From Macrostomum lignano (Eukaryota): DNA of 64,000 nucleotides. Every line of letters starts with the position of its first letter. Within the stretch, counting starts at the first letter, position 1. Location of the stretch: the NCBI GenBank assembly GCA_002269645.1, contig NIVC01001532.1:62001-126000 (forward strand), written 5' to 3'. Below are positions 1 to 64,000 of this stretch, one piece after another. A program made the translations under genes and the position numbers. The notes beneath the pieces were generated by a model, which searched no databases, was not told the DNA's origin, and worked only from the letters and a program-made list of their open reading frames with translations.

Positions 1-1202
1 CAGAACCGATCACGGTGACATTCTCGCAGACTGACGTAGTTATCGAAGTTGGAGAACAGGCCCATCTATTCTTCCAATTATCTGGCCAATTCAGCAACTC
101 AACCAAGGACGACTATCTGTACTTCACCTATCAGGTGGAGGCCGGCGAAGCGATCACCAGCAAGCAGCGAGTGCCAGTGATTGGCGATCTGGCTCGCGTC
201 TGGCTTCCATCGACCAACGAAACCTATCACGCCATGCCATTCGTGATAGTCGGCCTGACGCCAGGTCACCTGATCATCGGTCTGAACTGCACCAATCCCG
301 AGTTCGAGAATCGTCCCGACCGATTCGTTCGAATCCAAGTTATTCGCAGTCGATGGATCAACGTTATAAACTTCACTGTCGGTCTGTTGTACGTCTTCTG
401 CTGGTCGGCGTCCTACTACCCGCAGACTTGGCTGAACTACACCAGAAAGTCTGTGGTCGGTTTAAATTTCGACTTTGTCGGCTTCAACATCATGGGCTTT
501 ATTGTCTACAGCATCTTCAATGTCGGCCTGTACTGGGTGCCGCCATTGCAGGTGATGTATCACCAGCAGCATCCCCGAGGCGTCATCCCAGTGCAGCTGG
601 CTGACTGCATCTTCGCCTTGCACTGCTTCGGCATCACCATATTCCAGGGCATTCAATGCTTTATTTATGAACGCGGCGGACAGAAACTCTCCATAATTGG
701 CAGTCTGTTACTAGGCGGTATGGCGTCATTCCTATTAATCTGTCTGATACTAACCGCCGCCTGTGGAGCTACCTGCGGTCTCACCTGGCTACAGTTTATC
801 TATTTTGCGTCCTACCTAAAACTCTTGATTACACTGGTTAAATACGTGCCGCAGGCTTATATGAACTACAGTCGAAAGTCCACCTGGGGTTGGTCCATTG
901 GCCAGGTTTACCTGGATTTTTCTGGCGGCTTTCTCAGCATTGCCCAGATGCTTTTGCTGGCATATAACTATAATGACTGGGACTCGCTGCTAGGCGACCC
1001 AACCAAACTCGGTCTCGGCATTGTCTCCATTTTCTATAACATTCTGTTCTTCATGCAGCACTACTGCTTTTATGGGCCAAGCACTGGAGGCATTATAGTC
1101 ATCGATGGCGGCAGCGTGACCCACTCGGATGCCCGTGTCAACAGCAACAGCAACGCCTACCAAATGGAAAAATCCACCGACGAGAAGACAAGACTGCTGT
1201 GA
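1..1202 (+). CDS. CTNS: Cystinosin (lysosomal cystine/H+ symporter, PQ-loop family); 5'-truncated, no intron in the visible part
   Basis: Two PQ-loop motifs (SYYPQTWLNYTRKSVVGLNFDF; KYVPQAYMNYSRKSTWGWSIG), several TM segments, and LGDPTKLGLG. The frame is open from base 3, so the GTG at 15 is not the true start. AATAAA at ~1285. Confidence 0.95.
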   Translation, partial: EPITVTFSQTDVVIEVGEQAHLFFQLSGQFSNSTKDDYLYFTYQVEAGEAITSKQRVPVIGDLARVWLPSTNETYHAMPFVIVGLTPGHLIIGLNCTNPEFENRPDRFVRIQVIRSRWINVINFTVGLLYVFCWSASYYPQTWLNYTRKSVVGLNFDFVGFNIMGFIVYSIFNVGLYWVPPLQVMYHQQHPRGVIPVQLADCIFALHCFGITIFQGIQCFIYERGGQKLSIIGSLLLGGMASFLLICLILTAACGATCGLTWLQFIYFASYLKLLITLVKYVPQAYMNYSRKSTWGWSIGQVYLDFSGGFLSIAQMLLLAYNYNDWDSLLGDPTKLGLGIVSIFYNILFFMQHYCFYGPSTGGIIVIDGGSVTHSDARVNSNSNAYQMEKSTDEKTRLL

Positions 1203-1389
1203 GGGAAAAATAGCAGACCGACTAGTTTCTAACTTTGTTTCCCCGTCATCTTTTGGAGCATTTTTATACTGTTATTGAGAGAGCAATAAACCCGTAGTAA
1301 AAGGCCGTATAGTAGTAGAAATAGTATAGAAGAAAAGAAATGACTAGTTTTCACAAACCTTAACCGCTAGCATCCTCGACTCCATTCAA

Positions 1390-1660
1390 TCCTTCATTGG
1401 CTACAGAGAGTTCACCATTCCATCGCGTACTCTCTACCCCTTCTCGCTCGTTCATTGGCTACAGAGAGTTCACCATTCCATCGCGTACTCTCTATCCCTT
1501 CTTGCTCGTTCATTGGCTACAGAGAGTTCACCATTCCATCGCGTACTCTCTACCCCTTCTCGCTCATTCATTGGCTACAGAGAGTTCACCATTCCATCGC
1601 GTACTCTCTATCCCTTCTTGCTCGTTCATTGGCTACAGAGAGTTCATCATTCCATCCATC
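1390..1660. repeat. 58-bp minisatellite (~4.7 copies) between the convergent CTNS and MYORG 3' ends
   Basis: TTGGCTACAGAGAG recurs at 1397, 1455, 1513, 1571, 1629. Confidence 0.95.
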
Positions 1661-2089
1661 TTACACTCTCCACTTCAGCTCTCTCTCTGATTGGCTAAAA
1701 AGACTCGATCAGTTTTTTTTCTCAAATATTTCTGTCCTTACTTGCTCGCTGATTAGCTATTGAAATTTGACCGTTTCTAAACTCGAAAATAATATTTTTA
1801 CTGCTTAGAAGAAAACAAAAAAATATTTCGCAGTCTATCAAATTTCATTATTAAAAAAGCATCAATAAAGATGATATTCTACTTTTTTGTTAGTTCGGTT
1901 CGTTTAGAAACCAAAATATATAGTATTTTTTGTTATATTTTTGTCCCAAATTGGCTGGAAATTGTGTTTTACCGTTTTTGTTTACTTGCAAAGAAGATAC
2001 ATGTACTCCTTTTAGTTGTAGCTAGTAATTTATATTATCAAGCAGATGTAATAAAATAGTTAGCAGCATCGAACGCTAGCACTAATTAG

Positions 2090-6360
<4,271 letters not shown>

Positions 6361-6449
6361 GGTTTGCTTTTTTGTTTTGATTCATGAATTTTTTTCTATG
6401 AAGCTTTACAAACTTGTGACACAAAGTCTGAAGCACCGCAATGTATAAA

Positions 6450-6667
6450 TAGGGGTGGATTGGAATGGGGCTCAGTCGGCAGCGAGTGTACATTGGGGTA
6501 GATTGGAATGGGGCTTAGTCGGGAGCGAGTGTACATTGGGGTGGGGTTGGAATGGGGCTCAGTCGGGAGCGAGTGTACATTGGGTGGGGTTGGAATGGGG
6601 CTCAGTCGGGAGCGAGTGTACATTGGGTGGGGTTGGAATGGGGCTCAGAAGGGAGCGAGTGTACATT
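6450..6667. repeat. ~43-bp G-rich minisatellite (GAGTGTACATTGGG core)
   Basis: GTACATT at 6575, 6618, 6661. Confidence 0.92.
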
Positions 6668-7149
6668 AAAGTGAATCGCCAACACATTTTACCAGTGTTT
6701 TTCTATACAAAATAATTTGATTTAATTTCGGAAACGAGTATGATAATTTGCAAAATCATTTACAATTTTATCATATCAATCACTTGAGTTCGCCAGGCAC
6801 CCATTCAATTTTTCAAGAGTGCTTTAATCAAAAATTCAAATTTAATAAAATGATCAAGTCAGATAGAAGCAAATTAATCAATTATAAATTAGTTTTAGTC
6901 TCTACTGAAAATAAGTTTTTGACGTACAAAAATTAACAATTTTCAACGTTCAGAGGTGTTTTAAATTGCTTTTCATTAGATTATACATCAATTTTTATTT
7001 TTTCGCTGAAAAAATGTTTTTTTTCTCTAGGGTGTATTTTTTGTTTTTACAGATCATAAAATAGGCTGAAGTGAGTTCGAATTTCTTGTGTTGTAGCTTA
7101 GCAATGAAAGAGAATGAAAAGGAAATGATGGAAGGGAGATAGAGAGAGG

Positions 7150-7650
7150 GTAAAGAGGGTGAAATATGGTAAAGAGAGCGGAGGGGAGGAGGAGAGAAGA
7201 GAGGGTAAAGAGGGGAGAGAAGAGGGTAGAGAGGGGCGAGGAGAGGGTAAAGAGGGGCGAGGAGAGGGTAAAGAGGGGAGAGAAGAGGTTAGAGAGGGGC
7301 GAGGAGAGGGTAAAGAGGGGAGAGAAGAGGGTAGAGAGGGGAGAGAAGAGGGTAGAGAGGGGCGAGGAGAGGGTAAAGAGGGGCGAGGAGAGGGTAAAGA
7401 CGGGCGAGGAGAGGGTAAAGAGGGGAGAGAAGAGGTTAGAGAGGGGCGAGGAGAGGGTAAAGAGGGGAGACAAGAGGGTAGAGAGGGGAGAGAAGAGGGT
7501 AGAGAGGGGAGAGAAGAGGGTAGAGAGGGGCGAGGAGAGGGTAAAGAGGGGCGAGGAGAGGGTAAAGAGGGGAGAGAAGAGGGTAGAGAGGGGCGAGGAG
7601 AGGGTAAAGAGGGGTGAGGAGAGGGTAGAGAGAGGAAAGAAGAGGGTAAA
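7150..7650. repeat. Purine-rich 21-bp-period repeat
   Basis: GAGGAGAGGGTAAAGAGGGG / GAGAAGAGGGTAGAGAGGGG units; spurious ORFs show a 7-aa period. Confidence 0.92.
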
Positions 7651-7794
7651 GGAAGATGGAAAGCCTAACAAGACAACAAGCTAAAAAATGCCAATCAAAA
7701 CAACACTAGCATAGAACAATATTCAAATACAACGAAGCAAATTTCAGTCATTGAATAATTGTCAGGAACTAACCAAGGCAAATTCTGCTTAACC

Positions 7795-8400
7795 TCAAGG
7801 CTCTTCCCTATACTTAGGGAACACATTATTCCTTCTCTTATTTCTATACTTGAGCGAATTGTAATTATTCAGCTGAATAATGGACCGCCTAGTAGGCATA
7901 AACTCCTTCATATACTCGTCTTGCACCGATAGGCGCCGGAAATTTCTCAGAAACTCGCTGCCCCGACTCAGCCGAGTGTAATTGGGCCCGACGTAGAGAT
8001 CTTTCGGCGTGACCTCGCCCTCGCCCAGTATGTCAATGTAGTCGTTCTGACCAAACAGAGCCTGCTTCGGGTGCCAGTCATCAATAGGCTGATACGGCGG
8101 CATCACCACCGGCGCCTCGTGTCTGGGATCCTTTAGCCGCGGCAGCAGGCCGCCGTTCTGCATCGGCCGGGCTTTCCTAGCGAGATCTCTCGACTCAGGC
8201 AGCAGGTATGAGTCAGCTGTGGTGGCCTGTTTACCACTAGCTGAAGACTCTGTTGTCAAGGCATTGGCTTCTGTTGCTAGGCGATCGAGAAATCCGCGCC
8301 AATAGCTGTACCGTTCGCTGCTCAGGTGTCTCAGCTGTAGTAGTGGTCTAATACGCTGCATAGTACTCATCATACTACTGCTAGTAAGTAGGGTCGGCAT
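7795..8400 (-). CDS. MRPL51: Mitochondrial ribosomal protein mL51, intronless (201 aa)
   Basis: WHPKQALFGQNDYIDILG...PKDLYVGP...GSEFLR matches the recalled mL51 motif. Acceptor TTCAGCAG lies 2 nt before the ATG. Confidence 0.85.
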   Translation of the reverse strand: MPTLLTSSSMMSTMQRIRPLLQLRHLSSERYSYWRGFLDRLATEANALTTESSASGKQATTADSYLLPESRDLARKARPMQNGGLLPRLKDPRHEAPVVMPPYQPIDDWHPKQALFGQNDYIDILGEGEVTPKDLYVGPNYTRLSRGSEFLRNFRRLSVQDEYMKEFMPTRRSIIQLNNYNSLKYRNKRRNNVFPKYREEP

Positions 8401-8464
8401 TGCTGCTGAACAGCAATTGGGAACATGGACTTAAGGCTATTGCATTGTATTTGTGATGCAATGG

Positions 8465-10365
8465 CTCACAATCTCACCTGTAGCCTAATCTTATGTCTGT
8501 GCTCATAATCTCACCAGTAGTTGAATCTCATGTCTGTGCTCACAATCTCACCTGTAGTTGAATCTCATGTCTGTGCTCATAATCTCACCTGTAGTTTAAT
8601 CTCATGTCTGTGCTCACAATCTCACCTGTAGTTTAATCTCATGTCTGTGCTCATAATCTCATCTGTAGCTTAATCTCATGTCTGTGCTCACAATCTCATC
8701 TGTAGCTTAATGTCATGTCTGTGTTTACAATCCCACCTGTAGCTTAATCTCATGTCTGTGTTTACAATCTCACCTGTAGTTTAATATCATGTCTGTGTTT
8801 ACAATCCCACCTGTAGCTTAATCTCATGTCTGTGCTCACAATCTCACCTGTAGCTTAATCTCATGTCTGTGCTCATAATCTCACCTGTAGTTGAATCTCA
8901 TGTCTGTGCTCACAATCTCACCTGTAGTTTAATCTCATGTCTAATGCCTAATCTCATGCCTAATCTCATGTCTGTGCTCATAATCTCACCTGTAGTTTAA
9001 TCTCATGTCTAATGCCTAATCTCATGCCTAATCTCATGTCTGTGCTCACAATCTCACCTGTAGTTTAATCTCATGTCTAATGCCTAATCTCATGCCTAAT
9101 CTCATGTCTGTGCTCATAATCTCACCTGTAGCCTAATCTCATGTCTGTGCTCACAATCTCACCTGTAGCCTAATCTCATGTCTGTGCTCATAATCTCACC
9201 TGTAGCCTAATCTCATGTCTATGCTCACAATCTCACCTGTAGCCTAATCTGATGTCTGTGCTCACAATCTCACCTGTAGTTTAATATCATGTCTGTGCTC
9301 ATAATCTCACCTGTAGTTGAATCTCATGTCTGTGCTCACAATCTCACCTGTAGTTTAATCTCATGTCTAATGCCTAATCTCATGCCTAATCTCATGTCTG
9401 TGCTCACAATCTCACCTGTAGTTTAATATCATGTCTGTGCTCACAATCTCACCTGTAGCCTAATCTGATGTCTGTGCTCACAATCTCACCTGTAGTTTAA
9501 TATCATGTCTGTGCTCACAATCTCACCTGTAGCCTAATCTCATGTCTGTGCTCATAATCTCACCTGTAGCCTAATCTCATGTCTGTGCTCATAATCTCAC
9601 CTGTAGTTTAACCTCATGTCTGTGCTCACAATTTCACCTGTAGCTTAATCTCATGTCTGTGCTCATAATCTCATCTGTAGCTTAATCTCATGTCTGTGCT
9701 CACAATCTCATCTGTAGCTTAATGTCATGTCTGTGTTTACAATCCCACCTGTAGCTTAATCTCATGTCTGTGTTTACAATCTCACCTGTAGTTTAATATC
9801 ATGTCTGTGTTTACAATCCCACCTGTAGCTTAGTCTCATGACTGTGCGTACAATCTCATCTGTAGCTTAATGTCATGTCTGTGTTTACAATCCCACCTGT
9901 AGCTTAATCTCATGTCTGTGTTTACAATCTAACCTGTAGCTTAGTCTCATGACTGTGCTTACAAACTCACCTGTAGCTTAGTCTCATGTCTGTGCTTACA
10001 ATCTCATATGTAGGCTAATCTCATCTCTATATACTCACAATCTCATATGTAGGCTAATCTCATCTCTATATACTCACAATCTCATATGTAGGCTAATCTC
10101 ATCTCTATATACTCACAATCTCATATGTAGGCTAATCTTATCTCTATATACTCACAATCTCATATGTAGGCTAATCTCATCTCTATATACTCACAATCTC
10201 ATATGTAGGCTAATCTCATCTCTATATACTCACAATCTCATATGTATGCTAATCTCATCTCTATATACTCACAATCTCATATGTAGGCTAATCTCATCTC
10301 TATATACTCACAATCTCATATGTAGGCTAATCTCATCTCTATATACTCACTATTTCACCTATAGC
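8465..10365. repeat. 37-bp minisatellite (CTCATGTCTGTGCTCACAATCTCACCTGTAGTTTAAT) switching to a 39-bp variant at ~10010
   Basis: ~50 units. Confidence 0.95.
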
Positions 10366-10644
10366 CTAACCTCATCTCTATATCAACTGTATAAAAATTA
10401 TGAAATAAAAAAGCATAATGTGCATTTAGCATGAAATTAGGAAATTCAACGAGTTTTTACTTGAGTGAGTTTCGCTTTCTACAAAATGGTAAGATCAACA
10501 TACTTATGCTCGTATTGTACTTTTCAATTTTCAGCATAAATGATCTTACACAGGCTACTAAAAGTAAGTAATTCAAAACTAAGATTATTTTAACTAAAAA
10601 AACAATGAACTTTAACTAACCGTAACATGACGACTTGATTTGGG

Positions 10645-10840
10645 ATTATTGTGACGATTCTAAAATTTGGGATTTCTGGGGCGATTTTCAAATTTGGGAT
10701 TTTTGAAGCGATTTCCGATTTTGGGATTTTAAGCACGATTTTCGAATTTGGGATCTTTCGGTCTCAAAGTTGGGATTTTTGGGCGATTCTTGAGGGGCTT
10801 CTTGAGAGGGGATTCTTGAGAGGATTTTTGAGGGGCGATA
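10645..10840. repeat. Degenerate G-rich repeat (TTTGGGATTTT / GGGGCGATTCTTGAG)
   Basis: Right part resembles the 23-bp family at 16.5 and 19 kb. Confidence 0.65.
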
Positions 10841-10924
10841 CTTAATTTCTGTGTCTTCAACCAACCAAACACATCCCCAAAAGCGCAGCACACAACTGTC
10901 TGGGTAGCAGTGGGAGCCGGGAGC

Positions 10925-11206
10925 TCACTCAGACTTGTCATCCTCATCAAACAGCCGGCGGTACACAGACTCCGGCAGAATCAGTCGCTGTTTATCTTTG
11001 AAATTAATAAACCATCTTTCTCTCCAACTTAGCGACTCCATTCTTTGCAATTCGGCTCTAGATTGGGCGGTTAAAAATCGATAACGGTCCTCTGACAGGT
11101 AGATGGCCGACCCACTTAAACCAAGCATTGTGGCGAGCGACAGAAACGGGTGCTGAACTGTGAACACGCGCGCCTCCCAGAAACATCGACGTAAAAATAG
11201 TAGCAT
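10925..11206 (-). CDS. Unknown small protein (93 aa) with one hydrophobic segment; possibly mitochondrial
   Basis: ATG-initiated, non-repetitive, exon-like GC content. HPFLSLATMLGLSGSAIYL is the TM-like segment. Acceptor TTACAG at 11246-11245. Confidence 0.6.
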   Translation of the reverse strand: MLLFLRRCFWEARVFTVQHPFLSLATMLGLSGSAIYLSEDRYRFLTAQSRAELQRMESLSWRERWFINFKDKQRLILPESVYRRLFDEDDKSE

Positions 11207-11409
11207 AGTAACCGGGGAATCTCAGGATTTGCACCGAGGAATACCTGTAATTAGTAAGGCAGTTTAATAATTAATTAGGGATTAAAATCATTTCACGTTG
11301 GCTGCCCCGATCCAGTGTTTACGGTCAGTCATTCACCCCAATTATCCAGGGTCCATTTACACAACCACCTACTAATCCACGGCCCGACAATCACCCCTAA
11401 TTATATAGG

Positions 11410-11750
11410 TTGCGCAAAAACCAACCCTGATTATCCAGGGCCCACCACCACCCCTTGATTATCCAGGGCTCACCAACCACTCCTGATTATCCAGGGCTCG
11501 CCAACCACCCCTAATTATCCAGGGCTCGCCAACCACCCCTAATTATCCAGGGCTCGCCAACCACCCCTAATTATCCAGGGCTCGTTAACCACCCCTGATT
11601 ATCTAGGGCTCGCCAACCACCCCTGATTATCTAGGGCTCGCCAACCACCCCAGATTATCTAGGGCTCACCAACCACCCCTGACTATCCAAGGCTCGCAAA
11701 CCACCCCTGATTATCCAGGGCCCACCAACCATTAATAATTATCCAGGGGT
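11410..11750. repeat. 28-bp minisatellite (CCACCCCTAATTATCCAGGGCTCGCCAA)
   Basis: ~11 copies between the two small ORFs. Confidence 0.92.
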
Positions 11751-11773
11751 CGTCACAAGCTCACGCAACTAAC

Positions 11774-12004
11774 CTAATCACGCTTAGGCGTTTCAGCAAC
11801 TGTGCTACTTTTGCTGCTGCTGCTATTGCTCGAATTTCCCGCGAATAATTCAAATCGCTTCGTCAACGAACGGTCAAATTCTTCAATCCGTTGCTTGGAA
11901 GTCGGATGCACTATTTTGTCGTTGTGCTGCAACAGGTACCAGGAATAAAATGCCAAAGATATCCCACCAAGCACTGCAACGGATCCAAAGTATGCTGCTT
12001 TCAT
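11774..12004 (-). CDS. Unknown small protein (76 aa) with an N-terminal TM segment; possibly mitochondrial
   Basis: ATG-initiated; FGSVAVLGGISLAFYSWYLL followed by a charged segment. Acceptor TTTCAG at 12042-12041. Confidence 0.6.
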   Translation of the reverse strand: MKAAYFGSVAVLGGISLAFYSWYLLQHNDKIVHPTSKQRIEEFDRSLTKRFELFAGNSSNSSSSKSSTVAETPKRD

Positions 12005-12079
12005 TTAATGCTTTCTGGTGTGCTATCTTTAATTTATACGCTGAAATGTTTCCACGCAAATATTTTATAAAACTCTCAA

Positions 12080-12405
12080 CTAAGATAGATGAGAGATCTC
12101 AATTGAGATAGATGAGAGATCTCTACTGAGATAGATGAGAGATCTCTACTGAGATAGATGAGAGATCTCTACTGAGATAGATGAGAGATCTCAATTGAGA
12201 TAGATGAGAGATCTCTACTGATATAGATGATAGATCTCTACTGAGATAGATGATAGATCTCTACTGAGATAGATGATAGATCTCTACTGAGATAGATGAG
12301 AGATCTCAATTGAGATAGATGAGAGATCTCTACTGATATAGATGGGAATCTCTACGGAGATAGATGGGGGATCTCTACTGAGATAGATAAGAGATCTCTA
12401 CTGAG
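12080..12405. repeat. 23-bp minisatellite (ACTGAGATAGATGAGAGATCTCT)
   Basis: ~14 copies; each carries the palindrome AGAGATCTCT. Confidence 0.93.
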
Positions 12406-12799
12406 AATTTAGAAATAGAACAGCACAAGAACAGGCATTAATGAACAGGGTAACAAAATATAATCCAACGGAGCCACCAATACTGGCAGTGTATTTCACT
12501 ATTTAAAATTGAGTTTCACAACACTGCTCTAAAAGCACGTCTAAGAACTCGTTCTTTTCAAAAAAAACAAAAATAGTTTAAACATCGTCAGTAAGCGTTG
12601 CGGGCACTTTAAAACGGCAAAATTGAAATACAAGTAAGACTTCTGTTTTTTAAAAAATATGCTCAAAACAGTTCGAGAATCAGCTTGAAAGTTTTACTAA
12701 TAAGGTCTGAAAATTCTGGCAAACATTTTTGGCATGGCTTGAAGTAACATAATAAGGCAAGAATTATGTGTAATTGTTACTCAAAGCTGGAATTTGTAG

Positions 12800-13615
12800 G
12801 TTTGGGAGTGTACATTGGGGTAAAGGGTTGGGGAGTGTACATTGGGGTAGGGGGTAAAGGTTAGGGAGTGTGCATTGGGGTAGGGGGTAAGGGTTAGGGA
12901 GTGTGCATTGGGGTAGGGGGTAAGGGTTGGGGAGTGTGCATTGGGGCAGGGGGTAAGGGTTAGGGAGTGTACATTGGGGCAGAGGGTAAGGGTTGGGAGT
13001 GTACATTGGGGTAGGGGGTAAGGGTTGGGGAGTGTGCATTGGGGCAGGGGGTAAGGGTTGGGGAGTGTACATTGGGATAGGGGGTAAGGGTTGGGGAGTG
13101 TGCATTGGGGCAGGGGATAAGGGTTGGGGAGTGTACATTGGGATAGGGGGTAAGGGTTGGGGAGTGTACATTGGGGCAGAGGGTAAGGGTTGGGAGTGTA
13201 CATTGGGGTACGGGGTAAGGGTTAGGGAGTGTGCATTGGGGCAGGGGGTAAGGGTTGGGGAGTGTACATTGGGATAGGGGGTAAGGGTTGGGGGGTGTGC
13301 ATTGGGGCAGGGGGTAAGGGTTGGGGAGTGTACATTGGGGTAAGGGTAAGGGTTGGGGAGTGTGCATTGGGGTAAGGGGTAAGGGTTTGGGAGTGTACAT
13401 TGGGGTAGGGGGTAAGGGTTGGGGAGTGTACATTGGGGTAGGGGGTAAGGGTTGGGGAGTGTGCATTGGGGCAGGGGGTAAGGGTTGGGGAGTGTGCATT
13501 GGGGCAGGGGGTAAGGGTTAGGGAGTGTACATTGGGGCAGAGGGTAAGGGTTGGGGAGTGTACATTGGGGCAGGGGGTAAGGGTTGGGGAGTGAATGGTA
13601 AGGGGGTAAGGGTTG
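12800..13615. repeat. 33-bp G-rich minisatellite (GGGAGTGTACATTGGGGCAGGGGGTAAGGGTTG)
   Basis: ~25 copies; four G-tracts per unit. Confidence 0.95.
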
Positions 13616-14314
13616 AGGAGTCTGCAGTAGGCTTAGGTGTCGTAAATTTTCGTTTTTTAATCAGAATCTCTAAACCCGATAAAGGCGATATGAGTAAAAA
13701 AAAATTGTTACTTGCTAATTTTCTTGTAAATAGCAATTCACCAGAGCGTACAATAAACATTTTTATTAATATCGGTGTTTGCCAGTGGCTTAAAACAATT
13801 AATTAAATTAATTAAATTAATTAACTTAGTCACAATTTTAGACACCAACAGCTGCAAAAACTTTGTTTACTGAGTTGCATTCAGTGCATAAAACACCGCC
13901 TCGAAAAGTACTTTTATACCAAAGAATGACAGAAAAACTGCCGTTATAATGGGATAGGATAGTCAATAAATATCGCGGCAGAAAGCTGAAAAGTGAGAAA
14001 AATAACATAAACCACAAATTTATTTAATTTCCTGAGTATCATAGATATTTAGTCAAGTGTTCGGGGTTCGGGCCTATTCATTCTTTTTGGTGTGAAATAT
14101 TGTTTTTCCTAAAGTATTTAAAGTATAAAATATAAAGCGGCTGCGCTAGAAGGAAAATCTCATAAACCATAAATCAAGCAAAGCAACCGGTTAATTTTAT
14201 TAGCAGGAATTAATTTCTATAATAAAATAAAACAATAAAAATATTTCTATAGTTTTCCAATAGTTGTTAAGAGTTCAATGCGAATATATAATTGTACATT
14301 CTGGCGGGTGAAAA

Positions 14315-14635
14315 GCGAGGGACGGGGGAGAGAATGTACATTAGTGGGCTAGCTGGCGGACGGGGGAGAGAATGTACATTAGTCGGCTAGCTGGCGGACG
14401 GGGGAGAGAATGTACATTAGTCGGCTAGCTGGCGGACGGGGGAGAGAATGTACATTAGTCGTCTAGCTGGCGGACGGGGGGGAGATGTACATTAGCCGGC
14501 TAGCTGGGGGACGGGGGAGGGATAGTACTTTAGTCGGCTAGCTGGGGGACGGGAGAGAGTGTACATTAGTCAGCTAATTGGGGGACGGGAGAGTGTACAT
14601 TAGTCGGCTAGCTGGGGGACGGGGAGCGAGTGTCC
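14315..14635. repeat. 38-bp minisatellite (GGACGGGGGAGAGAATGTACATTAGTCGGCTAGCTGGC)
   Basis: ~8 copies; TGTACATT core. Confidence 0.92.
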
Positions 14636-14706
14636 CTGATAGAAACATTTACGCCGTGATAGATAATCTATAAATAAAAAGCCTATTTGACGAATAACTT
14701 TGCCAT

Positions 14707-15073
14707 TTAGTTATCACGCTTCAAAGCCGACTGGTCATGATTAACGGCGGCCAAGCTGACTCCACTGGCTGTGGGAACAGATTTTATTAATTTCTTTTTA
14801 GCTGCTAGGCGCGGCCGGTGAGCCACCCAGGACAGGTAGGTGTTCCACACTATGGTGACGCAGTTCACCACAAGCAGCCTAGGTGGCAGAAATTAATATG
14901 CATTTATTTAGCCTGGCATTTATTGAACATCATTTTATGTGAAAAGTCAATAAAAAACGTTTTAAAAATTTACCTTAAATGACTCGGTGCAAAGGTGAAG
15001 TTTAACACCTGAACTGCTGGCCACAACTGAAAGAAAGATATACCAATACCTTGTAAAAAGAGACAGGAAGAAA

Positions 15074-15144
<71 letters not shown>

Positions 15145-15217
15145 TGCAGACAGACAGACATGCAGACAGACAGACAGACAGACAGACAGACACACACAGA
15201 CAGACAGACAGACAGAC

Positions 15218-15248
<31 letters not shown>

Positions 15249-15301
15249 TGCAGACAGACAGACAGACAGACACAGACAGACAGACAGACAGACAGACATG
15301 C

Positions 15302-15400
<99 letters not shown>

Positions 15401-15405
15401 CACAC

Positions 15406-15456
<51 letters not shown>

Positions 15457-17894
15457 CACACACAGACAGACAGACAGACAGACAGACAGCCCCCCGCCCC
15501 GCCAACCTTATAATTAGTGGCCATTATCTCGGGAAAGTGGTCAAACTGCCTGGCAACACCGGCAAGGCTGCCCGAGTTGAGAGCGGACACAGCGGACACG
15601 TACAGTGCCACGGACACGGGGGCCATGATTAGCTGATCGGCGGCAACCATCTTCAATACTCGGTGACTTTGATTAGCGAACCTGTGCGACAGGAAATGAT
15701 ACCACTTGTTCAGCATGGGGCCCTGCGATTGGTTTAAAAAAATTTAATTTAAACAGTGATTTAAAAATAATGTGAAGAATTTGCATCAATGAGGCTTTTA
15801 GGTCTAGTATCTAGATCCGGAATCATTATTTTGAACATTATGCGGCTTATGACCTACGGGTCATAGAGCCAGATAAGTCATGAATACAAGGTGGGTGATG
15901 ACCTGTGGGACATAGAAATCAGATAAGTCATAGACACACGGTGGGTCATGACCTGTGGGACATAGAAACCAGACAAGTCATAGACACACGGTGTGTCATG
16001 ACCTGTGGATCATAGAAATCAGAAGATAAGTCATGAACAGTAGGTGGGTCATAGAAATCAGATAAGTCATGAACATTAGATGGGTCATGACCTGTGGGTC
16101 AAAATGTTAATTTATCACTAGACATGAAGTTACTAATGCATTAAAATAAAAAAATTTCTGCTCATTTTTCAACACTGGAACTTACTATACTACTAACAAA
16201 TCTATAAAGCGCGCATGTACCTTCAAAAAGAAGCTTCTGTTGATAAGTCAGGAAAACAACTGTTTACGGAAATGTGCGCCATTAAAAATTATTAAAAGCA
16301 ATTAAAAGTAGGCAATGTTTCCGTTTTATTAATCGGAAATACTTTCTTTTCAGTAAGCATAGCACAGAGAGACCGGTATATCTAAATACGATATGAACAT
16401 TTCATAAATTTTATCTTCTTGCCCTCTGTGTAATTTTTCATACTAACTTGTACAATAAAAGTGATTCTCGGAGTGGTAATTCGGGGCGATTTTGGGGCGG
16501 ACTAGGGGCGATTCTTGGGGTGGATTGGGGACGATTCTTGGGGTGGATTAGGGGTGATTCTTGGGGTGGATTGGGGGCGATTCTTGAGGTGGATTAGCGA
16601 TTCTTGAGGTGGATTGTAGGCGATTCTTCGGGTGGATTAGAGACGATCCTTGGAGTGAATTAGGGGCGATTCTTGGGGTGGATTAGCGGCGATTCTTGGG
16701 CTGGATTAGGGGCGATTCTTGAGGTAGATTAGGGGCGATTCTTGGGGTGGATTAGGAAGGATTCTTTGGACGGATTAGGGGCGATTCTTGGGGTGGATTA
16801 GGGAGGATTCTTTGGACGGATTAGGGGCGATTCTTGGGGTGGATTAGGGAGGATTCTTTGGACGGATTAGGGGCGATTCTTGGGGTGGATTAGGGAGGAT
16901 TCTTTGGACGGATTAGGGGCGATTTTTGGGGTGGATTAGGAAGGATTCTTTGGACGGATTAGGGGCGATTCTGGGGTGGATTAGGAAGGATTCTTTGGAC
17001 GGATTAGGGGCGATTTTTGGGGTGGATTAGGAAGGATTCTTTGGACGGATTAGGGGCGATTCTGGGGTGGATTAGGAAGGATTCTTTGGACGGATTAGGG
17101 GCGATTTTTGGGGTGGATTAGGAAGGATTCTTTGGACGGATTAGGGGCGATTCTGGGGTGGATTAGGAAGGATTCTTTGGACGGATTAGGGGCGATTTTT
17201 GGGGTGGATTAGGAAGGATTCTTTGGACGGATTAGGGGCGATTCTTGGGGTGGATTAGGGAGGATTCTTTGGACGGATTAGGGGCGATTCTTGGGGTGGA
17301 TTAGGGAGGATTCTTTGGACGGATTAGGGGCGATTTTTGGGGTGGATTAGGAAGGATTCTTTGGACGGATTAGGGGCGATTTTTGGGGTGGATTAGGAAG
17401 GATTCTTTGGACGGATTAGGGGCGATTCTTGGGGTGGATTAGGGAGGATTCTTTGGACGGATTAGGGGCGATTTTTGGGGTGGATTAGGAAGGATTCTTT
17501 GGACGGATTAGGGGCGATTTTTGGGGTGGATTAGGAAGGATTCTTTGGACGGATTAGGGGCGATTCTGGGGTGGATTAGGAAGGACTCTTTGGACGGATT
17601 AGGGGCGATTCCTTAAACCGATATATTATCCCATACTGGGTGACAGAACAGATGAAGAACCAATCTTTCAATCTATTGCTAAGCCAAAAGCAAACTCACA
17701 TAAGCGCAGGCACCCAACAAGAAAACCTTGGCTGTTCTGCGAAAACTCATTGTCCGATAGCCGTACCCCTCCAGACTCTGGGCAGCCACATCTCCGACGC
17801 CCATCAGCACTCCGGTTGTCAGGGCGGGCGTAACAACAGGATGCGTCCTTAGCAACCGATCGTAACCAATCCATGCTCGTTTCAACAGTGCCAT
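14707..17894 (-). CDS. MPV17: MPV17/PMP22-family mitochondrial inner membrane protein; exons 17894-17700, 15722-15507, 15026-14974, 14878-14707 (211 aa)
   Basis: YDRLLRTHP..T...T.VLMGVGDVAAQ, GPMLNKWY, KMVAADQLIMAP, NYK|LWPAVQVLNF..P.HLR|LLVVNCVTIVWNTYLSW. GT-AG junctions with matching phases (0,0,2); the CDS is 636 nt. An MPV17L paralog cannot be excluded. Confidence 0.88.
15075..15487. repeat. (CAGA)n microsatellite in MPV17 intron 2
   Basis: Tetranucleotide run with CATG and CACA interruptions. Confidence 0.98.
15850..16100. repeat. ~50-bp minisatellite in MPV17 intron 1
   Basis: GTGGGTCATGACCTGTGG..CATAGAAATCAGATAAGTCAT; period of 50 (15891, 15941). Confidence 0.85.
16475..17612. repeat. 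23-bp G-rich minisatellite that becomes a 46-bp dimeric higher-order repeat (MPV17 intron 1)
   Basis: GGATTAGGGGCGATTCTTGGGGT alternates with GGATTAGGAAGGATTCTTTGGAC from ~16750. Confidence 0.95.
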
Positions 17895-18984
17895 CTTGTT
17901 TATGTCATCCAAAGTCCAGTTGAATTATATCCGCCGTAGAGCCAAATCATTCGCGCTGGGAAAAATCGCAATAAGTGGTGTCTATTATTTTCATTAAAAA
18001 AATTGCCACGGCCTAAACTAACGATATGTATCGTAAAACAGTTTTACAACATGCAACATAAGTGTTACGAGCTAGCAGAAAGTGAATAATGGAATGGGAG
18101 ACTTTATTGCTTAGAAACTTTTGAAGGCTGGTTTTGTATCGTTAAATTAAAAGTACAAGCAAAACGCACAAAAGCAATTCTGTAACGCACTGGGCCCAGG
18201 CCTAACTGTAATATTTTTTAAGTCTAAAATTACACTTGCGCTATCTGCCAACATTATGGTGGTATTTGGTCATTTCTAAAAATACACGACAGCTAATGAG
18301 ACATAAAGCTATCTACTAGCCTTATCAACACAAAAACAAACAAACAGATTAACAAGTTAGTCTATAATTTTGAAATGAAACTTCTTTTAAAAGAGTGGTG
18401 CATTGCATTTGCCACTTTATGTTATTAATATATTTATATAACTATTTGATGTACAACACCCAAAGCATAGATTGCCGTTTTGATTTCAAATTAAAACGGG
18501 CATTAACAAGCTGCAAAGCAATAACAGAGAGTCTCGGCAGAGCGAAGAGATTTATGTAGAATTGTAGATTATAGAAGAAACTGAGGGGTAGAACAGATTG
18601 CTAGCATGTGTTGGTCCGTAAGTCTTTTTTCTCGCTTTGTTGTCTGGCCTATGCAAAAGCAGACTAAACAAAAAAGAGACAGGTAATAACGGGATCATAA
18701 ATCAATAAGTTCTACTATGGTAGATGTCTACTTTTAAGAAATAAAACACACAGAAGACTCATTTAAAGAAGAAAACAAAATCCGTACAGTACACGCAGTT
18801 CATTCATTCTTATTAGAGAATTGAGAACAATCAAAATCGTTCGTACTGTTTGTTAATTTTATTTCATTTTTGCACGGATTAAAGATTTGAAATAAAAGAA
18901 CGGCCAATAGAAACGATTTGATCTGCAAGTCTGAACTCAATATTACAGGTTTTCTCTTGTGATGTATTCAGGGCGATGTTATAG

Positions 18985-19342
18985 ATGGGTTAGAGGCGAT
19001 TCTTGGGCTGGATTGGGGGCGATTCTTGAGGTGGATTGGGGGCGATTCTTGGGCTGAATTGGGGGCGATTCTTGGGCTGGATTAGGGGCGATTCTTGGGC
19101 TGGATTAGGGGCGATTCTTGGGCTGGATTGGGGGCGATTCTTGGGCTGGATTAGGGGCGATTCTTGAGGTGGATTAGGGGCGATTCTTGGGGTGGACTAG
19201 GGGCGATTCTTGGGGTGGATTAGAGACGCTTCTTGGGACGGATTAGGGGTGATTATTGGGGTGGATTAGGGACGCTTCTTGAGACGGATTAGGGGCGATT
19301 CTTAGGGTGGATTAGGGGCGATTCTTGAGGTGGATTAGAAGC
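18985..19342. repeat. 23-bp minisatellite, same family as 16475-17612
   Basis: GGATTAGGGGCGATTCTTGGG units. Confidence 0.93.
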
Positions 19343-19966
19343 GAATTTATCAAAATTAAACATAGGGAATTTAAACAAAACATAAAACTGTTAATTAAGT
19401 GTGCACGGATTAAATTATAGACTTAGAGAAACAGGCAACAGAAAAGGCAAAGCAAGAAAGCAATCGATTCAATGTTTCGGTAGTACAATTGCATAAACCC
19501 ACCAAGTGCGTGAATCTTCAGTTAGAATACATTAGAAATAAAATGAATAAGTATTGCCAGGTTCAAGCAGCCGGAGCTTGCACTTATGTAAGTAGGAGCT
19601 TAAAAAATGGGAATAAAATACATTAAAAAAGAATCAATCAATAAAACATTATACTACTTACGAAACGATACATACTAGTATTTATATAGGTAGTAATCTG
19701 TGCCAAATAAAAATATAAAGAAGCATTATATATAGACTTCTATTACTCCTAACTACAAAGATTGTACAGGCATAGAAGAATGACAGCATTGAGAATTGAA
19801 AATTATTTCATACTATAGATAAAAACAGAACTCAAGAGAAGCGATAGAAATCTGTGTTTTGTTCGATGGCATACATGCGCAACACCCCTCCTCCCCCCAT
19901 TTTACACATTCGACCGGCTTTTTGACCAAAAATGCGACTAACCTAAGAAAGAAGAAACGTAATTTA

Positions 19967-20030
19967 GGGTAAACGGCAGGAGTAACTATGACTGTATTTT
20001 ATAGGCTAAATGCCTCGTCATCTAATTAGT
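19967..20030 (+). other. Isolated 64-bp 28S rDNA-derived fragment (H69-H71 region; R2/I-PpoI target) with the central 14 bp substituted
   Basis: GGGTAAACGGCAGGAGTAACTATGACT (26/27 identical to the recalled conserved 28S sequence), then 14 divergent nt, then AAATGCCTCGTCATCTAATTAGT (23/23). The flanks are not rDNA. Confidence 0.9.
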
Positions 20031-20292
20031 ACTACAGCTAAGTGTTGCGCTTGTATTTATAGTTTTTATAGGCAATTGTTGAAACATTTCGAATTAATAA
20101 AAATTTTTAACAACCCTTAGACCATTGTAAATTGTTTATATTGCAAGAGCGCTGGGAACTCTTTACTCAAAGTTAAAGAAAAAAGTACCAATGCTCGCAG
20201 TTCTGATATTGGATGTTTTGCAATTTTTTGCTTAAAAACATTTTTTTACTGATAAAAAGTGCCATTCTGTCTGTCTGTCTGTCTGTCAATTT

Positions 20293-21553
20293 TCAAGCGC
20301 GCAGAAACGATGTCAGTGATGCAATGGCCAGCCCAGCGCCGGCTACTGTCAGTAGTCTAGTTAGCACACCGCTATCGTTGTTATTATTATTTGGCCCATT
20401 GCCAAGGCCACCAGATTCGCCGTCGTTATAGAAGCGGATCAGGCCAAGCTGCAGGAGAATAAAAAATATTTATACTCATTTTGTTTTACTAAATAAAGTA
20501 ATTTCTGTCAGAGAACCCAAGCTGGTTCCACTCAGAGCGCACCCACATTCATTTAGGGTTTGTTCGGAGGCGATTTCATATCTCCAACACTTCGCATCTC
20601 CGACACTTCATATCTCCGACACTTCATATATCCGACACTTCGCATCTCCGACACATCATATCTCCGACACTTCATATCTCCGACACTTCATATCTCCGAC
20701 ACTTCGCTTCTCCGACACTTCATATCTCCGACACTTTACATCTTCGACACTTCATATCTCCGACACTTCATATCTCCGACACTTCATATCTCCGACACTT
20801 CATATCTCCGACACTTCATATCTCCGACACTTCATATCTCCGACACTTCATATCTCCGACACTTCATATCTCCGACACTTCATATCTCCGACACTTCATA
20901 TCTCCGACAAGCCTAACCCTAACCCTAATTCTAACGGAGATATAAAGTTCCAAGGATATGAAAGACCACTTGTGCACTTCGTGCATCTAAGAAACAATAG
21001 GATTGAAGCCACTCACCCAGCCGCCATTCTGATTGATCCACTGCAGCACTCGCTTATCAACGTACTCCACTGACCAGTCGCAGACTTCAGCAGCCGTCAC
21101 CCCGCTGATCCCCTGGCGTTGGCACTGGCTGAGGAACATAGAGCCGAACACAAAGATAGTAACAACCCGACCCCAATTGCAATTATCAACGAAGACATTG
21201 TCTAGCACTTGTCTGAAACTGTCTCTGGGACAATTGGCGTCGATAACCCAATTGGATCTGAGGTCGTTTAGCTTCTCTCGATATCTCAACTCGTAGTCGC
21301 TTGTGAGGCCAATCACTGCCGAAGACAACTCTTGCATCAGGGGACTGTTGCTGCTTTTGCCGTTTTGCTGCTTCTGCTGGGCATGCCGATAATAACTGCC
21401 GTTTGAGGCTGCTTGGAATCGAACATTGCTGCTGGCACTTTTCTGCAGGTAGACAGTCATTAATTCGCGAAAGATTTCCCGATCTCCATCGTTGGAAGCT
21501 CCTCCATTGCTGCCGCCGCCGCTGCTACTAGAAGAGGAAGTCTGACCAGCCAT
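20293..21553 (-). CDS. Multi-domain Bcl-2-family protein with a C-terminal TM anchor; exons 21553-21017, 20448-20293 (230 aa)
   Basis: BH1 VFVDNCNWGRVVTIFVFG and BH2 WINQNGGW|LGLIRFY, with a phase-0 GT-AG intron right after GGW as in other Bcl-2 genes. Hydrophobic tail LLTVAGAGLAIASLTSFL. Confidence 0.9.
20575..20909. repeat. 16-bp minisatellite (ATATCTCCGACACTTC) in the Bcl-2 intron
   Basis: ~20 copies, followed by CCTAACCCTAACCCTAA. Confidence 0.95.
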
Positions 21554-21703
21554 GGGCTGCAAACGGTTAGTTGGCCTGCAATGCGAGCGAGTCCGGCAAG
21601 ATTAATATCAAAATAAGGTATAATGATTTATGCATTAAATGAGCAAGGTAAACAGGCTGCAGTGTACACTGCTATCAGCTCTGTGGGTTTCTGGTCCACT
21701 TAC

Positions 21704-21910
21704 CCAGTCTGACCCAGGGTAGACGACAGAACTACTGTCATAGCTTCAAATCGGCTTAGATAGGTAAAGATTTGACTCAAAGTTAGGCGAAGAGAAAAAG
21801 TAGAACATTACGTAGCAATACTTGGGGCCTTTTTATATGCAACAGTGAGGGGTCAGAGTCCAACGGGTCAATCTCTTTCTAGATCGCTATCTTGCCAGCC
21901 AATGACGAGT
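21704..21910 (-). promoter_or_regulatory. Candidate TATA promoter and 5' UTR exon of the Bcl-2 gene
   Basis: TATAAAA on the minus strand at ~21837-21831, CCAAT at ~21900, strong donor TGG|GTAAGT at 21703, and acceptor TTTGCAG 3 nt before the ATG. Confidence 0.5.
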
Positions 21911-23393
21911 GATCTAAGAATAAAAGAACAAAATTAAATACAAATATTTAATTTAATATTTTACTCTCAAAAAGCTGCGCTTATCTACTCATTATTTAGT
22001 AGCAAAGTTAGCGTTTTTTGCACTTTTGCACTTTACAATCTACAAGAAAACTAAAGATGGTTGAAAAACTGGAAAAAGCCTAATTTCTTTTGTAAAAGCG
22101 CGTTCTGTTACTTTAGCTCGTATAAAGCCAGACCAATAAACAGGTTTCTTCTCACCTGCATATGTTTAACATTGACCTCTTTCCTTACTGCTTTTTTATT
22201 AGCTAAACTAGATTGGGCCTGCCGCCTAGGTTGACTTTATCCTTTTTGCATTCACTTGTGTATACCACTCTCATTATAGAACTTCATTTCTATTAAGTGA
22301 TTGTAAGCTTATAAGATGAAGTGAGGGGGTGCGTGCATGTTTTGAGCTACCTGAACACCATCTAAGCCTTATATTACATAATATATTACATATTACAATA
22401 CAATATACAATACAAATACAATTACTATATATGACCTTTTTTGAATAAAGTACAATGCCTTTTTCATTTTTAATGGGGATTGTAAAATGAAACTAAATAA
22501 AATTGGGGATTGCAAGATGAAAGAATGCCAGTTCACCTTGCTGAAAAGTGTGGATATTTTTTCAATTAAGCATAGAGTGCAAGGTTATAAAAGATGCAAT
22601 CTGTCTTACGTAGATTTTTTTGAATTTAAGGTACACTAGAAACTACATTGACACTATTAATCATGTCCATTACATATATACATAGACAAAGGCTACAGAA
22701 CCCCTGTCAATAGGCCACTAATATAAATCTAGATTGCATTGCCATTTTCAACCATAGACCTGCCCTTGCACCTGACAGACTACTTTTGATAGTTTTTTAA
22801 TAGCAATATTCAACAAAGGAATATTGTACTGGTCATTCTATGCCAACCTTGATGTCTATTAGTAGGCTAGCAAGGACATTTGTAACATATGCCCTGCTCA
22901 ACTTTGTATTGCAGAATTGTAACACTAGTAAATGACCTATCTACTATAGCTTATTAGATTAGATTGTATTTATAAAAATTAATATATTCTGTTACTTTAT
23001 AAAAACTATTGTTGAAAGCTTCTTCTATGTTTCAATGCAAGCACAACAATAAAAAATGGCTAGACAAATAAGATTGCAACATTGATCAAAGCTTTGAGCT
23101 TTGTTGACTATTGCTACTAATTAGGCCTAGAGACAATGCTCCCAAAGAATTTCTAAATAAAGCAGCCAAGCTCTTTTGCAAGAGACCTAAGCTGCAGAAT
23201 TTAGCCAAATTAGAGCCTTTTATTTGCTAATAGTATTAGAAGAAATAGGCCTTTTTGAACTTAGTAAAGCATACTTAATAAAATACTAGCAAAGTGCACT
23301 AAGGTCTCATATCCTATTTTTCGAATACAAGAAATAATTATACAAAAAGTAAATTTAATCTTAGATATATAGTTGTAATTTAACTATTATTAA

Positions 23394-23760
23394 GGGGGGC
23401 CGTAGCCCAGCGGTAGCGCAGCTGCTCTGGTGTGCCAGCGACCCAGGCTCGATTCCAAGTGCAGCCACATTAATTTGGGGCTGAATTGGAATCTCGGCTT
23501 GGCTCTGCTCGTACAATTAACAGCCTTGAGAGCCAACCCCCCAAGGCGCAGTGAAGTGTACATGCCTAACAATTGATAAAGTTAGGGCCACTGTACACTC
23601 CTGTGTGAGTGTGTGCCTGCGTATGTATCCCCGCGCTTGTATGCCTGCTCAGGGGAGTCGGCAGAATGGGCAGTAATGCCTCTCACCGGTTGTGTGCCTA
23701 TGTCGCTTAAAGTGCGCCAGGGTGCACACAACCCCCTGCCTCTCATAAAAAATTAAAAAA
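23394..23760 (+). mobile_element. tRNA-derived SINE
   Basis: A box TAGCCCAGCGG (23403) and B-box-like GGCTCGATTCC (23446), a GC-rich body in AT-rich surroundings, and an A-rich tail. Confidence 0.65.
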
Positions 23761-26700
23761 TTTAACCATTATAACTTTTTTCATAAGTAAAAGGAAGTCA
23801 ATGACAATATTCAATAATTGACCAATCATAATATGTTTTGCCTTTGCAACAATATATTGGAACTGTATCATTGGACAAACTTCTCTGTGGCACACAATGC
23901 AGTTGTTCCTCATTATAGTATCCATATAAAACTAGTAAACTTATAACAAAGACCCAGGAATCATACAAAAGCCTATATTAGAATAGACAGATAAACCTAT
24001 AATAATGTGGATGTCTATGACTTCCTTTTCTTTCTATATATCCAGCTAAGTGAATTAGTGTAGACATATTCCTTTGCAGTGACAAAAGTAATTGAAATGC
24101 ATAAAAAATTGCATAGAACATACTCAGTCTCCAGTGCCAAAGCTCTATCACCAAGATAATTTTCAGAGTTTTAAAATAAAAAACAAATTAAAAGTATATA
24201 CAAATAGATTCTGCTGCCATTTGTATCAGAAGTAAATAATATATTAAATGAATACCCATACTAGTTAGACAAGACAACTTAAGAGATTTCTATACATGTG
24301 CAAACTAAACATTAGCATTTATTGTTCTTATGCACAAGGCCTAATTATATTATATACATGTAAATGTAGATTTGTATGATATTGATATTGATTATCATAA
24401 CTAAGATAAAAACAAAATGATTGCCCCTAAATTGCATACCCAACAATTATTATTAATAGCTATTTATAGTCACTGTGCAATTGTGGTAGGGCAATCTACC
24501 ATTTGGCTAAGATAATGACTCATGCAGTGATGATGCCCTACCAGTGGTTTTCCTCATTCTTCTGCTGCCCCATCCTTTGCCCCATTGGTTGGCCTTTAAT
24601 TTTTGTGTTTTTCGTTTTGTTCAAGTTTCTATAGCCCCATCTGTCACCCCATTCCTTGCCTTTATAGCAGTGTTACCACTTAGCAACCTTCATTTTTTGT
24701 GCCAAGCCTTTCATTTTTGCACCATGGATTTTTTTGCGCCATTATCACTTTTTACCTCTAAGGCTCTAATGCAGTGTAATTCCCATTGAATTATTTAAAA
24801 AAACTCAAATACCAAATATCCAGGGACCTCAATCATAAATCATCCAAATTTGGATGAGATAAAACACTACAACCTGGCAAAAAATTGGTAAAAATGGCAA
24901 TAACAGCATGGGCATCAGACTATTAATTTCTCTAAATCAATACTACAATTATAAAACATAATAGTTTCTTTCCAACACCATCAGGGTTGGCTTTGTTATT
25001 CTATTGGTACATAAAAGTGGTCTGTTTTGTTACAAACAATACCTAATATGAAAAGCAAACAAAAAAGAGCATCCAAAAATGCAGAAAAGGGTTACAATTT
25101 AGGCATAAATTTTCTACATTTTTAGATTCATTCCGAACCTTATTAATTGCATATTTGTGCCATATTGCCTCATTTTTGGGCATGGCACAAATTTGTGGCA
25201 GAATGGGAACACTGTCCTACAGTTGCCCTATCCTTTGCCTTATTGGTTGCCCTACATGTTGTTTAATTTATTATCCCATTATTTATATACCCAGATTGGG
25301 CTGCACTATATGCATGCTTTTGCTCTTTTGTTCCTTTGCTTTCCTCCCTGCTTTGGTTTACTTGTTGTAGTTTTAGTTTATTTTTTATTACTTATTTTAA
25401 TTTTGCCTATGTGATACTACTTTCAATAGCTTAAACTACTTGGTTACCTTTCAATAATATCTAATTCAGCACTTTGGCACCACTGGAAATCTCATCTGTT
25501 AAATATTAATAATAATCAGTCTATTCATTTAAAAAACTAATAAATATTAATACCTATTTCTTTGCACTAATTAATCAAAGCCCCTGATAGTTTATCTTGA
25601 GTTGTTTGCCCACAAGGTATAAAACAACTAAATTAATCTCAACTCTGAATGAGCTCTGAGATCTCAATGTTCTATAATACAAAATTACAGTGATGGCAAT
25701 GCTATTCTATTAAAAGTAATCAGTTAAGCAAAATGGCGAACATTGAAATTTAGTGTCAAGATCTTGGTGTCTACTTTCTAAATGACTATGCCTACTAAAG
25801 ACTGCTCAACTGCGGTAACTATTATCCTCCCCCCAGAATTAAGTACCTAGCAGATGCAGATAGAGTATCTAGAAAGAAAATTGACCCCAACAATCTGTGA
25901 AACTTTATAGATTTACGAGTGCCAAGTTACAGATAGTGGCAACACAATTTAAAGTTGAAATTTTATGAAATTGGCCAAGACTGTCCAATTCCAAATCTTT
26001 CTTTTCTTTGCCCCTACCTTACAATTTTAGATTTCAAAGAAAATACTAAGTCTATAAAAATTACTTTAACAAAATAAATATTACCTTGTCTTGACTTGGC
26101 TTTAGTTAGTTAAATATATATTATTTATTATTCAGATTTTTAAGGCCTTACTAAATATAACTATAAATTAATGACTTAGCATCATAAAAAATAAAAACAA
26201 TTCATAGGCCCTATTCAAATTTATAATTTAAGCACCAAAAAGCAAACTAGGTGGGATATTGAAATGCTAACAACTAAGCACTAAAAAGTATAGGTATAAA
26301 AAAGCATAGAAATCATGATTTGATTTTAGCCTATCTATATAGGGCCTAGTGAAAGATAGGCCTAGCTGATGCAACTTGCAACTCGAGCTAGCTAGACTGT
26401 AGGCCTAAACTAGACATTAAACCAAAAAACAGTTGTAAAAAGCATCTCTCTGGCCTTGGGTCTATAAAAGCAATCTGGCTACTGACCAGCTTCCAGTCAA
26501 TTTGGCACTAAGCCAATTTGGCAACAATCAAAATTGTCAATAAGTCAGTTTGGTAACAGCCAATTTGGCAAATGCTAAAGGCTAAAGCATTAGGCTATTA
26601 CAACTTGTTGAATTTTAAATAAGTATGCATAGGCCTATACAGTATACACTACTATTTGCCCCTGCCATTCAATAGGCTGCATAGGCCTATACTCCTATAG

Positions 26701-28244
26701 AAAAATTGTTTTAATTATGTCATATTGCATGTTTTCAAAAGTGTGTAACATTTTATGCTTTCCACAGAGACATAGGCACTGGCCTATGCTAGGGGATACA
26801 TGGCCATACATGGCCATCATTTTTCCACCTGATCCAACATACTGCCGTACTGGGCCTAAATAGGGCCTACTTTGATGGTTTTTTGGGATTATTACAGGTT
26901 GGTCTCTTCTTAACGATTGGGGGCCCCGCCCTGCGGCCCTACCCTTATTTTTCTCAATTCTCCCCTCTATCGCTTTATCCCCTCTTTCCTCTTAGCTCCC
27001 TCCATTTATCTGTTTTATTTCGCTTTCCTCTGAAGTCTTCATTTATCCACTACCCTCTACTTTTCTCTCCAACACATCTTCCTGTTCCTCTTCTCTCATC
27101 TATTCTCTCCTATTCTCTCCCGCAGTCATTGCGCTAGATTATAGGCCTATATCTAACCAAGTAAGCAAAAGAGCGAATTAAACTTTCCGTGTCAAATTAG
27201 GCCAGCAAAGCTCATATACTAAGCGTGCGAACTGCGAAGAGGCCATGCCTTTGGTCTTGGATAAATTTGCAAAACTATTTTTCCAGGAACTTCAAAATTA
27301 GGCCTAAATTAGGAATTTTTTTACCATTTTAATTACGTCCGTCAAAAAATTAACGTTGAATTCACAAGGCTAAATCATAAAAGGCGGAAGTCCAAAAAAA
27401 TATTGATCCAATTTTAAACAGAAGCATGGTAACAAGGATCGTTTTTCAGTCAGCTAGACTAAATGAGATCTTGAGTACTCGTTGTTTTTATGTAATTCTT
27501 TTGTCGGTGCCTTAATCAACGATCATATAAATCTTTAGTGATTTTTGTTCTGAAAAACTAACTATGGTCTTTATATAATTATACACTTTAATTATTGTCG
27601 ATATGATACATCTATATCGTATCCTGTATATATATTGTATACAGGACTATGTAGAACTATAACTTTAGCTAAGCGGTACCGGTATTTTACGGTTTCTAAG
27701 CGGTAAAATAAAATCTATGCATGGAAGTTTCTTTTCAATGTAAAAGAAGCAAGATCTTTATTCTGTACGCAAATCTTTGTTAGTTGTATTTATAATTACT
27801 TTGTGTAAAAGAAATGAAAGTAAAAAAAAGCATTGTTTCCTCTTTTAATTCAAGAATTCTGTTTATTATTGTAAAAGCTAGCTGAGTTCATAAGAATGAC
27901 TGATTATTTTTACACATACTGTTGTCTGTAGGAGTAGGACTAATGTGTTTTCAGGGATTTTATTGAGAGTGGAACTCTTCTTTTTAGTTTTATTTATGTT
28001 CTTATATAGTTTTTATTATAAATGAGTTTTTATGTTGTAAAATCAAACCTTCATAGTTCCGTTAATAGTAGTGTACTATCTATTAGTACATACCATTCCG
28101 GCAGGCTCAAAGAATCTCATGCCACGTTTGCATTTGCATTCGCAAATTTACATGTCCATGACATGTCTATGGCCATAGTAGATAAGTATTGGCTTTAACT
28201 AAAATGTATAGTCCTAACGACCTAAGTTATGAGGCTATAGTCCA

Positions 28245-28482
28245 ATATACTAAAAATGAGTTGTCTGTATGTATGTATGTGGGTAGGTATGCGATAGATT
28301 TCAGAAAAAATGGCTCAACCGATTTTCTTCAAACTTGCACCATTTGATCAGAAATTTTCCTGGGACGGTACATGCATCTTGGCTAAGAAATTGCTCAATT
28401 TTAAAGGGATTAAATATTCGAAAAACATGCTTTTTTGCAAAGGTCAAGCAGCTCTTTCGACCTGAAATGCATTGTAAGAATG
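28245..28482 (+). mobile_element. Possible non-autonomous Helitron-like element
   Basis: TATACTAAAAATGAG..(TATG)n..AAAATGGCTCAACCGATTTTCTTCAAACTT resembles Lep1-type 5' ends. 3' hairpin AGGTC..GACCT followed by CTAG. Confidence 0.4.
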
Positions 28483-28724
28483 CTAGAGAAAAAACTGACT
28501 GACTGAATTCCAATTGTGATAAGGATTACATCACAACCAGTTGAAAACAGTGCCGAAGAAATGCACACAAAACTTGATTTAAATTGCATAACAATATTGC
28601 TAACTTAAATTAGGACTGATACTGGCTGACTGAGAAATTGATTATGTCATAACTTTCTACTCCAATTGACTTGCTGTAAGAATTAAATTATAATGGCCAC
28701 AATTCATGTTCTCCAATTGAAAAG

Positions 28725-28800
28725 AGATAGCCCCAATGCGAACAGACTAGAATGCTAATGTAGCGACCTGGGTTCGAATCTTAGAAGCGCAAAATAATTT
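28725..28800 (+). mobile_element. Truncated tRNA-derived SINE head
   Basis: B box GGTTCGAATC at 28771 with a degenerate A box upstream. Confidence 0.45.
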
Positions 28801-28854
28801 TTTTATTAAAACACCTTAAAAACAAAAAAAACTGCTAAACATAAAAAAGCGCAA

Positions 28855-30650
28855 TAGAAGAGCCACCATGTCAAACCTAAAGGAGCCACCATGTCAAACA
28901 TTAAAGAACCACCATGTCAAATATAAAAGAGCCACCATATCGAACATAAAAGAGTTACCATGTCAAGCATAAAAGAGCCACCATGTCAAGCATAAAAGAG
29001 CCACCATGTCGAACATTAAAGAGCCACCATGTCAAACATTAAAGAGCCACCATGTCAAACATATACGTGACTCCATGTCAAGCATAAAAGAGCCACCATG
29101 TCAAACATTAAAGAGCCACCATGTCAAAAATTAAAGAGCCAACATGTCAAACATTAAAGAGCCACCATGTAAAGCATATATGTGACTCCATGCCAAATAT
29201 ATACATGACTCCATGTCTAACACATACGTGACTCCATGTCAAACATCAAAGAGCCATCATGTCAAACAATAAAGAGCCACAATGTAGAACATTAAAGAGC
29301 CACCATGTAGAACATTAAAGAGATACAATGTAGAACATTAAAGAGCCACAATGTAGAACATTAAAGAGCCACAATGTCAAACATTAAAGAGCCAAAATAT
29401 GTAGAACATTAAAGAGCCACAATGTCAAGCATTAAAGAGCCACAATGTAGAACATTAAAGAGCCATGATGTCAAACATTATAAAGCCATCATGTCAAACA
29501 ATAAAGAGCCACAATGTAGAACATTAACAAGCCACCACGTCAAACATTAAAGAGTCATCATGTCAAACAATAAAGAGCCACCATGTCGAAGATTAAAGAG
29601 CCACAATATGTAGAACATAAAAGAGCCACAATGTCAGGCATTAAAGAGCCACCATGTAAAACATTAAAGAGCCACAATGTAGAGCATTAAAGAGCCACCA
29701 TGTAGAACATTAAAGAGCTGCAATGTAGAACATTAAAGAGCCACAATGTAGAACATTAAAAAGCCACCACATCCAACATTAAAGAGTCATCATGTCAAAC
29801 AATAAAGAGCCACCATGTTGAAGATTAAAGAGCCACAATATGTAGAACATTAAAGAGCCACAATGTCAGGCATTAAAGAGCTACCATGTAGAACATTAAA
29901 GAGCCACAATGTAGAGCATTAAAGAGCCACAATTTCGAACAATAAAGAGCCACCATGTCGAACATTAAAGAGCCACCATGTCAAACATTAAAGAGCCATT
30001 ATGTCTAACATATACGTGACTCCATGTCAAACATTAAAGAGCCACCATGTCAAAAATTAAAAGCCACCATGTCAAACATTAAAGAGCCACCATGTCAAAC
30101 ATTAAAGAGCCATTATGTCTAACACATACGTGACTCCATGTCAAACATTAAAGAGCCACCATGTCAAAAATTAAGAGCCACTATGTCAAACATTAAAGAG
30201 CCACCATATCGAACACTAAAGAGCCACCATGTCAAACATATATGTGACTCCATGCCAAATATATACGTGACTCCATGTCAAACATTAAAGAGCCACCCTG
30301 TCGAACGTTAAAGAGCCACAATATGTAGAACATTAAAGAGCCACAATGTAGAACATTATAGAGCCACCATGTCAAACACTAAAGAGCCACCATGTAGAAC
30401 ATTAACGAGCCACGATGTCAAACATAAAAGAGCTACCAAGTTAGACATAGAAGAGCCACCATGTGAAACATATATGTGACTCCATGTCAAACATTAAAGA
30501 GCCACCGTTTCTAACAGTAAGGAGCCACCATGACAGACATAAAACTGGCAAGATGTCAAACATTAAAGAGCCACCATGTAGAACATTAAAGAGTCACCAT
30601 GCCAAACATTAAAAAGCCACGAATTCAAAAATAAAATAGCCACCATTTCA
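28855..30650. repeat. 23-bp minisatellite (ATTAAAGAGCCACCATGTCAAAC), ~75 copies
   Basis: Long degenerate array with a variant unit ATATACGTGACTCCATGTC. Confidence 0.95.
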
Positions 30651-30774
30651 AACACAGGAGAGACATTTTCAAACGTAATAAGAAGTGTCATGCCAATCAT
30701 AAAGGAGCCCCTAGAAAGCTAAGGAAATGTTGCACTATATACTTTTTGTCTGGTGAATGCTTGCTATTTAAGGA

Positions 30775-30985
30775 TACTTGCTATCAATTGGATGCTTGCT
30801 ATCTGGTGGTTTTTTCTATCTGGGGTGCTTGCTATCTAAGGGATGCTTGCTATCTGGGGGTGCTTGCTATCTGGGGGTGCTTGCTATCTGGGGGTGCTTG
30901 CTATCTGGGGGTGCTTGCTATCTGGGGGTGCTTGCTATGTGGGGGTGCTTGCTATCTGGGGGGGGGGGGGGGGATGCTTGCTGTC
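30775..30985. repeat. 17-bp minisatellite (TGCTTGCTATCTGGGGG)
   Basis: ~11 copies ending in poly-G. Confidence 0.93.
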
Positions 30986-31287
30986 TTGGGATGTTTTCTT
31001 TTTGCATTGCGCTTCATTTGAGCAGTTTTTCTGCTGTCTTTGTGAAGACTCTATTTGGCTGTCTTTTTGTTACTTGTAGAGAACAGAAGTTCTATCCAGA
31101 TGTCCCCCATCGGGGGGCGAAGATTGCTAGTCTATATTATTACTATATCTATATTAGAATTCAGTTAGGCCCTACTTCAATAAATTTCAGTTTGCTAACA
31201 GTCACTTTTGACACTTTGTTGACATTCATTTTAGTGACAGGTTAATTCTGTGCCTAATGTGTATGGAGCATTCAGTGTCCAATATGT

Positions 31288-31577
31288 GGCAATGGCTAGA
31301 GTTCCGGCACTGGAACCCATTTTCTAGCAGCTAGGGATCCGGCAGTGCCGTATAGAAGCATATAAAGACTGCTAAGAACATATCTTAAGAAGTCTGAATA
31401 TTAGAAGCATCTTGTCCCAAATCTTATCATATCGTCTTAAATTTTAATCTAGAACAAAATCTCAATATCAGCCACCTGTAGAAAGAAAAATATAATGTTC
31501 CATCTATAATATAATGGCACTGCCAGATCCATAGCTGTTAGAGAATGGGTTCCGGTGCCGGAACTCTAGCCATTGCC
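31288..31577. mobile_element. Mutator-type MITE (290 bp)
   Basis: ~65-bp TIRs (GGCAATGGCTAGAGTTCCGGCAC.GGAACCCATT...) and a perfect 9-bp TSD CCAATATGT (31279-31287, 31578-31586). Confidence 0.9.
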
Positions 31578-31834
31578 CCAATATGTAGTAGTTTTTATTT
31601 GTTTTAAAGCCTAAAGGTTATGCTATTAAGTATTAAAAATATATGCACTGTTCTTAAAAAATTAATCTAGCTATAATTATAGTTAAAGGCAAGGCTGCAC
31701 AGGCCTGTGTACATTTTTGTTAGCTTTATTTTTTGCATTTTAAAGGTAAAGTGTCGCATAATTAGCAAAAGGTATTATTGTCTATTTTATCAAATCTTTT
31801 AAACTTATAAATAAGTCTATAGATTAGATATATA

Positions 31835-32826
31835 CAGTGTTGGGCACAAATTCACCATAAATGAAAATCTTAACTTCCATTAATGGCAAAAGCATTAGCA
31901 TTAAAATGAAAAAATCTAAACTTGTTTATTTCTAATTTGGTTAAGTTAACTGAAAATGAAATAATATTCATTAATAATTATTCCATTAAAGTTAATATAG
32001 AAAATATAGACATCTTGCACTTTTTTATCCAAAACTAGACAGTTTTTGCCCAGACTTCATAATGCACTATTTTTGCTTTTCCATCTTTTTAGCAAAACAT
32101 AGAAGTCATCTAAAAGACTACTAAAATACTACTAAAAGAAAGCATATGATAAAATGAGTAACTTATTTATTTGCTACTTGAAAGCTAATTAGTTAATAAT
32201 AAAATACAAATGGAGGCAGTGGGATAGCCAAAGGAGGCTGTGGAGAAAAGCTGTTTCAGTAGCACTAGCAATTGCAATAGAAAGTTGCAAAAGATTGGCA
32301 AAGAAGTAAATCAGATTGATGCTCACATGCAAGCAAAAAAGTTCATAATTTTTATTCAATACTAAAGTTTATTAGTAAAGAAGTTGTTATATATGCATGA
32401 TCATTGTCATAAACAGAGATTAATTACCCTATTGAAATAAGTTTCAAAAACCCGTAGACACGCAACAGGGGTGCCAAAATTGTGCCTTCAAAAGTGCAAC
32501 CCGACACCAAATTTTGTTATTTAATTAGGCATTTAGGTAAATTCAAATACATTTGCAATGTTGTAAATTCTTGTCAGACTTGTATTTTTGTTCTTTCTTT
32601 GTATCATTGGTCATTGACATTGTCATTAACATTAATGATGAATTTATTGTTAACTCACAAAGTTAATGATGCAAATTCATTAATGCATTAGAGCAAAAAA
32701 ATATTAATGGCAGTCCATTAATGTTAATAAAAAATCTTAATGCCTATTAATGTTTATTAATAGATTAATTCTTATAAACACTTATTAATGGATTAACATT
32801 TATAAATAGATGGGTGCCAAACACTG
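31835..32826. mobile_element. Non-autonomous hAT element (992 bp)
   Basis: TIRs CAGTGTTGGGCAC / GTGCCAAACACTG, a perfect 8-bp TSD GATATATA, and subterminal CATTAA-rich repeats. Confidence 0.85.
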
Positions 32827-33584
32827 GATATATACATTGTTATATATGGGCATGTATATAGAATTAGGAATATATAATTATAACAATCCTAACTTTATTG
32901 GTTAATAGGAATATAAACCTCAATGCATCTTATAGGTTGGCTTATACTGTGTTATTGCACAAGCACCAAAGTTGGAAATATAGCTATATATATAAGATTT
33001 TACCTTGTATACTGTATATAAATTACATTATATTTATACCCTTTGTGCAATAGACTAGGCCTAGGAGAGTCTAATAGAAAGACTGGGGGAGAGGGGTAGC
33101 ATAATGGTCTTAATAGTAGTACATAATACATGGTGGCCTCATTTTTTATAATGCAGTATATTTATATACCCTAAGGCAGAGCCATTTAAAATGAATTTTG
33201 TTGCAATTTTTTTGCTATCTTTAACATAGATTTCAGCCTGAACAAATGTAGTCAGAGTTTGAATTCAATGGCAGAAACAAAAGGGTTCAAGGGATTGGCT
33301 GATCCCTTTCCTAAACAAATCCTGGATCTACCACTGCCTTTTGCTGTTATACTGAAAATATCTAGATGAGGGTCTCTATGACCTGTAAAATCAGCTAAAG
33401 CTAGAAAAACCTAGAAAAGAATAGTTTCTTGCTTACTATGCTTTCCACTTGTTTACATTGATTAATGTCTTCTATGAGTTATATTTTGTACTGAATGCTA
33501 TCTATGAAAAAGTATTTCAATTTCAATTTTTTCAATTTTCCAATTCATGCTTTAAGAAATAGTAACAGAAAACAGTCAAGGAAA

Positions 33585-36500
33585 ATGCCTCCTAAGGTAA
33601 GTTCTTATTGTTATTTATTTAATATAATTTGTCCAAATTTTGATTAAATTTGTATTTTTCCTTTATACAGGCCAAGCCGCCATCAGATGAGACAGTGAAA
33701 GTGCTGATCAGATGTCGGCCGATGAACAAAAATGAATTACAAGCCAAATATCCTCGCTGCGTCGAGATGGACACATCGCGTGGCGTAATCACCGTTAATA
33801 ATCCCAATCCAAACGCTAATGAGGTGCCCAGACAGTTCACCTTTGACAAGGTGTACGACTGGGATAGTAAACAGACAGATCTCTACAGGGAGTCGTTTAT
33901 GCCATTGGTTTCAAGTGTGCTTGAAGGTTTCAATGGCACCATTTTTGCCTATGGACAGACTGGTAAGTTCACATTTGGTGGCTCTACATAAAACTATTTA
34001 ATTCTTGCTTATTTGAAGCCAACACAAAGGTGTCCTCATGCTACGAGTATACGGGGTAATCATTGAGAACGTTAGTGTGACAAGAATCGCTAAAGAGCCA
34101 TTGCAAGCAACTCACTGGTGACTCTTTTTCAATGACTTCAACGACTGTAATGCAACAGAGAGGCGACTGTTGAGTCACTAGCGCGTCACGTGAGTTGCTG
34201 AATCGTAAAAGGGTCGCAAAAAAAGTCGTCCAAGCATCAGCATAGGAACGGGGGGACGGGGGGAACAGTAGGGCCATGGCCCCCACTTTTTAAAATGGGG
34301 GGCGGCAGTAATGGTATCTGGCCCTCCACATTTAAATGTAAAATGTAGACTTTTGCTTCTTTTTGGTTTTTGCTGCTTTGCATGAATGCATTTTACTGCA
34401 AGGCGACAAGATGAGTGCCTGCGGCGCTAAGATGCGTGCATGCGGCGCTAAAATGAGTGCCTGCGGCGCTAAGATGCGTGCATGCGGCGCTAAAATGAGT
34501 GCCTGCGGCGCTAAGATGAGTGCCTGCGGCGCTAAAATAAGTGCCTGTGGCGCTAAGATGAGTGCCTGCGGCGCTAAAATGAGTGCCTGCATCGCTAAAA
34601 TGAGTGCCTGCGGCGCTAAAATGAGTGCCTGCGTCGCTAAAATGAGTGCCTGTGGCGCTAAAATGACTGCCTGCGTCGCTAAAATGAGTGCCTGCGGTGC
34701 TAAAATGAGTGCCTGCGGTGCTAAAATGAGTGCCTGCGGCGCTAAAATGAGTGCCTGCGGTGCTAAAATGAGTGCCTGCGGTGCTAAAATGAGTGCCTGC
34801 GGCGCTAAAATGAGTGCCTGCGGCGCTAAGATGAGTGCCCGCGGCGCTAAAATGAGTGCCTGCGGCGCTAAAATGAGTGCCTGCGGTGCTAAAATTAGTG
34901 CCTGCGGTGCTAAAATGAGTGCCCGCGGCGCTAAAATGAGTGCCTGCGGTGCTAAAATGAGTGCCCGCGGCGCTAAAATGAGTGCCTGCGGCGCTAAAAT
35001 GAGTGCCTGCGTCGCTAAAATAAGTGCCTGCGGCACTAAAATGAGTGCCTGCGTCGCTAAAATGAGTGCCAGCGGCACTAAAATGAGTGCCTGCGTCCCT
35101 AAAATGAGTGCCTGGGCACTAAAATGAGTGCCTGCGGCGCTAAAATGAGTGCCTGCGGCGCTAAAATGAGTGTCTGTGGCGTTAAAATGAGTGTCAGTAG
35201 CGCTTTATAAAATAATTGCTGACAAGACGGAGTCTGAACATAATCGGTACATGATAATGTGCATAACCTGTCTCCCCCCACTTTTTGAAACGTTCCTACG
35301 CCTATGCATCCAAGAGTCGTGTTAGCGCTTAACTTTCTACTGATTCAAGTACTTAAAATTTGTTTGAAGTAGACTAATTAGAGTTGTAATTCATAATTAA
35401 GGGAAGCAGATGCGCTTTTGAAGCAACTCAGTGATTCTACAGCGCCTTTCTAGCATGCCCCAGATTTGTTTCAGAGTCGCACAACATAAAAAGCCTCAAA
35501 CTTGGCTCTTAGGCGACTTGTACCGTGACATCTCATGGTTTTAGAGTCATCTAGAGTCACTCTGGGACGCTTCTTGGCCTAGATACCATTTTCATATGGG
35601 TACTCTCACACGGGTAAGCATATCTAGACGCGGGTATCATCATGCTATGAACTTCAGGCACGGGCAAGACGTTCACAATGCAAGGCGTCAAAGAAGACCC
35701 GGAGTTGCGCGGCGTCATACCGCAGTCGTTTGAGCACATTTTTAACCACATTAACGAGTCGCAGAACCAGCAGTACTTGGTCAGGGCCTCCTACATGGAG
35801 ATCTACATGGAGGAACTCCGCGATCTGTTGCACAAAGACCAGAACAAACGTTTGGAGATCAAAGAGAAACCCGACACAGGCGTGTACGTGAAGGACCTGT
35901 CATCGGTGCTGACTAAAAGTATCAAGGAGATCGAGAAAGTGATGAACATCGGCAATCAGAATCGCTCAGTTGGAGCCACGAAGATGAACGAACAGTCGTC
36001 GAGATCGCACGCCATTTTTGTTATCACGATTGAGTGCAGCGAGGTGAGCGCCATTCTTATTTGCTGGTCTTTTGCTTGATTTTGTTTTTATCAAATAGAG
36101 AATTTTGGATCCTCGGTGGCTGGGCCTCCACCGCCCTGCCAGATCCTCAGTTGCTGGGCCAGCCTCCCAAGAGTGTCAGTTGCTGGGCCAGCCTCCCAAG
36201 AGTGTCAGTTGCTGGGCCAGCCTCCCAAGAGTGTCAGTTGCTGGGCCAGCCTCCCAAGAGTGTCAGTTGCTGGGCCAGCCTCCCAAGAGTGTCAGTTGCT
36301 GGGCCAGCCTCCCAAGAGTGTCAGTTGCTGGGCCAGCCTCCCAAGAGTGTCAGTTGCTGGGCCAGCCTCCCAAGAGTGTCAGTTGCTGGGCCAGCCTCCC
36401 AAGAGTGTCAGTTGCTGGGCCAGCCTCCCAAGAGTGTCAGTTGCTGGGCCAGCCTCCCAAGAGTGTCAGTTGCTGGGCCAGCCTCCCAAGAGTGTCAGTT

Positions 36501-39500
36501 GCTGGGCCAGCCTCCCAAGAGTGTCAGTTGCTGGGCCAGCCTCCCAAGAGTGTCAGTTGCTGGGCCAGCCTCCCAAGAGTGTCAGTTGCTGGGCCAGCCT
36601 CCCAAGAGTGTCAGTTGCTGGGCCAGCCTCCCAAGAGTGTCAGTTGCTGGGCCAGCCTCCAAGAGTGTCAGTTGCTGGGCCAGCCTCCCAAGAGTGTCAG
36701 TTGCTGGGCCAGCCTCCCAAGAGTGTCAGTTGCTGGGCCAGCCTCCCAAGAGTGTCAGTTGCTGGGCCAGCCTCCCAAGAGTGTCAGTTGCTGGGCCAGC
36801 CTCCCAAGAGTGTCAGTTGCTGGGCCAGCCTCCAAGAGTGTCAGTTGCTGGGCCAGCCTCTGTCAGAGCCTCCCAAGAGTGTCAGTTGCTGGGCCAGCCT
36901 CCCAAGAGTGTCAGTTGCTGGGCCAGCCTCCCAAGAGTGTCAGTTGCTGGGCCAGCCTCCCAAGAGTGTCAGTTGCTGGGCCAGCCTCTCAGATCCTCAG
37001 TTGCTGGGCCAGCCTCTCAGATCCTCAGTTGCTGGGCCAGCCTCCCAGATCCTCAGTTGCTGGGCCAGCCTCCCAGATCCTCAGTTTTTACACTATTCAA
37101 ACATTGCCACCAAACCATATAGCAGCAAACGTGGAGTTTGATTATCAATATTTCAATAACGAATTCTGCAGCAAATTGCTTCACCAGATGAGGTATGCCC
37201 TTGCCATATGACGTTTCACTGGTCCGTTAATTATTTGTTTTGTTAGAAATCTAAGTTTAATATCTAGCACCACTTCACCCTAACCAGTGTTTGTATGATA
37301 TCAGATCTTTCTCACTTAGAGAATCACAGAAAGTCACCTTCTGCTTCTAATCAAAGCGATTTCAATCATATCGTAATACATTAAAACAGCACGCATCTAT
37401 CGAACTGCCTACCTGTCTTAAAGTATGTTTTTTGCCTAACTGACGGAGCATCTGCGTGTCTGTTTCGTGTACTATTTTGCAAATATTTTTCTCAATTCAT
37501 GTTTCACTTTTATTATTTTATTATTATCCAGCTAGTCAGTAAATTTTAGACTATGTTTAGAAAATCTTTAACTATCAGCTATTGAGTACCATTTTTTACT
37601 AAGTTCTTAATTGATAAATAAATAAAAACAAATTTTTCTAGTCTTAAGTTTTAAATACAATTTTGAAACATTTTTTAAGTAATTGAAAATCCGTCCGTCA
37701 AAAATTCTCAACAAGAATTATATTGTGGTATAAAATGTTAATTAACATAACATAAAAATATTAAAATCATTATTAAATCTATGTTAGTCCTTATATTATA
37801 AAGTAGCTTTTACACAAAATTGTTATACTGAAATACAATCACAAATAATTGAAAAAAAATCACACAAAAGTTTAATAGTTATAAAATAATTTTAGATAAA
37901 TTTAGAGCATCTGTTTTTTTAGTTTTACAGTCCATGCCAAGTTTTTTAAAATTGAAAAGAATAAAAACAGTAAAACAAAATTTTTTTTCATAAATAATTA
38001 TAGAAGATTTTTTTTACCAGAAAAATTACAAATAAAAAAAATTATTTGAGATAATTTAAATTTTAACGTATAAACTTGTAACAAAAACGCTTGAAATTTC
38101 TTGGAAAACCCGTCAGCCGGACGCGGAGGGCGAGGCGCACATCCGGGCCGGCAAGCTGAACCTGGTTGACTTGGCCGGCAGCGAGCGTCAAGCCAAAACC
38201 GAAGCCGAAGGCGACCGTTTGAAAGAGGCTACAAAAATTAATTTATCGCTTAGCGCCCTTGGCAACGTGATCTCGGCTCTGGTTGACGGCAAAAGTACTC
38301 ACATACCCTACCGAGACTCCAAGCTGACTCGCCTGCTGCAGGACTCGCTGGGTGGCAACGCTAAAACTGTTATGGTGGCCAATATTGGACCGGCTAGTTA
38401 CAACTACGAAGAGACTTTAAACACCCTGCGCTACGCCAATCGGGCTAAGAATATCAAGAATAAGCCCAAGATTAATGAGGATCCAAAGGACGCCCTTCTG
38501 AGAGAATATCAGACAGAGATTAATAGGCTTAAGGTACGTTTATTGAATTACGAGTAATTCATATAAAGTCTACCGGTATGTATCATTAGAATCAGTGTAA
38601 CTTTGGTCTAGATATGCATTGATAGATCAGTGCCGATATGTATCGAAAAATCGGTTCGAAAAGTATTTCCGATATGTATCCAAATATCAATTTAAACAGT
38701 ATTTCCGATATGTATCGAAAGAACCTACAATAGCTTTTTCAATTATAAAATTGTTTCCTACAGGAAATGCTTCAAAAGAAAGGCGGCGGCGCCGCCTCGT
38801 CCGCTCCCGGCCAGCGTCGAAAGCGTCGCCGACGCGGCGCTGGCGGCGGCGAAGGTGCCGACGAGGACGACGAGGAGGAAGAGGCGGCTGGAGCGACGCC
38901 GGAGGAAACGGCGGCCGCCTACCAGCGCCAGCGCGAGGAGGAGCTCAAAGCCGAGAAGGACGCCATATTGAATAATAAGAATCTGCTCAAAGAGGAGAAG
39001 GAGCGCCTAATGAAGGATGTGGAAGCAAAGGAGGACGCGCTAAAATCCGAGCTGAAGGGCAAGAAAGAGCTCGAAGAGAAGATCAAAGCGATGGAGAGCA
39101 AACTGCTGCATGGCGACGCCAAGCATTTGAAGAAAGTTACGAAAGAGCAGGAGGAGCAGATTCGCAAGACCGCCGAGGAGATTGAAGAGCAGAAGCGAAA
39201 GGTTTGTTTTTATGTGCCGATATGTATCGATTTTGTGAAAGTAATGAAGAAAATGACTATGTACTTATACCCGATATGTATCGATTTATATAAAACCAGT
39301 ACAGAAAATCAAATTGTACTTATCCCCGATATGTATCGATTCGATTCATATAAAAATCACTAAAGAAAATCTAATTGTACTGATCCCGATATGTATCGAT
39401 TTTATACTTAAAAACAATATTTCTCCCATCCCACAGGAGGAAAAGATGCAGCAGGAGATGGAGGACAAGGAGCTGGAGATGGGCAATTTCGAGCAGAAGT

Positions 39501-40571
39501 ACAACAGCCTGCAGCAGGCTGTGGAAGACAAAACTAGAAAGCTTAAGAAGCTCATGTCCCGACTGCAGCAGATGCGGCAGGAGATTAGCGACCTGCAGGT
39601 TCGTGCTTTGAGCAAAATTTTCCCAAATCATCATCCAATCAATTTATAACTCCAATTTGAATTCTTGGTATCTGAACTTTTAAATCCCATTTCCATATTT
39701 GGGATCCCAGACTCCAAATTCCATTTTCATATTTTGTAATCCCACAATCCAAATCCCATTTCCATATTTTGTAATCCCACAATCCAAATCCCATTTCCAT
39801 ATTTGGGATCCCAGAATCCAAATCCCATTTCCATATTTTGTAATCCCACATTCCAAATCCCATTTTCAGTAATCCCACAATCCAAATCCCATTTCCATAT
39901 TTGGGATCTCAAAATCGAAATCCCATTCCCATACTTTTTAATCCCAATTCCGACAATGATCCGGCAAAATCCCCCCGCCGCAGGAGGAGCACAGGCGCGA
40001 ACGCCAGGAGCTGGAGACCACCCAGGAGGAGCTCACGAAGGAGGTGAAGTTCAAGCAGCTCATCATCGACAATTTCATCCCGCCCGAGGACTTCGAACGC
40101 GTCCGCTCTCGGGCGATGTTCGACGAGGAGGCGGACGAATGGCAGCTGAAGGCTCCATCGGCTGGCGAACGAATGGCCGCCCGTCCGCGTTCGGCTGTGG
40201 CCGGCCGGCGCCGTCCGCTGTCCGAGTATGCCCGGCTGGCCAGTCAGATGGGCGAGAATCCTCGCTACAGAGGCGAGAACTTGATCCGCTTGAACCTGGA
40301 CATGCCCAACCGCACTACTCGCGAGTACGAAGCGCCGGACATGGCGCCTCAGGTGCGCAGCGCCCTGGACGCCGCTCTGCAAGTCGAAGACGATTTGGAC
40401 ATCGACGGGCAGCCGAAAATTTTCAAGAGCAGTGCGCCGGTTGTGCGACCGAAATCGTCCAGGAAGGGCGGCAGTGGCAGTGGCGGCGGTAGCGGCGGCG
40501 GTGGAAGGTCGCGAGAGTCGCAAAATCGACGCCAGGAATTTCCGAGCAGCCGGGGCCTGGTGGGCAAGTGA
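33585..40571 (+). CDS. KIF3B: Kinesin-2 motor subunit KIF3B; exons 33585-33596, 33671-33962, 35658-36043, 38117-38533, 38764-39201, 39437-39598, 39984-40571 (764 aa)
   Basis: P-loop GQT|GTGKT, switch I SSRSH, switch [21 protein letters not shown], neck [11 protein letters not shown] and coiled coil. Tail motifs [22 protein letters not shown] and terminal [10 protein letters not shown] are KIF3B-like rather than KIF3A-like. All junctions GT-AG; the CDS is 2295 nt. Confidence 0.93.
34235..35306. mobile_element. hAT-type non-autonomous element in KIF3B intron 2 carrying a minisatellite
   Basis: 16-bp imperfect TIR (CATCAGCATAGGAACG vs the reverse complement CATAGGCGTAGGAACG, 13/16) and an 8-bp TSD CGTCCAAG/CATCCAAG (7/8). 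Confidence 0.65.
34408..35190. repeat. 21-bp minisatellite (GCGGCGCTAAAATGAGTGCCT)
   Basis: ~37 copies. Confidence 0.97.
36135..37085. repeat. 29-bp minisatellite (GTCAGTTGCTGGGCCAGCCTCCCAAGAGT) in KIF3B intron 3
   Basis: ~32 highly homogeneous copies. Confidence 0.97.
39670..39950. repeat. C-rich minisatellite (CCAAATCCCATTTCCATATT) in KIF3B intron 6
   Basis: Tandem degenerate copies. Confidence 0.85.
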
Positions 40572-40625
40572 TGCGGCCTGGACTGCTGGCTGCTGGTCAA
40601 CTCGGCTTCATGCTGTCACACATTT

Positions 40626-40741
40626 ACTGTCTGTCTGACTGACTCTGAATGTATGTATATCTGTCTGTCTGTCTGTCTGTCTGCCTGTCTGTCGGTATGT
40701 CTGTCTGTCTGTATGTCTGTCTGTCTGTCTGCCTGTCTGAC

Positions 40742-40773
<32 letters not shown>

Positions 40774-40940
40774 GGTATGTCTGTCTGTCTGTATGTCTGT
40801 CTGTCTGTCTGCCTGTCTGACTGTCTGTCTGTCTGTCTGCCTGTCTGACTGTCTGTCTGTCTGTCTGTCTGTCTGACTGTCTGTCTGTCTGTCTGTCTGC
40901 CTGTCTGACTGTCTGTCTGACTGTCTGTCTGCCTGTCTGT
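40626..40940. repeat. (TGTC)n microsatellite just 3' of the KIF3B stop codon
   Basis: Tetranucleotide run with interruptions. Confidence 0.97.
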
Positions 40941-41849
40941 GCACCTCACAATGCTGGTGTCTGGTTTCTGTCCGCCTCCAGTCTGTCACACTGCCTGTCA
41001 GCTCCCACAGTTTCAATGACAATTCAATTTGCATAAATTTTATTATAACCAGTTTAAACAGTCTTTGAGTCTTTGATTCGTTTTTTGATCTTTTTCTAAG
41101 TGGCAAAAGTTATAAGCGACTCAATTTATAATATCATGTACCTGTTCGCTATTTTATGCTTCAAATTTTATGTTCGGCAACATTAGAAGACCTTTAAACT
41201 CCCAGTTATTGTAGTGTGAATGTTAAATAAAAGTTCAAGATTAGGAATCTCTTGTTGCTACAATGGAAACGTTCAAAACTTAATTCCGTCCTTAAACTTT
41301 ATAGACACGTCTTTAAAGACACTTTTTAATTGATTCGTTTATCACTGAAGTACGACGCCTTAGTTACGGTTAACTGCTACAATTTCTTTTAATTCTCTTT
41401 ACTTTTGCTACTGCGAAAGTGTAAATGTTGTTCGCGTAAGTTATGAATTTTTTATCCAATTGAATCATTCTACTTTATAGCTTTACTACTTATCAGTAGC
41501 TTATATAAGTAGCAATTCATGTGTGTGTGCTGATGTTTCTATTTCGTCGAAAAGAGATCTTGTGTTTTCTTGTAGCTGTCTGAATACGGTTATTAATGAT
41601 ATAAATATTTTTATAACACTCAGTTTGACTTCTGATTGAGATTTTTTGCGCATACTGTACCCACACTGGGCGACAACAGCATGCTTTCTTCTGATATATT
41701 CACACACACACACAACTGTGCAAAATATTACACACATTGCGAGTCCAAATTTTCCTAAATCAGAAAGTTGGATTCACGTCTGTGCTGAGAACCGCGACAT
41801 CTTTTTCGATTTAAGGTTACAATTTTCTTTTATGATACGTAAACCATTA

Positions 41850-42480
41850 AAGCCAGCCTCTCAGACATCCAGTTGCTGGGTCACCAGCCTCCCAGATCCT
41901 CAGTTGCTGGGCTACCCTCTCAGATCCTTAGTTGCTGATCCAGCCTCCCAGATCCTCAGTTGCTGGGCTACCCTCTCAGATCCTCAGTTACTGGGCCAGC
42001 CTCTCAGATCCTCAGTTGCTGGGCCACCAGCCTCCCAGATCCTCAGTTGCTGGGCCACCAGCCTCCCAGATCCTCAGTTGCTGGGCTACCAGCCTCCCAG
42101 ATCCTCAGTTGCTGGGCCACTAGCCTCCCAGATCCTCAGTTGCTGGGCTACCAGCCTCCCAGATCCTCAGTTGCTGGGCCACCAGCCTCTCAGATCCTCA
42201 GTTGCTGGACTACCAGCCTCCCAGATCCTCAGTTGCTGGGCTACCAGCCTCCCAGATCCTCAGTTGCTGGACTACCAGCCTCCCAGATCCTCAGTTGCTG
42301 GGCCACCAGCCTCTCAGACCCTCAGTTGCTGGGCCAGCCTCCTAGATCCTCAGTTGCTGGGCCAGCCTCCCACAGTGTCAGTTGCTGGGCCACCAGCCTC
42401 CCAGAGTGTCATTTGCAGGGCCGGCCTCCCACATACTCAGTTGCTGGGCCACCAGCCTCCCAGATCCTCAGTTGCTGGGC
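41850..42480. repeat. 29-33-bp minisatellite (CAGATCCTCAGTTGCTGGGC[TA/CA]CCAGCCTCC), same family as 36135-37085
   Basis: Shared core CAGTTGCTGGGC..CAGCCTC. Confidence 0.93.
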
Positions 42481-43243
42481 TTTATCCCTTCCAGCTTACC
42501 TTCCAGTCTTACTTTACCCACACATGAATATTTGGATTTGTAATTAAAAGAGCAAATCAATTTCACTGTTTAATATTCAAATTTTATAAAACGCGATTTG
42601 ATGAAGCTGAGGTCGAAGATCATTAACATCCATATTTATTCGATAAAGATTCGAAATGCAACGTCGGTGATCTACCAAATAATGGGATAGCATTCGAGCA
42701 AGGACTTGCAAATACTGATTGAGCTGTACATGTAACTCACAAGACGCGGCCAGTTATTAAGTGGAATAAAAGCAGAAATGTTGCAGAGAACAAAAATGTG
42801 CATTAGCAATTGCATTCAAGATTTCTCAGTCACTTGGCGCTAATATAAAGAGGAAATTTCTGTACAAAATAAACAATTTTGTGGAGTGAGTATGAGTTCA
42901 ATGTGCACCTGCAAAGTGAATAAATGTATATATAAGCTGTACATCATTATTTCGATACAAATAGAATAAGCGATCTACTAATCCTGGCAAAAAATGTCCG
43001 AATGAGATTACTAATATACAAATACAAAGTTACAATGAATAGCAGAGGTACACAAAGGTATTTTTATAGATGCTACTACTAAAAGAAGCTGAAAATGCGG
43101 CTAGCATAAACTTATCAAGCAGTGCTTATACAAATTTGTTCGTTGAAGATTCGCGCGCGACAGCAAAAAGAGTGCAAAATTGCAGATAAACTACTTATAG
43201 TAAGTAGGCTAGTAGCGCATTTTTACTACGAATTTATGTATAT

Positions 43244-45199
43244 CTACAAATGCGTAGCATTGGTTGCAACGCTGGAGTCCGTAGGTAGTTGAACTACACT
43301 GACAGCCTTGAGCAGCACTGGTTTGCCAGTCGGGCCGACTCCTGAAGGGTGACTTCGACCAACAGATGCCAACTGGTGCGGCTGTTGCTGCTGCTGCTGC
43401 TGCAAACTTTTCAACTTCTGTTGCATATCGTAGACGCTGTACACCGCGTACTTTCCTCGACTGCGCCGTCTGGCGTAGAAGAAGGCCACTCCGGTGACGA
43501 CGCCCAGCAGGAGAGCAATGCCTAGAACGACGCAGGAGAAGAGCAAAGGCAGCTCTGGTGGGTACGGCAGATGTCCGTAGCCGTAGCCGTAGCCGTTGGC
43601 GCTGTCCTTCTCATCGTAGCAGAAGACGGTGCCGAGTCGCGATCGTCGGTGAATCGGCGACGACGACTGGAGAGACGTCTCGAAGCTGCACACCAGCTCG
43701 CTGGCGTCGGCTCGAAGGCAGCAGTCGCTCGACTGGGCGTCCAGGCGAAGTGCCGTGCCGCGCTGGAACAACAGCCCAACCAGATCGTCGATGGTCGGCC
43801 GTTGGCCTCTCCGACGAAGTCGCTCCATTGACGCGGCAGCGGCGTCGCCCTCGATGCGAATGGAGGCTGAGTGCAGGTGCTGCAGCCGTCTGATGGTCAC
43901 AGAGGCCAACAAGTTTTCCGGCAGTTCGGACAGGTTCAAGTGCACTAGCCGAGGATTGCCGCTAATGTCCAGGTGAACCGATCGGTTATTGCCGTCGCTG
44001 TTTCTTAGAAACCTGTCAACCAGTTCGGCTGCTGCCGCCAAATTTGGCAACCAATTGTCGGCCAGAGACAGACGAAATCGACGACTGCTCAAATCCAAAG
44101 CGGCCGATGGGTCAAACAGGCGAAAGCGAGTCAGCAGTGTTGACAGCTCGGCGTCACCGCCCCACAGTCCGGACAAGTCGAGAAGCTCGGACACGTAGAT
44201 TTGCGACAAAGTCTCGGACTCTGACGCTTTGAGCAGGTTGGAATTTTCGGCCAAATCTAAGCCAGAGAATCTCTGTCCAGCCAGCCTGTCCAACGCTTTC
44301 GGGCTGAGCTGATTGCGCCTCAACAGCAGGGTGGGCGATCCCGTGACCACAGCTCGGCAGACGCTTCCAGGCCGGAAGAAGACGTTCGGCAGGTCTACCA
44401 GTCGGTTTCCGCTCAGATCCGTTCGTCTAGCATTGAAGGTTACATTGGCCAGAGTGCGCAGGCGGTTGTCGCTGAAATCGATTGTGTCGCTGACGGCCAG
44501 CTGCGAGCTGCTGCCGGCCACGCCAACAAGATCGACGCCGTCTCTGGACACCAGGCCAGTCACGTAGATGCTGTTGAATCGTTTACTAGCGCAACTGTTC
44601 GCCCGGTGACTGGTGATACTGGCTGGTAGTTGATTTTCGTTCACCAGTTTCCAGCCAGTTATAGAGAATGTCTCCACTCGGAGGCTGTACATGTAGTCGG
44701 TGGCCTCGGTCAGGTCAAGCGGCTCAGAGACTGCGGTACCGTTGGCTGTGAGCATTCGGATGCTAATGAGCAGCTCGTCGGATGATGCAGTTTGAGCAGG
44801 TTGGAACAATCGACCAGGCAGTGGCGCCAACTGCGTGCCACCAATGTCCAACTCGCCGATGTACAGTCCGTCCATGCGCTTGCCGGAAGCAACATCAACG
44901 CTGAAGCTGGTCAATTGTGGATTTCCGGACAAGTTCAGTAGAGCAATGTTTACCTGACGCCAGTCGAAGTTCGGACTTCGCGTAGTTGTAGCAGCGCCGT
45001 CAGTGAGATCTTCGGAGTGAAAGATCAGAAGCAGGCGTCCCACTAGGCCTTGGTTGGATAGATCAATGTTGGTGACATTGTGCGGATAGACTGGTATGGA
45101 AGCTCCAGCGCCGGTTAGACCGCTGTCGATGGAGACTGACAGGACAGGTAGAAGCCGCAATAGAAACAACAGCAGTGGGGAGAACGCTTTGACCGTCAT
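43244..45199 (-). CDS. Intronless leucine-rich-repeat type I transmembrane protein (651 aa)
   Basis: Signal peptide (LLLFLLRLLPVLS), multiple LxxLDLSxN repeats (IDLSNQGL, LNLSGNPQL, IDFSDNRL, TDLSGNRL, LDLAENSNL, LDISGNPRL), a juxtamembrane Cys cluster, TM segment LLFSCVVLGIALLLGVVTGVAFFY, basic stop-transfer residues and a short tail. Confidence 0.85.
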   Translation of the reverse strand: MTVKAFSPLLLFLLRLLPVLSVSIDSGLTGAGASIPVYPHNVTNIDLSNQGLVGRLLLIFHSEDLTDGAATTTRSPNFDWRQVNIALLNLSGNPQLTSFSVDVASGKRMDGLYIGELDIGGTQLAPLPGRLFQPAQTASSDELLISIRMLTANGTAVSEPLDLTEATDYMYSLRVETFSITGWKLVNENQLPASITSHRANSCASKRFNSIYVTGLVSRDGVDLVGVAGSSSQLAVSDTIDFSDNRLRTLANVTFNARRTDLSGNRLVDLPNVFFRPGSVCRAVVTGSPTLLLRRNQLSPKALDRLAGQRFSGLDLAENSNLLKASESETLSQIYVSELLDLSGLWGGDAELSTLLTRFRLFDPSAALDLSSRRFRLSLADNWLPNLAAAAELVDRFLRNSDGNNRSVHLDISGNPRLVHLNLSELPENLLASVTIRRLQHLHSASIRIEGDAAAASMERLRRRGQRPTIDDLVGLLFQRGTALRLDAQSSDCCLRADASELVCSFETSLQSSSPIHRRSRLGTVFCYDEKDSANGYGYGYGHLPYPPELPLLFSCVVLGIALLLGVVTGVAFFYARRRSRGKYAVYSVYDMQQKLKSLQQQQQQQPHQLASVGRSHPSGVGPTGKPVLLKAVSVVQLPTDSSVATNATHL

Positions 45200-45289
45200 G
45201 ATTCGATGATGTTTCTGTTAAATAAAAATAAGACAAAAATCCAGGGTTCAATATACTAGCAATAGTCTTAGTGAAAGAAGAGATTCTGC

Positions 45290-45540
45290 AGGAAGTGGAG
45301 TCATCCGCATGGCGGGTTTATATAGTGGCCACGTCATTCCCTACTCGGGCAATCAACTTTCCCCGAGGCAGGTCTGCCGCGGCGGTCCCGATTGGAGGGG
45401 CCTAAATTTGGGATTCCTGAATCATCGCCTAATCTTGGCAGCCGTTCGGGAGGAGCTGCGATGGGGCTACGGCAACTCTCTCCCTGTCTGTTCTTTGGTT
45501 TCTCTTCCTTTAGTACGCGTGCCCCCCGTGAGTCATACTC
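45290..45540 (-). promoter_or_regulatory. Candidate TATA promoter of the LRR gene
   Basis: CTATATAAA on the minus strand at 45325-45317, TGACGTGG just upstream, an AP-1-like TGAGTCA at ~45529, GC-rich context. Confidence 0.45.
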
Positions 45541-48500
45541 TCCACAATCTCCCCGCCTCCCCCCCCCCTATCCACGGGCGAGCGGAATTAGAAAGGGAAT
45601 TCTTCGGGATTCCCCTTTCGTCTAGATCCCTCCCCATATTTACTGGATTTGGGTTGGGATCGGGTTGGAGTTAGAGGAAGTGACCTTGAGAAGCGGGATA
45701 AAAATAGTTCCTGCAAGCTATATGTTGTGTAGAGAGATGAAGAAGGAAAGCCAGACTTCTCCCCCCCTAGGGTGTACTTTCTCTAGACAATTTGCCAACC
45801 TTTATAGCCAGTTTCTATGCCTCATCCTCCCATTCCTATACCACATCTATTCGCATTGCGCTTATGCAAGTTTATAATCTGGAAGTTTTCAGAAATTCGC
45901 CCCATAAATCAATGTCTGCAACGACTGGAGAGGCATTTGAAGCCGTTGCGCGAATTCCAACAACAAACCGACAACAGTTGAAGAAAGAAAAGAGATGGGA
46001 ACTTCGAAAATTAGTTTTCACTTCAATTTTGGTTATAGATACTAAGTCTCTAAGTCTAACGCCCACGCAAAAAAGGATCCGGATTTGGGAAGTTTTTTGT
46101 ATACCGTTTCTTATATGGATCTCCCTTCGTGACTTTAAGCAAGTACTTTTCCCCGAGAAATGAGTCAACCCCTCGACTAATATATGGCACACTACACTAG
46201 TACACTGTATTCAACTTCCTATATATTCTCTTATACATTTACTTTTACCAATCCTACCATAGCAACCAGTTTGCCTGCTACGAAAGTAAAATATGAAACA
46301 TAATTGTAACTAAAATTAATACAATTCTGCGCAGTTATAGTAACATGTACTGGAACTAATTCAATTAGGCCTAGTGGTGAAGGGGACGCTATAAACTTGA
46401 ACTATAGACATAGTCCATAATTATATGTCAAATAGTGTTACATGTTGTGCATTAAAAAAATCGACGCAAATTATTTGCCAAAAAATAAGTACTGACCTAT
46501 AAAATCTGTCATGAAAATTGCTTGGGCCGTAACCAGAAAAATAATATATTACGCTTATATTGATATTTCTAATCAAATCATTTTGTCTTCTTGACTTTGA
46601 TATATTTTGATGCGCATTTGAACACAATTATTGCTCGCTAATTGCTGCCTCGCAAGATATTGCCTTTAGCTTGAGCGAGACGAGGCCCATGCAAAAAACA
46701 CAAGTCAGTCACTGCGATGGTTTTATAAAAAGCTTTTTGGTATGGTGTGTCAATCGATAGACTAATTTACTGATAAGGAATAGAACAAAGGATGTACATT
46801 CCCCCAGCGGTTCAATATGGGGTGGGGTTCGGACGGGGGCCGGGGTAGAGGGGGAACAAATGTACAGTCTCCCGACGCGTTTATCGATTAACTGAACCGA
46901 CTGGGGTTCTAAGAAAGTTAAAGCCACACTGTGCATGTGTTCACATGTACGTTGTAAAGAACCGCTGATAGAAAGTACTCATACGAAAAGCTATAGTATA
47001 GTTTAACAACCAAATATTTTTTCGGGCTGACCATGAAAGCTGTGTGGACATGTCAGGTGATTTGACATTTGAAGACTAATTTATTGTGGCGGTGTGGGCA
47101 TGCATTGAAGGGATTACTGACTCTCGAGTCTATACGATGTGATATGAATAGCATCATCAACGTAAACACAGCAAGGGGGTATGGCCGAAATTCTTACCAA
47201 AAAAAAACGAATGGACGGGTGTCAGATCAACAGATCTCCTGCTTCTCAGCTGAAAGCGAACAGACGGCGAATACAACAATCTCCGAGCAATTAAGCTTGC
47301 TTTTTATGATTATTACAAGAGCATATAAGTTGTTCTTCTGTCCTTCTTTTGTACGCAGGAATCGAGACGGCTTACTGCGACTTGTATTTATACTATATAG
47401 AGCAGCGAATGTGCCTCAACTTTAAACTTCTAACTCGAGATACACATTTTTTAACGTTTCTTCTTGCTCCAACGGCTTTCTATGGCTCTTTTTACGTTGC
47501 GAATTGCCGATTGGTTGACTGTCGCTGAGGGCGCCAAACTTGGTTGGTGCTCCCCCCCCTAAATAAAAATTGTGCGCACAATGCCGCAGTGATCTATTCT
47601 TGGCTACAGAGGGGTGTAGGGGTTGTTGCTTTTTGCTTTTAATGCTTTCCAAGAAGGTAAAAGCTAGAGAGATATGGACATTTTTGGGCATGATGCTAAA
47701 AATAGCTAGGTTATAATTGCATGGATTTTACGAAAACAACGCGCGTTTTTACGGTTGAAAATTATGAATTTATGAATTAACTGCATCACGAGTCAATAAG
47801 CACCAATATTGGTCATGTTAATGGCTAGCTTGCCGGGTGGTCCTACGGCCGACTTATAATATTAACAGTTGCATATACAACTCTTGTTGACATGACATCT
47901 GATTCGATGCTTGTTATCACAACAGCTGGTTAATCTTGCCGCTATGACAAGAAATAAAGTTGAATATAGCTTTGTCAGTTTGTGTACAGCCCCAGGGTAA
48001 AGAGGTCGAATTCGTTCAGACTTAAATAACTACTAGTTTTAAATGCTTTTCACAGGTCTGAACAATTGTCAAACACAACTTCAAACGCATGCAGCCGTGC
48101 AGAAAAAATGCTTGAAAAATGAACAATAGTTAGATATACAGCTCCGGCGAGAGAAAGGCGACGTTTAAATAGAGAAAAATGTGCGAGATTGAATTCTTGC
48201 AGTTACAACTGACTGGGCTGCGTGTGTGGCTGCATGCTTATTAGATAGCTTTATGAGCTTTGAGAACGAATTTGTTTCCTGAGGCTAACCTCGTGAATTT
48301 TTTCTCTATCTGTACCCCCCCCTCCCCCCAACAATTGTTCCCCGGACTGGCATTCCAGGAATTCCAAGCTCGATTCGCAGATAACTATAGCTAGACTTGA
48401 GTTGACGCTCTCACAAACGCATTGCATTTAGCCGTGATGCTGCAGGAGAGAGAGAGGAGAGCAGAGAGAGAGAGGAGAGCAGAGAGAGAGAGGAGAGGAG

Positions 48501-48977
48501 AGTCTCCAGACAGACACGCGTACTGCATGAAAGCAATGCGCACTCAGACTCAAGTTTGAATTACTTTTCCTGAGCAATGCGGCTACCCTTGCAAGTGCAG
48601 TACTATAGCTAAAAACATGAGAGTCTAGCTCTCTTCACTATGCAGTTCGCACCAATCCAACAGTTATATCTACCTACCGCATGAAATAACAAACACTGCA
48701 GGAATTCCATTCCTATGTGTTTTTTTCTAACAAGTTTCCGAATTCTTTATATTGTTTTCATTCGTTCGACTGTAAAATATACTTAGTTTTCCTGTCTTTT
48801 AAACGTTTTTAATGATGTTGTTAAAAACGGACTCAGAATAGCTGGTAATGGTGTTTCCGAATGAAAGACAAGTTTTTGTTGCTTTAACATTTTCCTGCTC
48901 CGCCAGCAAACTTCATACGTAGAATCGGAAAAGACGTTTTTACCGAAAGTTAGTGTGAATTGAGGACCTGATGATTT

Positions 48978-49407
48978 AGTCTAATCTAATCTAATCTAAT
49001 CTAATTCAGTCTAATCTAATCTAATCTAATCTAATCTAATCTGATTTAGTCTAATCTAATCTAATCTGATCTCATCTAATCTAATCTAATCTAAAATAAT
49101 CTAACCTAATCTAATCTGATCTCATCTTATTTAATCTAATCTAATATAATCTAATCTAATCTAATCTAATCTGATCTAATCTAATCTAATCTAATCTAAT
49201 CTAATCTAATCTAATCTAATCTAATCTAATCTAATCTAATGTAATCTGATCTAATCTAATCTAATCTAATCTAATCTAATCTAATCTAATCTAATCTAAT
49301 CTAATCTAATCTAATATAATATAATATAATCTAATCTAATCTAATCTAATCTAATCTAATCTAATCTAATCTAATCTAATCTAATCTAATATAATCTAAT
49401 CTAATCT
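48978..49407. repeat. (TCTAA)n pentanucleotide microsatellite
   Basis: Direct run. Confidence 0.98.
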
Positions 49408-50300
49408 TTAGTTGAATCTTATGTAGTACTATCCTAATTTACTCTTGAATAATTTAATGTCATCTAACAAGCGTAAAATGCCAGAGAATGAATAAAATTG
49501 CGTCACAAATATTTAATCATTTTTAGAGGTCTACCCAGTCGCGGTGTTGTTGCAAAAATTTACATGTAGATGATTCCGTCGAATATCTCACACTTAGATT
49601 TTAACACAAATATGGGCAACGGTACCTTTTTTGTAACCTAACTATAACGAAACTTCAATAGCTATGGGTTGATTTCAGTTTAAGTCGCGAGAAAAAAAGT
49701 GCTACTAAACCTCTCAAACTTTTTCTCGATGCCAACAAAATGAAACCAACTACCTATAGCTACACCTATGGTCTCAAGCCTATAAATCGCTTCGCAATTA
49801 ATGCATTCTTTCGTATAACTACACACTAGCCAGGCTATTGATATTAGCAATTATAATAACAGTTTGCAACAGCTAGGCCCCGCCGTTAACTGTCGAATAA
49901 ATTAATATTGCTTGTTATTGAAACATAAAGTATAATTTGTTAATCTTAACTGCCTTGGATGCAATTAGTTAGCATCAAACGCCGCGTGCTGCGTGGGCGT
50001 GATTATTAAACTACAGTTCTCTCGTTTCCATGACAACGTATTGGCGTTGTGTAGTTCAACAAAAATGCGCTGGTAAAGTTCAAGGTGCGAACAGCACGGT
50101 TTGCACGACTAATTTTGAAATTATAGGCAAGCACGTTATGTTTTTACTGATGTTCATCAATTCACCTGTTTATCAATTAGCTAATCAAGAAAAGTTCAGG
50201 AAAAATTCAGTTGTTATTGTTGCATTTTGCCTGTTAATGATTGCTTGCTAGAATAGACAACTATCTTAGACAAAACAGAACAAATAGGAATCATGGATGA

Positions 50301-50612
50301 GGGTTGTAGCCTAGCGGTTAGAGCGTCGGACTCCCGACTTGAAGGTCGCGGGTTCGATTCTCGACAAACTCGGAACAATTTGTGTCCTTGAACAAGGCAC
50401 TAAACTCTGCTTTGCTTCAGTTCACCCAGCTGTAAATGGATACCTGTGTTAGCTGGGGTAATTGAGGGTGTGTGTGACGACCCCCAGTCCTTGGACTGAA
50501 CAGCCGTACGCAGCCTTCAGATGCACCGCGCAATAGCTGCGGCTGAGCTGTCGGTTGCACATCTGCCCACTAGGGCAGTTGTTATCAATTATTATTAATA
50601 TTATTATTCATT
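50301..50612 (+). mobile_element. Full-length tRNA-derived CORE-type SINE
   Basis: A box TAGCCTAGCGG, B box GGTTCGATTC, CORE-like domain TGTGTCCTTGAACAAGGCACTAAAC...CTTCAGTTCACCCAGCTGTAAATGG, an (ATT)n tail, and TSD ATGGATGA (50293-50300, 50613-50620). Confidence 0.85.
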
Positions 50613-51770
50613 ATGGATGAAGGAATATGTTGTATCATGGATTGCTCATCAGAGAAATGTCTGCGGCACTGACCCCACCACAATCTTGGGATGTCCCCCC
50701 CGCTACAATTACTGAGTGAGTCTGTAAATACCCCACCCTACATCACCACCCACCCCACCCCACTTACCCCACATCAACTTTATTGGTTTTAGCTTCAACG
50801 CGAGTATATAAATGTTTTGTCATAAAAAGCAAATGTATACCGCCAAACTGGAGCTACAGCTCGATTGTCTATGGTAAATAGGGATATCGAATCATACAAA
50901 TCAATTAGACTGCTTTTAGTTCTGTTTATATTTATTCGGACAACTTGGTGCTAAGAATCTGAAAACTTCCCAATCTCACTTATGGGTCTTGGAAGAAACA
51001 AGCATAGAGATTTATTAGCAAAAATGGGTGTGTGGGCGTGAAAAAAGCGCTACAGTAGCTGGTTATATGAAAAACATCTGTTCAGCTACAGGCGCAGGGA
51101 GCTACAGGGACCGTTGCACCTGGGTCGCAACTATAGCGAGACCACTATACTTAATGCACTTGCGACGTGTAATTATGAAGCTTCCCACAGAGAGAGTAAA
51201 CTTTGCTTCTAAACACTGTTGCAGGGGCACAGCTGCTTGAGTCTGTGGTTGCCTTCGTTTTCTTGTCTTTTTAATATAAATGCAATAAATGTGTTTACGG
51301 GTGCGCCCAGAATCTACGAGTCCATTCACACGCTGCAGTGATGGGTTTACAAAGTTTTCTTTTGCAAGCTTAATGTCTTAATGGGCTAATTTGAGTTTGA
51401 GAACTGCCTTAGAAGAAATTGATTAATGATAGAATTGTAGTTAGGTATTTAGGTAAGGTTGAGTATCACAACTGAATGGTGTACAGGTATATTCAACTGT
51501 AGCTTAAAATAAATTCTTTAACATACTACTCTGCTTGATAAGTAGTTTAATTCGAAAATGAAAAACTTTTTATTATTAAATTTGTTGAACCTTGCCGTAG
51601 GATTCCATGAAATCCGCGAGATTAATATATTTCTTGACTTTCATACGTTGACTGTATACGTTGTAAAAGCCGAGAATCTGGGACAATGTAAATGAAGTAT
51701 ATTTAGCATTATTGATCAACAGTATTCAATTCATAAATTGTCAGCGATAGAATAAAAACGACTCAACCCC

Positions 51771-51873
51771 AGAGGGGCAGATGTTAAAATGTACAGAGCC
51801 ATATCACGTACAAAGACCACGTGACCGAATAAAGGAATAAAAGACTGGATCATCGGTTCGATAGCATCTTACA
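51771..51873 (+). mobile_element. Possible short LTR (92 bp, 51782-51873) with a preceding polypurine tract
   Basis: AGAGGGGCAGA followed by TGTTA...AATAAA...AATAAA...TTACA. Confidence 0.35.
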
Positions 51874-52430
51874 CCGTCCGTGCTTCATAGCCTGGTGCGT
51901 CAGTCAGCATCACTCGGTCGCCGATCTTGAACTTGATCCTGTCAGCTCCTCGGTTGTGGAACTCGTGCTGTGACCTCTGAGCGGCGTGCAGGTGCGCTAG
52001 CACCACCTGGAAGCCCCGCCAAATTCTCGCCAGCAGATCCGCGCATAGCTGTTGTAGGCCTACAAGACATAGGGCAGCAGGGCGTCCCCAGCCGGTCTGA
52101 TTCTCCGAGCAGAGGGCCGAAAGCATGTTGCCAAGCGTCGTCTTGAATCTCTCAACGTTATCGTTGCCGCTCGTCGCTCGAGGGAAAAAGTGAGGTCTGC
52201 GACTACACGACCTAGGGAACACCATGCCGCAGCACGACGCTGGTCACTAGGGCTCCGGCTACTGTCTTGGCGTCGATTTGGCTGAGTGTCGCAGTCTCCA
52301 CCCACTTTGAAAACATATCGATGAAGCAGAGAATGTACATGTAGCTCTTGCCTGACTCGGTGACTGGCAGAGGACCCTTGATGTCGGGCTGCACAACAGC
52401 TCAGGGCCTCGACAGCAGCGGATGCCGCAC
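51869..52430 (-). pseudogene. Ty3/Gypsy integrase remnant (frameshifts, a stop, an internal deletion)
   Basis: GPLPVTESGKSYMYILCFIDMFSKWVET..DAKTVAGALVTSVVLRHGVP (rve core), NVERFKTTLGNML, ALLPYVL*AYNS, FKIGDRVML. Confidence 0.88.
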
Positions 52431-52734
52431 CAAAAATGCATAGATTCAATGATTCTGACCAATATATGCCAGTTAGCATAATTTAATCCCAGTGAAAAAA
52501 CCCACTGACGTATATGAAGTTAACTAGCCGGATGCTTGCTAGGCGGATGTTTGTCTGACTACGAGCGTACGTAATTTTTTAACCGGCAGCAATTCAGTGA
52601 GCAAATAGGAGCATCAGAGTTTTTTAACCAGTCGCTTCCCCTAATAAAATAGCCCAGGAATGGAAAACTCCGACCATCGGGTCGTTTGAAACTTCACAAT
52701 AGCAATCCTGCTCCCTCAGGATTTTATCTCTTCT

Positions 52735-53500
52735 CAGCTCCCTCCTCTCCTCTCCTCTCCTCTCCTCTCCTCTCCTCTCCTCTCCTCTCCTCTCCTCTTC
52801 TCTCTATTCTCTCCTCTCCTCTCCTCTCCTCTCCTCTCCTCTCCTCTCCTCTCCTCTCCTCTCCTCTCCTCTCCTCTCCTCTCCTCTCCTCTCCTCTCCT
52901 CTCCTCTCCTCTCCTCTCCTCTCCTCTTCTCTCTATTCTCTCCTCTCCTCTCCTCTCCTCTCCTCTCCTCTCCTCTCCTCTCCTCTCCTCTCCTCTCCTC
53001 TCCTCTCCTCTCCTCTCCTCTCCTCTCCTCTCCTCTCCTCTCCTCTCCTCTCCTCTCCTCTTCTCTCTATTCTCTCCTCTCCTCTCCTCTCCTCTCCTCT
53101 CCTCTCCTCTCCTCTCCTCTTCTCTCTTCTCTTCTCTCCTCTTGACTACGTATCTCTTCTCAGCTCCCTCCTCTCCTCTCCTCTCCTCTCCTCTCCTCTC
53201 TCTCTCTCTCTCCTTCTCTCCTCTCCTCTCCTCTCCTCTCCTCTCCTCTCCTCTCCTCTCCTCTCCTCTCTCTCTCTTCTCAGCTCCCTCCTCTCCTCTC
53301 CTCTCCTCTCCTCTCCTCTCCTCTCCTCTCCTCTCCTCCCTCTCCTCTCCTCTCCTCTCCTCTTCTCTCTCTCTCTCCTCTCCTCTCCTCTCCTCTCCTC
53401 TCCTCTCCTCTCCTCTCTCTCTCTCTCTCTCCTCTCCTCTCCTCTCCTCTCCTCTCCTCTCCTCTCCTCTCCTCTCCTCTCTCTCTCCTCTCCTCTCCTA
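52735..53500. repeat. (CCTCT)n polypyrimidine microsatellite
   Basis: Direct run with recurring internal variants. Confidence 0.98.
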
Positions 53501-53855
53501 GGTTCAATTTATCTATGAAGGACGGGGAATTCAATGAGAGCCGACGTCCGAAAAGCAACTCTGGTCTGAAGGTGTGATTGGTAGTGATGTCCACGACAAC
53601 TGGTGAGTTCTGTGATTTGGGGGGTCAATTTGGAGTTGTGCGGGGTGATTGTCTACTTTGATTGAGTTTATCTGTTACTCGTACGACCTATTGACTCACT
53701 TTTAAAGGTCCAGTCAAAAAACTGGTTGACAACTGCTCACTTTTCTAAAACATTATAATCTGTTACTTGTACATTTGTTTCTTTGGGTATTGTTTTTGCA
53801 ATACTAAATGATAATTTGGACATTCAAAATAAGACTGGCAAACTGGTATTGGCCA

Positions 53856-54113
53856 TAGAGTCTGTGGACAATCTAATCGAGGAAAAGCCATTCTAAATGA
53901 GAAATGAGTAGTATGAGTAGATGGAGATAAGTAGATGAGTTGATGGAGTGCCCAGCGTTGATGGCATCGATCAGGCGACGGTGATTTGCTTAAATTGTTT
54001 GAGGCGGCATTATGCTGCTGCTGTGTGTACGCTTTGCTGCTGCTAGTGCGCGCGATGAGAGAAATTCTCATTTAGAATGGCTTTCTATCGATTAGATGAT
54101 CCACAGACTCTGT
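53856..54113. mobile_element. MITE-like inverted repeat (~50-bp arms)
   Basis: AGAGTCTGTGGA..ATCTAATCGA..AAAGCCATTCTAAATGAGAA is mirrored at 54062-54113; no clear TSD. Confidence 0.6.
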
Positions 54114-54167
54114 CCACGGAGCGAGCTGCAGCAGCCACAGAGCGGCCATTGGTCGACTAAAAAAATT

Positions 54168-55520
54168 TCGACTAAAAAATAAAAGGAATTCAATGACGTG
54201 TTCGAGCGTATTTATAGCACTTAAGCTCGTATCCGTTTGGTTGCTGCCATCAGCGTAAAAATTGATATCTGAAGTCATGCCTTCGCTATAAAACTGTCTC
54301 TACAATGTTCTCAATGCCGAATCAAAGGTGTAGCTGCCAAATGGGGGTATTTTTACGCTACACTAACAGATAATGACGTCATACGTCGGCTGAACGTTGA
54401 TATTTTGTAAATCTACCTATTCGCCAGCGACGTCGATAAACGTTGGAAACGTCTGCTTGAGTAAGTTGGAAACGTTGGAAACGTCTGCTTGAGTAAGTTG
54501 GAAACGTTGGAAACGTCTGCTTGAGTAAGTTGGAAACGTTGGAAACGTCTGCTTGAGTAAGTTGGAAACGTTGGAAACGTCTGCTTAATCCGTACACGAA
54601 TAAATAATCTGCATTTAAGCCTGTTCCTGATTGTTGGCATATCGAAGATACGCCAGTCTAATCAGTATTAAAAGTGCAGAGTCAGCATACTCGCTATAGT
54701 GGTGTTTCACTGAGAGACTTTCCTGCCGTTTTTCCTAAGCAGGCAAGAAACCTCCTCATCTCCCGCAAGTCCTATACCTCTACCGTTCACTCTTCTGTCC
54801 TGAAGGACTAAGGCCAAGTCTTAAAGCAACAACAATGTACAAACGGCAGGAGAAAGATGGCTGAGATGAGGATAGAGCAGAAAAGTTAGAGTGGGTAGAG
54901 AGAATTCTTGCCTGTACACTTCAGAACGCCTCCCATTATCTCGTTTGCGTGCAGCAGCCTTCCTTTCCTATAGCCTGTGATCCAGCAACACTATTGTATG
55001 AAATTTCTGCATGGCAGAACAATTGACACTGCGTCTGACTCGTAGCAGCCATTCCAAAATGAATTAATAAACACGTACAAAGATAGAAAACATTGCTTTC
55101 AGAGAATTTCCAGCTGGAGAATGATGTACATAATGATTCTATTAAACAGTACCATAAAATTTCGGTTTCGTATATCATTAGCACTAAAGCTAACACAGAG
55201 AAGTTCTTGAAATGTACCTATTGACCATTAGCTTATAATTGCAATGTAAACATTCAATAGTTTACTACTCGTGAAGTGTCCAGAAGATTTTAGGTTTACC
55301 GATCTGCTTCAATTATATATATATATAGTCGGTATTATTCAGATTGACGCAGATTATACCACAGCAGCGAAACTGTAGTGTGACCTACACAATATACTAC
55401 AGATCAGTATAATAGTAATAACCAGACACTTTTGTCTGAAACTGCATGCTCACAGCATTCAGCCAAAAATGTTTTCAGTTTTCTATTTTAGATATTCTTC
55501 GGTTTTCATGCAGCTACAGT
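54168..55520 (+). repeat. Copy 1 of a diverged ~1.4-kb direct repeat (contains a 32-bp minisatellite at 54440-54585)
   Basis: Collinear shared blocks with 57941-59450, e.g. TTGCTGCCATCAGCGTAAAAATTGATATCTGAAGT and CAATGTACAAACGGCAGGAGAAAGATG. Confidence 0.9.
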
Positions 55521-55606
55521 AGACATGCTTTAATAGAAGAGATGCGACTTTTAATTGCCAACCCTGGTTATAGAAATTTTACTCTTAAAGAAAAAATGGT
55601 CAGCCC

Positions 55607-56006
55607 TGCTGACTGACTGACTGACTGACTGACTTGAGTGAGTGGGTGACTGACTGACTGACTGACTGACTTGAGTGAGTGGGTGACTGACTGACTGACT
55701 GACTGACTGACTGACTTGAGTGAGTGGGTGACTGACTGACTGACTGACTGACTGACTGACTGACTGACTGACTGACTGACGGTCTGACTTGAGTGAGTGG
55801 GTGACTGACTGACTGACTGACTGACTTGAGTGAGTGGGTGACTGACTGACTGACTGACTGACTGACTGACTTGAGTGAGTGGGTGACTGACTGACTGACT
55901 GACTGACTGACTGACTGACTGACTGACTGACTGACGGTCTGACTTGAGTGAGTGGGTGACTGACTGACTGACTGACGACTGACTGACTGACTGACTGACT
56001 GACTTT
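55607..56006. repeat. (TGAC)n microsatellite with recurring TTGAGTGAGTGGG inserts
   Basis: Direct run. Confidence 0.97.
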
Positions 56007-56504
56007 ATCAATTAGATGGTATACAGACTCTGTCCACGGAGCGAGCTGCAGCAGCCACAGAGCGGCCATTGGCCATAGAGTGTTTCTCGTTTTGACTGTC
56101 CAAATTATCATTTAGATTGTCAAAAACAGTACTTTCTAGTGGCTCATTCGTTTGTCTTATTTATTTATTTATTTATTTGGCCGGGACAAATAAATATCTT
56201 TTGCATTGGACCATTAACTTATTCGGGTATAAATCGATCGTTTGCACGAACTTTTAGGATGCCTCTCTGGAGTGAGAGAGAGGGAGAGAAAGAGAGAATG
56301 TACGTAGCACGATCTAGTTGCAGTGGATGGGAGGCTGAGCTACAGAAATGGAATTAAGTCCGCGGACCAATAGAAATGGTTGGAATAAACAGCCAGCTAC
56401 GTATATGAACACGACCATTCATAACCATTAGAAGCCAGCTCTTAGATCTGTGAACAATACCACGAGCCTCAATACTTTGACCTGCACTGCAGCATCAACA
56501 CGCC

Positions 56505-57740
56505 ATGGCAAGCAGTAGTCTAATTCTAAGGATACTGAGTGTGAGACGGATTGCCATGTTTGGCACTCTGCTGCTGATGCTCATGTTCATCAACTTTTAC
56601 TCGCGACCGCTCAAGCACTGCAACTGCGCCAACCATCTCGAAGGAAGTCACTCAGTCTCGAGTGACTCCCAATTTGATAACTCAGCCGTCAAATCACAGA
56701 TCGATAATTTGGAAACCCGCAAAAGTCCCGACGTTAAATCGGCGAAGAAGTTTGTCAACGATTTCAAAGCCGGCTACGAGGCATTCTATCGTTATCAGAA
56801 TAAGTCTCTCTATCAGGTTCAGAAAGATACACGGTTGCCGTTGCTACGACTCTCGGAGGCTGAGAACGACGTTAAGTACCGCACTAAGATGGGCAAGCAG
56901 TGGATGCAAGAGAAAACTGCCGTCTTTGTTGGCACCGCTAGAAATGCAAAAGACCATCTGCCGAGGAACATAAAAGACATTCATCGCTTGGGTAAACTGT
57001 TCAAGGACTACTGGATCGTGTTCGTTGAGAACGACTCAAAAGACGGTACCAGAGAGTTCCTTATTGGCGTGGTCAAGCAGTATAACAAGACCATCATTCT
57101 GGGTTGCGAGCCCATCAACTCACCCGCTGAATGTCACATCGACATCAAGTACCGCTCCGGTAAGATTCACAAACCGGGATGGGCTCAGAAGCGCAACGAG
57201 GAAGAATTTGTTGACCGAGGTGTAACAATGAGCATACTGCGCAACATGATTCTGGATTACATCTACGCCAATCTAGCTGACAAGGCCGACCTCATGATCG
57301 CCATTGAGCCCGACATCTCTTGGCACCCGTGGAATCTTGACAACATTGCCCAGGGGATCTACTACTTCAGCACGAGGCCTCAGCTCGATCTTCTCTGCGC
57401 CAACGGTCGTCTTTGGGGTAAGATCTACGATCCATGCTCGAGGACGTACTATTCAATGAAGAAGTTCACCAATGTGGATGACAACGATAAAACGTTCGTT
57501 ACTGACGCAATGGCCGTAGAGAAAAACAAGATACCGATCAAGGTGGATTCCTGCTTTCAGGCGTTCGCTATTCATCGCATCAGCAGTCTGGTGAAGCACA
57601 ATGCTCACTACTACCTAGCGCCTGGCGAGAGGAACTGTGAGCACAACACGTTGGCTAGACAGCTGCCAGAGAGGTACATTGACCCGGTCATGTGGCTTGA
57701 CATCTACTCTCTAGTAGTCCACAGCAGAGACCGTTGGTGA
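56505..57740 (+). CDS. Intronless type II membrane GT-A-fold glycosyltransferase (GT2-like / Cap59-like), 411 aa
   Basis: Signal anchor IAMFGTLLLMLMFINFY and a stem region, followed by VFVGTARN..HLP.NI..I.RLGKLFKDYWIVFVENDSKDGT, SILRNMILDYI, LCANG, IYD, VDSCF.AFAIH, CEH. Acceptor CTGCAG 12 nt before the ATG. Confidence 0.8.
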   Translation: MASSSLILRILSVRRIAMFGTLLLMLMFINFYSRPLKHCNCANHLEGSHSVSSDSQFDNSAVKSQIDNLETRKSPDVKSAKKFVNDFKAGYEAFYRYQNKSLYQVQKDTRLPLLRLSEAENDVKYRTKMGKQWMQEKTAVFVGTARNAKDHLPRNIKDIHRLGKLFKDYWIVFVENDSKDGTREFLIGVVKQYNKTIILGCEPINSPAECHIDIKYRSGKIHKPGWAQKRNEEEFVDRGVTMSILRNMILDYIYANLADKADLMIAIEPDISWHPWNLDNIAQGIYYFSTRPQLDLLCANGRLWGKIYDPCSRTYYSMKKFTNVDDNDKTFVTDAMAVEKNKIPIKVDSCFQAFAIHRISSLVKHNAHYYLAPGERNCEHNTLARQLPERYIDPVMWLDIYSLVVHSRDRW

Positions 57741-57940
57741 TGCTTGTGCCAATACGCTGCGCGTTAATTCTTGATATTTTGATGATCCCTGAACTCAGAT
57801 ATATACTTCTATTGGTATTCCACTTTTCTCACTTTCTTTGCCTCATAAAAGCAGTACGCTGAAACTCATACTTAATTTGTCATTGTATTAGATGTTGTAT
57901 TTTGTGCCTTGAAGTTTTCCTGACCGATTTATCAAAGATA

Positions 57941-59450
57941 TCGACTGAAAATAAAAGGCACTCAATGGAATGTACGAGCAAATTTATTGCGTTTGTTGCT
58001 GCCATCAGCGTAAAAATTGATATCTGAAGTACACGTATTCCCGAGCAACATTTCAACGTGTCGACGAATTGATGGATACCGTTGTCAAATGGGAGTATTT
58101 TTACGTTATGTCGGGAGATAATGACGTCGTACGTCGGCTGAACGTCGATATTTTGTAAATCTACCCATTCGTACAGCGACGTCGATAAATGTCGAATAAA
58201 TAAGTAGCATTTAAGCCTGTTCCTGATTGTTATCATGTCGAAGATACACCGGTCTACTCAGGGTTAAAAGTGCGGGGCTATTATAGTGGCGTTTCTCCGA
58301 GAGACTTTCCTGGTTTTTTTCCTAGGCAGGCAAGACACCTCATCTCCCGCCAGTACTATACGAGCTACATCTACTGTTCACTCTTCTGTACAGAGAGGAT
58401 CCGGCTCTGAGTGTCCCCCCCCCAGTCTGAGATCCGTCCACACGCGCGGCATTGAGAAATAACCCACCGGCTTTCCACACTTGTTTCTGGCGCCTAGGCA
58501 ACGGTCCTGAAGGACTAAGGCTGAGTCTTAAAGGGACAATGTACAAACGGCAGGAGAAAGATGCTGAGATGAGGATAGAGCAAAAAAATTAGTGGTTGGT
58601 AAGAGAAAATTTTAGCCTGTGTACACTTCAAAACGCCCGGGCAGCCTGAAAGACTCCCAGCATTATCCCGGGTGCAGCATGCAGCCCTTCCGTTCCTATA
58701 GCCTGTGTTTTAGCTACCTTCTGTTGCATGCCAAATTTCTGCAAAGTAAAACAATGACACCGCGTCTGACTCGTAGCAGCCATTCTGTTACGGTTGAAGA
58801 ACACGAAGGCACTTGGGTTTATGAATTGAAGGAGGGCGTTATTTGAGCAGCTCCAAATTGGCATGTGCACGAAGCTCGCTCTTATATTTCTTTACCCTTA
58901 AGGGCATTGAAGTTTCTAGCAAACAAGGTGTACGGTAACATTTTGCCCCGATGGCACATAGACTACTTTTAGAAGAAAATAAATCTATGAATAATTCAGC
59001 ATAGCATGCAGCATATGCAACACATTCCGAAACATGAGTTAATAAACAGGTAAAAGGCAGAAAATTTGCTAGCTGGAGAATAGCGCACATTTATTATTCT
59101 AGCTGTACCATAATATTTTGGTTTCGTATGTCGTTACCACTAAAGCAGGCACAGAGTTATTCAAATGTACGTATTGACCATGCACAAGGTTATAATTATA
59201 CCGGTAATGTAAACATTTAATAATTTAATATAAAAGTGTCTAGAAGATTTTGGGTTTACCGATCTGCTTTAACTATGTGTGCATATCTGTAGCCTATATT
59301 ATTCAGATTGATGCAGCTCAATACCACAGCAGTGTGTCTGTAGAGTGTGACTTACAATATACTATAGTTTAATATTTAGCAGAAATCAGCTAAAATGCTT
59401 CGGTTTTGTATACTCGCCGTTTTCATATAATATATACAGTAGCTACAGTG
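57941..59450 (+). repeat. Copy 2 of the diverged ~1.4-kb direct repeat
   Basis: Collinear with 54168-55520; also followed by (TGAC)n. Confidence 0.9.
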
Positions 59451-59530
59451 GGTTTGATTCAGGGACAACTAAAACCCTGAAGACCTGTCAACCTTTTAGT
59501 TGTCCCTGGCTTGATTTTAGAGAAGAGTTG

Positions 59531-59599
59531 TGACTGACTGACTGACTGACTGACTGACTGACTGACTGACTGACTGACTGACTGACTGACTGACTGACT

Positions 59600-59642
<43 letters not shown>

Positions 59643-59885
59643 TGACTGACTGACTGACTGACTGACTGACTGACTGACTGACTGACTGACTGACTTGATG
59701 ATTGAGGCGTTTCTGACTGACTGACTGACTAACTGACTAACTGACTGACTGACTGACTGACTGACTGACTGACTGACTGACTGACTGACTGACTGACTGA
59801 CTAACTGACTAACTGACTGACTGACTGACTGACTGACTAACTGACTAACTGACTGACTGACTGACTGACTGACTGACTGACTGAC
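59531..59885. repeat. (TGAC)n microsatellite
   Basis: Direct run with one 18-nt foreign insert at 59696-59713. Confidence 0.97.
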
Positions 59886-60429
59886 TTTTCTGTTCACAGA
59901 TTTTATCTGCGCTTAAATGTCACTGACTACGGCTGATTCCGAAATTAACTACTCAAGACTGACAGGACTCTTGTAGCAATTGAAAGCGCAGAAGTTTAGA
60001 TACGCATGTGTCAACCGCAATGAAAAACTATTTCACTTTTCTATTCCTATTGCCAGGCCTTTTATATTTATGGACTTTTCAGTGAGGCAAGTTGCTTTCG
60101 TTGAATTATCTATTGAATGAAAACAGTTTAAATCTCGTGGATCGTTTAGGTTCAGCGAAGCGAAAAACTTCCAAAAAGACCATTTGTGATGCTTCTGTCT
60201 GGCGTGCTGAAGCGACAAGCAGTCAAACGCATGCTCATGAGACAGATCGCGTGCTAGCACTAAGCAATAAAGTATGAAGCTGTCAAGAGCGTCACGCCTC
60301 GTTCAACGCAGACATTCAATCTGAAATGTTGAAACCTGCTACAGAACTTGTCATTGTCCTGTAGCCACTTCAGATCCAAAGTCAATGTATCCGCAATTTC
60401 AACTTGTACCTTGAAACTAAAGCTTTCGC

Positions 60430-61158
60430 TTGGTGCTCAAGCTCTAAAAGCCTAATCAACCTATAGAGCTTGAGACTGTCCCGACTATCTTGGTGCTCAA
60501 GCTCTAAAAGCCTAATCAACCTATAGAGCTTGAGACTGTCCCGACTATCTTGGTGCTCTGGGTGATTGAGGCGTTTCTTCCCGACTGTCTTGGTGCTGTG
60601 GGTGATTGAGGCGTTTCTTCCCGACTATCTTGGTGCTCTGGGTGAGTGAGGCGTTTCCTCCCGACTGTCTTGGTGCTCTGGGTGAGTGAGGCGTTTCTTC
60701 CCGACTGTCTTGGTGCTCTGGGTGATTGAGGCGTTTCTTCCCGACTGTCTTGGTGCTCTGGGTGATTGAGGCGTTTCTTCCCGACTGTCTTGGTGCTCTG
60801 GGTGAGTGAGGCGTTTCTTCCCGACTGTCTTGGTGCTCTGGGTGAGTGAGGCGTTTCTTCCCGACTGTCTTGGTGCTCTGGGTGAGTGAGGCGTTTCTTC
60901 CCGACTGTCTTGGTGCTCTGGGTGAGTGAGGCGTTTCTTCCCGACTGTCTTGGTGCTCTGGGTGATTGAGGCGTTTCTTCCCGACTGTCTTGGTGCTCTG
61001 GGTGAGTGAGGCGTTTCTTCCCGACTGTCTTGGTGCTCTGGGTGATTGAGGCGTTTCTTCCCGACTGTCTTGGTGCTCTGGGTGATTGAGGCGTTTCTTC
61101 CCGACTGTCTTGGTGCTCTGGGTGAGTGAGGCGTTTCTTCCCGACTGTCTTGGTGCTC
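60430..61158. repeat. 40-bp minisatellite (CCGACTGTCTTGGTGCTCTGGGTGAGTGAGGCGTTTCTTC, ~15 copies) preceded by a 60-bp tandem duplication
   Basis: Direct periodicity; the 60-mer ends in the same CCGACTATCTTGGTGCTC motif. Confidence 0.95.
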
Positions 61159-63044
61159 CAGATCACTATGACTGGAGTACAGTTTCGTTTGGGAGTTTAG
61201 CGACTTGAATGGCAACTTGAGAATGTTCGGTTTCTCTGTAGACTCGTCGGGCGACAAGCACAGGCTCGATATGGATCTGTGGGACCGTTGAACGTGAGCA
61301 GGTCGAATTTCGGACAATTCTTTATTGATGAACATCCGGGTGAAAACTACAACTTTTTCTACAACTATTTTTCTGACTCCGGTCCGTGCTCGATCGAGTG
61401 GGAATATTCCATGAAGACCTTCGAGTGCAATGATTGGGCAGTGAGAGGCCGCAGCAAATTAAGCTGGAGGCTGGTGTCCTGAGAAAATTTGAAATTGAAA
61501 GCTACTTTAATTAGAAACTTATAGCAAAATTATAGTTCAGCATTTTATTAAAAACCAGATAACTGGGAAATCAGTGAAATATACTAAAACACCATTCCAG
61601 TGAAATTTTACTCTTGTTTTAAAGTTCTTCTCTTTGTAGTTTTATTTGTATGCACTTCCAAACCACGTCTTGAAAACTAGTCTTTACCTTTAATTGATGA
61701 TCTAGCTTAATTAGTAAGATGAAAATAATTATTATTGTTATCTAAACCCATATGTAAGAATTATAATTCTCTCATCTATATGTACATGTAGGTGAGACCG
61801 CCAGGCAGCGGGTGATCGAGTCCGAGACGTACTATACTAGCTATTCCCAAATAATGGATAGTCACTGTGCTTTTGTCAACACAAAAAACGCGTCTACTGA
61901 CATTTACCAGCCCAGAGGACGAGATTGTGAGATTGGGAATCAGCAACCCCATCCAGATGAATCTGAAGATGAACGAACAACATTTCTGATGAATTATCCG
62001 TGCTGGACGTCATCGTTATGGTGCCAAAGTGCTAATGCAGTTAGATACAGAATGGTGCTGTCAAGCAAAATGTGGAAAAACGTTTTATAAGATCAGATTT
62101 GCGATCAGCATTTTACATTATGATGAGGACGCACTTTTTTCCAAATTCCACGTCTCGCACATGGGTGCTAAGCTTGTTAGCCTACTAACAGTAGGCTATG
62201 GGCATATTTCTTCTTTTTATGTAATTTTCCTTGAATTCATACTAATAGGATCTTTGTAGCTATATCATTTTGCCATACCTGTAGTCATTATAACATAGGC
62301 ACGGTTTTCGCTACTTTTGGGGTCATAAATCATTGCTTGTGAGCTGGTCTGACAGCAACCTGGGCCTCACTCAGTGTTGAGGCTGGCGCCAGATGGTCTG
62401 AGAGGATGCGGGCGGTAGCTTTTTTCTCATCATTTTTTACAGGCCATCAAGATTTATGAGGTCAGGGCCCATTGCTCGTGTTCACTCAAGCGTTTAACAG
62501 ATTTGACAGCTATGCGTATGCGCTTTACCCCTAAAAGTACTTTGGGATAAGCGATTATCGATTTCTCTTCACCATCTTCACTTTCTATTTAATGAGATCT
62601 TTCTAATGCATATTTTTCATTAATATTTGTAATTCCTACGCGTAAGGTCATAAATCATAATGTAGCGATTTTGAGTGATTTATGACAGCACCTGGCGTAT
62701 TTTTATGGCCCCGAGGGAACTGATAGGATCTTCTGGTCACGTGAGTTTGGGTAGCAACAAGCTCAGCCAATCAGAAAATTCGACGTCAGTTATAACAAAT
62801 CGGCTCAGCCAATCATGCGTCGAGGTGTTTCATTATAACAAATTGCAGTCCAGTTGGCGGCTATACAAACCGATGTTTTTAGCCCGCTCGGACTCAACCT
62901 CCTCGGACCCAGCACACAACTTCTGGCTCCCGGGACTCGACCGGCCGCTGGCTCAGATGAGTAGCTAAGCTAGTAGGCGCCAGTCACAGTGGACCAATGG
63001 CAAGGCAGTTCTCAGTCGATCAATCTATCAAATCAGTTACCCAC

Positions 63045-63340
63045 TGGGAAAGGGTACATCGAAACGACGTCGAAACGACATCAAGATATCGAAATCATGT
63101 CGTTTTTAAAAAAATGAAAATGGGATCGAAAAAACGATTAATTATTGCATAATTGTCCCTATTTTAGCTTTTTTTCGTATTTATTTGGCTTAAATTGGGT
63201 ATTTTTTCCATGTCGTAAGTAAGTCGTTTTGTACGACATCGAAGTATTATGTCGTATCAATGTCGTAACGACATCATTTTTGCAATTGAACCCATATCCA
63301 AAGCATGACGTACTGACATTGTCGAAACGACATTGGTTAC
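63045..63340. repeat. Degenerate palindrome-rich element (CGAAACGACGTCG / ACGACAT / ATGTCGT motifs)
   Basis: Repeated and inverted ACGACAT/ATGTCGT motifs next to CCCACTGGG; probably a MITE remnant. Confidence 0.4.
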
Positions 63341-64000
63341 ACACGGCATCACAGTTCTCCGTTCCAGTGACAGTTCAAAATGAAATTGCTATTTCACGTC
63401 ATGCTTTAGTCAATAAACAATTCTTAGTGAGCAGGCTGAGGAGTTTTACTTATTTAGATCTGTATTAATTGTATTAGTTGTGCAAATCCACACTGGCTAG
63501 GCCTAGCTACTGCTACTGCACACATTACAAGTTAATTCAGTTTACAGTAGATATGATCATGCTTCATGTACATGGTTCTATTAGTAATTTTTTTTCAAAC
63601 ATGTGCATGTTATCTAAAATCATTACACTGACTAGACTAGCTAGGCCTATAATCTAATTTCAAATCTTGATCATCAATCTTGATCAAAAATTTAAATGAA
63701 TCTTTTTTATTTTTAATTGAAATTTTAATGATTGACCTTAGGCCTATCAGTTTTGTCCATGCTACAATATAAATATAACTAGGCCTAATAATACTTGTGC
63801 TAATGTTATTAAATTTAAATATCTAATTCTAATAGATTAGCAAATTTATTTGAAAGCTATATTCAATTGGTTTTAAGTGTACTATTGACCTTAGAATATG
63901 CTTGGTATATAATATCTAGCATACTACAATGATAGTATAGTGCTACTATGCCATGGTGAATTTGTGCACTATTGTGTTGGTATATAGTGTAGCTTTGTTT

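What the first reader, a model, noticed from the sequence alone, without database searches (positions are those of the whole stretch)
19967..20030. 28S rDNA snippet with the R2/homing-endonuclease target core overwritten
Seen: a 27-bp and a 23-bp arm match the conserved 28S H69-H71 sequence almost perfectly (49/50 against my recalled sequence), at exactly native spacing. The intervening CTCTTAAGGTAGCC is replaced by an equal-length GTATTTTATAGGCT (5/14 identity). Established: this core holds the R2 retrotransposon insertion site, the I-PpoI cut site and the TTAA used by Pokey. It lies ~260 bp 3' of the Bcl-2 stop, antisense to that transcript. Hypotheses (inference): a repair scar of a rDNA-targeting endonuclease, a cleavage-resistant decoy that binds but is not cut, or an antisense RNA that would clamp the 28S H69-H71 region leaving a 14-nt bubble. 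A similar string, GTTTTTATAGGC, occurs at ~20052 and could have been the repair template.
Basis: partly seen in the sequence, partly recalled or inferred. Interest (0 to 1): 0.8.

Follow-up and report, generated by a model that had tools for sequence, protein, structure and literature searches.

The report
Scarred 28S rDNA fragment beside Bcl-2
A 64-base stray piece of the large ribosomal RNA gene lies just after a Bcl-2 gene in the flatworm Macrostomum lignano; its middle 14 bases were replaced by sequence that also occurs about 60 bases away, which looks like a scar of error-prone DNA repair and shows no sign of function.

Summary
Window 19967-20030 (+) is a 64-nt piece of eukaryotic 28S rDNA: 49 of 50 arm bases match and the spacing is native. 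The central 14 nt (19994-20007) match at only 5 positions, although that core is nearly invariant in 120 eukaryote 28S loci. It is the only rDNA-like piece in the 64 kb window. It ends sharply on both sides and lies 263 nt 3' of the stop of a minus-strand Bcl-2 gene of Macrostomum lignano. It is identical in all three copies of the locus in that assembly.

Thirteen of the 14 replaced bases are covered by two exact tracts that also occur 59-67 nt downstream. Their 3-nt overlap and AT-richness fit the pattern described for templated insertions in polymerase-theta end joining.

My best reading is a dead, captured rDNA fragment rewritten by one error-prone repair or template-switch event. The patch covers the R2 nick position and the I-PpoI and Pokey sites, so a break made by an rDNA-specific nuclease is possible. 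I found no R2 record for Macrostomum and could not read the species' own 28S. Nothing supports a decoy or antisense function: no RNA family match, no significant fold, no measurable constraint. Interest is low to moderate.

The parts
19967..19993 (+). Left 28S-like arm, 27 nt, sense orientation on the + strand. It holds the 5' strand and loop of a hairpin of the Rfam LSU model. One mismatch to the majority (A at 19978).
   Evidence: Rfam alignment; column counts over 120 eukaryote 28S loci; blastn 19967-20030.
19994..20007 (+). Replaced core, 14 nt, 5/14 identical to the near-invariant 28S core. It occupies the place of the R2 nick (equivalent to 20002|20003), the I-PpoI site and the Pokey TTAA. 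It is AT-rich (10/14).
   Evidence: Target-site positions from PMC13000458 Table 1, PMC2034484 and PMC4260951.
20008..20030 (+). Right 28S-like arm, 23 nt, exact match.
   Evidence: Unique in the window even with 3 mismatches allowed, 0 expected by chance.
20052..20073 (+). Probable local template, or sister copy, of the patch. TGTATTT at 20052-20058 equals 19993-19999. TTTTATAGGC at 20064-20073 equals 19997-20006. The internal 7-nt direct repeat TTTATAG occurs at 20056-62 and 20065-71.
   Evidence: Maximal exact matches. TTTTATAGGC occurs only at these two places in 128 kb of both strands, 0.21 expected. Background rate about 1%.
19871..19885 (.). Left arm of a 15-nt inverted repeat (14/15) that brackets the snippet. 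Its role is unknown.
   Evidence: the repeat finder I1. Only these two copies occur in the window; 2 of 100 shuffles reach 2 matches.
20042..20056 (.). Right arm of the same inverted repeat. It overlaps the start of the template tract.
20293..21553 (-). Neighbouring Bcl-2 family gene. Exon 1 is 21017-21553, the intron 20449-21016 holds a 16-nt minisatellite, and exon 2 is 20293-20448 including the stop. The snippet lies 263 nt 3' of the stop, so it is either in the 3'UTR or intergenic.
   Evidence: ORF and translations. Pfam PF00452, E 3.7e-21. 99% identity to M. lignano PAA66788.1, whose sequence spans the exon junction.

Best explanation
The feature is a non-functional stray fragment of 28S rDNA, about 64 nt long. 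It was captured at some past break or template-switch event in the DNA 3' of a Bcl-2 gene, before the M. lignano locus copies diverged. Its central 14 nt were rewritten in one complex, locally templated mutational event. In that event about 12-14 nt of the 28S core were lost and 13-14 nt were synthesised by copying two short tracts from 59-67 nt downstream. The first tract is GTATTT; after a 3-nt re-annealing on TTT, the second is TATAGGC. The ends were then rejoined. [quoted passage not shown] The equal length of loss and gain would be a coincidence. Shown here: the 28S origin, the sharp ends, the clustering of the changes, the local copies of the patch, and presence in three diverged copies of the locus. 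Inferred: the order of events, the repair pathway, the direction of copying, and the lack of function.
For: 28S identity and native spacing. The changes are clustered far beyond chance (2e-5), so this was one event and not gradual decay. The arms carry only 1 change in 50. The patch is covered over 13 of 14 nt by two exact tracts (7 and 10 nt, 3-nt overlap) from the right flank. The 10-mer occurs nowhere else in the window. A 10-nt or longer copy within 120 nt is seen for 0.85% of unmasked 14-mers and 1.5% of AT-rich ones. Published features of templated insertions match: 3-30 bp, identical to flanking DNA, single tracts rarely above 10 bp, longer ones built in several rounds, AT-enriched (PMC7165422). 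The fragment cannot form its native hairpin, since 2 of 6 stem pairs are broken. It is the only rDNA-like piece in 64 kb of ordinary genes. There is no RNA family match and no significant fold. It is identical in three copies of the locus that differ by about 2% nearby, so it is real and not an assembly error. Stray rDNA fragments are a known genome component (review PMC10946416).
Against: Exactly equal lengths of loss and gain are not predicted by end joining. A looser tiling statistic (two tracts of 6 nt or more) is reached by 5-10% of 14-mers in this repeat-rich window, so the templating evidence is good but not overwhelming. The direction of copying, core to flank or flank to core, cannot be told. 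Base 20007 (T) is not explained by either tract. A complex event in a fragment whose arms show only 2% change is rare under purely random mutation. That favours either a targeted break or a single messy capture event. No empty site or intact-core orthologue was available.
Confidence: 0.62

Rival explanations
1. This refines the main reading. The break that was repaired was made by an rDNA-site-specific nuclease, either an R2-type retroelement endonuclease (possibly with abortive priming) or a homing-type enzyme. The nuclease recognised this ectopic, initially intact copy of its target. Cutting would recur until error-prone repair destroyed the cut site, leaving the flanking arms intact.
For: The patch 19994-20007 covers the R2 first-strand nick position (PMC13000458 Table 1), the I-PpoI site (PMC2034484) and the Pokey TTAA (PMC4260951). 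The 64-mer spans about -36 to +28 around the nick, inside the 60-84 bp duplexes used as R2 target substrates. The arms are nearly unchanged (1/50) while the centre underwent a rare complex event, as expected for a site that is cut repeatedly. R2 elements occur in flatworms, both site-specific and non-specific (PMC5035012; PMC13188248 supplement 16).
Against: A randomly placed 14-nt patch would cover the nick 25% of the time. No R2 is recorded for Macrostomum in the papers searched. A search with a flatworm R2 fragment returned no protein named as M. lignano, although transposon ORFs are often left out of annotations. No reverse transcriptase or endonuclease ORF is in the window. R2 normally nicks and inserts and does not leave small scars.
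Confidence: 0.22
2. One messy event. Arms and patch were laid down together during a single multi-template-switch repair: 28S template, then local flank, then 28S template again. There was never an intact ectopic target.
For: This explains why the arms are almost unmutated while the centre is complex. The patch ends in GC at 20005-20006, which matches the 28S sequence at the same position and could have guided an in-register return. TAATTTAG at the left junction (19960-67) resembles the last bases of the fragment, TAATTAG at 20023-29. This hints at a microhomology-driven capture.
Against: It requires leaving and re-entering a distant rDNA or rRNA template exactly in register. There is no direct evidence for it.
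Confidence: 0.1
3. Functional element. Either a minus-strand Bcl-2 3'UTR segment pairs with 28S rRNA through 27 + 23 nt and leaves a 14-nt bubble, or the DNA or RNA acts as a cleavage-resistant decoy that binds an rDNA-targeting protein.
For: Native spacing of the arms is preserved. The one arm substitution (G to A on the + strand) would still give a G-U pair with 28S in the antisense RNA (inference). The snippet is invariant in three copies. Complementarity between rRNA and 3'UTRs has been discussed in the literature (PMC4911919).
Against: Invariance is not significant; the probability of no variant in 64 nt is about 0.18 at the local density. There is no RNA family match and no fold signal. 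Whether the snippet is transcribed is unknown. The published non-random pattern concerns 18S rRNA and the first 50 nt of 3'UTRs, not 28S at +263 nt. It is a single locus in a single species.
Confidence: 0.04
4. The fragment is a faithful copy of a variant rDNA unit, or part of a dispersed rRNA-derived repeat (of the SINE28 kind, or the tail of an rDNA-associated retroelement that carries 28S-like sequence).
For: Some R2 lineages carry 28S-like sequence in their 3'UTR (PMC5035012). rRNA-derived SINEs exist (PMC10946416).
Against: The core varies by at most 2 nt in 120 eukaryote loci. The local copy of the patch 59-67 nt away would then be a coincidence (p about 0.01). There is no poly(A) tail, no clear target-site duplication and no second copy in 64 kb. 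There is no exact match to the altered junction in the metagenome, prokaryote-genome or viral collections, but these collections are not expected to hold flatworm DNA.
Confidence: 0.02

Closest known systems
Dispersed rDNA fragments / rDNA pseudogene pieces outside the rDNA array
   Same: A short piece of a rRNA gene embedded among ordinary protein-coding genes. It is truncated, unable to form the native structure, and single at its locus.
   Different: It is very short (64 nt) and precisely covers the retroelement and homing-endonuclease hot spot of 28S. Its only large change is a length-preserving replacement of that hot spot.
[quoted passage not shown]
   Same: Loss of a few bases plus gain of 3-30 nt identical to nearby flanking DNA. 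The gain is built from tracts of 10 nt or less joined at a short overlap, in direct orientation, and is AT-rich.
   Different: The enzyme dependence cannot be shown from sequence. The template lies 59-67 nt away. Loss and gain have equal length. One base (20007) is not templated.
R2 retrotransposon target site and its variable 5' junctions (PMC13000458, PMC5035012)
   Same: The fragment spans the R2 target (about -36 to +28 around the first-strand nick), and the altered bases straddle the nick. R2 5' junctions are known to carry deletions of upstream 28S and extra bases.
   Different: No R2 sequence is present: no ORF and no recognisable 3'UTR, only 14 nt. The locus is outside rDNA. R2 is not documented in Macrostomum.
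rRNA-3'UTR complementarity (PMC4911919)
   Same: A stretch 3' of a stop codon that would be complementary to rRNA if transcribed.
   Different: The reported conserved pattern involves 18S rRNA near the mRNA entry channel and the first 50 nt of 3'UTRs. Here the complementarity is 50 nt to 28S, starting 263 nt after the stop.

Membership tests
Dispersed rDNA fragment (rDNA pseudogene piece) | Significant sequence homology to a rRNA gene | tested here: met
   Rfam LSU_rRNA_eukarya local hit. blastn 55/64, E 9e-13 against 120 eukaryote 28S loci.
Dispersed rDNA fragment (rDNA pseudogene piece) | Located outside an rDNA unit, with no adjoining rRNA sequence | tested here: met
   Flanks show chance-level similarity to 28S. 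There are no other rDNA hits in 64 kb. The neighbours are Bcl-2 and Mpv17/PMP22-like genes.
Dispersed rDNA fragment (rDNA pseudogene piece) | Not able to act as rRNA | tested here: met
   It is 64 nt long. 9 of 14 near-invariant core bases are changed, and 2 of 6 pairs of the model hairpin are broken.
TMEJ-type templated insertion scar | Inserted bases identical to flanking DNA, 3-30 nt, in short tracts | tested here: met
   7-nt and 10-nt exact tracts from 20052-58 and 20064-73 cover 13 of 14 nt. Background about 1%. Criteria taken from PMC7165422.
TMEJ-type templated insertion scar | Microhomology at tract junctions | tested here: inconclusive
   1 nt (T at 19993) at the left junction, a 3-nt TTT overlap between the tracts, and GC shared with 28S at 20005-06. 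These are short and could arise by chance.
TMEJ-type templated insertion scar | Dependence on polymerase theta / origin at a double-strand break | not testable with these tools
   This is a historical event, so only the sequence pattern is available.
R2 retrotransposon insertion or remnant | R2 sequence (RT/endonuclease ORF or 3'UTR) between the two 28S halves at the nick site | tested here: not met
   Only 14 nt lie between the arms. There is no RT-like ORF in the window, and the 14 nt have a local source.
R2 retrotransposon insertion or remnant | Host genome carries R2 | tested here: inconclusive
   No Macrostomum record in the papers searched. A search with a flatworm R2 fragment gave no hit named M. 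lignano. The genome itself could not be searched.
snoRNA or other curated antisense guide RNA | Match to a curated RNA family, or box motifs with a short guide | tested here: not met
   No Rfam hit at gathering score in the window. The only weak snoRNA-like hits (E above 7) lie elsewhere, at 19700-19859. Complementary arms of 27 and 23 nt are far longer than snoRNA guides (established knowledge).
rRNA-derived SINE (SINE28 type) | Multicopy dispersed repeat with a tail and target-site duplication | tested here: not met
   Single copy in 64 kb. No A-rich 3' tail and no clear duplication. Genome-wide copy number is not testable here.
Functional rRNA-complementary 3'UTR element (PMC4911919) | Complementarity to 18S rRNA within the first 50 nt of the 3'UTR, conserved across species | tested here: not met
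   Complementarity is to 28S and starts 263 nt after the stop. No cross-species data were obtainable.

The most novel reading that the evidence does not exclude
The fragment is kept by selection. One possibility is a minus-strand Bcl-2 3'UTR element that clamps 28S rRNA on both sides of the H69-H71 junction. The other is a cut-proof decoy that soaks up an rDNA-targeting retroelement protein. In either case the native spacing of the arms would be the selected feature and not a coincidence.
Probability: 0.04. Interest if true: 0.75.

Novelty: new member of a known kind. Interest (0 to 1): 0.22.

Why it matters
Taken as found, it is a small genomic fossil: one more stray rDNA fragment, with a clean example of a locally templated repair patch. 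It would matter more if the break could be tied to an rDNA-specific nuclease. It would then be a natural record of such an enzyme cutting an ectopic copy of its target and of how the germ line repaired it, in a flatworm lineage where these elements are not yet described. If instead the preserved spacing reflected selection (decoy or rRNA clamp), it would be a new kind of regulatory or defensive element. Nothing here supports that.

Tried and rejected
1. Chance match: rejected (E 9e-13; the 23-mer is unique with 0 expected).
2. Assembly artefact: rejected. The snippet is identical in three contigs that differ nearby, and the window is 100% identical to NIVC01001532.1 over 21 kb.
3. Gradual decay of the core: rejected by the clustering of changes.
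4. Inversion, complement or reversal of the native core: checked by eye against the common core, no match. No inverted copy of the patch lies nearby.
5. Longer, degenerate rDNA homology in the flanks: rejected.
6. Structured RNA: fold z-scores are -1.0 (+ strand) and -2.1 (- strand) for 19860-20070, and there is no Rfam family.
7. Exact search for the altered junction in metagenome, prokaryote-genome and viral collections: nothing found. These collections are not expected to hold flatworm DNA.
8. Reading M. lignano's own 28S through the spurious RRT15-like ORF on the rDNA antisense strand: 7692 hits, and the listed 120 were plants and metagenomes with none from M. lignano.
9. Looking for R2 in M. 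lignano with the printed part of a flatworm R2 protein from a paper's supplement: 93 hits, none named M. lignano. The one unnamed NCBI hit came from another genome.
10. R2-occupied half-sites or long ORFs in the 120 metagenome rDNA loci: none.
12. Cross-species orthologues of the Bcl-2 gene: only M. lignano proteins were returned.

Full report
WHAT IS THERE

Window 19967-20030 on the + strand reads as a sense-orientation piece of eukaryotic 28S rDNA. Rfam's LSU_rRNA_eukarya model aligns 19978-20032 to model positions 2255-2310 (20.2 bits, E 0.013). In that alignment both sides match and the middle does not, and two of the six pairs of the model hairpin are marked as broken. No family reaches its gathering score anywhere in the window.

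I fetched 120 eukaryote 28S loci from metagenomes with a pattern that fixes 14 + 23 arm bases and leaves the 14 central bases free.
- One core 14-mer occurs in 108 of the 120 loci, and the other 12 loci differ from it by one or two bases.
- The window's core agrees at 5 of 14 positions.
- Of the 13 arm positions not fixed by the pattern, 12 carry the majority base. The exception is A at 19978, where 119/120 loci have G.
- blastn of the whole window against these rDNA contigs gives a single hit at exactly 19967-20030 (55/64, E 9e-13). This is the only rDNA-like piece in 64 kb.
- Similarity to 28S stops abruptly at both ends.
- Ten differences with nine packed into 14 nt has a probability of about 2e-5 under random placement.

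The one exception is the position of the similar string, which is 20062-20073.

WHERE IT IS

The window is Macrostomum lignano. A 21,252-nt stretch of assembly GCA_002269645.1, contig NIVC01001532.1, is 100% identical to window 10293-31544.

The neighbouring gene on the minus strand is a Bcl-2 family member (Pfam PF00452; 99% identical to PAA66788.1).
- Exon 1: 21017-21553.
- Intron: 20449-21016.
- Exon 2: 20293-20448, with the stop at 20295-20293.

The snippet begins 263 nt 3' of the stop. The next gene on the same strand is Mpv17/PMP22-like and starts about 2.4 kb further on.

No AAUAAA or AUUAAA occurs on the minus strand between the stop and 18858. I therefore cannot say whether the snippet lies inside the 3'UTR. 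The rest of the window holds ordinary cellular genes (PQ-loop, GH31, MRP-L51, kinesin) and many tandem repeats. It holds no reverse transcriptase or transposase ORF.

COPIES

The same assembly holds two further copies of the locus, L001 and L123. They are about 98% identical to the window around the snippet. This fits the recent whole-genome duplication described for this species (PMC5704211, PMC10733133).

The 64-mer is identical in all three copies. Variable sites occur at about 2.7% in this region. No variable site in 64 nt is therefore expected roughly 18% of the time, so the invariance is not evidence of constraint. It does show that the feature is real and older than the split of these copies.

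THE REPLACED CORE HAS A LOCAL SOURCE

The 10-mer TTTTATAGGC occurs only twice in both strands of the window, at 19997-20006 and 20064-20073, with 0.21 expected. The 7-mer TGTATTT at 19993-19999 recurs at 20052-20058. Together the two tracts cover 13 of the 14 replaced bases and overlap by three T.

As a control I used TRF-unmasked 14-mers of this window. Of these, 0.85% (1.5% of AT-rich ones) have an exact copy of 10 nt or more within 120 nt. A looser statistic, two tracts of 6 nt or more, is reached by 5-10%.

The pattern matches what is described for polymerase-theta end joining: insertions of 3-30 bp identical to flanking DNA, single tracts rarely above 10 bp, longer insertions made in several rounds, and enrichment for AT (PMC7165422).

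I therefore read the core as a repair or template-switch patch. About 12-14 nt were lost, and 13-14 nt were copied from 59-67 nt downstream in two rounds. The direction of copying and the pathway are inferences. T at 20007 is not explained.

WHAT CAUSED THE BREAK

The published oligonucleotides for the cleaved R2 target place the first-strand nick inside the core, equivalent to window 20002|20003 (PMC13000458). The I-PpoI site overlaps the core (PMC2034484). Pokey's TTAA is 4 nt from the R2 site (PMC4260951). The 64-mer also lies within the 60-84 bp duplexes used as R2 targets. A nuclease-made break in an ectopic target is thus a fair hypothesis. It would also explain why a rare complex event hit a fragment whose arms are almost unchanged.

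Three points weigh against it.
- A randomly placed patch would cover the nick 25% of the time.
- R2 is recorded in other flatworms but not in Macrostomum in the papers I could search.
- My two attempts to reach M. lignano rDNA or R2 through protein searches failed.

An alternative is that arms and patch were laid down in one messy capture event. The GC shared with 28S at 20005-06, and the TAATT(T)AG repeat at the left junction and at the right end of the fragment, are compatible with microhomology-guided switching.

FUNCTION

Nothing measured supports the decoy or antisense-clamp ideas.
- There is no curated RNA family.
- Fold z-scores are -1.0 and -2.1.
- There is no significant constraint.
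- Transcription status is unknown.
- The published non-random rRNA-3'UTR complementarity concerns 18S and the first 50 nt after the stop (PMC4911919).

The preserved spacing is the one feature these ideas explain and the neutral account does not. I keep them at a few per cent.

VERDICT

The feature is a dead 64-nt 28S fragment carrying a locally templated repair patch over the most heavily targeted site of the rRNA gene. It is a new example of known kinds of thing: stray rDNA fragments and templated-insertion scars. There is an untested possibility, which I put at about one in five, that an rDNA-specific nuclease made the break.

Noticed in passing
window 19871-19885 and 20042-20056: A 15-nt inverted repeat (14/15 complementary) brackets the 28S snippet and is unique in the window. 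Its right arm overlaps the start of the tract that seems to have templated the patch. It could be a fragile hairpin or the ends of a small foldback, but this is not resolved.
   Followed up: partly
window 19960-19967 and 20023-20029: TAATTTAG immediately before the fragment resembles TAATTAG at the fragment's own right end. This may be microhomology used when the 28S piece was captured.
   Followed up: no
window 19998-20004 and 20056-20071, minus strand: The patch and its downstream copies read as TATAAA-type strings on the minus strand (TATA-box-like or weak poly(A)-signal-like). No canonical AAUAAA follows the Bcl-2 stop for about 1.4 kb.
   Followed up: partly
window 2612-2984, 15074-15489, 40660-40940, 20266-20287: The same (TCTG/CAGA)n microsatellite recurs in or next to several genes. 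There is a short run right after the Bcl-2 stop, and runs that keep long ORFs open across the GH31 and Mpv17-like genes.
   Followed up: no
whole window: 27.6% of the window is tandem repeats by TRF. These include a 16-nt minisatellite inside the Bcl-2 intron (20575-20909), 46-nt arrays at 16498-17611 and 28858-30654, a 37-nt array at 8464-10024 and a 23-nt array at 18990-19338. Array lengths differ between the locus copies.
   Followed up: partly
L001, L122, L123 (M. lignano GCA_002269645.1 contigs NIVC01001531.1, NIVC01001532.1, NIVC01003217.1): There are three copies of the Bcl-2/Mpv17-like locus in one assembly. They are 99.4% identical upstream of the gene but only 89-95% identical in the repeat-rich parts. 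This is consistent with the recent whole-genome duplication and/or retained haplotypes.
   Followed up: partly
L124 6001-9941 (GCA_949826985.1, CATKWK010000415.1): An R2-like ORF (zinc fingers plus reverse transcriptase) lies next to a 28S antisense RRT15-type ORF, with a Helitron-like gene pair beside it. The organism is unidentified. The locus was found while looking for R2 in M. lignano.
   Followed up: no
L053 (metagenome rDNA contig, 13,090 nt): Two copies of an ORF of about 720 aa with unknown function lie on an rDNA-bearing contig.
   Followed up: no

What the first reader, a model, noticed from the sequence alone, without database searches (positions are those of the whole stretch)
56505..57740. 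Horizontal-transfer candidate: microbial/giant-virus-like glycosyltransferase with a Golgi-type anchor
The catalytic motif series (GTARN..HLP, YWIVFVENDSKDGT, LRN..LDYI, CANG, YD, V.SCF..FAI, CEH) resembles, from recall, GT2-like/Cap59-related enzymes of bacteria, fungi and nucleocytoplasmic large DNA viruses rather than any standard animal family. The gene is intronless yet has a eukaryotic type II anchor and stem, a 5' splice acceptor and host-like composition, suggesting domestication. The expected DxD position reads EPD. It could make an unusual surface, mucus or adhesive glycan.
Basis: inference. Interest (0 to 1): 0.7.

Follow-up and report, generated by a model that had tools for sequence, protein, structure and literature searches.

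The report
Giant-virus-like glycosyltransferase gene in a flatworm
This is a real, intact flatworm (Macrostomum lignano) gene for a membrane-anchored sugar-transferring enzyme whose only detectable relatives outside its own flatworm gene family are enzymes of giant viruses and environmental microbes, so it is a credible but old and unproven case of gene transfer into an animal.

Summary
The window is Macrostomum lignano DNA. The gene lies among intron-bearing animal genes, on four contigs of the GenBank assembly, with host-like codon usage, so it is not contamination. A deep-alignment AlphaFold model shows an N-terminal membrane helix, a disordered stem and a confident GT-A catalytic domain. 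The protein itself gets no significant Pfam hit, but it belongs to a family in which 99 of 122 members match PF11735 (Cap59/Cmt1, GT69-like). All named members of its clade are M. lignano paralogs: at least eight groups, monophyletic at 99.5% bootstrap, 38-71% identical, one with a GT-AG intron. The next relatives, about 30% identical, are about 320-aa proteins on giant-virus contigs. The best structural match is a Marseillevirus-MAG glycosyltransferase (E 1e-23). Ancient transfer followed by expansion is the best reading, but donor and direction are unresolved, and absence from other animals is not proven. The type II anchor is ancestral (100 of 113 relatives have one), not a sign of domestication. 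This copy differs at two near-invariant columns (D268E, Y357H).

The parts
56505..57740 (+). Single-exon CDS (411 codons plus stop) of a type II membrane GT-A glycosyltransferase. GenBank equivalent: BOX15_Mlig011967g2, annotated as a hypothetical protein.
   Evidence: ORF list. 99% identical to P0001. The exact protein is also on two other contigs of the same assembly. In-frame stop 9 codons upstream of the ATG.
56514..56600 (+). N-terminal signal-anchor / transmembrane helix (residues 4-32), preceded by a very short cytosolic tail.
   Evidence: Kyte-Doolittle maximum 1.81 at residues 10-30, the only window above 1.6. AF2 helix 4-32 with pLDDT 75-92. The same feature is present in 100/113 relatives.
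56601..56861 (+). Stem region (residues 33-119), mostly disordered. About 80 aa longer than in viral-type relatives. Contains C39, C41 and sequon N99.
   Evidence: pLDDT below 50 over residues 36-58, 60-75 and 101-112. Relatives are about 320 aa and align only from about residue 120 onward.
56862..57719 (+). GT-A fold catalytic domain (residues 120-405).
   Evidence: AF2 pLDDT mostly above 90, pTM 0.77. Foldseek matches GT-A enzymes in the PDB and a Marseillevirus-MAG glycosyltransferase in BFVD at E 1e-23. hhalign against the viral-type clade gives E 1.8e-52.
57024..57053 (+). Nucleotide-sugar binding block VENDSKDGTR (residues 174-183).
   Evidence: E175, N176 and S178 are invariant in 122/122 sequences; D180 and R183 in 121/122. 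The block aligns on the equivalent block of ArnC and sll0501 (GT2).
57306..57314 (+). Metal/diphosphate-binding DxD position, reading E268-P269-D270 in this copy.
   Evidence: Column 268 is D in 120/122 (E only here and in P0009). Column 270 is D in 122/122. All other flatworm paralogues read DPD.
57573..57575 (+). H357 at a column that is Y in 120/122 family members. The 99%-identical sister copy keeps Y.
   Evidence: The H variant is present on two further contigs, so it is not a sequencing error.
57636..57644 (+). C378-E379-H380 block, a candidate catalytic or metal-ligand motif in the C-terminal part of the domain.
   Evidence: C, E and H are each present in 121/122 sequences. Their role is inferred, not tested.
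57950..57955 (+). AATAAA, a candidate polyadenylation signal 210 nt after the stop codon.
   Evidence: Read directly from the sequence. Function is inferred.
54161..56008 (.). Upstream copy of a composite repeat of about 1.9 kb that brackets the gene. It ends in an 8-bp-unit microsatellite array.
   Evidence: blastn against the downstream copy gives 73-87% identity in collinear blocks.
57934..59888 (.). Downstream direct copy of the same composite repeat.
   Evidence: Cross-matches in the homeologous contig L001 imply the same arrangement there.

Best explanation
The ORF is a genuine, intact Macrostomum lignano gene. It encodes a type II membrane protein: a short cytosolic tail, one signal-anchor helix, a flexible stem and a lumenal GT-A catalytic domain. 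It most likely works as a metal-dependent, nucleotide-sugar-using glycosyltransferase of the secretory pathway. In this model the VENDSKDGTR block binds the nucleotide, E268-x-D270 with H380 holds the divalent cation and diphosphate, and the conserved cysteines form lumenal disulfides. The protein belongs to a flatworm-type multigene family of at least eight diverged paralogue groups. That family is a long-branched offshoot of a Cap59/Cmt1-related (GT69-like, PF11735) family otherwise found mainly in giant viruses (Marseilleviridae-size genomes, giant-virus MAGs) and in uncultured microbes.

The most likely history is a single ancient acquisition from the giant-virus or microbial-eukaryote gene pool by an ancestor within the Macrostomum lineage. 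It was followed by full compositional adaptation, duplication, divergence and intron gain.

Shown here: the gene, its integration, the fold, the family relationships, and the monophyly of the paralogues. Inferred: the enzymatic mechanism, the subcellular location, and the transfer with its direction. Unknown: the donor sugar and the acceptor. GDP-mannose is the precedent from Cmt1, by established knowledge of CAZy family GT69.

My confidence is about 0.85 that this is a GT-A type II glycosyltransferase of this family, and about 0.55-0.6 that it arose by horizontal transfer. The single figure given for this explanation is for the whole statement, transfer included.
For: Gene and integration:
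- ORF and motifs confirmed.
- The window is collinear at 95-98% identity over about 16 kb with GenBank contig NIVC01002515.
- The exact protein is on two more contigs of 484 and 206 kb.
- Neighbours are animal genes: kinesin exons, Bcl-2, MRP-L51, PQ-loop, GH31, and an LRR-like membrane protein.
- Codon usage is host-like.
- Between the two copies there are 5 synonymous and 6 non-synonymous differences, pN/pS 0.32.

Fold:
- AF2 with 122 sequences gives pLDDT 79.3 and pTM 0.77, with the catalytic core above 90.
- PDB matches are all GT-A glycosyltransferases (COLGALT1, RmlT, PcManGT, ArnC, TarP, MpgS) at E 1e-7 to 1e-5.

Family:
- The exhaustive HMMER search found 944 relatives.
- 99/122 members match PF11735 and 39 match GT2.
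- hhalign of the flatworm clade against the viral-type clade gives probability 100%, E 1.8e-52.
- All 6 invariant columns are kept in this protein.

Viral affinity:
- 24 IMG/VR loci, including 6 giant-virus MAGs and 7 complete genomes of 346-381 kb.
- Four of four informative neighbourhoods of the nearest relatives are dense, intronless and rich in RING-finger and glycosyltransferase genes.
- The top BFVD hit is the Marseillevirus LCMAC102 glycosyltransferase: E 1e-23, TM 0.84, 28% identity.

No other animal found: every named close hit is M. lignano.

Tree and age:
- Paralogues are monophyletic at 99.5% bootstrap, with the short viral-type protein P0009 as sister at 74%.
- The clade is nested 11-14 nodes deep under both rootings.
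- Paralogues are 38-71% identical.
- P0004 has a canonical GT-AG intron.
- Fragments from another organism group with one paralogue subgroup at 50-64% identity.
Against: - Deep nodes of the NJ tree have bootstrap support of 1% or less, so 'nested within viral sequences' is not statistically supported. Only distance methods were available.
- The nearest non-flatworm relatives are only 30-32% identical. No IMG/VR contig carries flatworm-specific motifs. No donor can be named.
- Most relatives are unnamed environmental proteins. Only 30 clusters could be looked up by name, and only the top 150 of 944 hits were visible. Unannotated animal or protist members therefore cannot be excluded.
- Giant viruses often take genes from eukaryotic hosts, so the direction could be the reverse, or both lineages could descend from a eukaryotic ancestor.
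- This protein has no significant Pfam hit of its own.
- This copy carries D268E and Y357H at near-invariant columns, so full catalytic competence of this particular copy is not certain.
- No transcript evidence was obtained. No paper mentions the gene, and no transcriptome contig encodes the exact protein.
Confidence: 0.58

Rival explanations
1. Vertical descent. A GT69-like enzyme was present in early eukaryotes or opisthokonts (fungi still have Cap59/Cmt1), was kept in the Macrostomum lineage and lost in most other animals. Giant viruses picked up their copies from eukaryotic hosts.
For: The family is related to the fungal PF11735 family. The flatworm family is old, diverged, intron-bearing and fully host-like. 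Deep tree nodes are unresolved. Many relatives lie on short environmental contigs of unknown origin that could be protists.
Against: No named animal, fungal or protist protein appears among the close hits, although the protein collections include NCBI and UniRef. The window protein does not reach the largely fungal PF11735 model at all, yet it matches viral-type proteins at E 1e-25 to 1e-32. This history needs many independent losses across Metazoa. Every informative genomic context of the near relatives is virus-like.
Confidence: 0.25
2. Recent endogenous giant-virus fragment. The gene is part of a recently integrated piece of viral DNA, not a domesticated host gene.
For: The gene is intronless and is bracketed by direct repeats. 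Its relatives are viral.
Against: There is no other virus-like gene in the 64-kb window, and the neighbours are animal genes and simple repeats. Codon usage matches the host. The closest viral relative is only about 30% identical. The gene belongs to a diverged host paralogue family. The flanking repeats are themselves only 73-87% identical.
Confidence: 0.03
3. Contamination or misassembly. The ORF comes from a microbe, food organism or virus in the culture and was wrongly joined to flatworm DNA.
For: Its closest relatives are microbial or viral, and it is annotated only as a hypothetical protein.
Against: The same locus with the same flanks occurs on four contigs of 165-484 kb at 95-100% identity. 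Composition is host-like. At least eight paralogues are spread over other large contigs next to intron-bearing animal genes such as cyclophilins, and one paralogue has a GT-AG intron.
Confidence: 0.01
4. Decaying or neofunctionalised copy. This locus (Mlig011967) no longer acts as a canonical glycosyltransferase, because it carries substitutions at two near-invariant catalytic-domain columns. This rival concerns present function only and is compatible with any of the origin scenarios.
For: D268E is seen in 2/122 sequences, and Y357H is unique among 122 and absent from the sister copy. There are 6 non-synonymous against 5 synonymous differences between the copies.
Against: The reading frame is intact in all four copies. 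All six invariant columns and the other near-invariant columns are kept. D-to-E is conservative, and the sister taxon P0009 shares it. pN/pS is 0.32, below 1, though the counts are tiny.
Confidence: 0.1

Closest known systems
Cap59 / Cmt1 family of Cryptococcus neoformans (CAZy GT69; Pfam PF11735 CAP59_mtransfer). Cmt1 is a GDP-mannose alpha-1,3-mannosyltransferase of capsule synthesis (established knowledge, not tested here).
   Same: Homology is shown by transitivity: 99/122 members of this protein's family match PF11735 (best E 8e-14, several above the 28.8-bit threshold), and paralogue P0003 scores 27.6 bits. Both have a type II membrane topology, a predicted GT-A fold and a DxD-type motif.
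   Different: The window protein does not hit PF11735 at all. It lies on a long branch with a flatworm-specific stem, a loop insertion at about residues 216-236, the DPD/EPD form of the motif, and extra cysteines (C311). Donor, acceptor and linkage are unknown. The host is an animal, not a fungus.
Uncharacterised giant-virus glycosyltransferases: Marseillevirus LCMAC102 A0A481YUL9, the homologues in seven complete 346-381 kb IMG/VR genomes (sizes fit Marseilleviridae from my own recollection; not verified by a tool), giant-virus MAGs, and Sylvanvirus and ChoanoV1 proteins.
   Same: These are the best structural and sequence relatives: Foldseek E 1e-23, TM 0.84 and 28% identity; tblastn 25-33% identity over about 285 aa; hhalign E 1.8e-52. 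They share the N-terminal anchor, the invariant E-N-x-S, R, D and D columns, and the C-E-H block.
   Different: The viral proteins are about 300-340 aa without the long stem. They sit in dense, intronless viral gene clusters, often next to other glycosyltransferases. Their composition follows the virus. None has a known function; a review of giant-virus glycans does not mention GT69 or Cap59.
Generic GT-A enzymes with solved structures: COLGALT1 (GT25), and the GT2-type ArnC, TarP, RmlT, PcManGT and MpgS.
   Same: They share the overall GT-A Rossmann-like fold and the position of the nucleotide-binding block.
   Different: Identity is only 9-14%, TM on the query is 0.3-0.4, and sequence searches are not significant (PDB profile E at or above 0.12; PF00535 13.6 bits against a 23.3-bit cut-off). 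No solved structure belongs to this family.

Membership tests
Pfam PF11735 CAP59_mtransfer / CAZy GT69 | Score at or above the curated gathering threshold (28.8 bits) against the family model | tested here: not met
   The window protein gets no PF11735 hit even at E up to 10. Paralogues score 27.6, 17 and 16.7 bits. Distant relatives pass with 46, 45.8, 40.8, 32.8 and 31.3 bits. 99/122 family members match at E 1e-3 or better. Homology is therefore transitive, not direct.
Pfam PF11735 CAP59_mtransfer / CAZy GT69 | GT-A fold with a DxD-type metal-binding motif | tested here: met
   The AF2 model is confident and matches only GT-A enzymes. The DxD columns are present and read E-P-D here, D-P-D in the other paralogues and D-x-D in 120/122 sequences.
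Pfam PF11735 CAP59_mtransfer / CAZy GT69 | Retaining GDP-mannose alpha-1,3-mannosyltransferase activity | not testable with these tools
   No activity data exist for this protein or for any viral-type relative.
Viral-type GT69-like clade (unnamed; about 320-aa proteins of giant viruses and metagenomes) | Full-length homology of the catalytic domain | tested here: met
   hmmsearch E values from 2.5e-32 downward, covering profile positions of about 120-400. hhalign probability 100%, E 1.8e-52, 262 columns.
Viral-type GT69-like clade (unnamed; about 320-aa proteins of giant viruses and metagenomes) | Retention of the invariant and near-invariant columns | tested here: met
   All six invariant columns are kept (E175, N176, S178, R246, D270, D309). 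Of the near-invariant columns that one search lists for this alignment (90% or more), three differ: D268E, Y357H, and G353A, which all flatworm paralogues share.
Viral-type GT69-like clade (unnamed; about 320-aa proteins of giant viruses and metagenomes) | N-terminal signal-anchor (type II topology) | tested here: met
   Query KD maximum 1.81 at residues 10-30. 100/113 relatives exceed KD 1.6 within their first 70 residues.
Pfam PF00535 Glycos_transf_2 (GT2) | Score at or above the gathering threshold (23.3 bits) | tested here: not met
   13.6 bits, E 0.063, covering only residues 145-196. 39/122 relatives give weak GT2 hits. This is a resemblance at clan level only.
Horizontally transferred gene in an animal genome | Physically integrated among host genes on long contigs, in more than one copy or assembly unit | tested here: met
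   Neighbouring host genes.
Horizontally transferred gene in an animal genome | Absent from other Metazoa | tested here: inconclusive
   No named non-Macrostomum animal was found in three indexed searches or in 30 cluster look-ups. However, most hits are unnamed, only 150 of 944 were visible, and no animal genome collection could be scanned directly.
Horizontally transferred gene in an animal genome | Nested with statistical support inside a donor clade | tested here: inconclusive
   Nested 11-14 nodes deep under two rootings, but the supporting nodes have bootstrap of 1% or less. Only the sister P0009 gets 74%.

The most novel reading that the evidence does not exclude
An ancestor of Macrostomum acquired a giant-virus (or giant-virus-host) GT69-like glycosyltransferase. 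The gene was domesticated and expanded into a family of at least eight paralogue groups that builds lineage-specific glycans of the secretory pathway. That would make it one of very few documented animal gene families of giant-virus affinity, and it would put the only genetically tractable representative of an otherwise uncharacterised giant-virus enzyme family in a laboratory model animal.
Probability: 0.4. Interest if true: 0.65.

Novelty: new member of a known kind. Interest (0 to 1): 0.5.

Why it matters
Well-supported transfers of functional genes into animals are rare and contested, and links to giant viruses are rarer still. This candidate passes the usual artefact tests: it is integrated, present in multiple copies, host-like in composition, part of a paralogue family and, in one paralogue, intron-bearing. 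It has no detectable animal counterpart. The viral-type relatives are conserved across Marseilleviridae-size genomes and many giant-virus MAGs, yet they are completely uncharacterised. A related family in a model flatworm with good expression resources gives a descriptive route, through expression maps and structures, to learn what this enzyme class does. For flatworm biology, a lineage-specific expansion of secretory-pathway glycosyltransferases points to lineage-specific glycans. If vertical descent turns out to be right, the finding is still a new animal branch of the GT69-like superfamily, but a much less surprising one.

Tried and rejected
- Direct family assignment failed. Pfam, NCBIfam and PDB sequence searches with the single protein gave nothing significant. 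The PDB profile search gave only weak GT2 N-terminal matches.
- The first AF2 run with 4 sequences failed (pLDDT 40.5). The 122-sequence alignment fixed it.
- The indexed protein search is lossy for this family, returning only 5 hits even with a 50-sequence profile. Names therefore came from cluster look-ups.
- The prokaryote origin test was weak. Only one distant bacterial MAG protein (Paludibacteraceae, P0185) is known. A bacterial donor is not favoured, but the scan was narrow.
- The search for a close viral donor with flatworm-specific motifs in IMG/VR found none. A6 was too diverse to use as a probe.
- Contamination, misassembly and a recent viral insertion were rejected; see the rival explanations.
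- The literature holds nothing on this gene, on transfer of this family into Macrostomum, or on GT69 in giant viruses.
- The AG upstream of the ATG was rejected as evidence of splicing.
- The 651-aa intronless ORF 11 kb upstream was checked as a possible second foreign gene. It reads as an ordinary signal-peptide, LRR-like, transmembrane animal protein.
Full report
**1.

The window holds an uninterrupted ATG-initiated ORF at 56505-57740 on the + strand, 411 codons. An in-frame stop lies nine codons upstream, so the start is well defined. An AATAAA lies 210 nt after the stop codon. The '5' splice acceptor' is only an AG 11 nt before the ATG, with no convincing pyrimidine tract. I give it no weight.

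**2. Source and integration**

- The protein is 99% identical to the Macrostomum lignano hypothetical protein BOX15_Mlig011967g2, which lies on a 165-kb GenBank contig.
- That contig is collinear with the window at 95-98% identity from about 47.1 to 62.9 kb.
- The exact window protein is encoded on two more contigs of 484 and 206 kb in the same assembly. This fits the known duplicated genome of this flatworm.
- The window also carries ordinary animal genes:
  - a kinesin motor domain split over at least three exons (33650-38557, +)
  - a Bcl-2 family member, mitoribosomal L51 and an integrase remnant
  - PQ-loop and GH31 proteins
  - a signal-peptide, LRR-like, transmembrane protein (43244-45199, -)
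- There is no second copy of the gene and no virus-like neighbour in the window.
- GC3 of the ORF is 0.637, inside the 0.59-0.65 range of the neighbouring animal ORFs. Its codon usage correlates with theirs (r = +0.5) and not with the viral homologues (r = -0.25).

Contamination, misassembly and a recent viral insertion are therefore rejected.

**3. What the protein is**

On its own it is almost invisible to curated libraries:
- a sub-threshold GT2 match in Pfam (13.6 bits)
- nothing in NCBIfam
- nothing meaningful among PDB sequences

An exhaustive HMMER search with a profile of the protein and three paralogues found 944 relatives: 212 at E 1e-10 or better and 7 at E 1e-30 or better. A 122-sequence alignment turned a failed AlphaFold model (pLDDT 40.5) into a confident one (pLDDT 79.3, pTM 0.77). 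The model has three parts:
- a helix at residues 4-32
- a disordered stem at about residues 33-119
- a compact alpha/beta domain at residues 120-405, mostly above pLDDT 90

Hydropathy shows a single membrane segment at about residues 10-30.

Foldseek against the PDB returns only GT-A glycosyltransferases (COLGALT1, RmlT, PcManGT, ArnC, TarP, MpgS) at 9-14% identity. The fold is clear, but no solved structure belongs to this family.

Conservation across the 122 sequences:
- Invariant in all 122: E175, N176, S178, R246, D270, D309.
- Present in 120 or 121 of the 122: D180, R183, C201, C210, R238, D268, F351, Y357, C378, E379, H380.

The VENDSKDGTR block (174-183) aligns on the nucleotide-binding block of the GT2 enzymes ArnC and sll0501.

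**4. Likely mechanism (inferred)**

This is a type II membrane glycosyltransferase of the ER/Golgi lumen. I infer four working parts:
- The 174-183 block holds the nucleotide of a sugar donor.
- E268-x-D270, probably with H380, holds a divalent cation and the diphosphate.
- The conserved cysteines form lumenal disulfides.
- The stem spaces the catalytic domain from the membrane.

The donor sugar and the acceptor are unknown. The only biochemical precedent in the superfamily is Cmt1 of Cryptococcus, a GDP-mannose alpha-1,3-mannosyltransferase (established knowledge of CAZy GT69, not tested here).

**5. Family relationships**

- Scanned one by one, 99 of the 122 family members match PF11735 (CAP59_mtransfer, GT69-like; best E 8e-14), and 39 also match GT2 weakly. 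Several relatives exceed Pfam's own threshold.
- The flatworm paralogues fall just below that threshold (27.6, 17 and 16.7 bits). The window protein does not register at all.
- The protein is therefore homologous to the Cap59/Cmt1 superfamily by transitivity, but it is not a member by the curated criterion.
- A profile-profile comparison of the flatworm clade with the viral-type clade is unambiguous: probability 100%, E 1.8e-52, 262 columns, 32% identity.

**6. Who else has it**

All named close relatives are M. lignano proteins:
- gene ids 008488, 026086, 008975/021081/022679, 030790/003076/029645 and 033934
- gene ids 023516 and 031518

With this locus, that makes at least eight paralogue groups. 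They are 38-71% identical in the catalytic domain and lie on different large contigs.

- The P0002 gene is intronless.
- The P0004 gene has one canonical GT-AG intron of about 674 bp within the conserved region, and it sits beside intron-bearing cyclophilin genes.
- Three short fragments from other sequencing runs (P0007, P0011, P0118) are 50-64% identical to one paralogue subgroup. The family therefore predates the split between M. lignano and at least one other, unidentified organism.

Beyond this clade there is a sharp drop to proteins of about 300-340 aa that are only 30-32% identical.

Where context could be read, these relatives are on giant-virus-like DNA:
- There are 24 IMG/VR loci. 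Six are giant-virus MAGs. Seven are complete genomes of 346-381 kb, whose sizes fit Marseilleviridae by my own recollection; I could not verify this.
- Four contigs show dense, intronless neighbourhoods holding RING-finger proteins, kinases, AAA ATPases, DNA-repair enzymes and further glycosyltransferases.

In the viral structure library the best match by ten orders of magnitude is a Marseillevirus LCMAC102 glycosyltransferase (E 1e-23, TM 0.84, 28% identity). Sylvanvirus and ChoanoV1 proteins follow.

- A narrow scan of prokaryote genomes found nothing.
- One distant bacterial MAG protein exists.
- No IMG/VR contig carries flatworm-specific motifs, so no close donor is known.

**7. Phylogeny**

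I built a neighbour-joining tree of 176 sequences over 306 columns with 200 bootstraps.
- The flatworm paralogues are monophyletic at 99.5%.
- The short, viral-type metagenome protein P0009 is sister at 74%. P0009 alone shares C311 and E268 with the window protein.
- Rooted on the bacterial protein or at midpoint, the flatworm clade lies 11-14 nodes deep within the viral and environmental radiation. Its branches are long: root-to-tip 1.59 against a mean of 1.05.
- Those internal nodes have essentially no bootstrap support. Only distance methods were available.

**8. Interpretation**

The best reading is one ancient acquisition from the giant-virus or microbial-eukaryote gene pool. It was followed by compositional adaptation, duplication, divergence and intron gain. 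I put this at about 0.55-0.6.

The main rival, at about 0.25, is vertical descent of a GT69-like gene with wide loss in animals, with viruses as recipients. What the data cannot do:
- name a donor
- fix the direction of transfer
- prove absence from other animals, because most relatives are unnamed and only 150 of 944 hits were visible

**9.

- The type II anchor is not a sign of domestication. 100 of 113 non-flatworm relatives and most viral ORFs have the same N-terminal anchor. Only the longer stem is flatworm-specific.
- This is a family-level event, not a lone gene.
- The suggested role in surface, mucus or adhesive glycans is untested. No paper mentions the gene.

**10. Peculiarities of this copy**

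- It reads E at column 268, which is D in 120/122 sequences.
- It reads H at column 357, which is Y in 120/122 sequences. The 99% sister copy keeps Y357.
- The two copies differ by 5 synonymous and 6 non-synonymous changes, pN/pS 0.32. The counts are too small to interpret.

The gene is most likely still functional, but altered or relaxed function of this locus cannot be excluded (about 0.1).

**11. Novelty**

The enzyme kind, a GT-A glycosyltransferase related to GT69, is known. What is new is an animal branch of it, its affinity to giant-virus enzymes, and its expansion in a flatworm. The literature I could search describes none of these.

Noticed in passing
window 54161-56008 and 57934-59888: The gene is bracketed by two direct, diverged copies (73-87% identity) of a composite repeat of about 1.9 kb. 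Each copy ends in an 8-bp-unit microsatellite array that reads as SQSV-type peptide repeats on the minus strand. The homeologous contig L001 seems to share the arrangement, while paralogue loci L034 and L035 lack the element. Whether this is an old LTR-like pair, a local duplication or a common interspersed repeat is unknown.
   Followed up: partly
L035 8682-9355: The single intron of paralogue P0004 (Mlig008975g1) is largely filled by a tandem array of 20-bp units.
   Followed up: no
window 60379-61318: A 40-bp tandem array of at least 17 copies at 97-98% identity creates long artificial ORFs on the minus strand (60516-61335). Its copy number differs between the window and L001.
   Followed up: no
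window 51869-52479 (-): A remnant of a retroelement integrase (rve domain, weak hit, 20.4 bits) in a region with overlapping broken ORFs. It lies about 4 kb upstream of the gene.
   Followed up: no
window 43244-45199 (-): An intronless 651-aa ORF with no Pfam hit. By eye it has a signal peptide, an LRR-like ectodomain, one transmembrane segment and a Q-rich tail, so it is probably a lineage-specific animal surface protein.
   Followed up: partly
window 33650-39650 (+): A kinesin gene with its motor domain split over at least three exons, followed by coiled-coil exons. Subfamily was not tested.
   Followed up: partly
L029 (Logan SRR31628434, 1193 bp): A fragment of a flatworm-type homologue from another, unidentified organism (GC 57.5%, 58% identical to P0157). 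It contains one frame change within the contig, which could be an assembly error, an intron or a pseudogene.
   Followed up: partly
P0199 (UniRef A0A1I8FAJ4, 646 aa): A M. lignano gene model named 'RING-type E3 ubiquitin transferase' contains a region 39% identical to the glycosyltransferase family. It is probably a fused gene model from an older annotation. It is curious because RING-finger genes also neighbour the viral homologues.
   Followed up: no
L002, L028, L031, L033 (giant-virus-like contigs): The viral-type homologues usually sit beside other glycosyltransferase genes (GT1, GT2, GT25, GT32-like, PLOD-type). This suggests that they act within viral glycan-synthesis clusters.
   Followed up: no
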